DNA of 64,000 bases from Cocleimonas flava (GTDB lineage Bacteria; Pseudomonadota; Gammaproteobacteria; Thiotrichales; Thiotrichaceae). The DNA is taken from assembly GCF_004339015.1 (NCBI RefSeq), contig NZ_SMFQ01000002.1, positions 309,351-373,350 of the forward strand, in the 5' to 3' direction. Under the pieces are notes generated by a model. That model was not told the origin of the DNA, did not search any database, and was given only the letters and a program-made list of their open reading frames with translations. Shown here one piece after another: positions 1-64,000 of the stretch; the stretch's first letter is position 1, and every line of letters begins with the position of its first letter. The translations under genes and the position numbers were made by a program.

Positions 1-296
1 CCACAAGAGACGATAAATAGGCAGGTAATTAAAAAGAGAATGAGGTTTTTCTTATTGGATAAAGGCATAACTTTTCTAACTTTTCCGTTTTTATTAAAAT
101 TAATTATCAGAGCGAAACGAGCAACTCGAATAATCGATAGAGGTACTTAACAAGAATAAAATCGGGAAAAGAAAACCTTGTAGACAAAATAAATTAAATA
201 GAAAATGAGTGCAAGTTTTAGGAAGCTAATTACGGTGTTTTTGGGAGGTATTCGATGAGTGGTAGAGGGATTATATGGTTAAGTAATAATTGGAAA

Positions 297-326
297 GTCA
301 CCCCCCTACTTTAAGGTGCTTTTTTC
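297..326 (+). repeat. REP-like intergenic element, copy 1 ('gtcacccccctactttaaggtgctttttt')
   Basis: Shares the C6-7-TACTTT-G-rich-CACTTTTTT core that recurs about 18 times in the window, always intergenic. Confidence 0.7.
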
Positions 327-596
327 AGTAGGTTTTAAAGAATAAAAACCTAAGTTAGATCGTATTCATTCGCACACAAATGTCAGATGGTTTTCCTATA
401 CAACCTATCGTTGAGATTGTTTTAACGATATATATTTATACCGTACATCCGACAAATTCGTAGTTAGTTCATCTTTGCGCTAATGTCTTACGACTATTTT
501 AAGAAATCGTGCTGCATTTAAATATAAAAATTATAAATATGCACAACGAAAATATTAAAAAACCGATCCAGAAAAAATTTAATTTCCCTAAAAACA

Positions 597-1127
597 ATGA
601 AAAAGCAGTGGCTTAAAAAACTCAAAGTACTGTTGCTACTATCCTTTGCGATAACGGCACCTTTATCTTTGCATGCAGCAGAAGATTCTACAGAAATAGA
701 GTTGAGTTATACATACGTTGAGTATTTGAACTTTGTAGGTACCGCAGCTGGGGCTACACGCTATTTTGGTCATGATGAAGTTATGCCCTTATCCAATAAG
801 GGAAATCCTGCAAATAGAGTAGGCCAAACGGTTAATTTAGGAACGCTAGGCTTAAACTCAAACATAACGGGTGACTGTACTCTGGATTTTTCTACTCAAA
901 ATGATTTTCAGTTAGAACATACAACATCAGGAAAAGTACTAACATCTTATCGACTTGAATACAGAAATACTGAGATTACTAGCGGTAGTAACCTACAAAT
1001 GTTACTACCTTGTAGTTCTCCTGTTAGTAACATTGATTTCACCACAACGGGAAAATACCAAAATAGCAATAAACCCAAAGCTGGGGTCTATCAAGATATC
1101 GTCAATATCACGGTTACTTCTCAATAA
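597..1127 (+). CDS. Secreted hypothetical protein (N-terminal signal peptide; possibly pilin/SCPU-like)
   Basis: 176-aa ORF. Hydrophobic N-terminus 'LKVLLLLSFAITAPLSLHAA' ends at an AxA-like cleavage site. The mature part is T/S/N-rich. No catalytic motifs seen. Confidence 0.45.
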   Translation: MKKQWLKKLKVLLLLSFAITAPLSLHAAEDSTEIELSYTYVEYLNFVGTAAGATRYFGHDEVMPLSNKGNPANRVGQTVNLGTLGLNSNITGDCTLDFSTQNDFQLEHTTSGKVLTSYRLEYRNTEITSGSNLQMLLPCSSPVSNIDFTTTGKYQNSNKPKAGVYQDIVNITVTSQ

Positions 1128-1368
1128 AGAACACTATTTGAAATAGAGTTATTTATTAAACGGAAATAGCATTAAGAAGCTCCACCCTATTTAATATCCT
1201 TTTCTCTTGACCAAGCCAAAGCCAAAACCAAAACCAAGCACTCAGATTTTGTTTCAGATCAAGGCGCACCGTCTTGCAGGGAAGGAGCATATAATTATAT
1301 GTGACTGACTGACTGAGAAACGGAGCAACGCCGAGCTGGAGCAAAAGCTGAGTGCGAACTACGAAGCC

Positions 1369-3150
1369 CTAAATCCCGTTGTCTTGTAACCAGTATTCTA
1401 GCAACGCCATATGCCACAATTTATTGCCTTGTATACGCGTATGATGCTCATCCGGCGCAGCCAATAACTTCTCCACATAGGACCTTTGATAAATCCCACG
1501 ATCCTTACATTTCTGTGAGTTCAACACATCTTGCATGAATTCTAAAAACTCTCCGCGTACGTATTTAAGCGCGGGTACAGGGAAGTAACCTTTTTTACGA
1601 TCGATGACGCTATCCGGAATCATCCCGCGTGATATTTGCTGGAGCACGTGTTTGCCGCCGCTTTGAAGTTTCATGTGCGGTGGCATTTTCGCGGCAAGTT
1701 CAACCAGTTCGTGATCGAGGAATGGAACACGCGCTTCGAGTCCATGCGCCATGGTCATATTATCAACACGTTTGACCGGATCATCGACGATCAGCATGGT
1801 GGTGTCGGCTCTGAATACGGCATCGATAAAGGTGTCGGCATTCGGTGCTTCTAAAATGCTGGTCATGGTTTCAGCGGTGAAGTCTCTGTCGATAAAGTTT
1901 GGCGTGAGCATTTCTGCCATTTCATCGTGATCTCTATCGAAATAGAATTGGCGGAAGCGTTCTAAATGTGTGCCTTTCGCCTTGTTCATTTTGTCGTACC
2001 AGAAATAACCACCGAATACTTCGTCGGCGCCCTGTCCTGATTGCACTACTTTTACGTCTTTTGCGACTTGCTCTGATAGCAAGTAGAAACCAATCGCGTC
2101 CTGACCGAACATAGGCTCGGACATATTCGCAATTGCTTCGGGCAAACGGCTGAGTGTTTGTTCGTTTGGGATATGTATTTTGTGGTGATTGGTATTGAAA
2201 CGTTCTACGACAGCATCGGAGAATTCAAACTCACTGCCTTTTTCTTCTGGCTGATCGTCAAAACCGATACTGTATGTTGGAATATCTTTGATGCCGATTT
2301 CATCGAGCAGGCCAACCAGTAGACTTGAGTCTAAGCCGCCTGAAAGCAATACGCCTACGGGTACGTCGGACACGTCGTTACGGCGTCTTACTGCGACACG
2401 CAAGGATTCGTGAATCGCTTCGGTCCATTCTTCGTCAGTTTTTTCTTCTTTCGGGCGGGTTGCATCTAGTGTCCAGTAACGGTTGAGTTGTTGCTCGCCA
2501 TTTGCTTTGATCAATAAAGAATGTGCGGGCTCTAGTTTGCGAATGCCTTTGATGACGGTCATCGGTGCTGGCACAACCGCATGTAGAGTGAATTGGTGGT
2601 GCAATGCAACTGGGTCGATTGAAGTATCGATATCATTACCATCATTAGATGCAAGTAACGCCTGTGTGTTGGATGCGAAGCGAAAACCTTTGCCAGTGTT
2701 GGCGTAGTATAAAGGTTTGATGCCCATGCGATCACGCGCGAGAAATAAGGTTTTTTCCTTCAAGTCCCAGATGGCGATGGCGAACATACCAAGGAAATGT
2801 TTAACGCAATCAACACCCCATTCTGCATAGGCTTTTAAAATAACTTCGGTATCGCCGGTAGAGAAAAAGGTATGGCCTTTGGCGCCAAGCTCTTCGCGCA
2901 ATTCCGGGTGATTATAGATGGTACCGTTAAAGACTAATGCGAGGCTGAGCTGTGAGTCAATCATCGGCTGATTGCCTTTCTCGGACAAATCGAGAATAGA
3001 TAAACGTCTGTGACCAAACGCCAAAGCACCGTCGGAGAATGTACCCGCGTGATCTGGCCCACGCTTTTCTAACTTCTCCATCATCGATTGGATATGATCT
3101 AAATTTGGCAAAGAGCCATCTAATCGATATTCACCACAAATTCCGCACAT
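1369..3150 (-). CDS. asnB: Asparagine synthase (glutamine-hydrolysing), class II amidotransferase
   Basis: 593 aa. N-terminal 'MCGICG' provides the Cys2 nucleophile of Ntn glutamine amidotransferases. The PP-loop 'SGGLDSS' of the synthetase domain is present. Overall AsnB-like length. Confidence 0.9.
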   Translation of the reverse strand: MCGICGEYRLDGSLPNLDHIQSMMEKLEKRGPDHAGTFSDGALAFGHRRLSILDLSEKGNQPMIDSQLSLALVFNGTIYNHPELREELGAKGHTFFSTGDTEVILKAYAEWGVDCVKHFLGMFAIAIWDLKEKTLFLARDRMGIKPLYYANTGKGFRFASNTQALLASNDGNDIDTSIDPVALHHQFTLHAVVPAPMTVIKGIRKLEPAHSLLIKANGEQQLNRYWTLDATRPKEEKTDEEWTEAIHESLRVAVRRRNDVSDVPVGVLLSGGLDSSLLVGLLDEIGIKDIPTYSIGFDDQPEEKGSEFEFSDAVVERFNTNHHKIHIPNEQTLSRLPEAIANMSEPMFGQDAIGFYLLSEQVAKDVKVVQSGQGADEVFGGYFWYDKMNKAKGTHLERFRQFYFDRDHDEMAEMLTPNFIDRDFTAETMTSILEAPNADTFIDAVFRADTTMLIVDDPVKRVDNMTMAHGLEARVPFLDHELVELAAKMPPHMKLQSGGKHVLQQISRGMIPDSVIDRKKGYFPVPALKYVRGEFLEFMQDVLNSQKCKDRGIYQRSYVEKLLAAPDEHHTRIQGNKLWHMALLEYWLQDNGI

Positions 3151-3256
3151 ATTTCTCTATTCCTGATTATTTAGGTATACGAATACGCATTATAGGTAAG
3201 ATTGGATATTTAGAAAGCCCTGAATAATCAAGATAGATTCTGTTGTTGATTTTTAT

Positions 3257-3286
3257 CCACCCCCCTACTTACGGGCACTTTTTTTA
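3257..3286 (+). repeat. REP-like element, copy 2 ('ccacccccctacttacgggcacttttttt')
   Basis: Same core as the other copies. Intergenic between asnB and sodB. Confidence 0.7.
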
Positions 3287-3565
3287 GTCGCTATTATTAC
3301 GATCCATCAGTAACAAGCCATTGCGGGCACTAGCGCTCTTTGTATAGATATTTTTTAAGATTTAGTTAACATTAATAATACTAAGAGCTATTGCTTTTCA
3401 GGGGTGATTTACATAGTCTTACGCTGTTATAAGAAACCCCTGATCAAGTCCGCTAATTTACTTATTACACATAAGTTAAGTTGTAATCGACTTAAGGCAG
3501 GGCTTTCCTAAAAAAACGCGCTAGTTTTAACACAATCAATCTGATTACAATCAAAGGAATCTATC

Positions 3566-4144
3566 ATGACACATGAATTACCAGATTTACCATACGAAAA
3601 GAATGCTCTTGAGCCATACATTTCTGCTGAGACTTTAGACTATCATCACGATAAGCATCACCAGGCTTATGTGACTAACCTAAACAATTTGATTGAAGGC
3701 ACTGAGTTTGCTGATAAGTCATTAGAAGAGATCGTTACTTCTGCACCTGCTGGCGGCGTTTTTAACAATGCTGCTCAAGTTTGGAACCACACGTTCTACT
3801 TTAACTGCATGGGTCCTAATGCTGGTGGCGAGCCTACTGGTGCGGTTGCAGATGCAATCAACGCTGCATTCGGTTCTTTCGCAGACTTCAAAGAGAAGTT
3901 CTCTGCATCTGCTGTTGGTAACTTCGGTTCTGGCTGGACCTGGTTAGTAAAGAATGCTGACGGTTCTGTTGAAATCGTTAACACGACTGCTGCTGGCTGC
4001 CCACTAACTGATGGCAAGACACCTGTACTAACTATCGACGTTTGGGAACATGCTTACTACGTTGATAAGCGTAATGCACGTCCTGCTTATGTTGCTGATT
4101 TCTGGAACCTGGTTAACTGGGATTTCGTTAATAGCAATATGTAA
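3566..4144 (+). CDS. sodB: Fe-superoxide dismutase
   Basis: 192 aa. Near-collinear with E. coli SodB ('[39 protein letters not shown]', '[16 protein letters not shown]'). Confidence 0.95.
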   Translation: [192 protein letters not shown]

Positions 4145-4208
4145 GACAACTGTCATAAACCTATAACAAGCCATATCAGGCTTGATATATTGACAAAAAA
4201 GCGAAAAG

Positions 4209-4229
4209 CGAGCAATATTGCTCGTTTTT
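4209..4229 (+). terminator. Rho-independent terminator 1 after sodB (perfect palindrome 'cgagcaatattgctcg' followed by a T5 run)
   Basis: 16-nt perfect palindrome followed by ttttt, 65 nt after the sodB stop. Confidence 0.6.
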
Positions 4230-4233
4230 CTGC

Positions 4234-4262
4234 AAAAGGGCAGCTTTAAGCTGCCCTTTTTC
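4234..4262 (+). terminator. Rho-independent terminator 2 after sodB ('gggcagc-tttaa-gctgccc' followed by a T5 run)
   Basis: GC-rich 7-bp stem with a 5-nt loop and a T-run. In tandem with the first hairpin. Confidence 0.7.
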
Positions 4263-4331
4263 ATTCCCTTTGTAGCGCGCTTTAATAGAAATATTGAGTG
4301 CGTTTTTGGGTAGTAATATAGGAATATTATT

Positions 4332-5501
4332 GTGTCAGATTCATTAATGTCTACTTACGCACGTCTTCCGGTTTCTTTTGAGAAAGGCGAAGGTGTGTAT
4401 CTTTATGATACAGAAGGTAATAAATACCTAGATGCGCTTGCGGGTATCGCAGTGTGCAGTCTTGGGCATGCGCATCCACGCGTTGCGGAAGCTATTGCTG
4501 ATCAGGCACGAACCCTTATTCATACATCCAATGTTTATAATATTCCTCATCAGACTGAGCTAGGGGATAAGCTTTGCGGCTTATCTGGTATGAGTCGCGT
4601 GTTCTTTGGTAACTCAGGCGCTGAAGCGAATGAAGCGGCGATCAAAATCGCACGTCTATTTGGTAAAAAACAAGGCATCGACCGCCCTAAGATTATTGTC
4701 GCTAGCGGTAGTTTTCATGGCCGTACTTTAGCAACCCTTTCTGCAACTGGCAGCCGCAAGGTTCAAGCAGGCTTTTCACCATTGGTTGAAGGCTTTGTTC
4801 GCGTTGATTACAACGATCTCGAAGCGATTGAAAAAATTGCTGAGAACAGTTCCGAAGTTGCTGCAATTTTAGTTGAGCCTGTTCAGGGTGAAGGCGGAAT
4901 TATAGTTCCTGACGAAGGTTACCTAAGCAGTATCAGAAAAATCTGTGATGACAATAACTGGTTGATGATGCTCGATGAGATTCAAACAGGCATGGGCAGA
5001 ACAGGCAAGATGTTCGCTTTCCAACACGAAGGCATAACCCCTGATGTGATGACGTTAGCCAAAGCACTTGGTAATGGCGTTCCTATTGGTGCGTGTTTAG
5101 CAGCGGGCAAAGCTGAAGAAATCTTCACACCCGGAACGCATGGTTCTACCTTTGGTGGCAATCCATTAGTAACGCGTACTGCCTTAGAAGTACTCAGCAT
5201 TATGGAAGAGCAGGATATCCCTGCTAAAGCCGCAGAAATGGGTAGCTATATGCTGACTCAATTCAAACAAGCATTAGCCGATGTGGATGGCGTTATTGAA
5301 ATACGTGGCCACGGCTTGATGATCGGAATCAACCTCAATACTGATTGTGGTGAGCTGGTTTCGCAAGCCCTTGAAAAGAAACTCTTGATCAATGTCACTG
5401 CGGGTAAAACGGTTCGATTGTTACCACCATTGATCATTACTAAAGAGCAAGCAGACGAGGTAATTTCAACACTCGTTGCTCTGATCAAAGATTTTCTTTA
5501 G
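4332..5501 (+). CDS. argD: Acetylornithine/succinylornithine aminotransferase (class III PLP aminotransferase)
   Basis: 389 aa. ArgD-like overall. Contains 'DEIQTGMGRTGKMFA' (PLP-lysine region) and 'GNSGAEANEAAIKIAR'. Located next to argF. Confidence 0.85.
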   Translation: MSDSLMSTYARLPVSFEKGEGVYLYDTEGNKYLDALAGIAVCSLGHAHPRVAEAIADQARTLIHTSNVYNIPHQTELGDKLCGLSGMSRVFFGNSGAEANEAAIKIARLFGKKQGIDRPKIIVASGSFHGRTLATLSATGSRKVQAGFSPLVEGFVRVDYNDLEAIEKIAENSSEVAAILVEPVQGEGGIIVPDEGYLSSIRKICDDNNWLMMLDEIQTGMGRTGKMFAFQHEGITPDVMTLAKALGNGVPIGACLAAGKAEEIFTPGTHGSTFGGNPLVTRTALEVLSIMEEQDIPAKAAEMGSYMLTQFKQALADVDGVIEIRGHGLMIGINLNTDCGELVSQALEKKLLINVTAGKTVRLLPPLIITKEQADEVISTLVALIKDFL

Positions 5502-5572
5502 ACGCTTTCACATATAGCCCTATATAACGCCACAGCAAATGCTCTGGCGTTCCCAATTAAAAGGTATTTACT

Positions 5573-6505
5573 ATGTCTAAACCGAGACATTTTCTTACAT
5601 TAATGGATTTTAGCCAGGAAGAGCTTCAGCAGTTAATCGCTAGAGCCTTAGAGCTAAAAAACATGCAAAAGAATGGCGAAATCTACGAGCCATTAAAAAA
5701 CATGACACTGGCGATGATTTTTGAAAAGTCATCGACACGTACACGTGTTTCATTTGAAACAGGCATGGTCCAGTTAGGCGGTCATGGCATGTTTTTATCA
5801 TCACGCGATACGCAGTTAGGCCGTGGTGAGCCAATCGAAGATAGCGCACGCGTTATTTCGAGCATGGTAGATATCGTTATGATCCGTACCTTTGGACACG
5901 ATATAGTTGAAAACTTTGCGAAGTATTCTAGCGTACCCGTCATCAATGCATTGACTGATGATTTCCACCCTTGTCAGTTATTAGCTGACATGATGACGTA
6001 TGTTGAACATCGTGGTTCTATCAAAGGGAAAACAGCAACGTATGTGGGGGATGGCAACAATATGTGTCACTCATGGATGAATGCTGCGAAACAGTTCGGC
6101 TTTCATCTAAATATTGCCAGCCCTAAAGGCTATGAGCCAAATGCTGAGCTTTTGGCGAAACTTTCTGATCATGTAACTTTGTTTAATGATATTGATAAGG
6201 CTGTGGCGAATAGCGACCTGATCACAACGGACGTTTGGGCCAGCATGGGACAGGAAGAAGAGCAAAAAATTCGCGAGAAATCTTTCAAGTCTTTCATGGT
6301 GAATTCTGCCGTTATGGCGAAAGCCAACGACGATGCGATATTTATGCATTGTTTGCCTGCACATCGTGAAGAAGAAGTCAGCACAAACGTCATCGATGGC
6401 CCGCAAAGTGTGGTTTGGGATGAGGCAGAAAATCGTCTTCATGCTCAAAAAGCCTTACTTGAAGCGTTAGTCATTGGTTTACCAAACTCAAAAGACCCGT
6501 CTTAA
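5573..6505 (+). CDS. argF: Ornithine carbamoyltransferase
   Basis: 310 aa. Carbamoyl-phosphate motif 'STRTR', ornithine-site 'HPCQ' and 'HCLPA'. Confidence 0.9.
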
Positions 6506-8121
6506 TGTCTAAACACACAGAAGAAGTTTCTTTACGCCGCACCTTTGCGATTATTTCGCATCCGGATGCGGGTAAAACAACCATCACCGAAAAACTGTTG
6601 TTATTCGGGGGTGCGATTCAGCTTGCGGGATCGGTAAAAGGCAGAAAAGCTGCACGCCATGCGACATCTGACTGGATGGCGATGGAAAAGGAACGTGGAA
6701 TCTCGGTGACTTCATCGGTGATGCAGTTTCCTTACAAATTGAACAAGAAACACCCTTCTGATCCTGATCCAATTATCAATCTATTGGATACACCGGGTCA
6801 TGAGGACTTCTCGGAAGATACTTATCGTACCTTGACTGCTGTTGACTCTGCGTTAATGGTAATCGACGTCGCCAAAGGTGTTGAGGATAGAACCATTAAG
6901 TTGATGGAAGTGTGTCGTTTGCGTGATACACCGATAATGACCTTCATCAACAAGCTTGACCGTGAAGGTCGTGACCCGATTGATTTACTCGATGAAGTCG
7001 AAAGCGTTCTTAAAATTAAATGCGCGCCTGTTACCTGGCCGATTGGCATGGGTAAACGCTTAAAGGGTGTTTACCATATCCATAATGATGCGGTGCATTT
7101 ATACGACCCGAATCATGACGGTAAAATCCTGGAAGGCGAAACCATTCAGGGGATAGATAATCCACGCCTCGATGAGCTATTAGGCACACAAGCCGAAGAG
7201 CTTCGTGATGAGATTGAATTGGTTCAAGGTGCAAGTAACGCGTTTGATAAAGAGGCTTACCTTGCAGGTAAACTCACTCCTGTATTCTTTGGCTCGGCAG
7301 TAAACAACTTTGGTGTGGCTGAACTTTTGGCTGACTTTGTTGAGTATGCTCCGGCGCCGCAACCGCGCGCGACCAATACCCGTGATGTATCGCCAAATGA
7401 AGAGAAATTCAGTGGCTTCATTTTTAAAATTCAGGCAAATATGGACCCACAACATCGTGACCGTATCGCCTTTATGCGTATTTGTTCGGGTAGCTTCAAG
7501 AAAGGCATGAAACTCAATCATGTTCGTATCAAGAAAGATGTGAAGATACCTGATGCATTGACGTTTCTGGCGGCTGATCGCGGCCATGTTGATGCGGCAT
7601 ACCCTGGTGATATCATCGGTATTCACAATCACGGTACGATTCGTATTGGTGATACTTTCTCGGAAGGCGAAGAGTTGTTTTTCACAGGCATTCCAAGCTT
7701 TGCACCGGAACTGTTCCGTCGTGCTCAGCTGAAAGATCCTCTGAAGATGAAGCAGCTACAAAAAGGCCTGGATCAGTTATGTGAAGAAGGCGCGACACAA
7801 TTATTTCGCCCATTCAAAAACAATGATCTTATTCTTGGCGCGGTTGGTGTGCTGCAGTTTGATGTGGTTGCCCAACGACTCAAAGATGAATACAAGGTCG
7901 ATTGTCAATTTGAAGGGGTTAGCGTTCAAACAGCACGCTGGATTCATTGTGAAGATGAGGCGATGTTGAACCAGTTTAAGATCAAAGCAGAATCTAATCT
8001 ATCTTTGGATCATTCTGGTGAATTGGTTTATATCGCACCTACGCGAGTGAATTTACAAATGGCGATTGAGAAGTGGCCTGAAATTGAATTCTTATCTACC
8101 CGCGAACACGGTACGTATTAA
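6505..8121 (+). CDS. prfC: Peptide chain release factor 3 (translational GTPase)
   Basis: 538 aa. '[29 protein letters not shown]' G1 motif and 'DTPGHEDF' G3 motif. The start overlaps the argF stop (TAATG). Confidence 0.95.
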
Positions 8122-8150
8122 CTAAAACTGAGACTCATAAAAAACTCGCT

Positions 8151-8204
8151 GTAAGTAGGGGGGTGGCTTTAAGAAAGCCTATAAAACACACACCCCCCTG
8201 CTAA
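8151..8204. repeat. Inverted pair of REP-like elements ('gtaagtaggggggtggcttt' ... 'cacacccccctgctaa') between the convergent prfC and protease genes
   Basis: Two copies of the REP core in opposite orientation 20 nt apart. They can form a long hairpin and probably act as a bidirectional terminator. Confidence 0.7.
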
Positions 8205-8225
8205 TAACGAGTGATAACAGGTTTT

Positions 8226-11027
8226 TTATAACTTAAATCGACGTAATCTTACCAGCGCCAATAACGGAATCAGCAAGAACCCAAAACTACCACCACCGCT
8301 TGAACTTGACCCTGTCGCACTACTTGCATCTGTACTAGTCGCGTCATCATCATGAGCTTCCACCGCTTCTACAATAATGGTTCTACTTTCTACTACCGTA
8401 TTGCCTGCTGTATCTACTGCAGTATAAGTAATCACATATTCACCCGCTTTCGATGTATCAACAGCACCAATGCCAGTCACTGTTACTGTCACCGTTCCAT
8501 CAAGATTATCTATTGCTGACGCACCTGCATCTTCATAAATAGAACCTAGCTCGAGAATAACGGTACTTGATCCATTAAGCGTAATAACAGGAGCAGTGGT
8601 ATCTGTGCTTCCCACTACTGGATCAGGAGTCTCCTCTGTTGTATCTGGTGTCGTTGTGTCAGGAGTAGAGGTATCAGGAGATGTTGTTTCGTCAGAACCA
8701 GCATCACCAGAAGAAGAAACCGCCGTGACATTCACTACACGTGTTTTGGACGTTGAATTTCCAGAGCTATCTTCTGCGTTATAGGTAATTGTATAGCTTC
8801 CCAAAACTGCTGTATTGACAGTGCCCGAAGTGGACACCGTCACAGCGCCATCGATATCATCGATAGCAGTTGCGCCTTCGTCAGCATAAACAGACCCCTG
8901 AGGAATACTGACGGGGCTAACACCATTCAAAGTAATTGCTGGCGGGGTCAAATCCCCTGCTCCACCAACACCTTTCTGAATTTCGATATTACCTTTTGAT
9001 ATATTAAAAAATGAATCATCACTACAAGATACCATTATTCTTGCACCTGACATCTCAGGTGTAGCTGCCGGAATGATTAACGCCTGGTTGCCATCGTTAT
9101 CGGTATCAGACAATAATAAATTCTTCACTCCATTGGAACGAATCAGTTGAATATCAACCGTTGCGCAATTGACTGGCGCGACATTGGTACTCGCTGTGTT
9201 CCATAATACTTCTATGCTCTCTCCCGTTGAAAAAGTTTCAGCAGATGACTGTGACACCACGGAGAAAGTACTGCGGGTATCCGTTACATTGATTTTCTTA
9301 TCATCCGTACCAATTCCGCCACTACCGTCGCGAACCACGTAGGTGAAATTTAACTCACGCGTTGTTTGCGGTAATTTTTCACCTAGAGTACTTGTGCCCG
9401 CAAATAAGTCGCTCAGGCTTGGGATATAACGATCTTCTTCCGAGCTTGGAAGATAACTACGAATTATCGCATTATTACCCATATCAACATCGACTGCAGA
9501 TGCGCTACCGGTGTCTGTTTGATCCCATGTATAACTTGAACCGCCCGTTGACGAGCCATCCAAGAAGAATGGTGTGTTAGCCGGAATATTAAGATCATTT
9601 CCTGCATTGGCTGATGGATTTGTATTACCTGTAGATGTATTTGAGCCACAACTACTACCTAAATCACTTCGGGTGTAATCATTGATTTGAGTGATACTGG
9701 CAAAATGGAAGTAAGCTTCTGAATTGTATTGCAGGTCATCAGATCCACATAAACCACTGTAAGACATTACGGTGCTTCCACTTCCCGGCTCAACTGCTGT
9801 TTCCGCGGTTCTATTTCCACCACCACAGCCATTTTGTGTACTGTTAAACGTATGACTAGCACCTAATTGATGACCAACCTCATGCGCAACATATTCGACA
9901 CTAAAGATTTCACCTTGTGGGTTAATGGTACCTGTCGCGCCTCCGGCTTTTATGCCAGAAGTTAATCCACTGGAGGTATTTGCCGTATCAATACAGGCTA
10001 CTCCAATATAAGCAAGGCCGCCTAATGACCCTTGCGCGAAAACATGTCCTAAATCGAAATTAGAAAGCCCCAGGGTCGAGGACATATTTGCCATATTCTC
10101 ATCCACGAGTGAGGCTGCATTATCATTTGTATAAGGATCTGTAGCTGCATTGGTGTAGAGCATCTCCTCACCACTGACCAACTGTAAACGGATACCCAAA
10201 TCACTCTGATAAATTTGATTTACGCGATTAACCGTTGTCACCATAGAATCATACGCTAATGCCGTAGTTCCACCCTGACTTGCGGTGTATTCTGCTGTGC
10301 CTGCCACTGCAAAACGATAGGTTTTAAGATCTAAAGCTGGCGAACTGGCTAATACTTTCTGCGACAGTTTTTGTGCAGATTCTGATATTTTTGCGAATGA
10401 ATTTACAGGGTGATGGTCATGAATCTGACAGTTAAATTCAGTATGAAAAAGACTCGCGTTTTCACGCTTGCTCAGCGTGTTATATACATTGCCAGAACTT
10501 TCTGTATCAGGATCGATGTAAACCGTATCTCCATCTCCCATGACTAACATGCCATGAAAGCCTTTACTGGTGAAATCTATTCGACCTGTAATCGAAGAGT
10601 CATCGACACCTACGACACGCCAGGTTTTTATGTCTGGGTATTTTTCAGAAAGCTCATCGGATAAAATCGAAGATTCAAAAGCATTTACCTTTACAAAACT
10701 TCCATCTGGCAATGGTAGGTCTATCTCGACAGAGGTTTCGCTAGCACTACCTTCAACTGGCTTGAGTGATAAAAACGTTTGAGAATTTAGTTTATTTTGT
10801 AACTGAACTTCATCGAGTAACAACGATTGTTTTTTTACCCAATTGTTTGATGAAATCTTATTCGCGAGTTCTTTTGTACTGGTTACATTATTGCCACTAT
10901 TAGAGCTAGATAAAGACTGATTTTGAGATTCTGTAGCTGAATATGGTTGCCAAATGGAAGAGTATTGAGATTGTGCAAAAGCACCTGCAGTCGTTAATAC
11001 ACCTAGGGCAAAAATGATTTTTTTCAT
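8226..11027 (-). CDS. Secreted metzincin-type zinc metalloprotease (reprolysin-like) with two C-terminal Ig-like (DUF5011-like) repeats and a GlyGly-CTERM sorting tail
   Basis: 933 aa. Has a signal peptide. The zinc-binding motif reads 'VAHEVGHQLGASHTFN' (HExxHxxGxxH). It has two roughly 75-aa repeats ('PPAITLNGVSPVSIPQGSVYADEGATAIDDIDG...TYTITYNAEDSSGN' and 'APVITLNGSSTVILELGSIYEDAGASAIDNLDG...YVITYTAVDTAGN'). The C-terminus 'SSSSGGGSFGFLLIPLLALVRLRRFKL' is GG-hydrophobic-basic, matching a GlyGly-CTERM. Confidence 0.85.
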   Translation of the reverse strand: MKKIIFALGVLTTAGAFAQSQYSSIWQPYSATESQNQSLSSSNSGNNVTSTKELANKISSNNWVKKQSLLLDEVQLQNKLNSQTFLSLKPVEGSASETSVEIDLPLPDGSFVKVNAFESSILSDELSEKYPDIKTWRVVGVDDSSITGRIDFTSKGFHGMLVMGDGDTVYIDPDTESSGNVYNTLSKRENASLFHTEFNCQIHDHHPVNSFAKISESAQKLSQKVLASSPALDLKTYRFAVAGTAEYTASQGGTTALAYDSMVTTVNRVNQIYQSDLGIRLQLVSGEEMLYTNAATDPYTNDNAASLVDENMANMSSTLGLSNFDLGHVFAQGSLGGLAYIGVACIDTANTSSGLTSGIKAGGATGTINPQGEIFSVEYVAHEVGHQLGASHTFNSTQNGCGGGNRTAETAVEPGSGSTVMSYSGLCGSDDLQYNSEAYFHFASITQINDYTRSDLGSSCGSNTSTGNTNPSANAGNDLNIPANTPFFLDGSSTGGSSYTWDQTDTGSASAVDVDMGNNAIIRSYLPSSEEDRYIPSLSDLFAGTSTLGEKLPQTTRELNFTYVVRDGSGGIGTDDKKINVTDTRSTFSVVSQSSAETFSTGESIEVLWNTASTNVAPVNCATVDIQLIRSNGVKNLLLSDTDNDGNQALIIPAATPEMSGARIMVSCSDDSFFNISKGNIEIQKGVGGAGDLTPPAITLNGVSPVSIPQGSVYADEGATAIDDIDGAVTVSTSGTVNTAVLGSYTITYNAEDSSGNSTSKTRVVNVTAVSSSGDAGSDETTSPDTSTPDTTTPDTTEETPDPVVGSTDTTAPVITLNGSSTVILELGSIYEDAGASAIDNLDGTVTVTVTGIGAVDTSKAGEYVITYTAVDTAGNTVVESRTIIVEAVEAHDDDATSTDASSATGSSSSGGGSFGFLLIPLLALVRLRRFKL

Positions 11028-11267
11028 GTGATTATTTTTATAGTTTATTTGCCCTCATTTTAAAAATCACATCCGTATTTTCTACGTTTTAATCAATCAA
11101 AAGATGCGCGTAATAACGAGAACTTAATTATCAAAGGGAGTTTGATTATCACACGAGAAAGCTGAACCGCAGCTAAATGAAGCACGCAGTTCATCTGAAT
11201 TAGCGGTTTTAACTGAACGAAAAGTACACAAAATTGGAGACCATTAAACGATCCCCCTAAAGAAGAA

Positions 11268-11699
11268 TTAACGACAATAAGTCATCATGCTTGCATTGAA
11301 AGAACTGGCATATTCTCGAAGAGCAATTCGGTATTTAAGATGATTCTCGCCGTAAATTACGTCACCCATTCCATCCAGCTGTAACACTCTGCAATTTACC
11401 GAGACGGGTTGGGGCTCAAGTAATCCGGGAATTTTTCGCTCCCCTCCTCTACCAGAGTTATAAGCAAGCAAATAAATACTGTTATTTTTAACCGCTTTTG
11501 CAACTTCTTCTGCAGGATTCATTTTCTTTAAATCAGCATATTTCTTAGCATATTCTTCTTCTTTCTTTTTTTTGATATTTTCTATAGAAAAGCGTTTGCT
11601 AGGGTTTGAAGAAGCACTTTTTGAAGATGAGTCATTAGGAACAGCAACGCATGCCTGCATCAATAAACTGATTCCACTTATTAGTAACATCTTTTTCAT
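11268..11699 (-). CDS. Small secreted/lipoprotein-like hypothetical protein embedded in the protease array
   Basis: 143 aa. Signal peptide 'MKKMLLISGISLLMQAC', then a K/E-rich segment. No recognisable catalytic motif. Confidence 0.45.
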   Translation of the reverse strand: MKKMLLISGISLLMQACVAVPNDSSSKSASSNPSKRFSIENIKKKKEEEYAKKYADLKKMNPAEEVAKAVKNNSIYLLAYNSGRGGERKIPGLLEPQPVSVNCRVLQLDGMGDVIYGENHLKYRIALREYASSFNASMMTYCR

Positions 11700-11774
11700 T
11701 TGATCACCTCATTTCTGAATTTCAACGCTGGCGAGTGTCGCTAACAAACGTCATTAACAGCATACACAATAAAC

Positions 11775-13961
11775 TTAACTGATAGATTGTCTACTTAAGA
11801 GTCTACGCGTCAATAATGGCAACAAAAGGAGAGCCATGTATCCGAAAGAACCTCCACCTCCGCTGCTACTTGAACTGCTCAACGTAGAAGTGTCATCTTC
11901 ACCTGTACCTAGCGTATCAAGAATAGTTAGATTAGCTTGCGACACACTGAAGAACTGACTTGTTGCGCAAGAAACGATAAATCTCGCGTTAGTTAATGCG
12001 GGTGCATTTTCCGGTATCGTGATTGTTTCTGACCCATCATTAGCCGTTGTGGTGATATCTATCCCCGTTCCATCAAGGGTGATCAACCCGATATCAACAG
12101 ACGTACAAGATATAGGTGATGAATTAGTACCTGCCACATCCCAGCTAACGGTTGTCTGGTCTGTCTGGGCATAAGTTCTGGAAGAGGTGTGCGAAGTTAC
12201 TTCAAAGGTTGAGCCAGTATCATGTACAGTCATCGTTAGCGCATCATATTGAACGCCACCGTTTCCATCTCTTACCGTTACTCTTAGATCCATATCTCTA
12301 TTGGTTACGGGTAAATGCTCACCTACGGCAGCTTCGTTATTGAAGATATCGCTTAGCTGGGGAATAAAACGTAAATTAGAAGTCGTTAATGATCGGCTTC
12401 TAAACAAAGCATTGTCACCAGCGTCTACATCAACATCAGTAGCGGTACCAGAGTCTGCTTGCTCCCAAGAATAACTGAGCTGATCTCCATCCGAGTCAAA
12501 ACCATCTGCGATGAGAACGATTGGGGTTCTTGCTGGTACGGTAAAATCCTCTCCCGCACTAACGATCGGATTTTCATTGGTTACTGCAGTGCTACTGCCA
12601 CAACTATTTCCATCACCATTTCGACTAAAATCTATGATTTCCTCAATGCTTACAACATGAAACTGTGCATCGACTTCATTTTGTATGTTATTGGTACCAC
12701 ACAATCCTGCATAAGACATGATTGTTGACCCACTACCTGGCTCTACCGCTGTGCCTACCCCGCGTTCGCCACATTCACTGTTAAAAGTATGCTGAGCTCC
12801 CATTTGATGACCGATTTCATGAGCGACGTAATCCAGTGCAAAAGCATCACCAATCGGGTTCGTTGCACCCGTAGCGCCACCCGCTTTAAAAGTAGAGTTA
12901 CAGGTACTACCAACAAACGCCAAACCACCGACATTGCCGGAACCAAATACATGACCAATATCGTAATTTGCCGAACCTAGAACATTGGTATCATTCAAAT
13001 TTGCGATATTTTGTTCAAGCAAGGCATTGATGTCCGTATTCGAATAAGGATCATTTGATGAGTCTGTGTACATCAAATCAAGTTGCTCTGGCACGAGTTG
13101 AAAAGTGATGCTCGAATCTCGCTCGTAGATTTCATTGACTCTATTGATTGTTGTGATGACAGCACTTAACGCTGATGTTTTGGTGCCACCGTGATACTGC
13201 GTGTATTCACCGGTCGTAGCTACCGCTAAACGATAGGTAATTAAATTGAATGCAGGTCTGGCTAAGACCTCTTTTGCGCTCGACTGGAGCACATTGCCCT
13301 CTGAAAAGCTTTTCACAACACTATTATGATCAACACCGCATTTAAACTCGGTTTGAAAGTGGTCGTGGTTTTCTTGCTTGCTGAAACTTATGTATTTTGC
13401 CGAGCTGGAAGTGACTCTATCTGCATCTTTATTATCATCTGGTTCGATAAAAACCGAATCACCATTTGGCATCACCAACATCGCATGAAAACCCAAAGTA
13501 GTGCTGTCTATTCGACCCGATATCTTCTGATTAACACCAGAAACTTTCCATGTTTTCAGCCCAGGAAATTGCGCGGCAAGTTCTGGAGCAAGCACAGAAG
13601 TTTCTGTTGCAACGACCTCTACTTCAGTCCCGTCTGGTAAAGGCAAAACTAGCGAAAGTCCTGCTGCTGAGTTGTCTTGTTGATCATCAGCTGGCTTGGA
13701 TGAGGTGTTTTTTTGTAACAGCGATTTCCAGGCAAACTCATCAAGTTCGAGGCTACGGTATTTAAGCGATTCTAGCGACTGCGATTCTTCGCCTTGTGGT
13801 TTTGCTGACTGACTAAGTTGTGCCTGTGTTACAGAATCTGAAATAAAATCTGAATCTTTCCAGGGGGATGAAAATACGGAAGTGCTTAACAGCAATGAAG
13901 ATAAAACAGTGATGACCAAACCTGATCTAGAAATACGTTGAGACTTTATCCTCATTATCAT
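11775..13961 (-). CDS. Secreted metzincin-type zinc metalloprotease paralog with GlyGly-CTERM tail
   Basis: 728 aa. Signal peptide. 'VAHEIGHQMGAQHTFN'. C-terminus 'SSSSSSGGGGSFGYMALLLLPLLTRRLLSRQSIS'. Collinear with the other two proteases ('GFHAMLVM', 'YRLAVA', 'TINRVN', 'GSGSTIMSYAGLCG'). Confidence 0.85.
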   Translation of the reverse strand: MIMRIKSQRISRSGLVITVLSSLLLSTSVFSSPWKDSDFISDSVTQAQLSQSAKPQGEESQSLESLKYRSLELDEFAWKSLLQKNTSSKPADDQQDNSAAGLSLVLPLPDGTEVEVVATETSVLAPELAAQFPGLKTWKVSGVNQKISGRIDSTTLGFHAMLVMPNGDSVFIEPDDNKDADRVTSSSAKYISFSKQENHDHFQTEFKCGVDHNSVVKSFSEGNVLQSSAKEVLARPAFNLITYRLAVATTGEYTQYHGGTKTSALSAVITTINRVNEIYERDSSITFQLVPEQLDLMYTDSSNDPYSNTDINALLEQNIANLNDTNVLGSANYDIGHVFGSGNVGGLAFVGSTCNSTFKAGGATGATNPIGDAFALDYVAHEIGHQMGAQHTFNSECGERGVGTAVEPGSGSTIMSYAGLCGTNNIQNEVDAQFHVVSIEEIIDFSRNGDGNSCGSSTAVTNENPIVSAGEDFTVPARTPIVLIADGFDSDGDQLSYSWEQADSGTATDVDVDAGDNALFRSRSLTTSNLRFIPQLSDIFNNEAAVGEHLPVTNRDMDLRVTVRDGNGGVQYDALTMTVHDTGSTFEVTSHTSSRTYAQTDQTTVSWDVAGTNSSPISCTSVDIGLITLDGTGIDITTTANDGSETITIPENAPALTNARFIVSCATSQFFSVSQANLTILDTLGTGEDDTSTLSSSSSSGGGGSFGYMALLLLPLLTRRLLSRQSIS

Positions 13962-14162
13962 TACCCTTTATTATTTTATAAGCTAATTTCACATTTAAAC
14001 GTTTTCGTAACTATCAAACGATAGCTCTAGCTAACAACAGCACTAGCTAAGAATAGTGTAAGCACTATGCATTCTATAACATTTATTTTTATAAACACAT
14101 GAATACACTTTTAAATCAGCCAATTGTTTAAACCAACCCCTTAATACAATGCAACTAAGCCA

Positions 14163-14195
14163 TTAAAAAAAAGCCCCTGTAAGTAGGGGGGTGTC
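14163..14195 (-). repeat. REP-like element (inverted orientation: 'aagcccctgtaagtaggggggtgtca')
   Basis: Reverse complement of the REP core. Intergenic between protease genes 2 and 3. Confidence 0.65.
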
Positions 14196-14254
14196 ATTTT
14201 TAATCTGCTTTAATCAGCTCAATTCTACAGAGCTTCTAGACTAATTCGACAGCA

Positions 14255-16528
14255 TTATTGTAATAAGTTCAAACGCCTTTTCATTAACAATACGCAACTT
14301 AAGAGTAAAAACCAGTAATTTATTAGTCCACCACCAGATGAACCCTGGCTTGTGCTAGTGCTGTCATTTGAAGATACTGCACTTACTTCATTGTTTGTAA
14401 CTACTGCGTTTAAATCAGTATCTTTCAGATTTGCTTCTGACTGATCTTCGTCAGCGTGTTTAAAGGTAACCTGCGTTGTTTTATCAGTAAGCACAAAGTT
14501 TCGCTGGGACACAGCAAAAAAAACGTTATCACTACACTTTAATTTAAACCTGGATTCATTCGTTTTCTGCACGGTTGCAGGAATCAGCACCCATGCATCA
14601 CCCTTATTTGGTAGATTTTTTTCAATAACTGTCGGAAAGGTCTGACCACCATTAGTCGATAAATACAGATCTACATTTTGACAGCTAACGGGTGACTTAT
14701 CGGTAGCCGCGACATTCCAGAAAATCTGGTAAGACTCGCCAAGCGTGTATTGAGACTTTGGCAGGTTTAAAGCAAATCGACTGCCTGTTCTGGCCACATT
14801 GATTTTCATTTCATCACTTTGTGCAACATTCATCCCATCCTGCGCAACAAAACTAAAATTCATCACTCGCTCATGCTCTGGAAGCTTTTCTCCTCGGCTG
14901 GTGCTGTTGCTTAGAATATCCTGCAATTGAGGGAACACTCTGACGCTACTAATATTCGGAACATTAACTCGAAATAATGCATTGTCACCCTTATCGTCAT
15001 ACTCAAGTGATGTTTCACCGGAATCTATTTGCTCCCAGGCATAGATAAGAGGATCTCCATCAACATCCTGAGCAGTACCTTTTAATTCAAAAGGGGTGCG
15101 AGATGGAATGGTAAAATCATTACCCGCATCCGCTATTGGTGGCTTGTTATCAAACGAACGCTGAGTCCCACACACATTACCTCGACCATTACTGGTGAAA
15201 TCTGAAATCTGTTCGATGCTTCCGATGTGGTACATCGCATCAGCATTTGATTGTAAATTATCTAAACCACAATACCCTGCGTAGGACATTATTGAAGAGC
15301 CGCTACCTGGCTCAAATGCTGTTTGCGCTGATCGCGTATTTCCAGAGCATAATCCTTGCGAACTATTAAACGTATGCGTTGCGCCAAGCTGATGTCCAAT
15401 TTCATGCGCCACGAAATCCAGATCAAAACTATCGTTTATAGGGTTGCTTGTGCCCGATACTCCCTGAGCTTTTCGATATTGATTACAAATACTGGCAACG
15501 GCAGCGATTCCACCACCACTACCCGCGAATAAATGCCCAATATCGTAATTATCTGTGCCAATCACGGAATCAATATATTCCTGATTCTGACTCAGCAGAT
15601 CTGAGATATCATCTTTCGTAAAGGGGTCTGAATTTGCATCGGTATTAATAAGCAAATCATTATTCTCTACCAGATCAAGATGGATACCCAAATCACGTTC
15701 CAGTATTTGGTTGACTCTGCTTAGAGTTGTTGTAATCGCAGACATCACACCTGTCACGGTGCCACCATGCTTTGCTGCATATTCACCGGTAGTGGCAATA
15801 GCGATTCGATAATGCAATAAGCTTTCTGTAGTCCTTCCTGCGATTGCACGGGACGCGATACCATGGGAGATGTTTTCTCTTCCCGAAAACTTTTGCATTA
15901 ATCTATTTTGTTGCTCGGTAACGCCACAAGAAAAAGATCGATCAGACGTCTGCTTTTGTGCGCTTTTCTTATAACTAATGTATTTCTCTGCCGCAAAATC
16001 TACCGGATCAATAAATATAATTTCACCATCGAGCATTTGTAGCATTGCGTGAAAGCCAGATGAAGTAAGATCAACTTTTCCCGAGAAAACGTTATCGTTT
16101 GCGATGACCTTGAAAGTTTGAATTTCAGGATACTTTTCGGCGAGGCTAGTTGTTAATACTTGATCTTCGATTAAATCAAGGTCGATGATTGAACCATCAG
16201 GTAAAGGAATGGATATTTGGCTGATATTAGATTCAGTGTTCTCTGCTGAAGGTTTCGCAGATTTCTTGCTACCAAGAATCGATCGCATTTTTTCTGTGTT
16301 CAAAACCAGACTTAGACCGTTCTCATAGTGTTTTGAATCCGAATGAGTCTCTGTAACTTTTTCTGCTGCGTCATTATCTATAGAAACTATTTTATTCGAA
16401 GAGTCTGTAATTTGGTCAACTGACCACAAGCCTAAAACATCCATGCTTTCTGCAGTAGCCGAAGATTGCACCACTAAGAAAGACAGTAAAAAACTCAGTA
16501 AAAACCCAAAGTGCATCCTGCTCTTCAT
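14255..16528 (-). CDS. Secreted metzincin-type zinc metalloprotease paralog with GlyGly-CTERM tail
   Basis: 757 aa. Signal peptide 'MKSRMHFGFLLSFLLSFLVVQSSA'. 'VAHEIGHQLGATHTFN'. C-terminus 'SQGSSGGGLINYWFLLLSCVLLMKRRLNLLQ'. Confidence 0.85.
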   Translation of the reverse strand: MKSRMHFGFLLSFLLSFLVVQSSATAESMDVLGLWSVDQITDSSNKIVSIDNDAAEKVTETHSDSKHYENGLSLVLNTEKMRSILGSKKSAKPSAENTESNISQISIPLPDGSIIDLDLIEDQVLTTSLAEKYPEIQTFKVIANDNVFSGKVDLTSSGFHAMLQMLDGEIIFIDPVDFAAEKYISYKKSAQKQTSDRSFSCGVTEQQNRLMQKFSGRENISHGIASRAIAGRTTESLLHYRIAIATTGEYAAKHGGTVTGVMSAITTTLSRVNQILERDLGIHLDLVENNDLLINTDANSDPFTKDDISDLLSQNQEYIDSVIGTDNYDIGHLFAGSGGGIAAVASICNQYRKAQGVSGTSNPINDSFDLDFVAHEIGHQLGATHTFNSSQGLCSGNTRSAQTAFEPGSGSSIMSYAGYCGLDNLQSNADAMYHIGSIEQISDFTSNGRGNVCGTQRSFDNKPPIADAGNDFTIPSRTPFELKGTAQDVDGDPLIYAWEQIDSGETSLEYDDKGDNALFRVNVPNISSVRVFPQLQDILSNSTSRGEKLPEHERVMNFSFVAQDGMNVAQSDEMKINVARTGSRFALNLPKSQYTLGESYQIFWNVAATDKSPVSCQNVDLYLSTNGGQTFPTVIEKNLPNKGDAWVLIPATVQKTNESRFKLKCSDNVFFAVSQRNFVLTDKTTQVTFKHADEDQSEANLKDTDLNAVVTNNEVSAVSSNDSTSTSQGSSGGGLINYWFLLLSCVLLMKRRLNLLQ

Positions 16529-16754
16529 ACTTCACTTCCATCATTCCTTGATCGATGGTGACAGTGTATCCAGAAGGTTCATTGATTGAATTCTGAATGG
16601 AGTCAGTAGTAGTAATTTTAAGACAACAACACTAGATCAGGCGTTAGTCCTGTAATCTCAACCTTTAGTCATTCGTTAAATGAGCTTTATTTGGTTTTAA
16701 TGTGTGTTGCTTAGTTATAATTAAGGCTGAACAATCAAGAATAGTAGGTTAGAC

Positions 16755-17318
16755 GTGTGGCATTCACCTTATAAGTTATACCTTTATCCAGAAACCATAA
16801 AACAGAGCACAGATGAGAATGAAAAAGCTATCGGAGACTTTTCAAGCATTTCGAAAACACTAAAGGAACTGGATTTTATTGGGACAAAACAAGGAGAGAG
16901 AAGATATACAACCGGAAAAAACTTTGTTTCTCTGCTGACCTTTATGGGATGCTCTCCCAATATCGAGTTAGAACCACAAGAGAATAAACCATACTGCTAC
17001 ATCGAAATCATTATCGAAAAAGAAGCGAAATTCTTTTCAGGTATAAATATCAAAGCGGCTACCTGCCCGGAATGCAAGGCTAAAATCACCGATATTGCTA
17101 ACCCTGCCGTTGAAAATTCGGTTTGTACTAATTGTAAAAAAACGTTTAAAACAAATAGATTAAACTGGCGAAAGACTGCTTTTATCGCGCAATATTGCAT
17201 AGTCATTGGCAATATTTACGAATCAGAAGCGATTCCAAATGATCAACTCCTGGATGCTTTAAAAGCGACAAGCCTAACCGAGTGGAGATATGCCTACATT
17301 AGAGAAGATGGAAATTAA
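16755..17318 (+). CDS. Hypothetical protein with CxxC...CxxC zinc-ribbon-like motif
   Basis: 187 aa. 'CPECKAKI...(14 aa)...CTNCKK'. No other recognisable domain. Confidence 0.4.
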   Translation: MWHSPYKLYLYPETIKQSTDENEKAIGDFSSISKTLKELDFIGTKQGERRYTTGKNFVSLLTFMGCSPNIELEPQENKPYCYIEIIIEKEAKFFSGINIKAATCPECKAKITDIANPAVENSVCTNCKKTFKTNRLNWRKTAFIAQYCIVIGNIYESEAIPNDQLLDALKATSLTEWRYAYIREDGN

Positions 17319-17351
17319 TACGCTTGTAAAAACAAGGTTTAAAACTATTCC

Positions 17352-17786
17352 TTATTTGGTCTTATTTTTAGCCTGATATTGAGAGTTTTTTGGAATCACC
17401 CATCGCACTCCGCCTTTTGGATTCTCTACATCCCCGGTATAACGGGGAATAATATGAATATGCAGATGGAAAACACTCTGGCCCGCAGCAAGTTCGTTGT
17501 TACAACCGATATTGTAACCATCGGGCGAACCCGAGTTATCAATGTTTTGCGCTTCGGCGTACTGCTTACCTTTAAGAATTAATTCTCGAAAATCTCTATT
17601 TTCTTCTTCCGTGCATTCAAAGTACGTTTTGATATGACGCTTGGGTATAACCAAACAATGACCCACACTTACAGGATAGGTATCTGTAATTAATAAGGCG
17701 TGTTCATTTTCAGCAATAATTTCCTCAGCTTTGGGGTGACAAAACAGACAGGGATTATTGGGGTCAAAAGCATTTTCTTCAGTCAT
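17352..17786 (-). CDS. HIT-family (histidine triad) nucleotide hydrolase/transferase
   Basis: 144 aa. Canonical 'HLHIHIIPR' HxHxHxx motif. N-terminal 'CLFCHP' zinc-binding like branch-2 HIT proteins. Confidence 0.8.
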   Translation of the reverse strand: MTEENAFDPNNPCLFCHPKAEEIIAENEHALLITDTYPVSVGHCLVIPKRHIKTYFECTEEENRDFRELILKGKQYAEAQNIDNSGSPDGYNIGCNNELAAGQSVFHLHIHIIPRYTGDVENPKGGVRWVIPKNSQYQAKNKTK

Positions 17787-17804
17787 TAGCTTACTCGATC
17801 GATC

Positions 17805-18254
17805 TTATTTATCTTTATCCAACATAGAGACATCCACCACATTCATCAATCCGACATGGCGAATTTCATCGCCTGTCATTACTCTTTCTTGAATCACTCT
17901 CCAGACACCATCTTCCTCAAGCTCTAACAGAATTTCGACACCGTGTGTTTTTTTCGAACCATCATTAACGAATATTGTTTCAAGGGTTTTAAACATGATT
18001 TGAGTGTCGTTATGTGCCGACATTTTTAAGCCTTCATAACTCACACCTTGCAAGGTACCGTCTTTGAAATCTTTTTCCGCAGCTCGGGCCCAGTCATCAT
18101 AGCTAATACTTTCAAATCCAGGAACACCGGTCACGCGGACCTTTTTAGAGATAAGATTAAAATGCGCATCAAAATCATTATTGCTCGCGGTCAATGCAGA
18201 AGCATCCATCCATTTTTGCGCAATTTCTTGATGTTTTTTAATAGCTTCCGACAT
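17805..18254 (-). CDS. Hypothetical protein (NTF2/SnoaL-like fold suspected)
   Basis: 149-aa acidic cytoplasmic ORF with good coding appearance. Assignment is by general resemblance only. Confidence 0.4.
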   Translation of the reverse strand: MSEAIKKHQEIAQKWMDASALTASNNDFDAHFNLISKKVRVTGVPGFESISYDDWARAAEKDFKDGTLQGVSYEGLKMSAHNDTQIMFKTLETIFVNDGSKKTHGVEILLELEEDGVWRVIQERVMTGDEIRHVGLMNVVDVSMLDKDK

Positions 18255-18372
18255 AATTTAACCCGACTAATTTGAAAAATGCATTTGTTTGAACAGAATA
18301 AGGGAGCTTATTTTAACGATATAGAATCAAATTCTACAATAGTGATTGGTGGGCATTTAAACAAAGACTTAG

Positions 18373-18400
18373 GCACCCCCCTACTTTGGGGCACTTTTTT
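18373..18400 (+). repeat. REP-like element ('gcaccccctactttggggcactttttt'), near-consensus copy
   Basis: Located 11 nt downstream of the hflX stop on the opposite strand. Confidence 0.7.
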
Positions 18401-18410
18401 GAAGAGATTA

Positions 18411-19733
18411 TTATTGCACTTGCTCTAGTGTCAATTCTTCTTTGCCTAGCATCGTATCAAACCTTCTTTGCTGGATCACAACATCAAGCAGGTATTCGCC
18501 TTTATCAGATATCGATTCACTCACAACCGCCTCATCCTCATACAACTGAGCACGTAAACGCGCCAGAGCAGGATGTAAACGTAGCTTGCCCCTGAAGGTA
18601 TTCTTAGCGAATATGGCTGCTATTGTCTCACTTAGTGCTTCCAGTCCTTCGCCCGTCAGTGACGACAACCAGACCCTTGCAGGCAAGCCATTATGACCTT
18701 CTTCAACATGGGGTTCTTGTTCAGTCAGATCGATTTTATTCATAACCTCGACCTGTTGCACATCTTCAGCACCAAGTTCCTGAATCACGTTATTCACTTG
18801 CTCACGGAAGAAATCACGATTTTCGTCGCTGCTATCGATGACATGCAAAATCAAATCTGCTTCGATCGTTTCTTGAAGTGTCGCCCTGAAGGCTGCAACC
18901 AAATCATGCGGAAGATCACGAATGAAGCCTACCGTGTCGGCTAAAACAATCGATTGCTGATCGGGTAAATTTACTCTGCGTAAGGTGGGGTCTAAAGTCG
19001 CAAACAGCTGATCTGCCGCATAAACTCCAGAACCAGTAATTTTATTGAATAAAGTTGATTTACCCGCATTGGTATAGCCGACTAATGAAACCGTTGGTAT
19101 TTCGGTTTTCTGCCTGAGTTGTCGACCTTGTTCGCGCTGTTTATTCACTTTATCCAAACGCTTATTGATCTGTTTGATACGAATACTCAGCAAGCGACGG
19201 TCAGTTTCTAACTGGGTTTCACCCGGGCCACGCATACCGATACCACCTTTTTGTCTCTCAAGGTGAGTCCAGCCGCGAACTAGTCGCGTCGACATGTGTT
19301 TTAACTGCGCCAGTTCAACCTGCAATTTACCTTCGTGTGATTGAGCACGTTGCGCAAATATATCGAGTATCAATGCGGTACGATCAAGCACCCGACATTC
19401 GAACAGGCGTTCCAGGTTACGTTCTTGCGCGGGAGAAAGAGAGTGGTCAAAAATAACGACATCCGCATCGTGCTGTTTAACGGCGGTTTTAATTTCGTCT
19501 GCTTTACCCGTACCCACAAAATAACGTGAATCAGGCGATGCGCGTGATCCAGTGATTAGCGTGGAAGTAATTGCTCCGGCAGAACGAACCAGTTCTTTGA
19601 ACTCGTGTTCGTCTTGAGTTGAGCTTGCACCTGAAGAATGCTGGGAACGATTATTTGATCCAAAGTTAATCTGTACCAATATGGCACTCTCAATCAGAGC
19701 TTCACCCTGACTGAGCTTATCAAATAATTCCAA
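18411..19733 (-). CDS. hflX: GTPase HflX
   Basis: 440 aa. G1 'GYTNAGKST', G3 'DTVGF'. HflX-type N-terminal domain. Immediately downstream of hfq as in the canonical locus. Confidence 0.9.
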   Translation of the reverse strand: MELFDKLSQGEALIESAILVQINFGSNNRSQHSSGASSTQDEHEFKELVRSAGAITSTLITGSRASPDSRYFVGTGKADEIKTAVKQHDADVVIFDHSLSPAQERNLERLFECRVLDRTALILDIFAQRAQSHEGKLQVELAQLKHMSTRLVRGWTHLERQKGGIGMRGPGETQLETDRRLLSIRIKQINKRLDKVNKQREQGRQLRQKTEIPTVSLVGYTNAGKSTLFNKITGSGVYAADQLFATLDPTLRRVNLPDQQSIVLADTVGFIRDLPHDLVAAFRATLQETIEADLILHVIDSSDENRDFFREQVNNVIQELGAEDVQQVEVMNKIDLTEQEPHVEEGHNGLPARVWLSSLTGEGLEALSETIAAIFAKNTFRGKLRLHPALARLRAQLYEDEAVVSESISDKGEYLLDVVIQQRRFDTMLGKEELTLEQVQ

Positions 19734-19777
19734 CTTAATGCCCCCCTAAGATACTAGGGAAACAGAATTGTGTAATT

Positions 19778-20008
19778 TTATTCTTCGTCTTCAACCGTTA
19801 ACTTAATAGGTCTAGAAGGCACGATTGTAGATACAGCGTGTTTGTACACAAGCTGGCTTACAGTACTGCCTAGTAATATAACAAATTGATCAAACGACTC
19901 TACGTGACCTTGTAATTTAATTCCATTTACAAGATAAATCGCAACGGGGATGCGCTCTTTTCTTAAAGCATTTAGGAAGGGTTCTTGTAGCATATGCCCT
20001 TTTGACAT
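19778..20008 (-). CDS. hfq: RNA chaperone Hfq
   Basis: 76 aa. '[40 protein letters not shown]...[13 protein letters not shown]' covers the Sm1/Sm2 motifs and is near-identical to enterobacterial Hfq. The C-terminal tail is short. Confidence 0.95.
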
Positions 20009-20329
20009 GGGTAACTCCTGATTTCTTATTAGGTTATGTTATTAATATTTTATTGTTTGCTGCTCAATATATAGCTTTTTATATTTAGCTTTAGAATACT
20101 CAAATTGTCGTTCTGTCTCTTTTTAAAGTACCTAAATCCGTTATTTTCAAAGTTTGGGGGTAACAGCACTCTGCATCCTTACAGATTCAAGCATAATAAC
20201 AGGTTTAGATAAAAAGTAAAAAATCAATACCTATTTTTGATCATTTAACGACAGATGGCTCAAGTTGCTCGCTTGCAAGCCCGTGAAATTCGGAATAATA
20301 TGAAATAAACCCGCTACCGGAGACACTTT

Positions 20330-20890
20330 ATGAACTCCCTCAAAACGCTTATAGCCCTAGTGTTTATCACTATTTTACCAATCTCTACGTTTGCTGATGA
20401 CACTTCGCAGGGCAGTCAAACAGAAATAAGAGATTACAGTACTTTTTTTGACGAAAGTCTTGGCGATATGCAGGAAGAAAAAGAAATTGCTGCCGAGGAA
20501 GGGAAAAAAGGGATTTTATTGATGTTCGAAATGGATGAATGTCCGTTTTGTGCGCGTATGAAAAAAACGGTATTGAATCGGAGCAAAGTACAAGACTATT
20601 ATCGTAAGCATTTTCGAATCATAACGGTAGATATCGAGGGCGATTTAGAACTTACCGATTTTGCTGGCAAAGACACCACGCAAAAGGTCTTTTCATTAGA
20701 ACAGTTTAGGGTAAGAGCCACACCCGTCTTTCAGTTTTTAGATTTAGAAGGCAAGCCAATCAAAAATGGCCGTCTAACGGGCGCATCAAAAGACGCTGAT
20801 GAATTTATGATGCTAGGAAAATACATCGTTGAAGGTGCAAACGAAGAAATGCCTTTTATCCGTTACAAGCGCAAACAAAAGAAAGGATAA
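20330..20890 (+). CDS. Periplasmic thioredoxin-fold protein (CPFC active site)
   Basis: 186 aa. Signal peptide 'LIALVFITILPISTFA'. 'DECPFCARM' CxxC motif. Downstream 'TPVFQF' resembles a cis-Pro loop. Confidence 0.55.
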   Translation: MNSLKTLIALVFITILPISTFADDTSQGSQTEIRDYSTFFDESLGDMQEEKEIAAEEGKKGILLMFEMDECPFCARMKKTVLNRSKVQDYYRKHFRIITVDIEGDLELTDFAGKDTTQKVFSLEQFRVRATPVFQFLDLEGKPIKNGRLTGASKDADEFMMLGKYIVEGANEEMPFIRYKRKQKKG

Positions 20891-20920
20891 CGTTGAACCT
20901 GAATTTTACCTATTACATGA

Positions 20921-21976
20921 GTGCTGCTATATGAGTGTTACGCCATAACTATGTGGAGTCTATTGAATCGAAAAGTGATACAAGTAATCTTGCACTCTGT
21001 TTGCCTGATCAGTTTGGTTTTCACTCATTCAGTTCTTTATGCAGATACTAATAAACTTCCACCCATACTGGATTTGAAAACAGCCCTGAGTTTTGCCAGT
21101 GACCACCCACGCACACGTTTAAACCCAGAACAACAATCGATAATACCACTCCAGCAACCGTTGTTTCTTGGTTGTCACAATCTCACATTTAATAACACAA
21201 CGGTTAGTGATGCAAAACGCAATACCGCCTCAACCTTACTGGTAGAACCAGTAATCCAGCAAGAATTACTAATTCTAAACGCTTTTTTGGATGTTCTACT
21301 ATCTGATTCCAGCCTTATCGGGATTAATGAGGATATGGCAGGAACGTTTATTTCGTGGGATAGAGCGAAAATTCGTCAAGAATTAAAACAGAATTCAGAA
21401 CTCGTAGTGGCCAAGTTAGAAGCGGAATATCAGGAAGTTAGACAAAAATACTTTTCTGCCCAAGCTACTCAACGCCTCACCCGATCAATACTGGCGCAAG
21501 CTATCAATCGCCCTGACGAATTATCCAGTGATCTCGCCCCGCCGCTATTACTTACCTCTCCTAAAAAGCTACCTGAATTTTCAGATTTATATGCAGAGGC
21601 ATTAAAAAATAACAGCTGGATAAAAACGCTCGCAGAAAAATACAATGATGATCAAATGTCGTTGATCAAGATGGATTTACGCCAGCAAATTCTTGAACTC
21701 CTCCTACGCATAACCGTTTTAAAATCAGCTGCCGATCGAGCAGAAGCTGAACTCTATAGCCGTGATCTCGATTTAGAAATGAGTAGAACCCTCTATGAGA
21801 TGGAAGTACGCGCAAGAATCGGTAAATCCATGACATTACAAAGCATGGCGAGAATGGAGGAAGAGCGCGTTAAATACTGTACTACTCTGGCATGGGCTCA
21901 ACTCAATGCATTAATAGGCAAACCAATCATGACTCAAGCAATTGAAACCAAAAAAGCCGAGGAAACGGCACAATGA
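20921..21976 (+). CDS. TolC-like outer-membrane efflux-family protein (short)
   Basis: 351 aa. N-terminal hydrophobic segment. Alpha-helical coiled segments with TolC-like phasing ('LDLKTALSFASDHP', 'LLLRITVLKSAADRAEAELYSRDLDLEMSRTLYEMEVR'). Its stop overlaps the downstream HlyD-like gene by 4 bp (ATGA). The start codon is uncertain. Confidence 0.4.
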   Translation: MLLYECYAITMWSLLNRKVIQVILHSVCLISLVFTHSVLYADTNKLPPILDLKTALSFASDHPRTRLNPEQQSIIPLQQPLFLGCHNLTFNNTTVSDAKRNTASTLLVEPVIQQELLILNAFLDVLLSDSSLIGINEDMAGTFISWDRAKIRQELKQNSELVVAKLEAEYQEVRQKYFSAQATQRLTRSILAQAINRPDELSSDLAPPLLLTSPKKLPEFSDLYAEALKNNSWIKTLAEKYNDDQMSLIKMDLRQQILELLLRITVLKSAADRAEAELYSRDLDLEMSRTLYEMEVRARIGKSMTLQSMARMEEERVKYCTTLAWAQLNALIGKPIMTQAIETKKAEETAQ

Positions 21977-22773
21977 ATATCACTCTGAAATGTATAAACA
22001 ATAATTTACTCATCAAACTTGCCTTAACTTTTTTTATTGTTATCACGAGTTTAGGGGCAAGCGCACAACAGCTTAGTGGCAGACTTGAATGGGTCGATAA
22101 AATTGAAATGAGGGTGCTTGAAGACGGCTTCATAGAAAAGATGAATATAAAAATTGGCCAATATGTAAAGAAAGGTTCGACCTTGCTAGTCATGGATCAA
22201 CGCAAAGCCAAAGCAGAGTTATTAAAGGCAAAAGCCATGATTGCCCGCTCCAAAGTAGAAATGGATGATGCCGACGATGAACTAAAACGTGCAGAAGAAC
22301 TTTATGATCGTGGATTAATTGCAGATGAAGAACTTAAAGATGCAAAAATTAAAGTCGCCGCAGTACAAGCTGAAAGCGAGTCTGCCAATGCGGCGTTGGC
22401 ACTCGCAGAAGTGACACTGGAAAGAAATATTTTACGCGCACCTATTAACGGCATCATTATTACCAAAAACAACCACGAAGGTGGCGTCATATATAAAACT
22501 CAACAACGGGAACCTTTGTTTACAATAGCGCCCAGCGGCAAAATGCTCGCCAGAATACTTGTATCATCTCAGGTTTTAAAACGTTACAAGCCTGGACAAA
22601 AAGCACGCGTTACAGTGAATGGAAAACACTACAACGGTTTTGTTTATTCTCAAGGTGTCGAAGCCGTAAGAATCGAACCCAAAGGTGCAATTTATGAGCT
22701 GGATATTATTTTCAACCATAACCCTCAGGACTTATTAAGGCCTTCTGAGATTGCAAAAGTCACTATTCATTGA
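21973..22773 (+). CDS. HlyD-family periplasmic adaptor / membrane-fusion-like protein
   Basis: 266 aa. N-terminal anchor. Lipoyl-like beta-hairpin 'KIGQYVKKGSTLLVMDQ'. Long coiled coil 'KAKAELLKAKAMIARSKVEMDDADDELKRAEELYDRGLIADEELKDAKIKVAAVQAESESA'. C-terminal beta domain. Confidence 0.6.
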   Translation: MNITLKCINNNLLIKLALTFFIVITSLGASAQQLSGRLEWVDKIEMRVLEDGFIEKMNIKIGQYVKKGSTLLVMDQRKAKAELLKAKAMIARSKVEMDDADDELKRAEELYDRGLIADEELKDAKIKVAAVQAESESANAALALAEVTLERNILRAPINGIIITKNNHEGGVIYKTQQREPLFTIAPSGKMLARILVSSQVLKRYKPGQKARVTVNGKHYNGFVYSQGVEAVRIEPKGAIYELDIIFNHNPQDLLRPSEIAKVTIH

Positions 22774-23016
22774 GCATTTTTCAACAACTCAAAAACCAAT
22801 ACATAGCATTGCTTTTCAATACAATTTAAAAATATAGCAAACATCTATTTTTCCAATGATTTCAATTGATTAAATAAAGAGATTTATTTGATTTTTCTTT
22901 GAACCAAAGCACTTTGTAAACACTCTCACCCCAGTCAAAATATTTTAATAAATATTTTAGTCACAACTTTTTTACCTATCTATTAGATAGGTTGTTTTTT
23001 GGGGTAAATTTTAAAA

Positions 23017-24198
23017 ATGAATAAATTAAATATACTAGGCAGTGCAATTGCACTTGGTCTAACAGGCGCATTCACATCTGCTCATGCAGAACCATTAATT
23101 ACAGACTACAAAGAAGCAACATCAGCTTATGAAGATGCTTATGTATCTGGTAACTTTAACTCGAACGATGGTAATCAGGATCAGGCTAGCTATAACCTGG
23201 ACCTAACACTGGACTACGAGAAAGTATTCAGTTCACCAAACCGTAACACTAAAATCGACTTTTTAGGCACAGGCTCTTCTGCTAAAGGCGGAAATGAAGG
23301 TGATAAGAGTTCAAGTACTTACCAGGCACTTGGTTCAGCAACAGTAGATAACTACTTCACACCGAATAGCAATGCAGCATTCTGGTACGGCAAAGGTGAA
23401 GTTGGTATTCAGAAAGATCAGGAAGACCCATTCACAAAAGCTACAGCAGGTATCGGTTATGGCCGTGTTGTTAACGTAACACCAATGGCTTATGCAATCA
23501 GAATCATGCAAAAGCTTCGTGAAGAAGGCTTTTTGAAAGCTGATCCTAGCAATGATATTTACCAGCAAGTAGCAGTAATTGTAGATAAAGAGTCTGAGTA
23601 CAAGTCTAAGTACGGACTTGATGACTACAAGCAATACTGGTTACAGGATATTCAGAAAGTTATTGAGACTTCTGGCATGGTACAGGGTGACTTCAACGCT
23701 AGAGCGGTTGTTCAAACTTATGACGTATTAGAAAACGAGCGTGTTTCTACACGTAAAAACGGTTGGTTAGTGCGTGCAGGTGTTGGTGCAGTATTAAGCA
23801 ACTACGACGGTTCAGACGGTAAGCCAGCACTAGAAGTTGGAGCGGAATACCACAGACCAATCAATAACAAGACTCAGTTCTCTAACGAAGCGATTGCAAC
23901 TGCTACATTAGACGATGATGACAATGGTTATAACTTCAATAACGCAATGAGTTTGACTTACGAATTGTCTGACCTGATTGACTGGGAAAACAAGTGGACT
24001 CTAGCGTATGCAACGTCTGACGATACAGATGATGTTACAACTAACACATTAAGTTCTGCGTTCTACTACAGCCTAACTAACCAGCTTGATTTTGGTGTTG
24101 AAGGCAAGTTAACTAAACTTGATGACAGCATTTCTAACAATGGTAATGACGAAGTTGATAAGAGCTTAACAATGGGCGTTAAATACCGTTTGAAGTAA
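23017..24198 (+). CDS. Putative outer-membrane beta-barrel protein
   Basis: 393 aa. Signal peptide ending 'TSAHA'. Composition rich in G/N/D/S/T/Y with alternating amphipathic beta strands. No enzyme motifs. Confidence 0.4.
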   Translation: MNKLNILGSAIALGLTGAFTSAHAEPLITDYKEATSAYEDAYVSGNFNSNDGNQDQASYNLDLTLDYEKVFSSPNRNTKIDFLGTGSSAKGGNEGDKSSSTYQALGSATVDNYFTPNSNAAFWYGKGEVGIQKDQEDPFTKATAGIGYGRVVNVTPMAYAIRIMQKLREEGFLKADPSNDIYQQVAVIVDKESEYKSKYGLDDYKQYWLQDIQKVIETSGMVQGDFNARAVVQTYDVLENERVSTRKNGWLVRAGVGAVLSNYDGSDGKPALEVGAEYHRPINNKTQFSNEAIATATLDDDDNGYNFNNAMSLTYELSDLIDWENKWTLAYATSDDTDDVTTNTLSSAFYYSLTNQLDFGVEGKLTKLDDSISNNGNDEVDKSLTMGVKYRLK

Positions 24199-24276
24199 TC
24201 GAACCCCGAAAATAGAGCTTATTTTGTTAGATTCTGCTCTATATCTTAATACCAAATCTAACGACTAGAGGGGCTT

Positions 24277-24302
24277 TTAGCCCCTCTTTTTATTGGTATA
24301 AA
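24277..24302. terminator. Bidirectional rho-independent terminator ('gaggggc-tttta-gcccctc' followed by a T-run) between the convergent beta-barrel gene and miaA
   Basis: 7-bp GC-rich stem flanked by an A-run and a T-run. Confidence 0.65.
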
Positions 24303-24365
24303 CCTTGTCCGATTTCTTAATTAGAATATTTGTTACTGTATATCTTTGCAGATAAATTTCTATTT

Positions 24366-25301
24366 CTATTCTTTAGCTAAAAAGCTTTCAATATCCGCTT
24401 TAACCTTTTCCAGCTTGTAGCCTTTTGCACCATACTCGGTAATGTTTTGCTCAGAGCGTAAATAGGTCATTTGGCGTTTGGCTAATTGACGGGTTGCGAT
24501 TACCGCACGCTCTTTCATTTCTTCGAAATCCAGCTCACCCTCCAAATATTGCCATGCTTGACGATAACCCACACAGCGCATTGATGGAAAATTCAAATCC
24601 AGATCACCACGCTCACGTAACGCTTTCACCTCATCGATAAAACCAGCTTCTAACATTTGATCAAAACGAATAGCTGCCAATTCACGAATCCATTCACGCT
24701 CCTCCGGAATTAATGCAATTTTCATTAAGCGATAAGGAATCGGTTCTACAACCTGATCTTGTTGATGTTTCGTCAGCGTCTTTCCTGTTAGTTCAAAGAC
24801 TTCAAGCGCACGCTGAATGCGCTGCTGATCATTAGGATGAATACGCTCGCCAGCGACTGGATCAACTTCCAACAAACGTTGATGCAAGCCATCCCAGCCA
24901 ATTTGCTCTGCTTCTTTAGTCAGCTTTTCACGAACATCCTGGTCAGCTTGTGGCATTTCAGCGATACCGTTTTCTAGCGCACGGTAATACAGCATTGTTC
25001 CACCAACCAACACCGGAATTTTACCTTTAGCGGTAATTTCGGCCATTTCCCGTAAAGCGTCCGTTCTAAAATCAGCTGCAGAATAGGACTCAGACGGATC
25101 TAAAAAGTTAATTAACCGATGTGGAGCAGCTTCCAGTTCCTCTGCCGTTGGTTTTGCCGTACCAATATCCATATCTTTATAAACGAGTGCAGAATCCACA
25201 CTGATTAACTCGATAGGAAAGTGTTCCATCAACTTAATCGCAAGGCCTGTTTTACCTGAAGCGGTTGGACCGATAATAAAAATGGCAGGAGGTAAACTCA
25301 T
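24366..25301 (-). CDS. miaA: tRNA dimethylallyltransferase
   Basis: 311 aa. P-loop 'IGPTASGKT'. MiaA-type overall. Confidence 0.9.
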
Positions 25302-25395
25302 AGTTGGCTAAGGTGTGAATTGGGAAGTAAATGATACATCAAAGCAATGAATATCTCATTGACGTATTATTATAGAGTATTGAATAAAGCGTATA

Positions 25396-25480
25396 GGCAC
25401 CCCCCTACTTTGAATGATATTACGTTTTTGTTTTTTGAAAACGTAAATAGAATTTATGCAGAGCCGGGCACTTTCTCTTC
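25396..25480 (+). repeat. Composite REP-like element with about 52-nt internal insertion ('cacccccctacttt|gaatgatattacgtttttgttttttgaaaacgtaaatagaatttatgcagagcc|gggcactttc')
   Basis: The REP core is split exactly between 'tacttt' and 'gggcact' by an insert that contains its own hairpin 'acgtttttg...aaaacgt'. The same insert is seen at 39738-39796. Confidence 0.65.
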
Positions 25481-25519
25481 AAACAGATCTTTCAACAGAT
25501 GTGAAAGAAGCTAAAGAAA

Positions 25520-26728
25520 CTAATGTCGAGCTAATGATTTAGCTGATGGCTTCACCGGAGAATTGGTAGGCAACTTCCTTTTAACAGCTCCCGCTTTGAA
25601 GGACTTATTCTTACGGGGATTATCTTTTAATAAACTAGAATGTGTATTCTTGTATGGGCATATAAGATAGTTTGCTTTTTTTCGCAGTGGTTTTATATTT
25701 TGATAATTGCTCAATGCCTTAAACGAAACCTTCGTATCATCGCCTGTTTCGGCTATACGTACAGTATCTCTGCCAGCTGATTTGGATTCGTATAATGCAA
25801 GATCTGCTCGGCGAAACCAGCTCTCCGCATCATCAAAGGGCATAATTTCAGAAACACCTACGGAAACAGTTACTTGATGTTTAGATAACTCAGCGCTTTC
25901 TTTTATAAATTTACGAATTGAATCTGCGAGATTCCCAGAATCTTCCAAGGAAGAGTTTTTAGCTAAAACAACAAATTCTTCACCACCAAAACGATAGATA
26001 AAATCCGTTGTGCGGATCTTCGATTTGACCAATTTTGCGAAATCAACCAAGACCTGATCGCCCGCATTATGACCCTTAGTGTCATTTATTTTTTTGAATT
26101 GATCCAAATCCAGCAACAACATCGACACAGGGGTTCGATAGCGCCTGTAATTTCTGATTATCTCATCGACTTTCTCATCAAAAGATCGTCTGTTTTTAAT
26201 GCCCGTAAGCGTATCTTCAGAAACCAATTTCTGTAATTTATTATTATTGTACTCAGCACGCATACTTAGAATAAATCCAAATAATCCTACTAGAGCCAAG
26301 CTAGGATAAATGCTCATAGCCTCGGCATTTGTCAGCTTGCCATGAAATAATAACGTAGTTAAACCAATAAAGATGATGTTGGCAATCAATGCGGGGACTG
26401 ACTTTAATAGAAAGTAGGTTGCGCCCATTGCAGGGAATGCCCAAAAAACAGTTTCTGCCCCTTTCAGGTACATAACACTTAAAATGCCAAGCATAAACAT
26501 GAGGACTGAAAATCTATTCAGGTATTTAATTTTCTTTGATTGCCAGGCTTGCGTAAAGATCAAAACCATCAACAACGCCATTACCATGTCTATTGCGGCT
26601 AGCGTCAAATCGCCAGTGAAGAACCGGTATATGGAAAAGGGAACGAGAAAAATAAAAGTTAAGCCAGCGCCGTAAAGCACAAACTGCTCTTCTAAACTTC
26701 TTGATCCGCACTTGAATGATTTAAACAT
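25520..26728 (-). CDS. Membrane-anchored diguanylate cyclase (GGDEF domain)
   Basis: 402 aa. About 5 N-terminal TM helices. 'RFGGEEFVVL' GGEEF active site. Preceding 'LLLDLDQFKKINDTKGHNAGDQVL'. Confidence 0.85.
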   Translation of the reverse strand: MFKSFKCGSRSLEEQFVLYGAGLTFIFLVPFSIYRFFTGDLTLAAIDMVMALLMVLIFTQAWQSKKIKYLNRFSVLMFMLGILSVMYLKGAETVFWAFPAMGATYFLLKSVPALIANIIFIGLTTLLFHGKLTNAEAMSIYPSLALVGLFGFILSMRAEYNNNKLQKLVSEDTLTGIKNRRSFDEKVDEIIRNYRRYRTPVSMLLLDLDQFKKINDTKGHNAGDQVLVDFAKLVKSKIRTTDFIYRFGGEEFVVLAKNSSLEDSGNLADSIRKFIKESAELSKHQVTVSVGVSEIMPFDDAESWFRRADLALYESKSAGRDTVRIAETGDDTKVSFKALSNYQNIKPLRKKANYLICPYKNTHSSLLKDNPRKNKSFKAGAVKRKLPTNSPVKPSAKSLARH

Positions 26729-26835
26729 CGCTTGTTTTTATTATAAATAGTGCTTTACTTTAAAACATTGAGCCTTAACTTAGTCTTAACATAGTTGTTA
26801 TCTAGTGCAGTTTTAGATAAATATTATGGGAGTTG

Positions 26836-28800
26836 TTATTGACCACGCATGAATAGCTTATCGAGCTGATCTACCGACATTTGCGTCCACGTTGGACGTC
26901 CGTGATTACACTGACCACTGCGCTCTGTGCGCTCCATATCACGCAACAAGGCATTCATCTCTGGAATCGTTAAACGGTGGTTCGCACGAACAGAACCATG
27001 ACAAGCCATAGTTGAGAGTATTTCATTCATTTCCTGCTGAATGCGTTCACTGCTGCCATGCTCCAGTAAATCAGACAGTACATCGCGCACTAACTGTTCC
27101 ACATTCGAATCTTTTAGCAAGCTAGGCACCGCACGAATGGCTAATTTTTCTGGCGCGAGTCTGTTCAACTCAAAACCCAGTTGCTCAAACGTTTCAGCAA
27201 ATTCTTCGGCGCAATCACCTTCTTTTTTACTCACAGATAATGAGCTAGGAACCAGCATCGGTTGAGAGCGTACATTGTCTTCCGCCATACTTTTCTTTAA
27301 GTATTCGTAGGTGATACGTTCGTGTGCCGCATGCATATCAACCACAACTAAACCTTCGGCATTTTCTGCCAGAATATAAATACCATGCAATTGTGCCACG
27401 GCAAAACCTAACGGCGGCACTTCACCAGTATTTTGATTTTCGCTAACAGGCATTGATGATGTGACATGCGTCGAAAGTTTTTCAGAAAACTTGTCTGAAA
27501 GTGGGGGGGTGTAATTAGATGAGCCACTGCGTTGATTTACCGATGGAATAAAGCTCGTATTCAAGCTGCTAGTAACATTTTCAACATTATTTTCAGAGTT
27601 ATCGCCGGCACTGTCATGCATGCGCTGATAAGCCGCCATTTGCTCTGCTACTTGCCCAGGCTGAATATTATTAACTGGTATATTCAACCGTTGCTGTGAC
27701 CTAATCGCTTCGCGGTTGTACTCCGCCATACTCATTTTTTCTGTCCCATTATTTGGGATAGCAGGGGCAGACTCAGCAGCCTCATTAGGTCGTACATCTG
27801 CTAACGCCTGATGCAGTGTTCGATACAGAAAATCATGCACCAAACGTGCATCACGAAAACGCACTTCGTGTTTGGTTGGGTGTGCATTGACATCCACTTT
27901 TTCTGGTGCAAGCTCAAGAAATAATGCATACGCAGGGTGTCGGCCGTGGAATAACACATCGCTGTACGCTTGACGTACCGCGTGAGTGACGACGCGGTCT
28001 TTAATGATTCTACCATTTACATAAAAATATTGAAGATCAGCTTGTGATCGTGAAAACGTCGGCAACCCAACCCAACCCCAAAGCTTTAAACCAGCTGCTT
28101 CATAATCCAGATACAGTGACTGCTCCATAAAAGCAGGACCACAAATTTCTGATACGCGTCGATCTGCTCCGACTCGCTCTAATGCGGGCTGTAATGTCAG
28201 TAAATTGCGTTGACCGTGGCGTAAGGTGATCCCGATTTGAAAATTGCTTAGGGATATCTTCTTTACCACTTCCTGCAGGTGTTTGAATTCGGTATTTTCA
28301 GTTTTTAAAAACTTGCGTCGTGCAGGTACATTATAAAATAAATCACGCACTTCAATGGTTGTACCTTTAGCGTGTGCAGTGGGCTCTGGATCATCAAACG
28401 CTTCTGCACCATCATCGCGATGTTGCGGCGAAACCGTCCAGCCCTGTTCGTTATCTTCCGTACGCGAGCTAATCGTCATCCGCGATACAGAAGCGATACT
28501 CGGCAACGCCTCACCACGAAAACCCAAGGAAGCGACATGTTCCAAGTCATCCAGTGAAGCAATCTTACTGGTCGCATGACGACTCAACGCCAGCGCTAAT
28601 TCTTCTTTGGGAATGCCCTTACCATCATCGCGGATACGAATGCGCTTTAAACCACCCTGCTCGATATCAATCTCGATTTTTTTCGAACCTGCATCAATGG
28701 AGTTTTCTAGCAATTCTTTAACCACAGATGCTGGGCGCTCTACCACCTCGCCTGCGGCAATCTGGTTAACTAAATGTGGGGGTAGTTGTTTGATGCTCAT
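26836..28800 (-). CDS. mutL: DNA mismatch repair protein MutL
   Basis: 654 aa. GHKL ATPase N-terminus '[13 protein letters not shown]', 'GFRGEAL'. C-terminal dimerisation domain. Confidence 0.95.
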
Positions 28801-28938
28801 GGATTTATATTTTTACTTGATAAAGTATTTAGCAGGAAAAACAGAAGATCATATTGTAAAGCATATAAGAATGAATCGTAGGGCTGTTTTTGATATTACC
28901 TATCAACCGAAGCCCCAACTCTCTATAACCGTTATTTA

Positions 28939-29232
28939 TTAACGAGTAACCCAATAATCAGGTTTTCTATGCAAATGAGAAACTGCCACAACTAAAATTT
29001 CTTTCTTATCTTCGATATATTGATAAATTAAAGAGTAAGGAAAACTTTGGATCAAACACCTTCGTGTGAATTGACCTATTTGGACATAGGATTTTGGAAA
29101 CTTAATAATTCTAAGTTTTGAATTATTTAATTCATCCAGAAATCGAAAACCTAAGCCTTCTTGAATAGACTCGTAATACTCAAATGCCTCATCAAGTTCA
29201 GCCTGAGCAACTTCAAGAAACCTTACTTTCAT
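28939..29232 (-). CDS. Type II toxin, ParE/RelE superfamily
   Basis: 97 aa. The start overlaps the upstream antitoxin stop by 4 bp. 'FLEVAQAELDEAFEYYE' N-terminus and C-terminal 'RILHRK-like' region typical of ParE/RelE folds. Confidence 0.65.
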   Translation of the reverse strand: MKVRFLEVAQAELDEAFEYYESIQEGLGFRFLDELNNSKLRIIKFPKSYVQIGQFTRRCLIQSFPYSLIYQYIEDKKEILVVAVSHLHRKPDYWVTR

Positions 29233-29495
29233 TTCTTCATATATTTTGAAAACACCTGCTCATCTGATACTGACTTTAATTCACCTTTCTTATGGGCTTC
29301 TACTCGGGAATCAGCTTCCTTTGCCCATAATTCATCTATTCTAGGGTCAGGACTATCGAGGCTAGAAAGTAATTTTTCAGCCACATCTGCACGCTCATTC
29401 GCACTCAGTTCGAGTGCTTTATCTAATATAGAACTTGCTGAATTTGACATACATCGCTCTCTTATTAATTTTGAACTATTCAATATTATATCCAC
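29229..29495 (-). CDS. Antitoxin ('putative addiction module component' type)
   Basis: 88 aa. 'ILDKALELSANERADVAEKLLSSLDSPDPRIDELWAKEADSRVEAHKKGE'. Positioned 5' of and overlapping the toxin. Confidence 0.6.
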   Translation of the reverse strand: MDIILNSSKLIRERCMSNSASSILDKALELSANERADVAEKLLSSLDSPDPRIDELWAKEADSRVEAHKKGELKSVSDEQVFSKYMKK

Positions 29496-29603
29496 ATTTT
29501 AATGGAATACCGAATAACATCATTTTAGTTCTGAAACTGTCGTAAAAAAACCAGGATAAACCTGGTTCTTTTATTCACATATTAATAAACCTGAACTACT
29601 GGC

Positions 29604-29984
29604 TTAATCGTCTTCCTTCTTTTTAAGCTTTGTTTTCTTTTTCGATTTAACTTTCTGCTCAGCCTTCTTCACGACTTTCTTTTTGGATTTGGCTTTTGCC
29701 TTACTTGGAGCAGAGACAACACCCTTAGTTAAAGATAGGCTCGACTTAATCTTTTTATACAGCTTTTCACCAATGCCTTTAACTTCCTTGATTTCTTCTA
29801 TCTTCTCAAACTTCTTATGTTGTTTTCGGTATTTTACAATATTTAGCGCTTTTTTCTCTCCGACACCCTTTAGATAATGCTGTAACGCACTTGCATCGGC
29901 TTTATTCAAGTTAACAATTTCCGCTGATGCAGAAAACGAGACAAAAGAAAGAAATACAGCAAAGAAAAGTGATTTTAATTTCAT
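29604..29984 (-). CDS. comEA: ComEA-like periplasmic helix-hairpin-helix DNA-binding protein with lysine-rich C-terminal tail
   Basis: 126 aa. Signal peptide 'LFFAVFLSFVSFSASA'. 'NLNKADASALQHYLKGVGEKKALNIVKYR' and 'IEEIKEVKGIGEKLYKKI' HhH motifs. 35-aa tail 'KAKAKSKKKVVKKAEQKVKSKKKTKLKKK'. Confidence 0.65.
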   Translation of the reverse strand: MKLKSLFFAVFLSFVSFSASAEIVNLNKADASALQHYLKGVGEKKALNIVKYRKQHKKFEKIEEIKEVKGIGEKLYKKIKSSLSLTKGVVSAPSKAKAKSKKKVVKKAEQKVKSKKKTKLKKKEDD

Positions 29985-30354
29985 ATTAATTACCTGTTTT
30001 TATTGAAGTTATGTAAATGCTTTTTTTCAAAAGCACAACGATATAAACACAAGTTATATTTTGCATGCAATTATTTATTGATAAACGGCAGTAATAAGAC
30101 CTAACAAATTAAATGATGTCAAAATCAAACATAAAAATCTATCAACCCCTTCTCATTCATACTTAGCATTAAGGTTGCGTTAAATTATTTGCTGATAAAA
30201 TAATGTAATAAGAAATTTAAACTCAAATCATTTTTGTTGGTGAAATTTTGATCTGAATGGAGTCCAAAGAATTATCATGGAATGATGGGGCAAACAAAAC
30301 CGCTATAACCGTCTATTCTTTTTTACTAAGACATACTAAAAAAAATAAACATTT

Positions 30355-30981
30355 ATGACTGATTTTCTCAACAATGCATTCGCCTTCCCTACGCTTTTCT
30401 ATACAGGCTTGCTGATTTTAACCGTACTTTACTGGCTTGCATCCAGCCTTGGTTTTGCAGACCTTGATCTTTCAGAAGGCGTAGAAATTGAAGTTCCAGA
30501 TGTTGCCGATACTTCTGGCTGGTTAAGCAAATTCAAACTTGATGGGATTCCACTGACCATCAGTATTTCTTTAGTTATCTTTTTTTCATGGGTAATTTGT
30601 TTTATTGCCGTACATTACTATCAGGATCAAATATCAAATAATCTTGTCGAAATATTCGTAGGCATCTGGATCATTATTCTAGCGCCCTTTATCTCAGCAC
30701 CCATTGTTGGAACATTACTTACACCACTAAAGCCATTCTTTCAAAAGCTAAAAGATAGTGCAGAAGGTCGACATGCAGATTCGCTGATTGGTCACCTCGC
30801 TATTGTAAGAACCAATAAAGTAACAATGAATTTCGGGGATGCAGAAATAAATGACGAAGGCGCAAACCTTATTTTAAAAATACGCGCTGAAGAACCGAAT
30901 GACTTTAAACGTGGTGATAGCGTCATCATCACTGAATATATCGCAGACGAAAATACATACCGGGTTAGAGCAACGGCATAA
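30355..30981 (+). CDS. yqiJ: YqiJ/NfeD-like inner-membrane protein (partner of flotillin)
   Basis: 208 aa. Three or four TM helices followed by a short C-terminal beta-rich (OB-like) domain ('HLAIVRTNKVTMNFGDAEIN...GDSVIITEY'). Directly upstream of an SPFH gene, as with E. coli yqiJK. Confidence 0.6.
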   Translation: MTDFLNNAFAFPTLFYTGLLILTVLYWLASSLGFADLDLSEGVEIEVPDVADTSGWLSKFKLDGIPLTISISLVIFFSWVICFIAVHYYQDQISNNLVEIFVGIWIIILAPFISAPIVGTLLTPLKPFFQKLKDSAEGRHADSLIGHLAIVRTNKVTMNFGDAEINDEGANLILKIRAEEPNDFKRGDSVIITEYIADENTYRVRATA

Positions 30982-31072
30982 CCCATTGGTACAAAACAGC
31001 TTCAATAAAATTAATAAAAATAGATTTAAAAAACTTAAAAATAAACGCTAAAACAAAAAAGGGTACATAAAA

Positions 31073-32929
31073 ATGGGTGGTTCACTGACTGTTTTCACAA
31101 TGATCGCGATTGCAGTAATCGCACTACTGGTGCTGATTATATTAATCTCCTTCGCGCGCTTTTATATCAAAGTGCCTCAGGGTTGGGCATTAATTATTAA
31201 TGATATGTCGAGTACACCTAAGGTTAAATTTACCGGTGGCATCGTGTGGCCTGTAATCAACAAAAAAGAATTGATGAAAATTTCATTAATTACCCTGGAA
31301 GTCGATAGAAAGAATAAAGACGGATTGATCTGTAAAGACAATATCCGTGCCGATATCGTCGTTGCCTTCTACATGCGCGTTAACGAAACGCAACAAGACG
31401 TGCTTAAAGTGGCAAAATCGATTGGCGTAGAAAGAGCCTCTGATAGAGATGCGGTACATGAGCTCTTCAATGCAAAATTCTCAGAAGCGTTGAAAACGGT
31501 TGGTAAGAATATGGATTTCGTTACCCTATTCGAAAATCGTATTGCATTTCGTGACAGCATCATCGAGGTTATTGGTAACGATCTAAATGGTTATGTTCTT
31601 GAAGACGTCGCGATTGATTACCTCGAACAAACACCAATGACGCATCTTGATCCACAAAATATTCTGGATGCTGAAGGTATTCGTAAAATCACTCAATTAA
31701 CCGCTATTCAAAGCGTCAGCACCAATGAACTATCACGTAATGAAGAACTAGCAATTACCAAAAAGAATGTAGAAACAAAAGAAGCAATGCTGGAGCTAGA
31801 ACGTCAGGAAGCCGACGCAACTGCCAGACAAAAGCGTGAAGTAGAAACGATTCAGGCACGCGAAGAAGCAGAAACCATCAAAGTTCAGGAGGAACAGCGC
31901 TTACTATCTGAACGCTCTCGTATAAAAACTGAAGAAGAACTTCAGGTGATGGAACAAAACAAAATGCGCGAAGTGGAAGTTTCTGAAAACAACCGTTTAC
32001 GTGCTGTAGCGATTGAAGAAGAGAAAGTAGGACGCGCACGCGAACTAGAAATCGTCTCCAAAGAACGCGAAGTAGAACTACAAGTCATCGAGAAAGAAAA
32101 AGCACTCGAAGTCGAAAGAAAAGAAATTGCCAATGTCATTCGTGAACGTGTAATCGTTGATAAAAGCGTTGCCGAACAAGAAGAAAAAATCAAAGAAGTC
32201 CGTGTAGTTGCCGAAGCAGACAGACTCAAGCAAGCAACAATTATCGCCGCAGAAGCACAAGCGGAAGAAGAGCTAGTGAAGCAGGTTAAACAAGCGCAGG
32301 CAGATGAAGTACAAGCGACGCACAAAGCGAAAGAAATCAACATTCTTGCGCAAGCTAACCTAGAAGCAGCGGCCAAAGAAGCGGACTCGAAGAAGCAATT
32401 GGCCGAAGGTACACAAGCAGAACAAGCCGCACCAGGTCTTGCTGACGCTCAAGTAAAAGAAGTGATGGCAGAAGCATTGCAAAAAGAAGGACTTGCTGAA
32501 GCGAAAGTCATGGAAGAGAAAATGGATGTCGAAGCAACAGGTAATGAGAAAATTGGTCTCGCTGCTGCGCTCGTTCAGAAAGAAAAATTCAAAGCAGAAG
32601 CTGAAGGCTTAATCGAGAAATTCAAAGCGATGAATGATATGAGCCCTGATTCGCGCCAGCATGAAGAATTCCGCATGCAACTCGAAAAAGACTTCGAGCA
32701 AGCACTCGCTGAGATCGAAGCGAATAAAGAGATCTCAGACGATCAAGCCAAGGTACTCGCTACTGCACTAGAAAGTGCAAATATCGATATCGTTGGTGGC
32801 GGAGATTATCTGCAATCATTCACAAAAGGATTAGGCTTAGGTAAAACCGTAGAAGGTGTTCTTGAGAAAAGCCCTGCACTTGAATCAGTACTGGGAACAT
32901 TACTCGCCTCAAAAGCTGCCTCTAAATAA
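31073..32929 (+). CDS. yqiK: Flotillin-like SPFH/band-7 protein
   Basis: 618 aa. N-terminal TM helix. SPFH domain ('FYIKVPQGWALIIND', 'DIVVAFYMRV'). Long E/A/K-rich coiled coil ('EAxxxE' flotillin-type repeats). C-terminal oligomerisation region. Confidence 0.8.
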   Translation: MGGSLTVFTMIAIAVIALLVLIILISFARFYIKVPQGWALIINDMSSTPKVKFTGGIVWPVINKKELMKISLITLEVDRKNKDGLICKDNIRADIVVAFYMRVNETQQDVLKVAKSIGVERASDRDAVHELFNAKFSEALKTVGKNMDFVTLFENRIAFRDSIIEVIGNDLNGYVLEDVAIDYLEQTPMTHLDPQNILDAEGIRKITQLTAIQSVSTNELSRNEELAITKKNVETKEAMLELERQEADATARQKREVETIQAREEAETIKVQEEQRLLSERSRIKTEEELQVMEQNKMREVEVSENNRLRAVAIEEEKVGRARELEIVSKEREVELQVIEKEKALEVERKEIANVIRERVIVDKSVAEQEEKIKEVRVVAEADRLKQATIIAAEAQAEEELVKQVKQAQADEVQATHKAKEINILAQANLEAAAKEADSKKQLAEGTQAEQAAPGLADAQVKEVMAEALQKEGLAEAKVMEEKMDVEATGNEKIGLAAALVQKEKFKAEAEGLIEKFKAMNDMSPDSRQHEEFRMQLEKDFEQALAEIEANKEISDDQAKVLATALESANIDIVGGGDYLQSFTKGLGLGKTVEGVLEKSPALESVLGTLLASKAASK

Positions 32930-32962
32930 AATCTGCTTTTAAATAATAGATAACCTTATCCT

Positions 32963-35900
32963 ATGTCCGATAATATTAACAAAGGCAATAACGGCGAAAA
33001 ATCGGCTGTAGATACTACAGTTGATACAAATAGCGACGCTGTAGATCAAGCTGTATCTGAAAGTAGCGCTTACGAGATTATTCGTAAGCGCCTCGAACAG
33101 CAAGCAAACGATCTAGAAGCCCACACTAAAACCTTAAACGAAGCGCGTTTAGAGGAATTTGGTAGCTCAGAAATGAGCGTGCTTGGGCGTTTGCGTGTTC
33201 GTACAGAAAACAATTGTGTCGCCAGAGATATTGCCCAAGTCGGCGATACCTTAATTTTTGGCTACAACGTTTTTATCGGGCTCAAAAAAGAAACGCATAT
33301 TGAAGACGTTTTCATGCTCTACAAGCTTGTCGAAAAAGACGGGCAATATGAGTTTGAAACACTTCCCGTAAATGAAAGCTTTCTCGGTGAAGCATCGTTT
33401 GTCGCAGACTTTAACGAGCTTTATACCTATTACAAAAATGCGCGATTAATTCAGCTCCTTGTTAAAGATAATAAGCTCTTAGCCTCTTTCCAGATCGGCG
33501 CGCAAATCACCGATATCCGTGTTTTTCGCTGGAGCATAGATAACCAGAACAAACTCACCTACATTGATAATCGTGGTGAATACGATATTGCACTGCCCTC
33601 ACCTTATGATTTCGAATGGGTAAACACCACGCGTGAAGATTCAGTAAACGGCAGACATCCACACATCAACATCCTTGATACGGTATTTGTCGAAACCATT
33701 GGTGGCGACCTTACCGTAAAAGTCGAAAACAATACAGAAACGGGCAAAGGTATTTACGCCGAACCGGTCGATGAAAAAAATCAATCGATTGACGATGCAG
33801 CGATTGCTTATGCCGATTTAGGCAAATTTGTACTGCTACAGATTACTCCCTACAAAGAACAAGTCACACGCTACTTGGTGTTTAACAAACAAAACAACCA
33901 GGTAAATCGTATTGATGAAATCGGACAATCCTGCCAACAGCTTCCAGAAGATCACGGCATTATTTTCCCCGGTGGTATTTACCTGCAAAACGGTGAGATA
34001 AAAACCTTCGCCGAAAAAACCAAAGGCATGCGCTTCAAACGTAGTATCCGCTCACCCAATGGTGAAGATATTCTGTATGTATTTTATGAAGCAGAAGAAG
34101 GCAGAATCGCGCTGTTCTCATACAATATGATCGAAAAAGATCTCGCCAATCCCTTATTCGGACATGGCTACAGTATTTATGATGACGGCAAAATGGTGAT
34201 CTTCAGCTCAGAAAGCGAAGAACCTACGCGCATTCATCCGATGCAAGTGTGGCAAACCGCCTTCACCTCAGAAGAATTCGCCACTAGCAGCAACACTAAC
34301 GCCTCCTTCTATACCAATATCGGTAATGCCGAACTGGTTCGTGGTATTTCAGAGCTGTACAGCATCTCTCGTACCATTGATAAACAATCCGCTTCTGCCA
34401 GTGTGTATAACGAACTATCACAAGCCTCAGAGCGTTTACAGAGCGCTTACTACTGGTTAGATAAACCCGAACTCTCTGATGTCAAAAGCACCTTACAAAA
34501 AATAAGTAAAACCTCAGAACTGGTTCTCGATGAGTTCGAAAAAGTAGAAAATATTCGCCAACGCGCTGATCAGGCAATGCAGGAAGCAGAGCAAACTCAG
34601 GCGGATATATTTTCAAAATTATTGTCTGATAGCTGGGATAAAGTTGAAGAATTTGTCGATGCTTTAGACAGTATCCGCAAACAACGCGGCCACTTACTCA
34701 CAATCAAAGAATACCGTTATATCGACCAGGCCCGCATCAAAGATATGGATGTAGCGCTAGTTGAAAAGCAAGAAGCGCTGGGTGAAGAGACGCTTAAGTT
34801 TTTATCGGAAGAGAAATCCTTAATCCCCTATCAGCAAAAGCTCGATAAGCTGGATAAAGAAGCAGAACAAGCCAAAACTCGCGCCGAAATTAAAACCGTC
34901 ATCGAAAACTATGAAAAGATGGCAGGCGACCTCGATCTAATCTCCGAATTAGTTTCCACGCTGCACGTTGAAGATGCCACGATTCGCACACGCATTATCG
35001 AAAGCATCTCCAGCATTTATGCCAAATTAAATCAGAGTAAAGCACGCGCACGCCATAAATATAAGGACTTAGGTTCAGCCGAAGCGGTTGCCCAGTTTAG
35101 CGTTCAATTCAAACTGTTTAGCCAAAGCATCGCCAACGCCGTCGGACTAGCAACATCGCCTGATAAAGCAGACGAACAACTCAACCGTTTACTGGTACAG
35201 CTGGAAGAACTGGAAGGTCAGTTCAGCGAACACGATGAATTCCTCGCAGACATAATTTCAAAACGCGATGAAGTTTATGAAACCTTTGAAACGCACAAAC
35301 AATCACTAATAGCAGAACGCCAGAGGCGAGCGCAAAACCTGCTTGATGCGGCAGAACGCATCCTCACCTCATTAAACAGACGCACGCAAAAACTCAGCGA
35401 TATTGATGCCTTAAACACCTTATTCGCCTCTGATCCGCTCGTTATTAAAATCCGCGATATTGCAGAAAAGCTACGTGAGATTGATGACAGCGTAAAAGCA
35501 GACGACATAGAAAGCCGACTCAAAAATAGCAAAGACCAGGCCTTACGCTCACAGCGTGACAAGTCAGAAATCTATGAAGAAGGCGGCAAGGTCATCAAAT
35601 TAGGCCCACGCCATCGCTTTAGTGTGACAACGCAGGAACTTGATTTAAGCATTCTGTTTAAAGACGACCAGTTAAACCTACACTTGAATGGCACCGACTA
35701 TGTAGAGCCGATTGACAACGCAGAACTGAATGCACAAAAAGCCTTTTGGCATGTGGATATCGAATCCGAATCAGCGGTGCTTTATCGCGCAGAATATTTG
35801 GCGGGATTGATTTTAGAAAAAGCCACATTAAAGCAAGATAATCTCGATTTAGTCATGCTTGAAATTGCAGCGAAGGACGAAGCCGAACTGGTTAAAATCG

Positions 35901-38419
35901 TACACGACTTTGCCACACCGCGTTATAAAGAAGCGTATGAGAAAGGTATTCACGATCACGACGCGAGCAAAATTCTACAACAATTATTGCCGATTCAAAC
36001 AACCAGTGGCTTACTGCGTTTTCCACCGTTAGAAAGAGGCTTAGCCGCACTATTCTGGTCAGTCACACAAACACAAGCACCGCAAAATAGCTGGCAAAAA
36101 CGTGCCTTAAGCGCTAAACAACTGGTCGATGTATTCAATCATCACGATGCCAGCACAAGATTACAGGAAGAAATCCAGCAGCAATTTAATCTCTTCCTTG
36201 AAAGCTATCCAATCACGATTGATGAAGCGACCGCACAACGCAGTTGCGAATACTTAAGTCAGGAACTGGCACAGGAAAAAATCAACTTTGTCTCCAGCCA
36301 ATACGCGCAAAAATTACTCGATGAGTTACGTCGTAATCTGCAAGTTGCCAAAGCATGGAAAACCTTTGAAAGCAGTTTAGAACAGCTCAACAACCAACAT
36401 CACGAGCGCTGGGCGCTCGCAAGCTCGTGGCTAACTGCGATGTTAGCGGCGCAACAAAACAAAGATGAAAACAGCCAGGCAAATCAAACACTGGCGCATT
36501 ACGTACCAGAAGCGGTTGCTTTACTGTTATGTGAATCGATTACGTGGAAAGAAAATAATACTGCTCTGGAAATCACCATCAGCGATTTAATGGGCGACCA
36601 TCCACGCATTCACAAACAACAATTACACCTGAGTTTAGATGACTTCTTAAGTCGCTATCATCAGCACAGAAATCACGTACTTCCCGGTTATCACGACTAC
36701 TTGAGCATTCGCAGCCGTATCATGAAAGAATCGGCAGAATCTTTACGTCTGGATGAATTCAAACCCAGGCCGTTATCCTCGTTTGTTAGAAACCGTCTTA
36801 TCAATGAGCTCTACCTGTCATTAATCGGCGACAACCTGGCAAAACAAATGGGAACCGTCGGTGAAGATAAACGCACCGACTTGATGGGCTTGTTGATGAT
36901 GATTTCGCCGCCCGGTTACGGTAAAACCACTTTAATGGAATACGTAGCCAGCCGTCTGGGATTGATTTTCATGAAGATCAACTGTCCGTCATTAGGACAC
37001 GATGTATTATCGCTCGATCCAGAACAAGCACCGAATGCGACCGCCGCTCAAGAGTTAAACAAACTCAATCTCGCCTTAGAGATGAGCAACAACGTGATGC
37101 TATATCTGGATGATATTCAACACACCCATCCAGAATTCTTACAGAAATTTATCTCATTAAGTGACGGCACCCGTCGCGTAGATGGCATCTGGAAAGGCAA
37201 AACCAAAACCTATGATATGCGCGGCAAACGCTTCTGCATCATCATGGCAGGTAACCCATACACCGAATCCGGCGATGTATTCCAGATACCCGACATGCTC
37301 GCCAACCGTGCCGATATTTACAACCTCGGCGACATGCTAGGCGATCACGAAGAAGCCTTCTCACTCAGTTATATCGAAAACAGCTTAACCGCCAATCCCG
37401 TGCTTGCACCATTGGCAACGCGTGAAATGTCAGACACTTATTTATTGATTGATATGGCAAAAGGCAAACAAGTCGCCTCCACCGATCTCAAACACAATTA
37501 CAGCGGCGCAGAGCTAAACGAAATCGTCGAAGTGTTAAAGAAAATGTTCGTAATTCAGGAAGTCATCCTGAAAGTAAACCAGCAATACATCGCCTCTGCC
37601 GCGCAAAACGATGCCTACCGAAAAGAGCCACCGTTCAAGCTGCAAGGCAGTTACCGTAATATGAATAAAATGGCAGAAAAGCTATCAGCGGTAATGAATG
37701 AAGAAGAAATGATGCAAATGATCGAAGATCATTACCTGGGTGAAGCGCAACTACTCACCAACGGCGCAGAAGAAAACCTGTTAAAACTCGCCGAACTGCG
37801 CGGCAATATGACCAAAGAACAAAAAGCGCGCTGGACAGCAATCAAAAAAGATTTCATGAAAAACAAAATGACCGGCAATGAAGAAGCCACCATCGGCTTA
37901 GACATTAGTGAAAAACTCGGCTTCCTGGTCGACAATATCGAAGCAGTGAATCAATCACTCAAACAAAACGACAGCAGTGAAAAACTCGTTACGCAGTTAT
38001 CTGATATTTCAAGCACCCTGAAAAGCTCGTTACAAGCGATGCAGCAGGCATCAGAAAAATCCGCTGAAAACGACACGGCAGACACCGAATTAAAAGCCGA
38101 CAAAGCCTCGATTCTGCTCGCCACCTCACTCAGCAATATGTCTCACAGCATCGAGAATGTGCAGAAGTCACTGGCAGAACCAAAAGCCACAGACACCTTA
38201 TTAGCCGAATCACTAAAAGCGCTATCGGAAAACCTAAGCAATAAAAACAGCTCACAAAAAACCACCAGCGAAGAAATCGTAGTACAGCTCTCTAAAATCG
38301 TAGAAGGCATGACAGCAATGAATCGCGAACTGGAAGAAGTCTCAGAAGCCTCGCAAGAAAAAGCGAAATGGTTTTCGAGATTGACTCGAAAAGAGAAAGA
38401 GAAGGAAAAAGGGTTGTAG
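32963..38419 (+). CDS. Giant (1818 aa) coiled-coil protein with MoxR/AAA_5-type ATPase core, co-operonic with yqiJK
   Basis: Starts 34 nt after the yqiK stop. About 440-aa N-terminal beta-rich domain. About 800 aa of heptad-rich helix. Walker A 'ISPPGYGKTTLMEY', Walker B 'VMLYLDD', sensor-1 'CIIMAGNP'. About 300-aa C-terminal coiled coil ending 'KEKEKEKGL'. Confidence 0.75.
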   Translation: MSDNINKGNNGEKSAVDTTVDTNSDAVDQAVSESSAYEIIRKRLEQQANDLEAHTKTLNEARLEEFGSSEMSVLGRLRVRTENNCVARDIAQVGDTLIFGYNVFIGLKKETHIEDVFMLYKLVEKDGQYEFETLPVNESFLGEASFVADFNELYTYYKNARLIQLLVKDNKLLASFQIGAQITDIRVFRWSIDNQNKLTYIDNRGEYDIALPSPYDFEWVNTTREDSVNGRHPHINILDTVFVETIGGDLTVKVENNTETGKGIYAEPVDEKNQSIDDAAIAYADLGKFVLLQITPYKEQVTRYLVFNKQNNQVNRIDEIGQSCQQLPEDHGIIFPGGIYLQNGEIKTFAEKTKGMRFKRSIRSPNGEDILYVFYEAEEGRIALFSYNMIEKDLANPLFGHGYSIYDDGKMVIFSSESEEPTRIHPMQVWQTAFTSEEFATSSNTNASFYTNIGNAELVRGISELYSISRTIDKQSASASVYNELSQASERLQSAYYWLDKPELSDVKSTLQKISKTSELVLDEFEKVENIRQRADQAMQEAEQTQADIFSKLLSDSWDKVEEFVDALDSIRKQRGHLLTIKEYRYIDQARIKDMDVALVEKQEALGEETLKFLSEEKSLIPYQQKLDKLDKEAEQAKTRAEIKTVIENYEKMAGDLDLISELVSTLHVEDATIRTRIIESISSIYAKLNQSKARARHKYKDLGSAEAVAQFSVQFKLFSQSIANAVGLATSPDKADEQLNRLLVQLEELEGQFSEHDEFLADIISKRDEVYETFETHKQSLIAERQRRAQNLLDAAERILTSLNRRTQKLSDIDALNTLFASDPLVIKIRDIAEKLREIDDSVKADDIESRLKNSKDQALRSQRDKSEIYEEGGKVIKLGPRHRFSVTTQELDLSILFKDDQLNLHLNGTDYVEPIDNAELNAQKAFWHVDIESESAVLYRAEYLAGLILEKATLKQDNLDLVMLEIAAKDEAELVKIVHDFATPRYKEAYEKGIHDHDASKILQQLLPIQTTSGLLRFPPLERGLAALFWSVTQTQAPQNSWQKRALSAKQLVDVFNHHDASTRLQEEIQQQFNLFLESYPITIDEATAQRSCEYLSQELAQEKINFVSSQYAQKLLDELRRNLQVAKAWKTFESSLEQLNNQHHERWALASSWLTAMLAAQQNKDENSQANQTLAHYVPEAVALLLCESITWKENNTALEITISDLMGDHPRIHKQQLHLSLDDFLSRYHQHRNHVLPGYHDYLSIRSRIMKESAESLRLDEFKPRPLSSFVRNRLINELYLSLIGDNLAKQMGTVGEDKRTDLMGLLMMISPPGYGKTTLMEYVASRLGLIFMKINCPSLGHDVLSLDPEQAPNATAAQELNKLNLALEMSNNVMLYLDDIQHTHPEFLQKFISLSDGTRRVDGIWKGKTKTYDMRGKRFCIIMAGNPYTESGDVFQIPDMLANRADIYNLGDMLGDHEEAFSLSYIENSLTANPVLAPLATREMSDTYLLIDMAKGKQVASTDLKHNYSGAELNEIVEVLKKMFVIQEVILKVNQQYIASAAQNDAYRKEPPFKLQGSYRNMNKMAEKLSAVMNEEEMMQMIEDHYLGEAQLLTNGAEENLLKLAELRGNMTKEQKARWTAIKKDFMKNKMTGNEEATIGLDISEKLGFLVDNIEAVNQSLKQNDSSEKLVTQLSDISSTLKSSLQAMQQASEKSAENDTADTELKADKASILLATSLSNMSHSIENVQKSLAEPKATDTLLAESLKALSENLSNKNSSQKTTSEEIVVQLSKIVEGMTAMNRELEEVSEASQEKAKWFSRLTRKEKEKEKGL

Positions 38420-38463
38420 GTTTTTATTTTATATAGTTTAAATAAATTCAGTGGTTTATCGCA

Positions 38464-38559
38464 CAATGTACGTCGACGATTCCTTATTGAATCTACGACG
38501 GACTTTCTTGGCTCTTGGTGAGCCTAGGAAAGCCACCCCCCTACTTTGGGGCGTTTTTT
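38464..38559. repeat. Composite: inverted copy of the 'gtccgtcgtagattc...gaatcgtcgacgtaca' element fused to a REP-like core ('agccaccccctactttggggcgtttttt')
   Basis: 38466-38530 is the reverse complement of 54362-54430 at about 85% identity. It is abutted by a REP core at 38533-38559. Confidence 0.65.
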
Positions 38560-38573
38560 ATTAAAAAAAGCAC

Positions 38574-38626
38574 TGGCTCGCCTTTGAGGCGATACTAGAA
38601 CTTAGCGTGTAACGGGCACTTTTTCT
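38574..38626 (+). repeat. Repeat family C ('gcctttgaggcgatactagaacttagcgtgtaacgggcacttttt'); second copy at 39803-39853
   Basis: About 85% identical to 'gcctttaaggcgatactagtacttagcgtgtagtggcagttttt'. Internal palindrome 'tatcgcctttaaggcgata'. Confidence 0.6.
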
Positions 38627-38688
38627 TAATTTAAAAATACACAAGAACCTGATAAGTTAACAATAATTGTTGTTAAAGGAAAAGTCTC

Positions 38689-38868
38689 ATGAATGTATCA
38701 CTGCCACTTGAAGAATACATAAATGAAAAAGAGAACAGAAGAAACGAAAAGCTAGATGCTTTGCTCATAGAAAGGCTTGAAAGCTTAAACAATGGTAAAA
38801 AAACCATACCAGCAGAAGAAGTTAAAAACAGTATATTAAAGAGCCTCAAACAAAATAGTCAAAAATAA
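38689..38868 (+). CDS. Small ORF (59 aa), charged helical protein, possible antitoxin/regulator-like
   Basis: Not in the supplied track (shorter than 60 aa). 'aaagga' RBS 8 nt upstream of the ATG. Translates to MNVSLPLEEYINEKENRRNEKLDALLIERLESLNNGKKTIPAEEVKNSILKSLKQNSQK. Confidence 0.3.
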   Translation: MNVSLPLEEYINEKENRRNEKLDALLIERLESLNNGKKTIPAEEVKNSILKSLKQNSQK

Positions 38869-38996
38869 TCATGGGCATCTCAATACTATTCACTGAGAGT
38901 ACTCAAACCACTTGAAGCTCGAAATATAGAATTATAATTGATGCTGACGGCTGATCATTTAGGTTGTTTAAAGAGATTAAATAATAGAGTTTAGAG

Positions 38997-39023
38997 TCAC
39001 CCCCTACTTTTATGTGTTTTTTG
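38997..39023 (+). repeat. REP-like element ('gtcaccccctacttttatgtgttttttg')
   Basis: Core match. Confidence 0.6.
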
Positions 39024-39044
39024 TCCATATTAAATGAAAAACAC

Positions 39045-39110
39045 ACCCTACGGGTCGTCGTCACTGTATTCCGACGTTGTCTTCGCTGCGCTTCGGCTAG
39101 GCACTTTTTT
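39045..39110 (+). repeat. Repeat family B ('cacccta-cgggtcgtcgtcactg-yrttccracgttgtct...cggct-ggcactttttt'), copy 1 of 3
   Basis: About 80% identical to 46163-46238 and to 54530-54600. Confidence 0.65.
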
Positions 39111-39120
39111 ATTAAGTTAA

Positions 39121-39149
39121 GTCACCCCCCACCTTTGGGGCACTTTTTC
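39121..39149 (+). repeat. REP-like element ('gtcaccccccacctttggggcacttttt')
   Basis: Core match. 14 nt upstream of the next CDS. Confidence 0.65.
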
Positions 39150-39163
39150 AAAGGATATAAATC

Positions 39164-39718
39164 ATGAATTGTACGAGTTGCAACAACGGTTTTTTAAAGC
39201 CCAGTAGTATTGAAGGACAGTTTCCCGCTCATACCTGCACAGACTGTGGTGGAAACTGGATTCTCATAGAAGATTACGCGGCATGGTTAACGCTCAATCC
39301 AGACTATCAATTTTCTGAAAATATAAAAATCGAACCAGAAGCCGAAGATACCAAGAAGGCATTAATCTGCCCTGCATCGGGTGCCATCATGAGAAAATTC
39401 CGTATCTCAGCATCTAATCAACATCGAGTAGATCACAGTTCCGCTGTCGGTGGAATTTGGTTAGATCGAGGGGAGTGGGAATTACTTAAAGCAGAAGGCT
39501 TGGCAGGTTCGTTAAATGCAATCGTAACAAACCAATGGCAAAGCAAAATCAGAGAAAACAGTGCAGAACAAACCTTTAGCAATCTCTATAAAGACAAATT
39601 TGGAATTGATAGCTACGAAAAAGTAAAAGAGTTCAGGGCTTGGCTAAATGAACAACCACAACAGGCAGAATTAAAAGCTTATTTACTTGCTGAAGATCCG
39701 TATTCGGCAGAGGTATAA
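39164..39718 (+). CDS. Zinc-ribbon protein with one intact and one degenerate zf-TFIIB-like repeat
   Basis: 184 aa. 'CTSCNNG...(17 aa)...CTDCGGNWILIEDYAAWL' is an intact Cys4 ribbon. The second copy 'ICPASGAIMRKF...VGGIWLDRGEWELL' keeps the GxWLDxGEL signature but has lost cysteines. Confidence 0.5.
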   Translation: MNCTSCNNGFLKPSSIEGQFPAHTCTDCGGNWILIEDYAAWLTLNPDYQFSENIKIEPEAEDTKKALICPASGAIMRKFRISASNQHRVDHSSAVGGIWLDRGEWELLKAEGLAGSLNAIVTNQWQSKIRENSAEQTFSNLYKDKFGIDSYEKVKEFRAWLNEQPQQAELKAYLLAEDPYSAEV

Positions 39719-39723
39719 TTAAG

Positions 39724-39853
39724 GTCACCCCCCTGGTTTTGAATGACAACTCGTTTTTGTATTTTAAAAACGACCTTGGAATTTATGCAAAGCTAAGTAC
39801 TAGTATCGCCTTTAAGGCGATACTAGTACTTAGCGTGTAGTGGCAGTTTTTAA
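39724..39853 (+). repeat. Mosaic element: REP core 5' half + about 58-nt insert (as at 25396) + family C repeat + REP 3' half ('gtggcagttttt')
   Basis: 'gtcaccccctggttttgaatgacaactcgtttttgtattttaaaaacgaccttggaatttatgcaaagc' + 'taagtactagtatcgcctttaaggcgatactagtacttagcgtgtagtggcagttttt'. Confidence 0.6.
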
Positions 39854-39963
39854 TTTGTTAAGCCCCCCCCATGTTTTTATAAAATAATTTTATGGTGAAT
39901 AAATTGACAGTGAAAATTACTGAACGATTTTTTTCATTCAAAGTAAATATTGATGCTATCATA

Positions 39964-39992
39964 TTTGATCGTTATCATATCCCATACATTAT
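39964..39992 (+). promoter_or_regulatory. Candidate sigma70 promoter for the tRNA-Cys/tRNA-Leu unit ('ttgatc'-N16-'cattat')
   Basis: A -35-like and a -10-like hexamer 16 nt apart, ending about 9 nt before tRNA-Cys +1. AT-rich upstream region. Confidence 0.3.
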
Positions 39993-40001
39993 GATAATAA
40001 T

Positions 40002-40072
40002 GGTTGAGTAGCAAAATGGTTATGCAGCGGTTTGCAAAACCGCCTATCCCGGTTCGATTCCGGGCTCAACCT
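40002..40072 (+). tRNA. tRNA-Cys (GCA)
   Basis: Acceptor stem GGTTGAG/CTCAACC. Anticodon loop 'tTTGCAaaa' (GCA). T-arm 'GGTTCGATTCC'. Discriminator U. No encoded CCA. Collinear with E. coli tRNA-Cys. Confidence 0.9.
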
Positions 40073-40146
40073 TCATTCTCATAAAAGTCATATTTACAGT
40101 GTTAACCAAACACTAAAATAATAGATTAGTTATAGTAAGACCATCT

Positions 40147-40233
40147 GCCCAGGTGGCGAAATTGGTAGACGCAAGGGACTTAAAATCCCTCGATGGTAAC
40201 ATCGTGCCGGTTCGATTCCGGCCCTGGGCACCA
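40147..40233 (+). tRNA. tRNA-Leu (UAA)
   Basis: 'GCCCAGGTGGCGAAATTGGTAGACGCAAGGGACTTAAAATCCCTCGATGGTAACATCGTGCCGGTTCGATTCCGGCCCTGGGCACCA'. Long variable arm. Anticodon TAA. Encoded CCA. Near-identical to E. coli leuZ. Confidence 0.92.
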
Positions 40234-40263
40234 TTCTCTATAGACTAAAATGTATTAATTAAA

Positions 40264-41313
40264 ATGGTGAAAAATTTGTCATATAAAGTATTAGATATTT
40301 TTTCTGGATGTGGTGGTTTATCTCTTGGCCTGGAGCAAGCTGGTTTTGAAATTGTATTAGGCATAGATAATTGGCAAGATGCTCTTAACACTTTTAAAAA
40401 AAATCATATAAATTCAGAAACCTATTGTCATGATCTATCTAAAATTGATTACAATCATATCGAAAAAAATTATTTAAAAGATGGTATAGATGTCATCGTA
40501 GGTGGCCCACCATGTCAAGGTTTCTCCATTTCTGGAAAAAGAGACCCAAGTGACCCAAGAAATAAACTATATACATCTTTTGTAAAATCCGTAAAACATT
40601 TCAAACCAAAAGCTTTTGTGATGGAAAACGTACCTAATTTAGCATCGATGCAACAAGGTAGAATCAAAGATATTATTACTTCCGAGTTTGAATCTCTAGG
40701 TTACTCAATAAAATCGGAGCGATTGCTTACTTCAGACTATGGCGTCCCACAAAATAGAAAAAGATTCATAATGGTTGGCTTATTAAATGACACTGAATTT
40801 TCATTTCCGGCCAAAACCCACTTTGAAAATAAAATTACTACAGAGCAAGCTATAAGCGACTTGCCTGAAAACTCAGTGGTTTGTGGCGCCGGATACCTTA
40901 GCAAACCTCTTTCGAACTATCAAAAACACATTAGAGGAAAGTCAAAAGGTATTTTCAATCATGTAATAACAAATCATACTGAAAAAACTACTTCCATAAT
41001 ATCCCTAGTACCTGATGGGGGAAATTATAAAGACCTTCCTAATAAATACAAAAACACTCGTAACGTGAACATAGCTTGGACCAGATTTAATAGCAAAAAA
41101 CCTAGTCTTACTATAGATACCGGACACAGACATCACTTTCATTATAAATATAATAGGGTGCCAACAGTTAGAGAATCAGCACGCTTGCAGTCTTTTCCAG
41201 ATGATTTCATATTTTTAGGTTCAAAAACAAGTCAATATAAACAAGTTGGTAATGCTGTCCCCCCCATCCTGTCAAAATCTTTAGGTTTAGCGTTATTGAA
41301 CAACCTAGGTTAA
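40264..41313 (+). CDS. DNA (cytosine-5)-methyltransferase, copy 1
   Basis: 349 aa. Motif I 'FSGCGGLSLG', IV 'GGPPCQGFS', VI 'ENVPNL', VIII 'QNRKRFIMVG', IX 'RESARLQSFPDDF', X 'GNAVPP'. Starts 31 nt after tRNA-Leu. AT-rich (about 33% GC). Confidence 0.9.
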   Translation: MVKNLSYKVLDIFSGCGGLSLGLEQAGFEIVLGIDNWQDALNTFKKNHINSETYCHDLSKIDYNHIEKNYLKDGIDVIVGGPPCQGFSISGKRDPSDPRNKLYTSFVKSVKHFKPKAFVMENVPNLASMQQGRIKDIITSEFESLGYSIKSERLLTSDYGVPQNRKRFIMVGLLNDTEFSFPAKTHFENKITTEQAISDLPENSVVCGAGYLSKPLSNYQKHIRGKSKGIFNHVITNHTEKTTSIISLVPDGGNYKDLPNKYKNTRNVNIAWTRFNSKKPSLTIDTGHRHHFHYKYNRVPTVRESARLQSFPDDFIFLGSKTSQYKQVGNAVPPILSKSLGLALLNNLG

Positions 41314-41317
41314 ACCT

Positions 41318-42736
41318 ATGTATACAGTCCCAGAACAATACTCAGTAAGACTTCATCATTGCAGACCAAGATTTAAAAATGATAGGGAAGATGTGTTGCT
41401 TTATATGGCGAGTGAAATCTGCTTAATCGGAAAGAAAACTAAAAAGGAATTTGCATCTGAGCTTCTAATTGCAATTAAGAATTTTCGAGGCAATGGTACA
41501 AAAGCAGTTAAAACTTTAAACAATTGGCGTACTGAAATCACTACGTTATTAGGATTGGTAGAATTCACTAATGACGGATATTGCAAACCCAGCAGAATGG
41601 CTGAGTTGTTATCAGAAAAACAAGATTTAATAGAATTCTTTCGTTTTTTCTGTTTTAAATTCCAATATCCGGGGGGGCACCTAAAACCTGATCGAACTTT
41701 ATATTTAATTGCAAAAGGAGTTAAATTCAAACCTGTTAAGTATATTTTGAAACTATTACTAGAAGGCAATAAAATTACAAAAAAGAATTTTGGTTTATCT
41801 AAAGCTGAAGCTACTCATTGCATTTTTAATGACCTAAGAGTAGTTAGAGATCAACAAGCCCCAACTAAAACGCTTGATTTAATTATGAAAAATAGAGCCC
41901 AGGGTGTTGAATATGACTGCAATGGTGACGTCATAAGATATGCTGGGGATATATTAGATTATATGGAGCTTGCAAATCTAGTCTCATACAAACTAAATGG
42001 AAGATATTACATCAAGACAAATGAAGTTGAAGTTATTAATTCATTTATAGATAGTAATGAGTACTTCCCCCTTTACGAACCTCTTTATAACTTAGATACA
42101 GTTTCACTTGAAGATATAAAACATACTCAAAATGAGTGGTTTACTTATGTAAATGAGAATCTAAATGAAACTTTATTTAAGAGTGACATAATGCAAGTAC
42201 TACAAGAAGCAAATGACTCTGTAGATCAAGCTGATTCAGAGTTCATTGAAAGCTTATTGATTAGTATTAGAAAAAAGCAAGAAATAAAAGGAAAAGTTAA
42301 AACTAAAGAAATAGGTGACGTTGGAGAATCTATTGCAATATTGCATGAGCAAATCAGACTCACAAATTTAAACAGGGAAGATTTAGCTAAAAAAGTAGTA
42401 AAGTTACCTGAAATGTTTTCAGCTGGATACGATATAAATTCTTTTGAGGGTATAAGTGAAATAAAAAGATTAATTGAAGTTAAAACAACAATAAGTAAAA
42501 ATAAAATAAATATTAATAGATTTCACATGACCCCTAATGAATGGGGTGCGGCCGAAACTTTTAAAGACGCATATTATATTTATCGTTTAATGATTTCCTC
42601 TAGTGGTGTGAATTTATTCGTAATTAAAAACCCGGTGGGACAGTATAAGACTGATAATCTATCAATGACTCCTAGAAATGGGGTCGATATTACTTACTCT
42701 AATGACTCAGGAAAATTAAAGGAATTATTAATCTAA
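41318..42736 (+). CDS. Putative restriction endonuclease / DUF3883-like (PD-(D/E)xK-type) protein sandwiched between two m5C methyltransferases
   Basis: 472 aa. The C-terminal about 130 aa ('GESIAILHEQ...GYDINSFEGISEIKRLIEVKTTISK...FHMTPNEWGAAETFKDAYYIYRL') fit the DUF3883 nuclease-like signature (E...D...EVK). The N-terminal 330 aa is unrecognised. The stop/start overlaps the downstream methyltransferase (TAATG). Confidence 0.55.
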   Translation: MYTVPEQYSVRLHHCRPRFKNDREDVLLYMASEICLIGKKTKKEFASELLIAIKNFRGNGTKAVKTLNNWRTEITTLLGLVEFTNDGYCKPSRMAELLSEKQDLIEFFRFFCFKFQYPGGHLKPDRTLYLIAKGVKFKPVKYILKLLLEGNKITKKNFGLSKAEATHCIFNDLRVVRDQQAPTKTLDLIMKNRAQGVEYDCNGDVIRYAGDILDYMELANLVSYKLNGRYYIKTNEVEVINSFIDSNEYFPLYEPLYNLDTVSLEDIKHTQNEWFTYVNENLNETLFKSDIMQVLQEANDSVDQADSEFIESLLISIRKKQEIKGKVKTKEIGDVGESIAILHEQIRLTNLNREDLAKKVVKLPEMFSAGYDINSFEGISEIKRLIEVKTTISKNKININRFHMTPNEWGAAETFKDAYYIYRLMISSSGVNLFVIKNPVGQYKTDNLSMTPRNGVDITYSNDSGKLKELLI

Positions 42737-43785
42737 TGAAATTAAAAGTAGCATCCTTATTTACTGGTCTAGGAGGCATGGACCTTGGTATCACTGGAGG
42801 TTTTAAATATTTAGATAAAGAATACCAAAAATACAACTTTGAAATCGCTTATGCTATGGATTTTGATAAACCAACATGTAAAATCTACAACGATAATTTC
42901 AATCACACTTGCTACCACCAAGACATTACAAAGTTATCAGCAAACGATGTTCCAGAACATGATATTTTATTAGGAGGATTTCCTTGTCAGTCTTTTTCCG
43001 TATTGGCACAAAATCCTCCTCGACTTGGATATAAAGATATTAAAGGCCAACTTTTTTTTGAGATGTGCCGTATCTTACAGCACCACAGACCACGTTTTTT
43101 TGTCGCAGAAAACGTAAAAGGAATCTTGTCCGCAAACAAAAAAAAAGCATTTCCTCTAATTGTAAAAGAATTTGAAAAGTCTGGTTATTTTGTAAAATAT
43201 CAAGTACTAAATTCCGCACATTATGGAGTGCCACAGAAAAGAGAACGTGTATTTATAGTCGGCTTTAAATACATTCAAGACTATAATAACTTTGAATTTC
43301 CAAAGCCTATAATGACTGAGAACTTTACTCCTTTGAATAAGGTTTTAGAACCTGAAAATACAATTGATGATAAATATTACTTTAGTGAAAAAGCAGTTGC
43401 TGGTTTAAAAGCAACAAAAAATTTAAAAACCATGAATAAAGGCAGAGCGCAGGACATTAATGGACCTAGCAATACTGTAAGTGCACATCTAGCAAAGGTA
43501 AGTTTGAATAGCACTGATCCAGTATTAAGAATTAATAACAAATACAGAATGTACACGCCTCGCGAAGTGGCACGAATACAGTCATTCCCAGAAAGCTTTC
43601 AACTAACAGGCTCTAAAACACTAAATTACAAGGCACTTGGCAACGCTGTAGCTCCTGTAATGATGTGGTACTTAACACAAGAAATACAAAAGACAATTGA
43701 AAAAAGCATCTTCGAAAAGTCGAAGTCGCAAGGGTCCATAGCAAACAATTATATAAGCCACGAACAACTTAATTTATCGCTTTAA
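42736..43785 (+). CDS. DNA (cytosine-5)-methyltransferase, copy 2
   Basis: 349 aa. 'FTGLGGMDLG', 'GGFPCQSFS', 'ENVKGI', 'QKRERVFIVG', 'REVARIQSFPESF', 'GNAVAP'. Only about 30% identical to copy 1, so not a recent duplicate. Confidence 0.9.
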   Translation: MKLKVASLFTGLGGMDLGITGGFKYLDKEYQKYNFEIAYAMDFDKPTCKIYNDNFNHTCYHQDITKLSANDVPEHDILLGGFPCQSFSVLAQNPPRLGYKDIKGQLFFEMCRILQHHRPRFFVAENVKGILSANKKKAFPLIVKEFEKSGYFVKYQVLNSAHYGVPQKRERVFIVGFKYIQDYNNFEFPKPIMTENFTPLNKVLEPENTIDDKYYFSEKAVAGLKATKNLKTMNKGRAQDINGPSNTVSAHLAKVSLNSTDPVLRINNKYRMYTPREVARIQSFPESFQLTGSKTLNYKALGNAVAPVMMWYLTQEIQKTIEKSIFEKSKSQGSIANNYISHEQLNLSL

Positions 43786-44080
43786 TACCCCCTTAATCTT
43801 TTGTCGTCATTAAAAGTATATATATTAAAATTGACCTTATTCGATACTTGATACTCAGTGTTAACCAAAATAACAAAAGTTTACTGAAGACCATATTTCA
43901 AAATAACTTTCACATTATTATCAATCAAAACCTCAATTAATTTAAATCATACTCTAACATCTATTTTTAGTGTGGTAAGAAAAATGATTATTTATGAATA
44001 AACAAATACTCGTTTATCTGAAATATTTTTTACCTTATTAAGAATAAAGTAGTATTGCCTTAATACAACTAATAACAAGA

Positions 44081-45952
44081 ATGACAATGGCTAAGCTGAT
44101 TCCATCCCTGAATAGCTGCCTTCGTAGAATGCAGGCGGGCGAAAAACGATTCGCAAGGCGTATCGAACAATTACTTGAAGATGACTATTTGTGCTGGTTT
44201 GAAATGCCGGTTGGCAAAAGACAGCGCTACACTGATTTTATAATTCTTCATCCATTAAGAGGCCTGCTTTTATTGGAAGTTAAAGATTGGAAAATTGACA
44301 CCATCCAGTCAATCAATAAAAAAACATTCACAATTAATACTAACTCGGGACAAAAAACTGTCACAAATCCATTGGAGCAAGCTAGACAGTGCTCTTATCA
44401 ACTCGTAAATGAATTAGCCAAAGATCCTCAATTAATCAATAAAGATGGTGATAATAAAGGCAAGTTAATTACACCTTATGGTTATGGCGTAGTTCTGAGT
44501 AATATTACTCTCAAACAATTTAATGATACTAATCTAGGTGATGTTCTTCCATCTCACCAAGTCATTTGTAAGGATGAAATGACAGAAAACAGTGATGCTG
44601 AAGAATTCCAAAAACTGCTTTGGAACATGTTTATCTATCAATTCAAAAAACCATTAACAGTACCCCAAATTGATAGAATTCGTTGGCATATATTCCCAGA
44701 AATTAGAATCAATACTGGAATTCAAGATGACTTATTTGCGAATACAATTTCCAATAAACCTTCTAAAAAAGAAAAAATCATTCCTGAAATAATTAAAGTT
44801 ATGGATATGCAGCAAGAACAGCTTGCTCGTAGTATTGGCAACGGTCATCGCGTTATCCATGGTGTGGCTGGTTCTGGCAAAACACTTATCCTTGGGTATC
44901 GAAGTTTATATTTAGCACAAACGATCGAAAAACCAATTTTGGTGCTGTGCTTTAACATCACTTTATCTGCACAACTCAGGCAAATAATGGTTTCACATGA
45001 TATTGCTGATAAAGTGAATGTTTATCATTTTCATGATTGGTGTGGTGAGCAATTAACCAGATATCATATTGATAAACCATCTGTAGGACCTAATTACGTA
45101 AATGGCTTAGTAGAAAAGGTTATTCAAGCAACAGAAGCAGGTAGTATTCCAAAAGATCAGTATGGCGCGATAATGATTGATGAGGGTCACGACTTTCAGC
45201 CAGAGTGGCTAAAGCTGATATCAAGCATGGTAAATCCAGATACTGATTCATTACTACTTTTATATGATGATGCTCAATCAATTTATAAAAAGAAAAATTT
45301 AGATTTCAGCCTTTCTAGTGTTGATATTCAAGCTCGTGGAAGAACCACAATTCTTCGAGTTAATTATCGAAATACAGACGAGATCATCAAATTTGCATAT
45401 CGATTTGCAAGCTACCATTTTAAGGCTGAAGAAAGTGATGAGGATCATGTTCCATTAATTGAGCCAACGTCTGCGGGACGTAAAGGCAAAGAACCTGCAG
45501 TCATGGTTCTTGAGGATCACGATCAAGAAATTAGATATATCATCCATGCTTTCAAAATACTTAATAGCAAATATTCAATTCCTTGGATGGATATGTGTGT
45601 AACTTGCCATAGTAAATGGATAGGGCAAAAATTGCAGTTAGCTTTTGTTAATGCTGGTATTCCTAGTAAATGGCTGGGAACTAAAAAGATGAAGAAAGCA
45701 TATAATCCGAATGATGATAGCGTCACAATCATGACAATTTATAGTAGCAAAGGATTAGAATTCCCTGTTGTCGCCGTATCTGGTGTTGGGTTTATGCCAA
45801 GAAAGAATCACAATAAAATTTCTGAGGCAAAATTACTGTACGTGGCGCTAACACGCTCTACAGAAAAGCTATTGGTTACAAGTCATGTCGAAAATGAATT
45901 TACTAAAGAACTCGGCTATAAATCCAAAGAAGTTGAAAATACAGAAATATAA
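44081..45952 (+). CDS. NERD-domain / UvrD-like superfamily-1 helicase fusion protein
   Basis: 623 aa. N-terminal NERD-like region ('YTDFIILHPLRGLLLLEVKDWK'). Walker A 'GVAGSGKTL'. 'DEGHDF' Walker B. C-terminal 'YSSKGLEFPVV' and 'ALTRS' helicase motifs V/VI. Confidence 0.75.
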   Translation: MTMAKLIPSLNSCLRRMQAGEKRFARRIEQLLEDDYLCWFEMPVGKRQRYTDFIILHPLRGLLLLEVKDWKIDTIQSINKKTFTINTNSGQKTVTNPLEQARQCSYQLVNELAKDPQLINKDGDNKGKLITPYGYGVVLSNITLKQFNDTNLGDVLPSHQVICKDEMTENSDAEEFQKLLWNMFIYQFKKPLTVPQIDRIRWHIFPEIRINTGIQDDLFANTISNKPSKKEKIIPEIIKVMDMQQEQLARSIGNGHRVIHGVAGSGKTLILGYRSLYLAQTIEKPILVLCFNITLSAQLRQIMVSHDIADKVNVYHFHDWCGEQLTRYHIDKPSVGPNYVNGLVEKVIQATEAGSIPKDQYGAIMIDEGHDFQPEWLKLISSMVNPDTDSLLLLYDDAQSIYKKKNLDFSLSSVDIQARGRTTILRVNYRNTDEIIKFAYRFASYHFKAEESDEDHVPLIEPTSAGRKGKEPAVMVLEDHDQEIRYIIHAFKILNSKYSIPWMDMCVTCHSKWIGQKLQLAFVNAGIPSKWLGTKKMKKAYNPNDDSVTIMTIYSSKGLEFPVVAVSGVGFMPRKNHNKISEAKLLYVALTRSTEKLLVTSHVENEFTKELGYKSKEVENTEI

Positions 45953-45956
45953 TCAA

Positions 45957-45988
45957 ACACACCCCCCTACTTTGAGGCACTTTTTTAT
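45957..45988 (+). repeat. REP-like element ('cacacccccctactttgaggcactttttt'), right boundary of the AT-rich island
   Basis: Starts 5 nt after the helicase stop. Core match. Confidence 0.7.
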
Positions 45989-46162
45989 TATTTCTAATAA
46001 AGCTTCCCCTGATTCAAAATCAACCCCTATCTCAAGAAATAATGGGCTAGGATGAAGGGTGTTTGAGCAAAGAATGAGCGAGTTTCCTTCAGCCCCATTG
46101 TTTCCCCTCTGAATTTAAAACTATGATGTCGTAAAATAAACGGCATTTATTATTCGACTGCG

Positions 46163-46238
46163 TCTCACCCTAAAGGGTCGTCGTCACTGCGTTCCAACGT
46201 TGTCTCGGCTATCGCCTCGGCTGGGTTACGTTTTTTTT
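46163..46238 (+). repeat. Repeat family B copy 2 ('tcaccctaaagggtcgtcgtcactgcgttccaacgttgtctcggctatcgcctcggctgggttacgtttttttt')
   Basis: Aligns with 39045-39110 at about 80% identity. Confidence 0.65.
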
Positions 46239-46286
46239 GCTGTAGACAAAAAGGTAACTCGTAGCTTCGCTACGAAATAATAAAAG

Positions 46287-46315
46287 CCACCTCCCCACTT
46301 TGGGGCACTTTTTTA
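46287..46315 (+). repeat. REP-like element ('gccacctccccactttggggcactttttt')
   Basis: Core match. Preceded by the palindrome 'tcgtagcttcgctacga' (46260-46276). Confidence 0.65.
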
Positions 46316-46464
46316 AATCCCAATTCCCCCCAAATGCCGTATATCGGATCGATTACGCAAAATTATATTTATGGGTTAATCTGGCTGATAACAGCAAATA
46401 TCAATTATAAAAATAATTTGCATAATAAATTTTGCCTTAAAGAGGCAAATTGAAAGGTAAATAA

Positions 46465-47298
46465 ATGAATAAAAATAACCTTCTCACCATTTTTATGATG
46501 GTCATTATGAGCGTCGGCTTACTACCCACTCAGTCATTTGCCGAATCCAGTTACACCGTTGGCGTGGTTCCGCAGTTTGATGCGCGTCGCACTCAACAGG
46601 TTTGGACACCTATTCTTAAGCGCCTTGAAGCTGAAACAGGTAAAACATTTAAGCTAGTGGGTTCGCCGGATATTCCTGAATTTGAGAAGGCTTTTAATGC
46701 GGGTGAGTACGATTTCGCTTATATGAATCCGTATCATTTGATTGTGGCTAACAAGAGTCAGGGCTATCAGCCGATTGTGCGTGATATTGGGCGTAAATTG
46801 TATGGCGTTATCGTGGTGAAGAAGGACAGCCCGATTACTGATGTGAAGCAACTGGATGGTAAAGTTGTAGCGCTTCCTGCGCCGAATGCATTGGGTGCCG
46901 CGCTTATTCCGCGTACTGAATTTGCGACCAAGTTTATGATTAAGCCCGAATACAAATATGTGAAGAGTCATTCTTCTGTGTACCTGAATGTGTTGCTGGG
47001 TCAGGCTGAAGCTGGCGGCGGCGTGCAGAAAACGTTTTCTCAACAAAAACCTGAGGTTAAGGATAATTTACGCATTTTGTATGAGACGACTAAGGTTGCT
47101 CCGCATCCGGTTGCAGTCCATCCGCGAGTATCTGCTGAGGTGAGTCAACAGGTTCAGGATGCGTTTTTGAAAATGGCAGCATCTGAAAAGGACACGAAGC
47201 TATTGCAGAAGATTCCGATGAAGCAACTTGGTGTTGCTGAGCTCAAGGATTATGACGAGTTACTTGAGATGGGGTTGGAGTCCTTTTACGTTAAGTAA
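46465..47298 (+). CDS. Periplasmic PhnD/SsuA-like (phosphonate-ABC-type) substrate-binding protein, sensor-associated
   Basis: 277 aa. Signal peptide. 'YTVGVVPQFD', 'FDFAYMNPYH', 'GKVVALPAPNALGAALIPR' are typical of PhnD-like binding proteins. No ABC permease or ATPase nearby. A sensor gene follows 22 nt downstream. Confidence 0.7.
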   Translation: MNKNNLLTIFMMVIMSVGLLPTQSFAESSYTVGVVPQFDARRTQQVWTPILKRLEAETGKTFKLVGSPDIPEFEKAFNAGEYDFAYMNPYHLIVANKSQGYQPIVRDIGRKLYGVIVVKKDSPITDVKQLDGKVVALPAPNALGAALIPRTEFATKFMIKPEYKYVKSHSSVYLNVLLGQAEAGGGVQKTFSQQKPEVKDNLRILYETTKVAPHPVAVHPRVSAEVSQQVQDAFLKMAASEKDTKLLQKIPMKQLGVAELKDYDELLEMGLESFYVK

Positions 47299-47319
47299 TC
47301 TGCGGATTACTTTTATTTT

Positions 47320-49476
47320 ATGAAATTCCTTAAATACTACTTCCCCTTTTTATTTGTGATGATCGGTTTGGCCGCCATCTTGCATTTTGTGTGGCTGCCT
47401 TATTACGTTGATACAGAAATAGAAAGCATTCTGACTCATGAGAAAGAGAAGACTCGTCTGTTATCAGATACTGTCATCCCTGCGATGTTGTCGGGCGATT
47501 TGGCGGAAATTCATACCACGCTTGATAATGTGGTAGAAAAGAACCCGGCCTGGAGTGCTGTGGTTTTGCAAAAGCTGGATGGCACGCAGTTATATCCATT
47601 ATCTAAAATAGAATTATCACAATCTGACGCCTCTAATATCGTCAAACATTCTCTGATCTATCAAGAACAGGAGTTGGGCAATATTCAAGTACAGACAGAC
47701 CTTGAGTCACTGATTGCGCCCAAAGTGGAGAAGCTGCAACATCTGGAACTGTTGGTGCTGGTTTCGAGTTTCCTGATCGTTATGGTCGGTGTGTTTCTAC
47801 AGAACAGATTTATCCATCTGCCCTTGAAAAAATTGAGTATCGCTACCTCGCGCATTGCCGAGGGGGATTTTCTTACGCCCCTGCCGCAATCATCGAATAC
47901 GGTGCTTTCAAAGTTTGTTGAAAACTTTAACCACATGCGCAATGACCTGGAAAGCCGTGATGTTCAGCTGATGCGGCAACAGACCATTCAAGATGCTGTG
48001 CATAATATGCAGTCAAAATTTCTGACGGTACAAGATACTGGCGCGGTTTACTGTGACATGCTGGATACCCTGTTAGAGTTGAGCCAGAGTGAGTTTGGTC
48101 TTATCGGTGAAGTGAAATACGATGTTGATAATCAACTCTGCATGAAAGTGCTGGTTGTAACGAATATCGCCTGGGATTTACCGAGCCGCAATATGTTTGA
48201 AGCGGTGATTAAAGGCGACTTGACGTTTACTGATATTGATAATCTATTTTGTCGGGCGCTGATAACGGGCAAAGTTGAAATTAATAATAACCCTGAGTCT
48301 GAATTATTGAAAATGGACCTGCCTGCGGGCCATCCTGAAATTAGAAATTATGTTGGAATCCCCCAGTACAATGGTAAGCAACAGCTAACAGGCATGGTGG
48401 CACTGGCCAATACGAAAAAAGCGTATTCAGATGCCTCTATCAGCGAGCTCAATATTATCTGGAATGCGATCGGCAATTTGATTGATGCGTTTCACCGCAA
48501 GGAATTGTTAAGCGAAAGCGAAGCGCATTTAAGAGCCATTGTGGATAACGCGGTTGATGGCATTATCGTGATAGACAGCAATGGCACGGTGCTGACTTTC
48601 AACCCCGCTGCCGAAGATATTTTCGGTTATAACGAAAACGAAGTCATCAATGAAAGCATCAAGATTTTGATGCCGCCCATGTACGCCGAACATTATGGTG
48701 CGAATCTTTCGAGTTATTTAAGCACGGTTAAATCCCAACTGATTGGCAGCAGCAGAGAGATGGTTGGACAGCGCAAAAATGGCGAAGAGTTCTTTATGGA
48801 AGTGTCAGTGGCCGAGGTAAGAACCGGCACTATTCGTCACTTCACAGGAATTGTCAGAGACATTACAGAACGCAAAGAGCAAGAATCTCAACTGATTGCG
48901 GTGCAGGAAATACTGTCTGAAAACAACGAACAGTTGCTTGGCTTATCGATTAAGGATGGTTTAACTGGAATCGCTAATCGCCGTTGTTTCGATGAGACCT
49001 TGGAAGCTGAGATTAAACGCGCTATTCGTCATCAGTCTTCTATTTCATTAATTCTTTTTGATATTGATCACTTCAAACTCTATAACGACCATTATGGCCA
49101 CGTGGAAGGTGACGAATGCTTGACCAAACTGGCGAACCTTGTGTCTGAGATTTTTAATCGCGACGGTGATCTGGTTGCGCGTTATGGTGGCGAAGAGTTT
49201 GCCGTCATTCTGCCATTAACCAATGAAAGCATCGCGATTAAGTTTGCTGAAGTCATTCGGGAAAAAATCGTGGAAGCGGCAATCCCCCACGAGAAATCAC
49301 CAACAGCGTCGTATGTCTCTGTTAGTCTGGGTGTGGCGACTCTTGACGTAGGCGAGTTTTCAACCGGATCGGAGCTGGTTGATTTAGCGGATAAGGCCTT
49401 ATACCGGGCGAAATCAGAAGGTCGCAATCAGGTTTATTCGAAAGAAATGTCGCTGATGACGGCGAAACTTCATTAG
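47320..49476 (+). CDS. Sensor diguanylate cyclase (TM-periplasmic domain-HAMP-GAF-PAS-GGDEF)
   Basis: 718 aa. Two TM segments flank an about 140-aa periplasmic loop. GAF-like middle region. PAS ('IVDNAVDGIIVIDSNGTVLTFNPAAEDIFGY'). 'RYGGEEFAVIL' GGEEF active site. Confidence 0.85.
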   Translation: MKFLKYYFPFLFVMIGLAAILHFVWLPYYVDTEIESILTHEKEKTRLLSDTVIPAMLSGDLAEIHTTLDNVVEKNPAWSAVVLQKLDGTQLYPLSKIELSQSDASNIVKHSLIYQEQELGNIQVQTDLESLIAPKVEKLQHLELLVLVSSFLIVMVGVFLQNRFIHLPLKKLSIATSRIAEGDFLTPLPQSSNTVLSKFVENFNHMRNDLESRDVQLMRQQTIQDAVHNMQSKFLTVQDTGAVYCDMLDTLLELSQSEFGLIGEVKYDVDNQLCMKVLVVTNIAWDLPSRNMFEAVIKGDLTFTDIDNLFCRALITGKVEINNNPESELLKMDLPAGHPEIRNYVGIPQYNGKQQLTGMVALANTKKAYSDASISELNIIWNAIGNLIDAFHRKELLSESEAHLRAIVDNAVDGIIVIDSNGTVLTFNPAAEDIFGYNENEVINESIKILMPPMYAEHYGANLSSYLSTVKSQLIGSSREMVGQRKNGEEFFMEVSVAEVRTGTIRHFTGIVRDITERKEQESQLIAVQEILSENNEQLLGLSIKDGLTGIANRRCFDETLEAEIKRAIRHQSSISLILFDIDHFKLYNDHYGHVEGDECLTKLANLVSEIFNRDGDLVARYGGEEFAVILPLTNESIAIKFAEVIREKIVEAAIPHEKSPTASYVSVSLGVATLDVGEFSTGSELVDLADKALYRAKSEGRNQVYSKEMSLMTAKLH

Positions 49477-49803
49477 TTATAACATCACAGGGATAGCAAA
49501 ACACTAGCGTTACATCGCCATAACTTTGCATAAATCTTAAACGCGTCATATCTAGCTTTTCATCCAAAATAACGTTGATTCAAGCTTATAGCTAAACCTC
49601 TAAAATAAGTCGTGCTGGTTAACGGCTTTTATACGTTCCCCTCTATCTTTTCAGTCTTTATCCATTACAGACAAATTTACCATTCATTCCAATAAATTAA
49701 CAAAAAACAATGACCCGTAGTTTATGAACTATTAGACTAAGAACCAGTCCCAACTAGGGATACTGCGATACTTTAATAATCTTTCAAAGCGGAACTCTCT
49801 TTT

Positions 49804-52800
49804 ATGTTTAAAAAACTCATTTTAGCCTTTTTTATTCTCATTGCCGTTGTGATTGGCGCGCTGGTTATATTTGTTGCCACGTTTGATGCCAATAACTACA
49901 AAGATCAAATTACTGGTCTGGTAAAGAAACAAACAGGACGAGATTTGCAGATAGATGGCGAGTTGAATCTTGCGGTTTATCCTGATCTGGCGATTGAAAT
50001 GGGCAAGACTTCTCTGGCGAATGCAGAAGGGTTTGCTGGCGAACAGTTTGCGACGATTGATTCGGGCAAAGTTTCTGTGAAGTTAATGCCGCTGATTAGC
50101 AAAAAAATTGAAGCAGATGCTGTGATGCTGGATGGACTGAAGTTAAATCTTCACCGTAAAGCAGATGGTTCGAGTAACTGGGATAGCCTTGTAAAATCTG
50201 GCGCCAAAGATGAAAGCACCGAACAGGTAGAAAAAGAGCCGTCAAAAGCAGTTGAAGAAATGTTGCAGAACCTTTCGATTGCAGGCGTTAGCCTTAATGA
50301 TGCGGTAATCCGCTGGCGTGATGATCTGGCGAAGCAGGATATAACACTTTCTCCACTTAATCTGAAAACGGGTAAATTCAGTCCGGGTAAACCCTTACCT
50401 GTCGAACTGTCTGTCGTGATGACGCAAAAGAACCCGGCAATGACAGTAACTGCTGATGGCAGTACTACGATTAACCTAACCAATAACAACAAAGACTTCA
50501 GCCTGAGCAAGCTTAAATTAAAAACCAAGGTAACGGGTGCGCAAATACCTAATGGCGCCTTAGAAGCGAATATCAGCGGTAGCATTCAGGGCAATCCACA
50601 GAAAATTAGCGTGTCTGATTTGGTTCTGCAATCGACGTTAACGGGTGATTTGGTTCAGCAAGGTACGGCAAAAGCGGACGTATCTGGCAATGTGGATTTT
50701 GATGTTAACGCACAGCAATTAACGATTGCCGGAATGAAGCTTAATGGTAATGTGAATGGCAAGCCTTTGGCTGGCGGCACTTTGCAGGCGTTGGTTACAG
50801 GCGATACAAAATTCAATCTGAAATCACAGCAGTTATTGATTCCTAATCTTGCGTTAGATGCAAAACTTGCTGACGGCTACGTTAAAGGCGGCGCGGCAAA
50901 CGCCAAAATTAACGGTAATATGCAGCTAGATCTGGCGAAGCAACTACTCAACATCACTGGTATGAAAGCCGTTACTGATGCCAGTGGCGAAGTTTTGCAG
51001 GGCGGTAAAGCGAATGCCAACGTAAATGGCGATTTGCAACTTAACCTTGGTACGCAAAAGCTATCTATACCTAATCTTTCATTAACCACCCAGTTAACGG
51101 GCGGTTATGTCAAAGGTGGCGTGGCGAATGCACAGGTAAACGGCAATACACAGTTTGATCTGGCTAAGCAATTGTTATCAATGACCGGATTAAAACTGAC
51201 GGCGGATGCGAATGGCGAGTTGTTAAAAGGCGGCAAGGCGAACACTAATATTGCAGGCGATCTTCAACTTGATCTTAAGAACTCGCAAGTTACCTCACCC
51301 AAAATCACGCTTAACAGTCAGGTAGAAGGTGGTTTGGTACCTGGTGGTAAATTGACACAAACAGGTAGCGGCAACCTTGACCTGAACTGGGCAAACAACA
51401 AAGGCGCGGTGAATTTATCCAATCTACTGGTTAATCTGGCGGGTCTTGAGGTAAAAGGCAGTGGCGTGCAGTTACAACCTTTGGCGGCGAAACCGGGCGT
51501 TTCTGGTCAATTCAGCACCAATACCTTTAACCTAAAAACGGTGATGAAAACCTTTGGTATCGAACCACCGGTGACGAAGAACCCGACTGCACTTTCACAA
51601 GTACAGGCTCAGTTTGCACTTAAGGCAGATACCGATAGCGTAGACTTACAAAGCCTAAAGGCAACGCTTGATAAGAGTCAGCTTTCGGGCAATCTGGCAA
51701 TCGCGAATTTCGCATCGCCGAGTATACGTACCAAGTTAACCATTAACACGATCAACCTCGACGATTATTTAGCGCCTGAAGCAAAAGGTGCAACTACTGC
51801 TGCGCCAGCGAGTGCTGGAGGCAATAAAGAATTATTACCGCTGGATACCTTGCGCAAATTGAATATTGATGGTGATTTTAATATCGGCAAGATGCTGGTG
51901 AATAAAATCAATATGAGTAACATCAGAGCGAAAGTAAATGCAAAACAGGGGCTGATTATTATCGACCCTGCGAATGCGCAATTGTACTCGGGTAATTACA
52001 AAGGCCGCATCACACTGGATGCGAAACAGGCTGTACCAACCATGAAAATGCGCCACGAGCTAACAGGCGTTCGTTCGGAAGGTTTGTTGTTTGATTTATT
52101 CCAGGATAAGTATGTATCTGGTGGCACCAAGTTGATTACCGACTTGAGTTCGCGCGGTAATAGCATCGATGCTTTGTTAAAGAACCTTAATGGTACAACT
52201 ACTCTGGGGCTTAGCGACGGTACGATTCGTGATTCGAACCTTGCAGAAAAAGTATCTTTAGCAGTTAAAGCGTTTGAAAAGAAGGAAGTAGAAGACGGCA
52301 AATCGGTAGTGAAATTCACCGGATTGAGTGGCGACTTCAAAGCTACAAATGGCGAATTCAAGACCGATAATTTGAGTCTGGAATCACCCTATTTCAATAT
52401 CAAAGGTTCTGGTACGGCGAATGTCGCCAGTCAGGAATTGAATATGAGTTTGCGTATTGGTCCAAACAATCAAGACCCGAAACGACCTTTGTTTGCTCCG
52501 TTGAGAGTGACGGGTACTTTTTCTAATCCTAAATTTTCTCTGGATTTAGCAGACTTACTCAAAGCTGTTGCCGCGCAAGATGTGGAAAAGCTCAAACTTC
52601 AGGCAAAAGAAAAGCTCGAGGAAGAAAAGAAGGCGCTTAAACTCAAATTCGAAAAAGAAAAGGCGGAGCAAGAACAAAAAATCAAACAGAAACTTGAAGA
52701 TGCCAAAGCCGACGCTGTTCAAAAACTGAAGAAACAAACAGGCGATAAACTGGGTGATGCGATTATCAATCAGTTAGGCGGTAAAAAATCTGAGACTCCT

Positions 52801-52896
52801 GCTAATCAAGATCCAAATGCACCTGCGGAGAAACCAAAGAGTGTTGAAGATCAGGTTAAAGATAAGTTAAAGGATAAACTGAAAGGACTGTTCTAA
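49804..52896 (+). CDS. AsmA-family protein with internal tandem ~60-aa repeats and K/E-rich C-terminal tail
   Basis: 1030 aa. N-terminal TM anchor. The repeats read '...LADGYVKGGAANAKINGNMQLDLAKQLLNITGMKAVTDASGEVLQGGKANANVNGDLQLNLG...'. The C-terminal AsmA_2-like region ends with 'KLKLQAKEKLEEEKKALKLKFEKEKAEQEQKIKQKLED'. Confidence 0.7.
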   Translation: MFKKLILAFFILIAVVIGALVIFVATFDANNYKDQITGLVKKQTGRDLQIDGELNLAVYPDLAIEMGKTSLANAEGFAGEQFATIDSGKVSVKLMPLISKKIEADAVMLDGLKLNLHRKADGSSNWDSLVKSGAKDESTEQVEKEPSKAVEEMLQNLSIAGVSLNDAVIRWRDDLAKQDITLSPLNLKTGKFSPGKPLPVELSVVMTQKNPAMTVTADGSTTINLTNNNKDFSLSKLKLKTKVTGAQIPNGALEANISGSIQGNPQKISVSDLVLQSTLTGDLVQQGTAKADVSGNVDFDVNAQQLTIAGMKLNGNVNGKPLAGGTLQALVTGDTKFNLKSQQLLIPNLALDAKLADGYVKGGAANAKINGNMQLDLAKQLLNITGMKAVTDASGEVLQGGKANANVNGDLQLNLGTQKLSIPNLSLTTQLTGGYVKGGVANAQVNGNTQFDLAKQLLSMTGLKLTADANGELLKGGKANTNIAGDLQLDLKNSQVTSPKITLNSQVEGGLVPGGKLTQTGSGNLDLNWANNKGAVNLSNLLVNLAGLEVKGSGVQLQPLAAKPGVSGQFSTNTFNLKTVMKTFGIEPPVTKNPTALSQVQAQFALKADTDSVDLQSLKATLDKSQLSGNLAIANFASPSIRTKLTINTINLDDYLAPEAKGATTAAPASAGGNKELLPLDTLRKLNIDGDFNIGKMLVNKINMSNIRAKVNAKQGLIIIDPANAQLYSGNYKGRITLDAKQAVPTMKMRHELTGVRSEGLLFDLFQDKYVSGGTKLITDLSSRGNSIDALLKNLNGTTTLGLSDGTIRDSNLAEKVSLAVKAFEKKEVEDGKSVVKFTGLSGDFKATNGEFKTDNLSLESPYFNIKGSGTANVASQELNMSLRIGPNNQDPKRPLFAPLRVTGTFSNPKFSLDLADLLKAVAAQDVEKLKLQAKEKLEEEKKALKLKFEKEKAEQEQKIKQKLEDAKADAVQKLKKQTGDKLGDAIINQLGGKKSETPANQDPNAPAEKPKSVEDQVKDKLKDKLKGLF

Positions 52897-52995
52897 AGCT
52901 GTCATTAGAACTTCTGTTACTGGGGACTTAGAAATAAGTAACCGGGATACTGTGACCGAGATGCTGTTATCACAGTTATCTCTATCACAGATTTA

Positions 52996-53076
52996 GTCAC
53001 CCCCCTACTTTGGAGCCATTTTTTAGTACTTAAATAAAGACCTCAAAAAAAGGCTTATAAGTAGGGGGGTGGCTTA
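52996..53076. repeat. Inverted pair of REP-like elements ('gtcaccccctactttggagccatttttt' ... 'aaaaaaaggcttataagtaggggggtggctt') between convergent genes
   Basis: Same geometry as the pair at 8151-8204. Confidence 0.7.
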
Positions 53077-53093
53077 TCAATTATTCAAAGAGA

Positions 53094-53699
53094 TTACTCA
53101 GCCGCTAATTTCTTTTCTATTTGAGATAAGGTCACACAGGCCTGATTGACATTCGTTGTCGACTGCTGACCAAACCTTGTCATCAAGGACATATAAGCGC
53201 CATTTTCCTGTTTGGTTATTCTTCCCTGTTTCGACAGTGCACTTTGTTTTTTAATAGCTACGCCGTAACGATCCCAGATATTTTTTGCGTTACATCCAGA
53301 AGCGTTCGATTTCTGACCTTTTGTTGTTAGCATTCCCGCACGATTGATCGGTGCCTTCTTATAACCAGCTGGCGCATATTTTTTCATTATCCCATCGTAT
53401 TTGGCACAAATAGCAGGGTTTACTTTCGTCCCGTATTGAATATTTGGATTCTTCTCGCTCTCTTTGCTCAGCAGGATTCCCGCGGCAGCTGATTCGGTTG
53501 CCAATCCTTGTCGAACACGCTCATCTGCCGGATTTGGCTCTTGTCCTTTCTGGATGGATGCCGCAAATTTCCGGTTATGAATCTGCATCATATTGTTTAC
53601 TTCCATCATCTTGGTTTGTGCTTGTTTATAATTACAAGCACTCGCTGGGACTGAAATAGCCGAAAGTGCTACTGCTGTGATTAAAAGGAGTTTTTTCAT
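53094..53699 (-). CDS. Secreted hypothetical protein
   Basis: 201 aa. Signal peptide 'LLLITAVALSAISVPASA'. K/Q/N-rich. No motif recognised. Confidence 0.45.
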   Translation of the reverse strand: MKKLLLITAVALSAISVPASACNYKQAQTKMMEVNNMMQIHNRKFAASIQKGQEPNPADERVRQGLATESAAAGILLSKESEKNPNIQYGTKVNPAICAKYDGIMKKYAPAGYKKAPINRAGMLTTKGQKSNASGCNAKNIWDRYGVAIKKQSALSKQGRITKQENGAYMSLMTRFGQQSTTNVNQACVTLSQIEKKLAAE

Positions 53700-53742
53700 T
53701 TAAGATTCCATAGTGATTTTAAAAAAGTGTAATGCGTTGATG

Positions 53743-54249
53743 CTATTTCGATCTGACACAGCGGATGTGATAGCCATCAGAGGTATATAAAGCGACATCT
53801 AGACTATTACCGTGATAGAAGTCTACCGTCCAATGTGATTCGGGATCGTCTTCATATTCTGTGGTTGTGTGATAGGTATCTTCGGTGGCGACTACTTTAA
53901 ATGCGCTTTGAATAGCAGGCTGATTTTTAGCGACTCGAGTTGTATCGACGATACTTAGTAGCTCTACTCTTGTGGGTAGACGCCAGTCTTGCTTGGCCGC
54001 TAACGCGAGGCTTGAACAGTATTTCATGGCTTGAATAAAACTACCGGATTTTACTTTACCGTTATTATTTTTATAGGAATCCTGCCATTGCAGTTTTGTC
54101 GTTGAGTCAGTGATTGTTCCCTGATCATGACTGAACCTTGGGGCAGCGTTTACTGTTTGAATTGAGAAGATAAATAGACTGAGACTTAAACCCAGAGCTA
54201 TATTTTTACAAGTTAACGCATTGATTTCCAAAATACTTTCCACACCCAA
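53743..54249 (-). CDS. Secreted DUF1566-like (Lcl C-terminal-type) protein
   Basis: 168 aa. Signal peptide. 'WRLPTRVELLSIVD' is the DUF1566 signature segment. C-terminal 'YHIRCVR'. Confidence 0.6.
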   Translation of the reverse strand: MGVESILEINALTCKNIALGLSLSLFIFSIQTVNAAPRFSHDQGTITDSTTKLQWQDSYKNNNGKVKSGSFIQAMKYCSSLALAAKQDWRLPTRVELLSIVDTTRVAKNQPAIQSAFKVVATEDTYHTTTEYEDDPESHWTVDFYHGNSLDVALYTSDGYHIRCVRSK

Positions 54250-54338
54250 TTAATTTAAATGATAGAAAGTATAAAGTATTTATAGTGAGACAAACTATTT
54301 TTATAACATATATTAATAGTCAGATTAGAATATAAAAA

Positions 54339-54760
54339 ACGCCCTGTAAGGTGGGGGGGGTGGCTTTTCCAGGCTTACCAAAAGCCAGAAAAGTCCGTCG
54401 TAGATTCCGCAAGGAATCGTCGACGTACAATGATCGATAAACCACTGAACCCATTAAGTCTCAAATTGTTTGAAATTAATCGCTTACCAAAAGCCGGAAA
54501 TGGCAAGCCAAATAATTATTCGGCTGAAGCCTCACCCTAAAGGGCCAGCTAAAGCTGTTGTCTCGCTTTGCTCGGCTGAATTAGTCGTTTCAACAAAACG
54601 TAACGGTAAGTTCGCTAAAGTCCGTCATAGATTCCGCAAGGAATCGTTGACGTACAATGATCGACAAACCACTGAACCCATTAAGTCTCAAATTGTTTGA
54701 AACTAATCGCTTATCAAAAGCTATCTACGACAAGCAAAATACTTATTCAGCTAAGTTATT
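54339..54760 (+). repeat. Mosaic repeat block: inverted REP core + about 2.5 tandem units of 'cttaccaaaagccRgaaa-agtccgtcrtagattccgcaaggaatcgtYgacgtacaatgatcgaYaaaccactgaacccattaagtctcaaattgtttgaaaYtaatcg' with a family B element (54530-54600) in the first unit
   Basis: 54391-54499 versus 54604-54713 are about 93% identical. 54484-54530 versus 54708-54756 are about 75% identical. Each unit has an imperfect palindrome 'gtccgtcgtagattcc-gcaa-ggaatcgtcgacgtac'. Confidence 0.75.
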
Positions 54761-54908
54761 TTTAGAAACTCAATGTTAAAAAACATGAGAGTGCCATAAC
54801 TTCTGACGGAAGCTACGACATTAAGAAAGGGATTTTAAGTTGTTTAGCTAGATCGTGATGATCTAAGCTCAGACAAAAGCAAAGTAGCGTGTTAAGCACA
54901 CTAAGTAC

Positions 54909-55313
54909 TTAGCAGAGGTACATTTCCAAAGCTTTAAGAACATCTGTACGACCGATCATGCCAATGACGTTGCCATTTTCAACAACTGGGTAACGTCTGT
55001 AATGATCTTTCAGAAACATTTCAGCAACATACAAACAACTGTAATCAGCTTCTACCGTTCTTACGTCAGGTGTCATGAAGTCTTGAACCTGACCTCTGAA
55101 AGAGGAGTCGAAATTAGATTTAAGCGCAGCTTTAATACAATCAGTACCAGATATCATACCGACCAGGTTGCCAAGATCATCAACTACAGGTGCGCCGAAA
55201 ATACGGTGTTTATTGAAAAGCTTAATTGCTTCGCCTATTTCCTGATCAGGTTTGAACTTGATAAAATTAGGATTTAGGTGATAACGCACATGAAGTTCAT
55301 CAGACTTTGACAT
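54909..55313 (-). CDS. CBS-domain pair protein
   Basis: 134 aa. Two CBS motifs ('FGAPVVDDLGNLVGMISGTD', 'YRRYPVVENGNVIGMIGRTDV'). Confidence 0.8.
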   Translation of the reverse strand: MSKSDELHVRYHLNPNFIKFKPDQEIGEAIKLFNKHRIFGAPVVDDLGNLVGMISGTDCIKAALKSNFDSSFRGQVQDFMTPDVRTVEADYSCLYVAEMFLKDHYRRYPVVENGNVIGMIGRTDVLKALEMYLC

Positions 55314-55391
55314 ATATAAAACTCCTATTTGTAACCTTAAGGTTAAGGTTTAATTAGCGGGGTAGTACTAGCGGGCAAGCCTAGCATACTA

Positions 55392-55685
55392 TTACTTTAT
55401 GCCTGTTCTCAACTGATCAATGTTAATCTGGGCGTAGTCTTTTGTTATATTTTGTTGTTCGTTACTGTTTGTATCGCAGTTTTCCGCACTATCTTTTTCT
55501 TCTTGAGCCATACGTGCTTTACGTTTTTCACATGGGTTAGAACAACTACAATCCCCTTTAACACCGGGAATATTAGATAAACCACCGCAGCTACCTTTAA
55601 GCTCACGGTTGTTCAGCAACACACCTGCAGCCATTCCTAAGAATGCTAATAACAATACCATAAATGTGAATAAAAATATTTGCAT
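55392..55685 (-). CDS. nqrM: Na+-NQR maturation factor NqrM (DUF539)
   Basis: 97 aa. N-terminal TM helix. Cys-rich 'GSCGGLSNIPGVKGDCSCSNPC'. Immediately downstream of nqrF. Confidence 0.75.
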   Translation of the reverse strand: MQIFLFTFMVLLLAFLGMAAGVLLNNRELKGSCGGLSNIPGVKGDCSCSNPCEKRKARMAQEEKDSAENCDTNSNEQQNITKDYAQINIDQLRTGIK

Positions 55686-55774
55686 AAAAATTTCCTGAAA
55701 TACTAGTAAACGACTTTGTTTACTATGCGTTGCCTACTAGTATTTCTATATTATCAAGTGAGCTAAAAATCTGC

Positions 55775-56998
55775 TTAGCCACCAAAGTCATCCAGCATAA
55801 TGTTCTCTTCTTCAACGCCCATTTCTTCAAGCATATCGATAACAGCTGTGTTCATCATTGGTGGACCACACATGTAAAACTCACAGTCTTCAGGAGCAGC
55901 ATGCTCTTTCAGATAGTTGTTGTAAAGAATGTCATGGATGTAGCCTGTATAGCCTTCCCAGTTATCTTCTGGCTGTGGTTCTGATAGACCTAGGTGCCAT
56001 TCAAAGTTATCGTGTTCTTTGGCTAGCTTATCAAACTCTTCTACGTAAAAAGCTTCGCGCAAACTTCTTGCTCCATACCAGAAACTGATTTTACGTTTAC
56101 TTGCCAATCTACCAAGTTGATCGAATATATGAGAGCGCATTGGAGCCATTCCAGCACCACCACCGACAAATACCATTTCAGCATCGGTATCTTTCGCGAA
56201 GAATTCTCCAAATGGTCCAGAGATAGTGACTTCATCTCCGGGCTTAAGATCAAAAATGTACGACGACATAACGCCTGCAGGGATATTATTTTCACCTGGA
56301 GGAGGTGTAGCAATACGAACATTCAGCATTATCAACCCTTTTTCTTCAGGGTAGTTTGCCATCGAGTATGCACGGAGCGCTGGTTCTGGCACGTGAGATT
56401 CGATATCCCAAAGTTTGAAGTGATCCCAATCTGCGCGGTATTCTTCCTGAATATCAAATTCAGAATACTTCAGATCATACGGTGGACATTCGATTTGAAT
56501 ATAACCACCTGCACGGAAGTTAACATCTTCGCCTTCAGGTAATTCAAGCACTAATTCTTTGATAAAAGTCGCTACGTTTTCATTAGACTTAACTTTACAT
56601 TGCCACTTCTTAACACCAAATACCTCTTCAGGTACTTCGATTACCATGTCTTGCTTTACGTTTACCTGACAGGCTAAACGATCACCATGTCGAGCTTCGC
56701 GCTTATTGATGTGAGATTCTTCAGCAGGGAGCAAACTTCCGCCACCGTCAAAGATTCTTACTTTACATTGAGCGCAAGTTCCACCGCCACCACAAGCCGA
56801 CGCGATAAATAAACCGCTGTCTGCCAGTGAGTTTAATAGTTTTCCGCCTACGGGTACTTCTATATCACGTTCTTTATTGATATGTAACGTTACATTACCG
56901 CTAGCCACTAATTTTGAGCGCGCAAAAAGAATTATGAACACAAGACTGATTACGATGCTTGTGAATAGGAGTATTCCTAATAGAATTTGAATAGTCAT
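55775..56998 (-). CDS. nqrF: Na+-translocating NADH:quinone oxidoreductase subunit F
   Basis: 407 aa. N-terminal TM helix. 2Fe-2S ferredoxin motif '[11 protein letters not shown]'. FAD/NADH-binding '[10 protein letters not shown]'. Confidence 0.95.
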
Positions 56999-57036
56999 AT
57001 TATTGTATCTTCACCTAAATACTTAAACTGAGAGTT

Positions 57037-57633
57037 CTAAAGTTGAATGCCAGAGAAGGCCATAAAGCCCATAGACATTAAACCTACGGTGATAAAGGTA
57101 ATACCTAAACCCTGTAGTCCTTTTGGAACATCGCTATATTTCAACTTCTCACGCACTCCAGCCAAAGCAACTATCGCAAGCGCCCAGCCTAGTCCACTAG
57201 AAATACCGTATACCGCACTTTCGGCAAATGAGTAATCACGTTCAACCATGAACAATGAACCACCCAGAATTGCGCAGTTAACCGTAATCAATGGCAAGAA
57301 AACACCCAATGCGTTGTATAGGCTTGGTAAATATTTATCCAATACCATTTCTAGTATCTGTACCATCGCCGCGATAACGCCGATATAACTGATTAAGCCT
57401 AAAAAGGTAAGATCAACACCTTGTAGTAAGGCGTTTTCTTTAAGCAAATAGTTAAGAATCAAGTTATTAACTGGAACTGTGATTGCCTGTACAACTGCTA
57501 CTGCAATACCTAGACCTATGGCTGTTTCAATTTTTTTCGAAAGAGCAAGGAAGGTACACATTCCCAGGAAGAATGCGAGTGCCAGGTTTTCAACAAATAT
57601 CGCCTTTATAGCAAGACTTAGTAGATCTTCCAT
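57037..57633 (-). CDS. nqrE: Na+-NQR subunit E
   Basis: 198 aa. Six-TM Rnf/Nqr family. NqrE-like. Confidence 0.9.
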
Positions 57634-58304
57634 TAGTGAACCTCCGCCGAGCCGTGCACATGTGACTCATGTATTTTAAAATCAGGCTCTTCATTCTGTT
57701 CGGGCTTCCATGTTCTAACTGCCCAGATTAGCAAGCCAATAATGAAGAAAGCACTAGGAGGAAGAAGCATCATGCCATTAGATTGATACCAGCCGCCATC
57801 AGTAGTTAATGGGAAAATCTTGTAACCTAACAATGAACCAGCACCAAGAAGCTCCCTGAAGACCGCAACGATGATAAGAATTAAGCTGTAACCCATACCA
57901 TTGCCTAGACCATCAATAAAGCTGTCTTTAACGCCGTTTTTCATGGCGTATGCTTCTGCACGTCCCATTACGATACAGTTGGTGATAATCAATCCAACAA
58001 ATACCGATAGTTGCTTAGACGTATCATAAGCAAATGCTTTCAATAACTGATCTACCACAATTACCAAAGAAGCGATAATCGTCATTTGCACGATGATACG
58101 AATGCTGCCCGGAATATGATGACGAACCGAACTGATTGAAGCACTTGAAAAAGCGGTTACAACCGTTAAAGCCACAGACATCAATAATGCAGTTTTAACC
58201 GAAGTTGTTACAGCAAGTGCCGAACAGATACCTAATATCTGTAACGTAATCGGGTTTTGGTCTACTAACGGTTCGACCAGTGTTTTTTTAGTTTCAGGGT
58301 TCAT
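57633..58304 (-). CDS. nqrD: Na+-NQR subunit D
   Basis: 223 aa. Polytopic. Operon position between nqrC and nqrE. Start/stop overlaps. Confidence 0.9.
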
Positions 58305-59107
58305 TATTTAGCTCCCTCTTTACGAATGTTTTCCAAGTATTTGTCATAGCCTTGTTTGCCCAGCCAGTAATGCAGCATGTTTTCTACACCACGAGAAGTT
58401 AGGGTTGCGCCTGATAAGCCATCAACCTTATATTCCGCATCTGGTGTACCGCTGTTCACGCTTCCTTTAATGACCTGAATCATGACTTCTCCAGAATCGT
58501 TATAAACCTGTTTGCCAATCCACTTTTTACGCCACTCCGGATTATCAACTTCACCACCCAGACCTGGTGTTTCAGCGTGCTCGTAAAAGCCTAAACCAAC
58601 GACGGTTTTCGCATCATTTTTCAAAGCCAAAAAGCCATATAAGGTAGACCACAAGCCGTAACCATGAACGGGCAAGATGATGGATTTAATCTTCTCGCCA
58701 TCTTTAACCAGATAAACAGACGTATATTTAGCACGACGTTTGATTCCAGCAATATCGTTTTCTTTCTTTAACTGGATATTCTGCTTGGGATCGTTAGAAG
58801 CTTTACGCTGATCGTAAGTTACCGGATCAACATCTGTTACATATTCACCAGTTGTCATATCAATAACGCGAGGTTCAATTTGAGAGAACAACTCATCGAT
58901 AGACTTGCCTTCTTCCATCAAACCAGCGATTTCAAGAATGTTCTTCTTCTTATCTAGCGCTTTGTTTTGATCTTGCATAGGTTTTAATACAACCGCTGCA
59001 CCTGATACCAAAACCGAACACACTAAACAAAGTGCTACCGCAACTGCGAGCGTTTTTTTAACGCTATCGTTTGGTAAATCTAGAATTTTTTGAATTGGAG
59101 CAAACAT
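58304..59107 (-). CDS. nqrC: Na+-NQR subunit C (FMN-binding)
   Basis: 267 aa. N-terminal TM helix. FMN-attachment threonine context '[13 protein letters not shown]'. Confidence 0.9.
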
Positions 59108-59109
59108 GA

Positions 59110-60369
59110 TTATTCTCCCCCCTTTTCGTCAAACGAAGAAAAAGCAGCTTCGCGCTTGAGGCGACGCTTCACGTTTGCCTGAACTACGAAATGATCTATT
59201 AATGGAGCGAAGATATTAGAGAACAGAATAGCTAACATGATGCCTTCCGGGAAAGCCGGGTTTACAACACGTATTAACACCGTCATAAAACCAATCAACG
59301 CACCGTAATACCAACGACCAAGATTAGTCATCGATGCTGATACTGGATCAGTCGCCATGAAGATCATACCGAAAGCGAAACCACCCGTTACCATGTGCCA
59401 GTACCAAGGCATAGAGAACATCGGATTGCTGTCACTACCAATAAGGTTGAACAATATACTTGTTGCAACCATGCCGATCATTACACCAGCAACAATGCGC
59501 CACGATGCGATCTTGGTGAATAATAAAATTGCACCACCGATAAAGATTGCAAGTGTTGAGGTTTCACCCAGCGACCCAGGAACCATTCCGAGGAATGAGT
59601 CGAACCAGGTAATCTGACTTTTAACGATCAGATCAACACCACCTTCTGCTGCCATACCAAGTGCTGTTGCACCAGTATAACCATCAACCGCTGTCCAGAC
59701 TGCATTACCTGACATCGCTGCCGGATAAGCAAAGTATAGGAACGCACGACCTACCAAAGCAGGATTCAAGAAGTTTTTACCCGTACCACCAAATACTTCC
59801 TTACCGACAATGATGCCGAAAAGTATACCTAAACCAACCATCCACAACGGTGTATCAGGCGGTAGTGTTAATGTGTAAAGAATAGATGTAACGAAGAAGC
59901 CTTCGTTGATTTCATGCCCACGTACGAGTGCAAACGCTGCCTCAGCAATACCACCCACGATAAACGTGGTCATATAGATAGGCAGGAAGTATGTCAGTCC
60001 ATGTAAGAAATTGGCAAAGAAACTACCAGGATCATACCCAAAAGGATTCAGGAACCAGCCACGAAGACCATCGATAGTTTCCAGACCCAAGCTAGCCATA
60101 GCAACATTGGCTTGATAACCCGTGTTGAAACAAGCCATAAACATAACAGGGAAAGTAGCCATCCACACATAACCCATAACGCGTTTTAAATCTAACGCAT
60201 CGCGGATATGAGGAGCACCAACCGTGGTGTTTGGTGGGCTATAAAACAGTGTATCCACCATTTCATAAAGCACATAAAGTCTTTCTAGTTTGCCACCACG
60301 GGTAAAATGCGGTTCAGCATCATCTAGTACTTTTCTTAGTAAACCAGTTTTTTTCTTTTCAGAAGTCAT
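59110..60369 (-). CDS. nqrB: Na+-NQR subunit B
   Basis: 419 aa. Polytopic. 'GYTGATALG' flavin-attachment context. NqrB-like. Confidence 0.9.
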
Positions 60370-60371
60370 GA

Positions 60372-61733
60372 CTAGCCCTCCCTTTCAATAATTTCAAGAC
60401 AAGCGCGTAGTGCAGGACCGTATTCGTATTTGCTGTGACAAACAAACGTACACAAGGCGAGATCTTCTTCATCTAGCTCAAGACAACCTAGTTTTTGTGC
60501 AGTTTCAGTATCGCGTACCAATAACGCACGTAATAATTGTGTAGGCAAAATATCTAACGGCATTACTCTTTCATAACTTCCGAGAGGCACCATTGCTCTG
60601 GCACTACCATTTTGCGAACTACTAAATGAAAATTCCTGTTTATCCTTATTCAATGCATTGGTAAATACATTCATCACAGAGAATTGTTTTAAGAAAGGAT
60701 TCACCCAGTGTAGGAATTGTCGTTTTTGTCCTTCAGGCACAACACTTACCTGAAGATTAAAGCGACCCACATAAGATCGATTGCCTACTGCGTGTAAACC
60801 ACTCAGTACAGAACCAGAAATTACACGCGCATTGCCTTCTTTTAATTGTCCAGCAACCAATTCATTAGTTGATGCACCCATGCGAGAAGAAATTAAACGC
60901 GGTTCTTTAACCATTGGGCCTGCAAGAGAGAAGATACGATCTACATTGCGCTTTCCAGTGGTTAGCAATTTACCAATTGCAATCACATCCTGATAATGCA
61001 AATGCCAAACAGTACGTTTATCGCTCGCCGGTAAAATATTATGTATGTGTGTACCTACCAGACCAGCTGGGTGCTTACCCGAGAACTTTTTAGTAACTAC
61101 GTTGCTTTCAGGAGACTCAGGCAGCGTTGCATTATCATGCTGACAAACATAAACCTCGCCTTTTGTGAGTTTTGAAATTGCTTTCAAACCGTCTAGATAG
61201 GCTTCCGACTTATAATTAATGATGAGCTCAGGATTCGCGCTTAATGGATCAGTATCTATAGAACGCACAAAAATCCCAGCAGGCACGCTATCTACCTGAG
61301 GTGTTTTGCTGTAAGGACGGGTTCGAAACGCAGTCCAGGAACCACTGTCTTGTAGTATTTTGCGAATATCTTCAGCGGAGGCTGTATCTAGCTCTTCAGA
61401 AGAAAACTTAGGGAATTCAATGAATTCCTCTTCTTCATCGAGTTTAATGATTACCGATTGTAAAGCACGCTTCGCACCACGCGGAATCGCAGTAATCACA
61501 CCCGCACCTGGCGATGTATAATTAAACCCTGGATTACGCTTATCGGTGAAGAGTGCTTGACCACCCTTTACGTGATCACCCACTGCGACCAGCATAGATG
61601 GTCTTAGTAAATGGTAATCGGTACCGATAACTGCGACTGTTGTGATAGTCGGGGAGTTAGTCTCAATATCTTCGCTAATAGCTTGTACTGGCTCACCTGT
61701 TATGGAGATGTCCAGACCTTTCAAAATTTTCAT
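60372..61733 (-). CDS. nqrA: Na+-NQR subunit A
   Basis: 453 aa. Soluble. '[15 protein letters not shown]' NqrA-type N-terminus. First gene of the operon. Confidence 0.9.
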
Positions 61734-62063
61734 TTAGGTTGCAGTTCCGACTCTTAATTAGCTAGAGCCTATCAATAGTTAAAATTAAGATAATATAGCG
61801 GTGCAAATTAACATCATCAGCATTAAAATTCATGTACTTAAATGTATAAACACTATTTAAATTTTTATACTTTACATAAAAAGGCTTAAATATCCTTATG
61901 GGGCATAGTTTTGATCAATCGAAATTATTTATACCTATATTATTATCTAATTGCGAAATATCAAAAGGCTTACATTTTGTATGAAAATATCCCCTGTTTT
62001 AGAGGATTTTTGTACCGATTCATTCCAGTAAACTACGCTATACCCTTTTCAAGAAGACCCGCC

Positions 62064-63371
62064 TTACTCTGCACACAACACAAAGTAATTCTTTTTGCCA
62101 CGCTGCAATAACACGAACTTGTCATTAATCAGATCAGCATTGGTGATTTGATAGCCATCTTCCACCTTCTCTTTATTAACAGAGATAGAATTTTCTTTAA
62201 GTGCTCGACGCGCTTCGCCATTTGACTTTAAGAAACCTGTATCCGTGGCTAATGCAGCAACAATATCCAAACCATCCACGATCGCAGAAGCTGGCACTGT
62301 GGCTTTAGGCACGCCATCAAACACATCAAGGAAGGTTTGCTCATCAAGCTTTTTCAAATCTTCACTGGTCGACTTCCCAAACAAGATACCACTCGCCTGA
62401 ATTGCTTTTTCCAGCTCTTCTTCGGAATGCACCATTGCTGTAATTTCATTCGCCAGACGCTTTTGCAGCAAACGCAAATGCGGTGCTTCATTATGCTCTG
62501 CAATAAGGGCTTCAATCTCATCTTTACCCAAAAAAGTAAAAATACGAATAAAGTTTTCACTATCGACATCTGTTGAATTCAACCAGTACTGGTAGAACTT
62601 ATAAGGAGAGGTATATTTAGCAGATAACCAGACATTACCACCTTCACTCTTACCAAACTTGGAACCATCGGCTTTCGTAATTAATGGCGTGGTAATAGCG
62701 TATGCTTTGCCTCGTCCCATTCTGCGAACAAGCTCAGTACCCGTAGTAATATTACCCCACTGGTCGCTGCCACCCATTTGCAATGTGCAGTTTTTTTCTT
62801 GAAATAGATGAAAGAAATCATAACCTTGCACAAGCTGGTAAGTGAATTCGGTAAAACTCATTCCTTCAGTACCACCGGCATCTTCGGTTTCTGGCTTGAT
62901 ACGGTTTTTTACTGAATCCTTAGCCATCATATAATTGACGGTTATGTGTTTTCCCACATCACGAATGAAGTCTAAAAACGAAAACTCTTTCATCCAGTCG
63001 TAGTTATTGACTAATTCTGCACCATTTTCGGTATCCGAATTAAAATCAAGAAAATGCGCAAGCTGCTTTTTAATTGATTCTTGATTATGACGCAGCGTTT
63101 TTTCATCCAGCAAATTGCGTTCTGCAGATTTCCCCGAAGGGTCACCTATCATACCTGTAGCGCCTCCCACCAATGCAATAGGCTTGTGCCCACAACGCTG
63201 GAAATGCGCAAGCAGCATGATCGGAACCAAATTTCCTATATGTAAAGAATCTGCTGTAGGATCAAAGCCAACGTAGGCACTGCGAACCGCTTCCATCAAA
63301 TGTTCTTCAGCTCCTGGCATCACATCATGAATCATGTTGCGCCAGCGTAATTCTTCAATAAAATTTTTCAT
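62064..63371 (-). CDS. tyrS: Tyrosyl-tRNA synthetase
   Basis: 435 aa. 'HIGN' HIGH motif. 'KFGKS' KMSKS motif. C-terminal S4-like domain. Confidence 0.9.
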
Positions 63372-63440
63372 ATTAGATTCTTAATTTTTAGTCTGATATC
63401 TCGAGGTGCGTATTATAGGCGAGATTCGAGATAAGAAAAG

Positions 63441-63470
63441 ACACCCCCCTACTTTTATAGCTTTTTCCAG
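63441..63470 (+). repeat. REP-like element ('acacccccctacttttatagctttttcc')
   Basis: Core match. Located in the tyrS upstream region. Confidence 0.6.
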
Positions 63471-63621
63471 CATATTTAAATTTAAAAGCATCAGCTTCCG
63501 CAGATTGAAGTATTCATACATACTTATCATAGATAGTAATTTATTGAATTTAATAGATATGACTTATTGATTAATTTAGAATCCTTGCTTCTATTTATTA
63601 AGGTTTGAAGATCAAAGAAGC

Positions 63622-64000
63622 ATGATAAGAAAATATACAAAACTATTGAGTGTAATAGCAATCATTACTATCTTTCTGACTAACATATCAGGCTGCTCTT
63701 CTCCATTGAAAGAAAAAAGAAACTTCGGAGAAGGAGAAGTCACTCTTATAGCTCCTGCTGAGTTAATGATTAGAATAATCGATAATAAAAAGATCAAAAT
63801 GGCTGACTTCAGAGACGGGACTTACACGATCAGGCTCCCTAAAGGACAACATTCGATTGTTTTTGAATACATTGATAACTGGAATAGAAAAACAGATATG
63901 GCAAACATCATGCGATCCCCTCCAGTTGTGCTAACTTATAATTATAATTCCTCTCACTCTTATATACTTAATTATAAGAGACCCGAGAGCGCCGAAGAAG
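63622..64000 (+). CDS. Lipoprotein, 5' portion (runs off window end)
   Basis: Open frame from ATG 63622 to the window end (126+ codons). Lipobox 'LTNISGC'. 'aagaag' RBS-like sequence upstream. Absent from the supplied track because there is no in-window stop. Confidence 0.5.
   Translation, partial: MIRKYTKLLSVIAIITIFLTNISGCSSPLKEKRNFGEGEVTLIAPAELMIRIIDNKKIKMADFRDGTYTIRLPKGQHSIVFEYIDNWNRKTDMANIMRSPPVVLTYNYNSSHSYILNYKRPESAEE

What the first reader, a model, noticed from the sequence alone, without database searches (positions are those of the whole stretch)
30355..38419. yqiJ (NfeD-like) - flotillin (SPFH) operon extended by a giant 1818-aa coiled-coil MoxR/AAA_5-type ATPase
Seen in sequence: three same-strand genes with 92-nt and 34-nt spacers. 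The first is a small polytopic NfeD/YqiJ-like protein. The second is a flotillin-like SPFH protein with a long EA-repeat coiled coil. The third is a 1818-aa protein with an about 440-aa beta-rich N-terminal domain, about 800 aa of heptad-rich helix, a compact AAA+ core (Walker A 'PPGYGKTT', Walker B 'LYLDD', sensor-1 'MAGNP' as in MoxR/midasin/McrB-type AAA_5 modules), and a further about 300-aa coiled coil. The first two genes match the E. coli yqiJ-yqiK pair, whose function is itself poorly defined. As far as I can judge without a search, no described system ties a midasin-like giant ATPase to a flotillin/NfeD pair. Inference: a membrane-microdomain scaffold coupled to a mechano-ATPase. It could act in membrane remodelling or repair, or as a membrane-anchored defence/abortive-infection sensor.
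Basis: partly seen in the sequence, partly recalled or inferred. Interest (0 to 1): 0.75.

Follow-up and report, generated by a model that had tools for sequence, protein, structure and literature searches.

The report
Known flotillin–YqiJ–giant AAA+ membrane-stress operon
The three genes are real and truly belong together, but this membrane-protein trio had already been described by comparative genomics and is part of the Pseudomonas aeruginosa "bac" operon, so only its mechanism is still unknown.

Summary
Three same-strand genes encode a 3-TM YqiJ-type protein, a YqiK-type flotillin and an 1818-aa cytoplasmic ATPase. The ATPase has an N-terminal beta-propeller (DUF3686), a coiled coil, a compact helical domain, one AAA+ module and a variable tail.

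The linkage is not chance. In 65 of 68 genomic loci with upstream DNA, homologues of genes 1 and 2 lie just upstream of the giant gene. Four members at only 30-36% identity keep the same order. The three proteins' divergences are correlated (r 0.87-0.91).

The novelty claim fails. Ravi et al. 2024 (PMC11237479) describe this operon, including the abbreviated three-gene form seen here. In 49 of 67 loci it extends upstream with a CesT-like DUF2170 gene and PspA. In P. aeruginosa that extended form is bacABCDEF, linked to biofilm, rhamnolipid and virulence phenotypes.

A Zn-ribbon gene at 39164-39718 also belongs to the cluster. "MoxR/midasin-like" is only partly supported: fold matches to ClpB-NBD2, CbbQ, midasin and NorQ are equally weak.

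The most likely role is envelope-stress membrane remodelling, with the ATPase acting on flotillin or PspA assemblies. That step is inferred. Defence and DNA-repair readings are poorly supported. Interest is modest.

The parts
30355..30981 (+). Gene 1: YqiJ/YuaF-type small membrane protein (three hydrophobic segments plus a soluble C-terminal domain; the 'NfeD2' partner of flotillin-type SPFH proteins)
   Evidence: ORF. Hydrophobic segments at aa ~7-37, 62-90 and 92-125. Family profile against E. coli YqiJ: hhalign prob 85.6%, E 5.6e-6; hmmsearch E 1.6e-9. A homologue lies upstream of the flotillin gene in 65 of 68 loci. No Pfam hit.
31073..32929 (+). Gene 2: YqiK-type flotillin (N-terminal TM, SPFH region, long E/A/K-rich coiled coil, conserved C-terminal region)
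   Evidence: BLASTP against E. coli YqiK: 29% identity over 483 aa, E 7e-45. hhalign prob 99.9%, E 1.8e-32. One TM segment at aa 1-36. Median 64% identity to orthologues in other orders, with very many invariant columns. A distant orthologue (L086) carries Pfam Band_7.
32963..38419 (+). Gene 3: 1818-aa cytoplasmic ATPase of the DUF3686 family (NCBI name 'DNA repair ATPase'; inferred BacE orthologue)
   Evidence: Pfam DUF3686 + DUF7902 + weak AAA/AAA_22/AAA_5. 100% identical to a Cocleimonas flava protein, with more than 4794 homologues. No hydrophobic segment.
33110..34453 (+). Gene 3, aa 50-497: beta-propeller domain (DUF3686), preceded by an N-terminal helix (aa ~31-66)
   Evidence: Pfam E 4.8e-200. 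AlphaFold2 pLDDT 86, pTM 0.82, all-beta blades. Foldseek against PDB: WD40, Sec12, Kelch and sialidase propellers, E 6e-8 to 1e-5.
34430..35572 (+). Gene 3, aa ~490-870: coiled-coil-like helical region including DUF7902 (aa 619-701)
   Evidence: Heptad contrast above the 95th percentile of shuffles in windows between aa 491 and 812. DUF7902 E 1.2e-26. Helices at aa 455-519 in the model.
35642..36742 (+). Gene 3, aa ~894-1260: compact, mostly helical domain with small beta-sheets and no recognisable relative
36860..37552 (+). Gene 3, aa ~1300-1530: single AAA+ module (Walker A aa 1316-1323, Walker B LYLDD aa 1380-1384, a beta-hairpin before sensor-1, sensor-1 MAGNP aa 1428-1432, conserved Arg in LANRAD at about aa 1449)
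37940..38416 (+). Gene 3, aa ~1660-1818: poorly conserved S/E/K-rich helical tail
   Evidence: The consensus is mostly 'x' here in the alignment of 75 homologues. Heptad signal at aa 1723-1806.
39164..39718 (+).
   Evidence: Pfam Zn_ribbon_TFIIB. 31% identical (E 1e-36) to the Zn-ribbon gene in the Teredinibacter operon. A homologue is present in 28 of 67 loci with downstream DNA.

Best explanation
This is the Cocleimonas flava copy of a widespread, vertically conserved membrane-stress module. It is the 'abbreviated' YqiJ - flotillin - giant AAA+ operon (plus a Zn-ribbon gene). In most relatives the module is extended upstream by a CesT-like DUF2170 chaperone and a PspA/IM30 (bacterial ESCRT-III) protein, and downstream by a rhomboid protease, a PLD-family hydrolase or an M90 peptidase. 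In P. aeruginosa the extended form is bacABCDEF.

Shown here: the identity of the parts and their linkage.

Inferred mechanism. The flotillin, anchored by its N-terminal TM segment and partnered by the 3-TM YqiJ protein, builds an SPFH-type assembly on the cytoplasmic face of the inner membrane. The soluble giant ATPase docks on it through its beta-propeller and coiled-coil arm. It then uses ATP hydrolysis in its single AAA+ module (presumably as a ring oligomer) to assemble, remodel or dismantle the flotillin scaffold, PspA polymers (encoded elsewhere in this genome), or client membrane proteins. The outcome would be repair or reorganisation of damaged membrane. This would be a role analogous to, but not homologous with, Vps4 acting on ESCRT-III or FtsH acting inside the HflK/C cage.
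For: Identity of the parts.

Linkage. J-F-G order holds in 65 of 68 loci from many gammaproteobacterial orders, plus a Phenylobacterium locus and Lysobacterales. It also holds in four members only 30-36% identical in the propeller. Pairwise identities of the three proteins are correlated at r 0.87-0.91.

Membrane-stress context. A PspA homologue is present in 49 of 67 loci. Rhomboid (39), PLD (23), Zn-ribbon (28) and M90 (4) genes occur downstream out of 67 loci. TelA or PspA lie next to distant members.

Literature. The operon and its abbreviated form are described, with an ATP-dependent membrane-remodelling role proposed (PMC11237479). bacA-F are co-transcribed and co-regulated, with a sigma-54-type promoter proposed from sequence analysis. 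Mutants in bacA and bacB (pa3731) show biofilm, rhamnolipid, swarming or virulence phenotypes (PMC10948618). PaFlo3 is listed as SPFH and PA14_16160 as a short NfeD (PMC13086221). YuaF/YqiJ are NfeD-like partners of flotillin-type SPFH proteins (PMC2636767). An SPFH protein links PspA to the membrane in B. subtilis, and no Vps4 equivalent is known in bacteria (PMC7619361; PMC10936438).

Conservation. The giant protein keeps 52-60% identity over ~1,700 aa across orders, and the flotillin 57-68%. That pattern is typical of a constrained cellular machine.
Against: No biochemical or structural data exist for the giant ATPase in any organism, and its substrate is unknown.

This window, and the Thiotrichaceae relatives L004, L007 and L049, carry no PspA or DUF2170 gene near the operon. 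A PspA-centred mechanism therefore needs a partner encoded elsewhere, or the flotillin itself is the client.

The beta2-alpha2 loop has no aromatic pore-loop motif, and Walker B is DD rather than DE in all 75 homologues. A classical threading unfoldase is thus not obviously indicated.

Deleting paFlo3 in P. aeruginosa gave only about a 20% reduction in biofilm (PMC13086221).

In three Methylococcales loci the giant gene stands without the flotillin pair.

The AAA+ core is modelled at only moderate confidence (pLDDT 50-88).
Confidence: 0.6

Rival explanations
1. Membrane-protein quality-control cage. The flotillin/YqiJ assembly would enclose client membrane proteins, and the giant AAA+ would extract or unfold them for cleavage by the frequently co-encoded rhomboid or M90 proteases. 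This is analogous to HflK/C-FtsH or stomatin-NfeD protease pairs. It is a variant of the main model with a different client.
For: Rhomboid is present in 39 of 67 loci and the M90/SEC-C peptidase in 4 of 67. SPFH-NfeD pairs are classically linked to proteases (PMC2636767). The best fold matches of the AAA+ core include the ClpB, ClpA and ClpC unfoldase modules.
Against: This window has neither a rhomboid nor an M90 gene next to the operon. There is no aromatic pore-loop motif. The protease genes are variable accessories, not core components.
Confidence: 0.2
2. Anti-phage or abortive-infection defence system. It would sense membrane perturbation and fire a variable effector (PLD, rhomboid or peptidase).
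For: In this window the operon sits between a ParE toxin-antitoxin pair and a restriction-modification island. The downstream genes vary between loci in an effector-like way. In Teredinibacter an integrase and a transposase follow the cluster.
Against: None of the three proteins hits PADLOC. The restriction-modification genes are a separate low-GC (0.31-0.35) island that begins right after tRNA-Cys/tRNA-Leu at 40002-40233, so the proximity comes from a tRNA integration hotspot. The trio is highly conserved (52-68% identity across orders) and co-diverges like a vertically inherited unit. In Pseudomonas it lies among housekeeping genes such as thrC and recJ. Its conserved partners are PspA-type stress proteins. 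The reported P. aeruginosa phenotypes are biofilm and virulence.
Confidence: 0.07
3. A DNA-repair ATPase, as the database name ('DNA repair ATPase'; Pfam 'ATPase involved in DNA repair') and the neighbouring mutL gene might suggest.
For: The NCBI and Pfam names. mutL lies about 1.5 kb upstream on the opposite strand. recJ lies about 6 kb downstream in one Pseudomonas locus.
Against: No DNA-binding, nuclease or SMC/Rad50-type domain was found. The mutL adjacency was not seen in the other loci whose flanking genes were inspected, and the conserved neighbours there are membrane proteins. No paper in the searched library holds 'DUF3686' or links 'DNA repair ATPase' to flotillin. The name looks like an uncurated legacy label.
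Confidence: 0.03

Closest known systems
Flotillin - YqiJ/YuaF - beta-propeller/coiled-coil AAA+ operon, with or without CesT-like DUF2170 and PspA (Ravi, Anantharaman, Aravind, Gennaro et al., mSystems 2024, PMC11237479)
   Same: All three core components have the same architectures and the same gene order. The 'abbreviated operon' without the CesT-PspA dyad is explicitly described there and matches this window.
   Different: Nothing essential differs. This locus additionally keeps the accessory Zn-ribbon gene and lacks the PLD and rhomboid genes.
Pseudomonas aeruginosa bacABCDEF (PA3732-PA3727; Mace 2008, Wallart 2024 PMC10948618; PaFlo3, PMC13086221)
   Same: The gene order in a sister species (L050, P. 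paraeruginosa) is DUF2170 - PspA - YqiJ-like - flotillin-like - giant ATPase - PLD. Pseudomonas orthologues of the giant protein are ~58% identical to it.
   Different: The window lacks bacA (DUF2170), bacB (PspA) and bacF (PLD). No sigma-54-like -24/-12 site was found upstream of gene 1. The equation BacE = giant ATPase is inferred from gene order, not read from the paper.
E. coli yqiJ-yqiK and B. subtilis yuaF-floT (NfeD2-SPFH2 pairs)
   Same: Genes 1 and 2 are homologues of this pair. The gene order is the same.
   Different: The E. coli pair has no giant ATPase downstream; sibD/ibsD follow instead. The window's flotillin belongs to a much more tightly conserved subfamily (median 67% pairwise identity).
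Vps4 / ESCRT-III and HflK/C-FtsH (works-like analogies)
   Same: Each pairs an AAA+ ATPase genetically or physically with a membrane-bound polymer or cage (PspA is an ESCRT-III superfamily member; flotillin is SPFH).
   Different: They are not homologous. There is no MIT domain, no classical-AAA second region of homology, no aromatic pore loop and no protease domain. The ATPase is about four times larger, with a propeller and a coiled-coil arm.
MoxR-type AAA+ (CbbQ, NorQ, RavA) and midasin
   Same: A single AAA+ module with a beta-hairpin before sensor-1 and an 'NP...(17 aa)...R' sensor-1 to arginine spacing. From my own recollection of MoxR motifs, that spacing resembles MoxR; it was not tested here. 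CbbQ, midasin and NorQ are among the best fold matches.

Membership tests
Flotillin-YqiJ-giant AAA+ operon (Ravi et al. 2024; bacC-D-E core) | Membrane protein with TM + band-7/SPFH + coiled coil + flotillin region | tested here: met
   N-terminal TM. 29% identity to YqiK, E 7e-45. hhalign prob 99.9%.
Flotillin-YqiJ-giant AAA+ operon (Ravi et al. 2024; bacC-D-E core) | 3TM protein of the YqiJ/YuaF type | tested here: met
   Three hydrophobic segments. hhalign against YqiJ prob 85.6%. Profile E 1.6e-9.
Flotillin-YqiJ-giant AAA+ operon (Ravi et al. 2024; bacC-D-E core) | [quoted passage not shown] | tested here: met
   DUF3686 E 5e-200. Propeller model and Foldseek hits. Heptad region. AAA+ motifs and fold.
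Flotillin-YqiJ-giant AAA+ operon (Ravi et al. 2024; bacC-D-E core) | Conserved co-directional gene order YqiJ - flotillin - ATPase | tested here: met
   65 of 68 loci, plus 4 distant members.
Extended Psp-type operon (bacABCDEF) | CesT/Tir-like DUF2170 + PspA/IM30 dyad directly upstream | tested here: not met
   phmmer with the Pseudomonas DUF2170 and PspA proteins finds nothing in the 64-kb window. The upstream gene is a divergent ComEA-like HHH_3 gene. The dyad is present in 49 of 67 other loci. The window is therefore the abbreviated form.
SPFH / Band-7 superfamily | Recognisable SPFH domain | tested here: inconclusive
   Pfam Band_7/Flot gives no hit even at E 10. The profile search against PDB finds nothing. 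hhalign against QmcA gives only 5% probability. Homology to YqiK over its SPFH region is strong, and a distant orthologue carries Band_7. Membership therefore follows by transitivity; the fold itself was not modelled here.
NfeD | C-terminal OB-fold beta-barrel domain homologous to NfeD | tested here: inconclusive
   hhalign against E. coli YbbJ gives 2% probability, and there is no Pfam NfeD hit. The NfeD relationship of YqiJ/YuaF rests on published NMR data (PMC2636767). The structure of gene 1 was not modelled here.
MoxR / AAA_5 (midasin-like) | AAA_5-type core that is a better match than other AAA+ clades, with a helix-2 insert | tested here: inconclusive
   [not shown]
MoxR / AAA_5 (midasin-like) | Partner protein with a VWA/MIDAS domain | tested here: not met
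   No VWA domain among the neighbours in the window or in the loci whose genes were listed.
Vps4 / classical AAA | MIT or other N-domain plus an aromatic pore loop 1 and a second region of homology | tested here: not met
   There is no MIT hit. The beta2-alpha2 loop, 'KINCPSLGHDVLSLDPEQAP', lacks an aromatic-hydrophobic pair and is conserved as such.
Known anti-phage defence systems (PADLOC-DB 2.0) | Match to any defence-protein model | tested here: not met
   0 families for all three proteins at E 0.01.
DNA-repair ATPases (SMC/Rad50/RecN-like) | ABC-type head domains, or a DNA-binding or nuclease domain, and repair-gene context | tested here: not met
   Only DUF3686, DUF7902 and AAA+ were found. 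The conserved neighbours are membrane-stress genes.

The most novel reading that the evidence does not exclude
The giant propeller/coiled-coil AAA+ ATPase is the missing bacterial counterpart of Vps4. It would be an ATP-driven remodeller or disassembly factor for PspA/IM30 (ESCRT-III) polymers, flotillin cages, or both. It would be recruited by the flotillin-YqiJ platform, evolved independently of the archaeal and eukaryotic Vps4, and able to work in trans on a PspA encoded elsewhere (as would be needed in Cocleimonas). Ravi et al. hint at this; reviews still state that bacteria lack such an enzyme (PMC7619361).
Probability: 0.25. Interest if true: 0.8.

Novelty: already known. Interest (0 to 1): 0.3.

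Why it matters
As a discovery it adds little. The operon type, including its three-gene short form, is already in the literature, and its Pseudomonas orthologue has published mutant phenotypes.

It still marks an open problem. These ~1,600-2,000-aa ATPases are strongly conserved and have no biochemistry, no structure and a misleading database name ('DNA repair ATPase').

The family is genetically welded to two membrane-organising systems whose dynamics in bacteria are unexplained: flotillin/SPFH and PspA/ESCRT-III. Working out its substrate would show how bacteria power the remodelling of these scaffolds.

Two practical outputs come from this check. The annotation 'DNA repair ATPase' should be treated as unsupported. 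The Zn-ribbon gene at 39164-39718 should be counted as part of the cluster.

Tried and rejected
- Pfam, NCBIfam and PADLOC on genes 1 and 2 gave no hits, even at E 10 for Pfam.
- Single-sequence and profile searches of PDB sequences with genes 1 and 2 gave nothing meaningful. With the giant protein they gave only marginal hits.
- hhalign of the gene-1 and gene-2 families against the canonical E. coli NfeD-stomatin pair YbbJ/QmcA was not significant. I therefore do not claim direct NfeD or stomatin homology from my own tests.
- A search for a fold relative of the helical domain at aa 894-1260 found none.
- A sigma-54 promoter like that proposed for bacA was not found. There is no site in the 370-nt region upstream of gene 1, and window-wide matches are at chance level.
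- Sigma-70 promoter and terminator scans gave counts at or below shuffle expectation. Only a weak terminator-like hairpin at 38539-38551 follows the giant gene.
- Literature searches for 'DUF3686' and for 'DNA repair ATPase' with flotillin returned zero papers. The PA3728 and PA3729 mentions elsewhere are incidental.
- I considered a link to the Arc antagonism-resistance clusters and rejected it. Arc2 is PA4317-23, a different MoxR-VWA system.
- Chance adjacency was rejected on the synteny statistics.

Full report
OBSERVATION. The window has three co-directional ORFs at 30355-30981 (208 aa), 31073-32929 (618 aa) and 32963-38419 (1818 aa). All three are invariant in an alignment of 75 homologues.

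Gene 1 has three hydrophobic segments and a soluble C-terminal domain. Gene 2 has a single N-terminal TM segment. The giant protein has none, so it is cytoplasmic.

WHAT THE PARTS ARE. Pfam, NCBIfam and PADLOC find nothing for genes 1 and 2. PDB sequence searches also fail, even with family profiles.

I fetched E. coli yqiJ-yqiK. Gene 2 is 29% identical to YqiK over 483 aa (BLASTP E 7e-45). Its family profile aligns to YqiK with 99.9% probability and E 3.5e-54. The gene-1 family aligns to YqiJ with 85.6% probability and E 1.6e-9. So the pair is a YqiJ/YqiK-type pair.

Comparisons with the canonical NfeD-stomatin pair YbbJ/QmcA are not significant. 'NfeD-like' therefore rests on published structural work on YuaF and YqiJ (PMC2636767), not on my tests.

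The giant protein is 100% identical to a Cocleimonas flava protein that NCBI names 'DNA repair ATPase'. Its Pfam content is DUF3686 (aa 50-497, E 5e-200), DUF7902 (aa 619-701) and weak AAA, AAA_22 and AAA_5 hits at aa 1309-1434.

AlphaFold2 on aa 30-520, with 75 aligned homologues, gives pLDDT 86 and pTM 0.82. The model is an N-terminal helix followed by an all-beta domain. Foldseek matches that domain to WD40, Sec12, Kelch and sialidase propellers at E 6e-8 to 1e-5.

A second model covers aa 870-1660 (pLDDT 80). It shows a confidently folded, mostly helical domain at aa ~894-1260 (pLDDT ~95) with no PDB relative. The AAA+ core that follows is modelled less confidently.

A crude heptad score places coiled-coil-like sequence at aa ~490-830 and ~1720-1806 only.

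Two sequence features are worth recording. Walker B is DD, not DE, in every homologue. The beta2-alpha2 loop has no aromatic pore-loop motif.

IS THE LINKAGE REAL? Yes. A scan of one genome per species returned 522 relatives, and I examined the best 80 loci. I called ORFs and searched them with the window's proteins and with the neighbours seen in Pseudomonas and Teredinibacter.

Of 68 loci with at least 3 kb upstream, 60 have the YqiJ-like and flotillin-like genes directly upstream on the same strand. Five more have both genes with a small insertion or an ORF-calling artefact. Only three, all Methylococcales, have the giant gene alone.

An exhaustive HMMER search with the propeller found 724 clusters at 50% identity with E <= 1e-3, and 249 with E <= 1e-30. 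Most full-length members are 1,600-2,000 aa. Four members only 30-36% identical still have a ~205-245-aa gene, then a ~650-680-aa gene, then the giant gene. Those neighbours hit the gene-1 and gene-2 profiles at E 6e-17 to 5e-187.

Across 65 loci the pairwise identities of the three proteins are correlated (Pearson 0.87-0.91). The flotillin (median pairwise identity 67%) and the ATPase (58%) are strongly constrained.

THE WIDER CLUSTER. In 49 of 67 loci a DUF2170 gene and a PspA/IM30 gene precede the trio. Downstream genes, out of 67 loci, are a rhomboid protease (39), a Zn-ribbon protein (28), a PLD-family hydrolase (23), a ~78-aa protein (22) and an M90/SEC-C peptidase (4).

The window's 184-aa Zn-ribbon gene at 39164-39718 is 31% identical (E 1e-36) to the one in the Teredinibacter operon.

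The window and its Thiotrichaceae relatives (L004, L007, L049) lack the DUF2170-PspA dyad. I found no sigma-54-type site upstream of gene 1.

WHAT IS ALREADY KNOWN. Ravi et al. (mSystems 2024; preprint 2020; PMC11237479) describe an operon that combines CesT/Tir-PspA with three components:
[quoted passage not shown] That is this locus.

In P. aeruginosa the extended form is the biofilm-associated cluster. BacA is the DUF2170 protein and BacB is PspA. PA14_16160 is called a 'short NfeD' and PA14_16180 is PaFlo3, an SPFH protein. The two downstream genes, bacE and bacF, are co-transcribed with them. All five partner proteins rise 6- to 13-fold in a bacA mutant. A sigma-54 promoter is proposed from sequence. 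Mutants in bacA and bacB (pa3731) have biofilm, rhamnolipid, swarming or virulence defects (PMC10948618; PMC13086221).

The gene order in P. paraeruginosa (L050) is DUF2170 - PspA - YqiJ-like - flotillin-like - giant - PLD. BacE is therefore the giant ATPase by inference from order. I did not see this stated in the paper. I found no biochemical or structural study of the ATPase. Reviews still say bacteria lack a Vps4-like partner for PspA (PMC7619361).

MECHANISM. Shown: the identity and tight co-inheritance of the parts; the cytoplasmic location of the ATPase and the membrane anchoring of the other two proteins; and frequent coupling to PspA, rhomboid, PLD and TelA.

Inferred: the flotillin/YqiJ pair forms a membrane-bound SPFH assembly. 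The ATPase docks through its propeller and coiled-coil arm. It then uses its AAA+ module to assemble, remodel or clear the scaffold, PspA polymers or enclosed clients during envelope stress.

I put about 0.85 on membership in the described module and about 0.45 on this specific mechanism, hence 0.6 overall. The closest rival is a quality-control version in which clients are handed to rhomboid or M90 proteases (0.2).

RIVALS. Defence (0.07) has no PADLOC hit. The neighbouring restriction-modification genes are a distinct low-GC island that begins immediately after tRNA-Cys/tRNA-Leu. That island holds two Dcm methylases flanking a BpuJI-type endonuclease, plus a NERD-UvrD helicase.

DNA repair (0.03) rests on a legacy name and on an adjacency to mutL. 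That adjacency was not seen in the other loci whose flanking genes were inspected.

VERDICT. The functional-linkage inference is supported. The novelty claim is not. This is an ordinary member of an already described but mechanistically uncharacterised system, so interest is modest (0.3). The open question worth pursuing is whether this ATPase is the bacterial engine for flotillin or PspA remodelling.

Noticed in passing
window 40002-45952: tRNA-Cys (40002-40072) and tRNA-Leu (40147-40233) are followed at once by a low-GC (0.31-0.35) island. It holds two C5-cytosine methylases (40264-41313 and 42736-43785) flanking a BpuJI-type restriction endonuclease (41318-42736), then a NERD-UvrD helicase (44081-45952). 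It looks like a tRNA-inserted restriction-modification/defence islet unrelated to the operon.
   Followed up: partly
window 28939-29495 (-): A ParE-toxin / 'Unstab_antitox' antitoxin pair sits between mutL (26836-28800) and a ComEA-like HHH_3 gene (29604-29984). A GGDEF gene (25520-26728) lies between mutL and miaA (24366-25301), which in many bacteria are adjacent genes.
   Followed up: no
window 38420-39163: A 745-nt gap separates the giant gene from the Zn-ribbon gene, with only a 59-aa ORF (38689-38868, no family hit). In relatives this position often holds rhomboid, PLD or M90 genes, so those genes may have been lost here. A weak terminator-like hairpin lies at 38539-38551.
   Followed up: partly
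[not shown]
   Followed up: partly
window 37100-37114 (giant protein aa 1380-1384): Walker B is hhhhDD rather than DE in all 75 aligned homologues. The loop where pore loop 1 would sit has no aromatic residue. Both are unusual for a threading AAA+ unfoldase.
   Followed up: no
L016 3164-15259; L020; L022: Methylococcales genomes carry the giant ATPase without the flotillin/YqiJ pair upstream. L016 also has two fragments of the giant gene (3164-3538 and 4595-5443) and three copies of a 178-aa ORF (2537, 5511, 9341). This suggests rearrangement, perhaps by a repeated or mobile element.
   Followed up: partly
L087 12586-13701; L088 13001-14221; L086 12902-13648: In distant members of the family, a TelA (toxic-anion-resistance) gene or a convergently oriented PspA gene lies next to the giant ATPase. 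These are further links to envelope-stress proteins.
   Followed up: no
window 31073-32929: Pfam Band_7/Flot models miss this flotillin entirely (no hit at E 10), although it is 29% identical to YqiK. Pfam-based censuses of SPFH proteins probably undercount this conserved subfamily.
   Followed up: partly
L002 15604-19915: In Teredinibacter the cluster is followed by a phage-type integrase and an IS110 transposase. The module may occasionally sit at the edge of mobile DNA.
   Followed up: no

What the first reader, a model, noticed from the sequence alone, without database searches (positions are those of the whole stretch)
40234..45955. AT-rich 5.7-kb island abutting tRNA-Leu: two divergent m5C methyltransferases flanking a DUF3883-like nuclease candidate, plus a NERD-UvrD helicase
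Seen in sequence: the island begins 31 nt after the CCA of tRNA-Leu. GC drops from about 42% to roughly 33%, and a REP-like element marks the right end. The gene order is M1 (all ten C5-methyltransferase motifs), a 472-aa protein whose C-terminus fits the DUF3883/PD-(D/E)xK nuclease-like signature, then M2 with a translationally coupled TAATG overlap. M1 and M2 are only about 30% identical. Established knowledge: pairs of m5C methyltransferases accompany restriction enzymes that recognise asymmetric sites (for example HgaI-type), one enzyme per strand. Inference: the middle gene is the cognate but unrecognised endonuclease, so this would be a type IIS-like restriction-modification system using a DUF3883-type nuclease. 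No integrase or direct repeat of the tRNA 3' end is visible, so the insertion mechanism is unclear.
Basis: partly seen in the sequence, partly recalled or inferred. Interest (0 to 1): 0.7.

Follow-up and report, generated by a model that had tools for sequence, protein, structure and literature searches.

The report
BpuJI-type restriction-modification cassette plus helicase
The AT-rich stretch next to tRNA-Leu in Cocleimonas flava is a horizontally acquired copy of an already characterised kind of restriction-modification system (the BpuJI type: two cytosine methyltransferases flanking a two-domain endonuclease), followed by an unrelated stand-alone nuclease-helicase gene, so it is real but ordinary.

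Summary
tRNA-Leu(UAA) ends at 40233. Four same-strand genes follow: M1, a 472-aa protein (R), M2 and a NERD-UvrD helicase. The stretch has 33.4% GC against 41.6% in the rest of the window, and a repeated terminator-like element starts just after the helicase stop.

The middle gene is very probably the cognate type IIS endonuclease, but it is not "unrecognised". It matches Pfam BpuJI_N over the whole profile (E 7e-96) and carries a C-terminal NOV_C/DUF3883 domain. Its predicted fold superposes on the BpuJI recognition-domain crystal structure (TM 0.84), with an Hjc-like C-terminal domain. The mutationally proven BpuJI catalytic residues are invariant. M1 and M2 are positional orthologs of M1.BpuJI and M2.BpuJI (55% and 46% identity), and the TAATG R/M2 overlap is the same as in the prototype.

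In 82 related loci, M1-R-M2 is essentially always intact and the helicase is never present. The helicase is therefore a separate candidate defence gene.

The insertion site is a variable hotspot. A related MAG carries other restriction-modification and toxin-antitoxin genes between the same flanking genes. I found no integrase and no repeat of the tRNA 3' end. The recognition sequence (CCCGT or a related site) remains undetermined.

Verdict: a new member of a known kind, of low interest.

The parts
40002..40072 (+). tRNA-Cys(GCA); host tRNA operon upstream of the island
   Evidence: ARAGORN
40147..40233 (+). tRNA-Leu(UAA); left boundary. The island starts within the 30 nt between its CCA end and the M1 start codon.
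   Evidence: ARAGORN; sequence; no repeat of 10 nt or more of this tRNA downstream
40264..41313 (+). M1: C5-cytosine DNA methyltransferase, positional ortholog of M1.BpuJI
   Evidence: PF00145 5e-78; TIGR00675; 55% identical to the methyltransferase upstream of bpuJIR, against 28-32% to M2-type enzymes; TRD 53% identical; found upstream of R in 67 of 67 loci
41318..42736 (+). R: BpuJI-family type IIS restriction endonuclease (472 aa)
   Evidence: Pfam BpuJI_N 7e-96 + NOV_C 1.4e-13; PADLOC REase_II 2e-30; 26% identity to full-length BpuJI across both domains, E 6e-32; AF2 model with pLDDT 81.6
41321..42142 (+). R N-terminal DNA-recognition domain (residues 2-275; two HTH/winged-helix subdomains, by homology)
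   Evidence: Full coverage of the PF11564 profile, 1-278 of 278; phmmer to 2vla_A 2.4e-17; Foldseek TM 0.84, rmsd about 3 A to 2vla/5hnf; N69 aligns with the essential BpuJI N67, and R207 aligns with the essential Q208
42308..42733 (+). R C-terminal catalytic domain (residues 331-472): Hjc-like PD-(D/E)XK nuclease. Catalytic codons: E337 at 42326-42328, D372 at 42431-42433, E387 at 42476-42478, K389 at 42482-42484.
   Evidence: NOV_C/DUF3883; these residues are invariant in 23 homologs; they align with BpuJI D348/E367/K369, whose alanine mutants lose activity; Foldseek hits to Hjc 4tkd/2eo0/2wcz
42736..43785 (+). M2: C5-cytosine DNA methyltransferase, positional ortholog of M2.BpuJI. Its start overlaps the R stop codon (TAATG).
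   Evidence: PF00145 8e-73; 46% identical to the methyltransferase downstream of bpuJIR, TRD 54%; the same 1-nt overlap occurs in the Bacillus prototype locus; found downstream of R in 70 of 71 loci
43786..44080 (.). AT-rich spacer (23.7% GC) that separates the restriction-modification cassette from the helicase gene. Contains the second copy of the 14-nt repeat CAGTGTTAACCAAA (43856-43869).
44081..45952 (+). NERD (PD-(D/E)XK-like nuclease) + UvrD-like SF1 helicase, 623 aa. A separate stand-alone candidate defence gene, not part of the restriction-modification cassette.
   Evidence: Pfam NERD 7e-11, UvrD_C 7e-19, UvrD-helicase 9e-10; PADLOC C3a187 'NERD+UvrD' 5e-176; absent from 82 of 82 related cassettes; homologs of 46-50% identity stand alone on Nostoc, Vibrio and Ralstonia plasmids
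45959..45987 (+). Host-type repeated terminator-like/REP-like element that marks the right boundary
   Evidence: 5 copies in the window against 0 expected; copies in the related MAG; the Logan assembly contig breaks here at 45988

Best explanation
Window 40264-43785 is a self-contained three-gene type IIS restriction-modification cassette of the BpuJI family, acquired horizontally by Cocleimonas flava.

Inferred from the prototype's biochemistry:
- M1 and M2 each methylate a cytosine (m5C) on one strand of a short asymmetric site, which protects host DNA.
- R binds the unmethylated site through its N-terminal double helix-turn-helix recognition domain.
- R is a dimer, and its C-terminal Hjc-like PD-(D/E)XK nuclease is auto-inhibited until the recognition domains engage cognate DNA, optimally at two sites.
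- The activated nuclease then cuts at variable positions near the site and nibbles 3' ends.

The recognition sequence is probably CCCGT or a close relative, because the methyltransferase target-recognition domains are about 53% identical to those of the BpuJI enzymes. This is not shown.

The downstream NERD-UvrD helicase (44081-45952) is an independent single-gene candidate defence module that happens to share the same AT-rich hotspot.

Shown here: domain content, fold, catalytic residues, gene order, orthology of all three genes to the prototype, conservation of the cassette, and foreign composition. Inferred: enzymatic activity, specificity, and the route of acquisition.
For: R protein:
- R matches BpuJI_N over the whole profile (7e-96) and NOV_C.
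- It matches PDB BpuJI recognition-domain chains by sequence at 2.4e-17.
- The AF2 model (pLDDT 81.6) gives BpuJI recognition domain as top Foldseek hit (TM 0.84). The next hits are the type IIS enzymes Nt.BspD6I and FokI. The C-terminal domain hits Hjc resolvases.
- The full-length alignment to BpuJI (P0241) covers both domains, E 6e-32.
- E337, D372, E387 and K389 are invariant. D372, E387 and K389 align with BpuJI D348, E367 and K369, which mutagenesis showed to be catalytic (PMC1874659).

Cassette:
- The paper states that bpuJIR is flanked by bpuJIM1 and bpuJIM2, both m5C methyltransferases.
- The Bacillus locus shows M1(367 aa)-R(462 aa)-M2(350 aa) with the same TAATG overlap.
- Orthologous pairs are 55% (M1/M1) and 46% (M2/M2) identical, against 27-32% for cross pairs. 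The target-recognition domains are 53% and 54% identical.
- Census of 82 loci: M1 upstream in 67 of 67, M2 downstream in 70 of 71, helicase in 0 of 82.
- The cassette also occurs alone in Alteromonas, in a Colwellia conjugative/integrative region, on a 9.6-kb Acinetobacter plasmid, and near dnaA in another Cocleimonas genome.

Composition: 33.4% against 41.6% GC.
Against: - No biochemical or methylome data exist for this strain.
- R is only 24-27% identical to BpuJI in the recognition domain. The residue aligned with BpuJI Q208, which is essential for DNA binding, is an invariant Arg in this clade. The specificity may therefore differ.
- CCCGT is neither depleted nor enriched in the window: 54 observed against 50 expected. 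This is uninformative.
- No convincing sigma-70 promoter lies in the 30 nt between tRNA-Leu and M1, so how the cassette is expressed is unknown.
- REBASE could not be consulted.
Confidence: 0.9

Rival explanations
1. One reading: a previously unrecognised type IIS-like system that uses a DUF3883-type nuclease for the first time.
For: NCBI annotates the protein only as 'DUF3883 domain-containing protein', and NCBIfam has no model for it. From annotation alone it looks uncharacterised.
Against: Pfam BpuJI_N matches at 7e-96. A crystal-structure homolog exists. The 2007 paper describes the same architecture, the same nuclease domain and the same gene order. BpuJI itself carries PF13020.
Confidence: 0.03
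2. A four-gene system in which the NERD-UvrD helicase cooperates with M1-R-M2, for example by ATP-dependent processing of the ends left by the endonuclease.
For: The helicase is on the same strand, has similar AT-richness (35.8% against 31-34% GC) and lies inside the same foreign block. BpuJI-type enzymes leave variable nicks and ends that a nuclease-helicase could process (inference).
Against: None of 82 related cassettes has a helicase homolog within the flanks. A 295-nt spacer of 24% GC separates the two modules. Helicase homologs stand alone in unrelated contexts. PADLOC models the helicase as its own candidate family.
Confidence: 0.05
3. A decaying or domesticated cassette: R is inactive and the two methyltransferases act as orphan or epigenetic enzymes.
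For: Restriction genes are often inactivated after transfer (general knowledge). No activity data exist. The prototype's M2 is split in one Bacillus genome (L161), which shows that such decay does occur in the family.
Against: All three ORFs are full length. Every family-invariant residue of R, including the catalytic tetrad, is intact. The translational coupling is preserved.
Confidence: 0.07
4. A classical integrase-mediated genomic island that targeted the 3' end of tRNA-Leu.
For: It directly abuts tRNA-Leu and has foreign composition. In a Colwellia MAG the cassette lies beside an integrase and a tRNA-Arg.
Against: No integrase is present, and no repeat of 10 nt or more of the tRNA lies downstream. 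In a related MAG the same interval, between the Zn-ribbon gene and the phnD-like gene, holds different defence and toxin-antitoxin cargo and no tRNA at all. That fits a recombination hotspot better than tRNA-directed integration.
Confidence: 0.1

Closest known systems
BpuJI restriction-modification system of Bacillus pumilus RFL1458 (type IIS, 5'-CCCGT; Sukackaite et al. 2007, PMC1874659; recognition-domain structures 2VLA, 5HLT)
   Same: - Three genes in the order M1 (m5C) - R - M2 (m5C), with the same R/M2 TAATG overlap.
- R has the same two domains: BpuJI_N plus an Hjc-like NOV_C nuclease.
- The catalytic D/E-x-K residues are conserved, and so is the DNA-binding residue N67.
- M1 and M2 are orthologous (55% and 46% identity), including their target-recognition domains.
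   Different: - R is only 26% identical overall (27% in the recognition domain, 33% in the nuclease domain). It belongs to a separate clade found in gammaproteobacteria, Patescibacteria and Chloroflexi.
- The position of BpuJI Q208 is an Arg here.
- The host is a Gram-negative marine sulfur oxidiser.
- Specificity and cleavage pattern are untested.
HgaI-type and FokI-type type IIS systems
   Same: An asymmetric site, a separate modification activity for each strand, and a modular endonuclease with an N-terminal recognition domain and a C-terminal non-specific nuclease. FokI and Nt.BspD6I are the next-best structural matches.
   Different: The catalytic domain is Hjc-like rather than FokI-like. 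BpuJI-type enzymes cut at variable rather than fixed distances. No sequence comparison with R.HgaI was made here.
Nhi-like / NERD-helicase single-gene defence candidates (PADLOC C3a187 'NERD+UvrD'; Nhi; the NERD-helicase partner of UG34 reverse transcriptases)
   Same: The fourth gene has an N-terminal NERD domain fused to a UvrD-like SF1 helicase. It matches the PADLOC C3a187 model end to end (5e-176). NERD domains are enriched in defence islands (PMC9226505; PMC10952713).
   Different: The match to the Nhi model itself is weak (6e-6). No reverse transcriptase lies nearby. I did not establish whether defence activity has been shown experimentally for this family.

Membership tests
BpuJI-family type IIS restriction-modification system | Endonuclease with an N-terminal BpuJI-type recognition domain (PF11564) | tested here: met
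   Pfam 7e-96, profile 1-278 of 278; phmmer to 2vla_A 2.4e-17; Foldseek TM 0.84 to 2vla/5hnf
BpuJI-family type IIS restriction-modification system | C-terminal archaeal-Holliday-junction-resolvase-like PD-(D/E)XK nuclease with catalytic D...E-x-K | tested here: met
   NOV_C 1.4e-13; D372/E387/K389 are invariant and align with BpuJI D348/E367/K369; Hjc structural hits (weak E-values of 0.01-0.1 because the query was the whole two-domain model)
BpuJI-family type IIS restriction-modification system | R flanked by two m5C methyltransferase genes, M1 upstream and M2 downstream, on the same strand | tested here: met
   conserved in 62 of 63 related loci that have both flanks
BpuJI-family type IIS restriction-modification system | Methyltransferases orthologous to M1.BpuJI and M2.BpuJI | tested here: met
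   55% and 46% identity to the positional partners against 27-32% to the other type; target-recognition domains 53% and 54% identical
BpuJI-family type IIS restriction-modification system | Recognition of 5'-CCCGT | tested here: inconclusive
   Conservation of the methyltransferase target-recognition domains favours the same or a related site. The recognition domain is only 27% identical and has Q208->R, which argues for possible change. Site counts are uninformative.
BpuJI-family type IIS restriction-modification system | Mg2+-dependent cleavage at variable positions near the site, dimer, activation by two sites | not testable with these tools
   Biochemistry is known only for the prototype
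Integrase-mediated tRNA-targeting genomic island | Tyrosine or serine integrase gene at one end | tested here: not met
   Only four ORFs lie between tRNA-Leu and the REP element, and none is an integrase
Integrase-mediated tRNA-targeting genomic island | Direct repeat of the tRNA 3' end at the distal boundary | tested here: not met
   No k-mer of 10 nt or more from tRNA-Leu recurs in 40234-47000
Integrase-mediated tRNA-targeting genomic island | Anomalous composition and absence from related genomes | tested here: inconclusive
   Composition is clearly anomalous. A related MAG has other cargo at the locus. The closest relative (about 92% nucleotide identity) has contig breaks on both sides.
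NERD + UvrD-like helicase candidate defence gene (PADLOC C3a187; Nhi-like class) | N-terminal NERD domain fused to an SF1 UvrD-like helicase core with Walker A and B motifs | tested here: met
   Pfam NERD, UvrD-helicase and UvrD_C; PADLOC C3a187 5e-176 over residues 3-611; GSGKT and DEGHD motifs are readable in the translation
NERD + UvrD-like helicase candidate defence gene (PADLOC C3a187; Nhi-like class) | Anti-phage activity | not testable with these tools
   Only context is available: homologs sit in variable, defence-rich neighbourhoods

The most novel reading that the evidence does not exclude
The C. flava clade may be a BpuJI-family branch with a new asymmetric specificity. Across this large clade (top 120 hits 49-71% identical) the recognition domain is only 24-27% identical to BpuJI's, and the essential Gln208 is replaced by an invariant Arg. 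If the specificity differs, the clade would be a natural example of recognition-domain re-targeting while M1 stays nearly unchanged. M1 is as similar between clades (55-62%) as within the BpuJI clade (54%), whereas M2 tracks the R clade. A lesser possibility is that the cassette, which has only 30 nt and no obvious promoter after tRNA-Leu, is expressed by read-through from the tRNA operon.
Probability: 0.35. Interest if true: 0.3.

Novelty: new member of a known kind. Interest (0 to 1): 0.15.

Why it matters
The scientific value is small. This is another instance of a restriction-modification family whose prototype has been characterised biochemically and structurally since 2007-2008.

The practical value is for annotation. 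NCBI pipelines label BpuJI-family endonucleases, including BpuJI itself in Bacillus safensis, only as 'DUF3883 / NO VEIN domain-containing protein'. Thousands of type IIS restriction genes are therefore invisible to anyone who reads product names. A scan that flags 'two m5C methyltransferases around a DUF3883 protein' will keep rediscovering this family.

The locus also documents a variable defence and toxin-antitoxin hotspot in Cocleimonas, between a Zn-ribbon gene and a phnD-like gene.

Tried and rejected
1. Empty-site test. The closest relative (uncultured Cocleimonas, about 92% nucleotide identity) has a contig that ends about 100 nt before the tRNA region. The contig carrying its phnD-like gene starts 263 nt upstream of that gene. 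The interval is therefore unassembled, and the empty site remains undefined.

2. The 14-nt direct repeat CAGTGTTAACCAAA. One copy lies in the tRNA-Cys/tRNA-Leu spacer (40097) and one downstream of M2 (43856). The pair brackets tRNA-Leu plus the cassette. It extends no further in a gapped local alignment, and 39 of 2000 shuffles reach the same score, without correction for the many possible comparisons. I treat it as probably chance.

3. CCCGT avoidance. There is none in the window. Zero sites in the 5.7-kb island is not significant at 33% GC (about 2.8 expected, my calculation).

4. Promoter scan. The number of sigma-70-like sites equals the shuffle expectation (28 against 29), so nothing can be said about expression.

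5. NCBIfam has no model for R.

6. The base-contact residues of BpuJI from the 2008 JMB structure paper could not be read, because the paper is not in the library. Only N67 and Q208 were recovered, second-hand, from PMC9240713.

Full report
**Observation.**
- ARAGORN places tRNA-Cys at 40002-40072 and tRNA-Leu(UAA) at 40147-40233.
- Four same-strand ORFs follow: M1 at 40264-41313 (349 aa), a 472-aa protein (R) at 41318-42736, M2 at 42736-43785 (349 aa), and a 623-aa protein at 44081-45952 after a 295-nt spacer.
- Both 349-aa proteins match the C5-cytosine methyltransferase family over the whole profile (5e-78 and 8e-73; TIGR00675). They are 28% identical to each other.
- The R stop codon and the M2 start codon overlap as TAATG.
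- The block has 33.4% GC against 41.6 +/- 3.0% elsewhere in the window. GC3 is 24-28% against 35-47% in neighbouring genes.
- Eleven bases after the helicase stop lies a copy of a terminator-like repeat, CCCCCTACTTTGAGGCACTTTTTT. It has five copies in the window where none is expected by chance.
- There is no integrase, and no repeat of 10 nt or more of tRNA-Leu lies downstream.

**What the middle gene is.** The 472-aa protein is not an orphan.
- It matches Pfam BpuJI_N (PF11564) at 7e-96 over profile positions 1-278 of 278, and NOV_C/DUF3883 (PF13020) at 1.4e-13 in residues 337-429.
- PADLOC calls it a type II restriction enzyme.
- By sequence alone it finds the crystal structures of the BpuJI recognition domain (2vla and 5hlt, 2.4e-17).
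- An AlphaFold2 model built on 23 homologs (mean pLDDT 81.6) gives those same structures as its top Foldseek hits (TM 0.84 normalised to the target, rmsd about 3 A, 24% identity). The type IIS enzymes Nt.BspD6I and FokI come next. For the C-terminal domain, the hits are archaeal Hjc resolvases.

This is the architecture published for BpuJI (PMC1874659). BpuJI has an N-terminal domain that binds 5'-CCCGT as a monomer. [quoted passage not shown]

I retrieved full-length BpuJI (P0241, 462 aa).
- It aligns with the window protein across both domains at 26% identity, E 6e-32.
- D372, E387 and K389 of the window protein fall on the catalytic residues.
- These three residues and E337 are invariant in 23 homologs that are 49-71% identical to the window protein.

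**The cassette.** The BpuJI paper states that bpuJIR is flanked by bpuJIM1 and bpuJIM2, both 5-methylcytosine methyltransferases. The Bacillus locus that encodes P0241 shows M1 (367 aa), R (462 aa) and M2 (350 aa), with the same one-base R/M2 overlap.

The window's methyltransferases are positional orthologs of the prototype's. M1 is 55% identical to M1.BpuJI and M2 is 46% identical to M2.BpuJI, while all cross-pairs are 27-32%.

I took a census of 82 loci that encode relatives of R: 80 metagenome contigs plus two genomes.
- An M1-type gene lies upstream on the same strand in 67 of 67 loci with enough flank.
- An M2-type gene lies downstream in 70 of 71. The one exception looks truncated.
- Both are present in 62 of 63 loci with both flanks.
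- A homolog of the helicase is present in none.

The same three genes also occur elsewhere without the helicase:
- in Alteromonas sp. ALT199, next to tRNA-Glu;
- in a Colwellia MAG, beside TrwC/TraG conjugation genes and an integrase;
- on a 9.6-kb Acinetobacter plasmid;
- in another Cocleimonas MAG, near dnaA, as a member of the BpuJI-proper clade.

The cassette is therefore a widespread, self-contained mobile module. One search found 2443 hits at E < 1e-5, and one search found 562 at E < 1e-10 for the BpuJI clade.

**Mechanism.** By homology, M1 and M2 each modify one strand of an asymmetric site. R reads the unmodified site in the major groove with two helix-turn-helix units. This relieves the auto-inhibition of the dimeric C-terminal nuclease, which then cuts near the site at variable positions and has 3'-end-directed activity. 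Only the sequence-level prerequisites are shown here. The activity itself is inferred.

**Specificity** is open, and the evidence points both ways.
- For the same or a closely related site as BpuJI: the target-recognition domains of M1 and M2 are as conserved with the BpuJI enzymes (53% and 54%) as their catalytic cores are. M1 is no more diverged between R clades than within one.
- For a changed site: the recognition domain of R is only 24-27% identical to BpuJI's. Two BpuJI residues are reported as essential for DNA binding, N67 and Q208 (PMC9240713). N67 is conserved here, but Q208 aligns with an Arg that is invariant in this clade.
- CCCGT counts in the window are uninformative.

**The helicase.** The fourth gene combines a NERD nuclease-related domain with a UvrD-like SF1 helicase. 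It matches the PADLOC candidate model C3a187 'NERD+UvrD' end to end (5e-176). Three observations make it a separate stand-alone candidate defence gene rather than a subunit of the restriction system:
- it is absent from every related cassette;
- a 24%-GC spacer separates it from M2;
- full-length homologs (46-50% identity) occur in unrelated variable contexts on Nostoc, Vibrio and Ralstonia replicons.

**The island.** The source is Cocleimonas flava. The nearest available genome is about 92% identical in the flanks, but its contigs break on both sides of the interval. A clean empty site is therefore not available.

A more distant MAG has both flanking genes, the 184-aa Zn-ribbon gene and the phnD-like gene, on one contig about 17 kb apart. 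Between them it carries:
- Vsr, an m5C methyltransferase, a DUF2357/PD-(D/E)XK protein and an NgoFVII-type endonuclease;
- PIN, PhdYeFM/ParE and FitA-type toxin-antitoxin genes;
- many copies of the same REP-like repeats, and no tRNA.

The interval is thus a variable defence hotspot. Together with the composition, this supports horizontal acquisition. The mechanism is unknown, and the evidence does not fit integrase-mediated insertion into the tRNA.

**Comparison and verdict.** The finding is a new, uncharacterised member of a known kind: the BpuJI type IIS restriction-modification family. A separate NERD-UvrD candidate defence gene lies beside it. The most useful by-product is an annotation point. 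These endonucleases, including BpuJI itself, are named only 'DUF3883 / NO VEIN domain-containing protein' in public records. Interest is 0.15.

Noticed in passing
window 29000-31000: A second AT-rich patch (32.5-35% GC in 1-kb windows) with only small ORFs of 88-208 aa. It lies just upstream of the 618-aa and 1818-aa gene pair.
   Followed up: no
window 31073-38419: A 618-aa protein followed by an 1818-aa DUF3686 + AAA + DUF7902 ATPase. This pair is syntenic with the 184-aa Zn-ribbon gene (39164-39718) in many gammaproteobacteria, including Halomonas, Colwellia and Photobacterium. It is a conserved gene trio that no family scan here assigns to a known function.
   Followed up: partly
window 302, 3261, 18377, 45963, 46291 (all + strand); also 39052-39150 and 46029-46315: A family of REP/terminator-like intergenic repeats (CCCC-ACTTT-GGGG hairpin followed by a T run, plus an associated GGGTCGTCGTCACTG... 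block). They are also abundant in the related MAG's hotspot, and public short-read assemblies break at these elements.
   Followed up: partly
window 39792-39834: A perfect 21+21-nt palindrome (GCTAAGTACTAGTATCGCCTT / AAGGCGATACTAGTACTTAGC) between the Zn-ribbon gene and tRNA-Cys.
   Followed up: no
window 40097-40110 and 43856-43869: An exact 14-nt direct repeat, CAGTGTTAACCAAA, that brackets tRNA-Leu plus the M1-R-M2 cassette. The first copy overlaps a promoter-like -35 hexamer in the tRNA spacer. The significance is marginal (39 of 2000 shuffles, uncorrected).
   Followed up: yes
L002 10556-20552 and L079 1-10000 (MAG contig_9721): At the same chromosomal interval a related MAG holds a different defence island: Vsr, an m5C methyltransferase, a DUF2357/PDDEXK_7 protein, an NgoFVII-type PLD endonuclease, and PIN, PhdYeFM/ParE and FitA-type toxin-antitoxin genes.
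   Followed up: partly
L001 10657-11739 and 11950-12058: The closest relative has an extra 360-aa ORF with no Pfam match inserted after the Zn-ribbon gene. Its contig ends in 29-nt tandem repeats (GGCTGTTTTTGGTCACCCCCGTACTTATA).
   Followed up: partly
proteins P0032 and P0060: Proteins of about 816 aa carry PF00145 fused to BpuJI_N + NOV_C. They are either natural methyltransferase-endonuclease fusions in this family or gene-calling read-throughs.
   Followed up: no
L161 6389-7440 (Bacillus, BpuJI prototype locus): In one Bacillus genome that carries an identical R.BpuJI, the M2 gene is split into 153-aa and 125-aa fragments. It is intact (350 aa) in another genome (L162). This may be decay of the cassette or a sequencing error.
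   Followed up: no
public annotation of P0001, P0241 and WP_098714794 (L165): BpuJI-family endonucleases, including the prototype sequence itself, are annotated only as 'DUF3883' or 'NO VEIN domain-containing protein'. NCBIfam has no model for them.
   Followed up: yes
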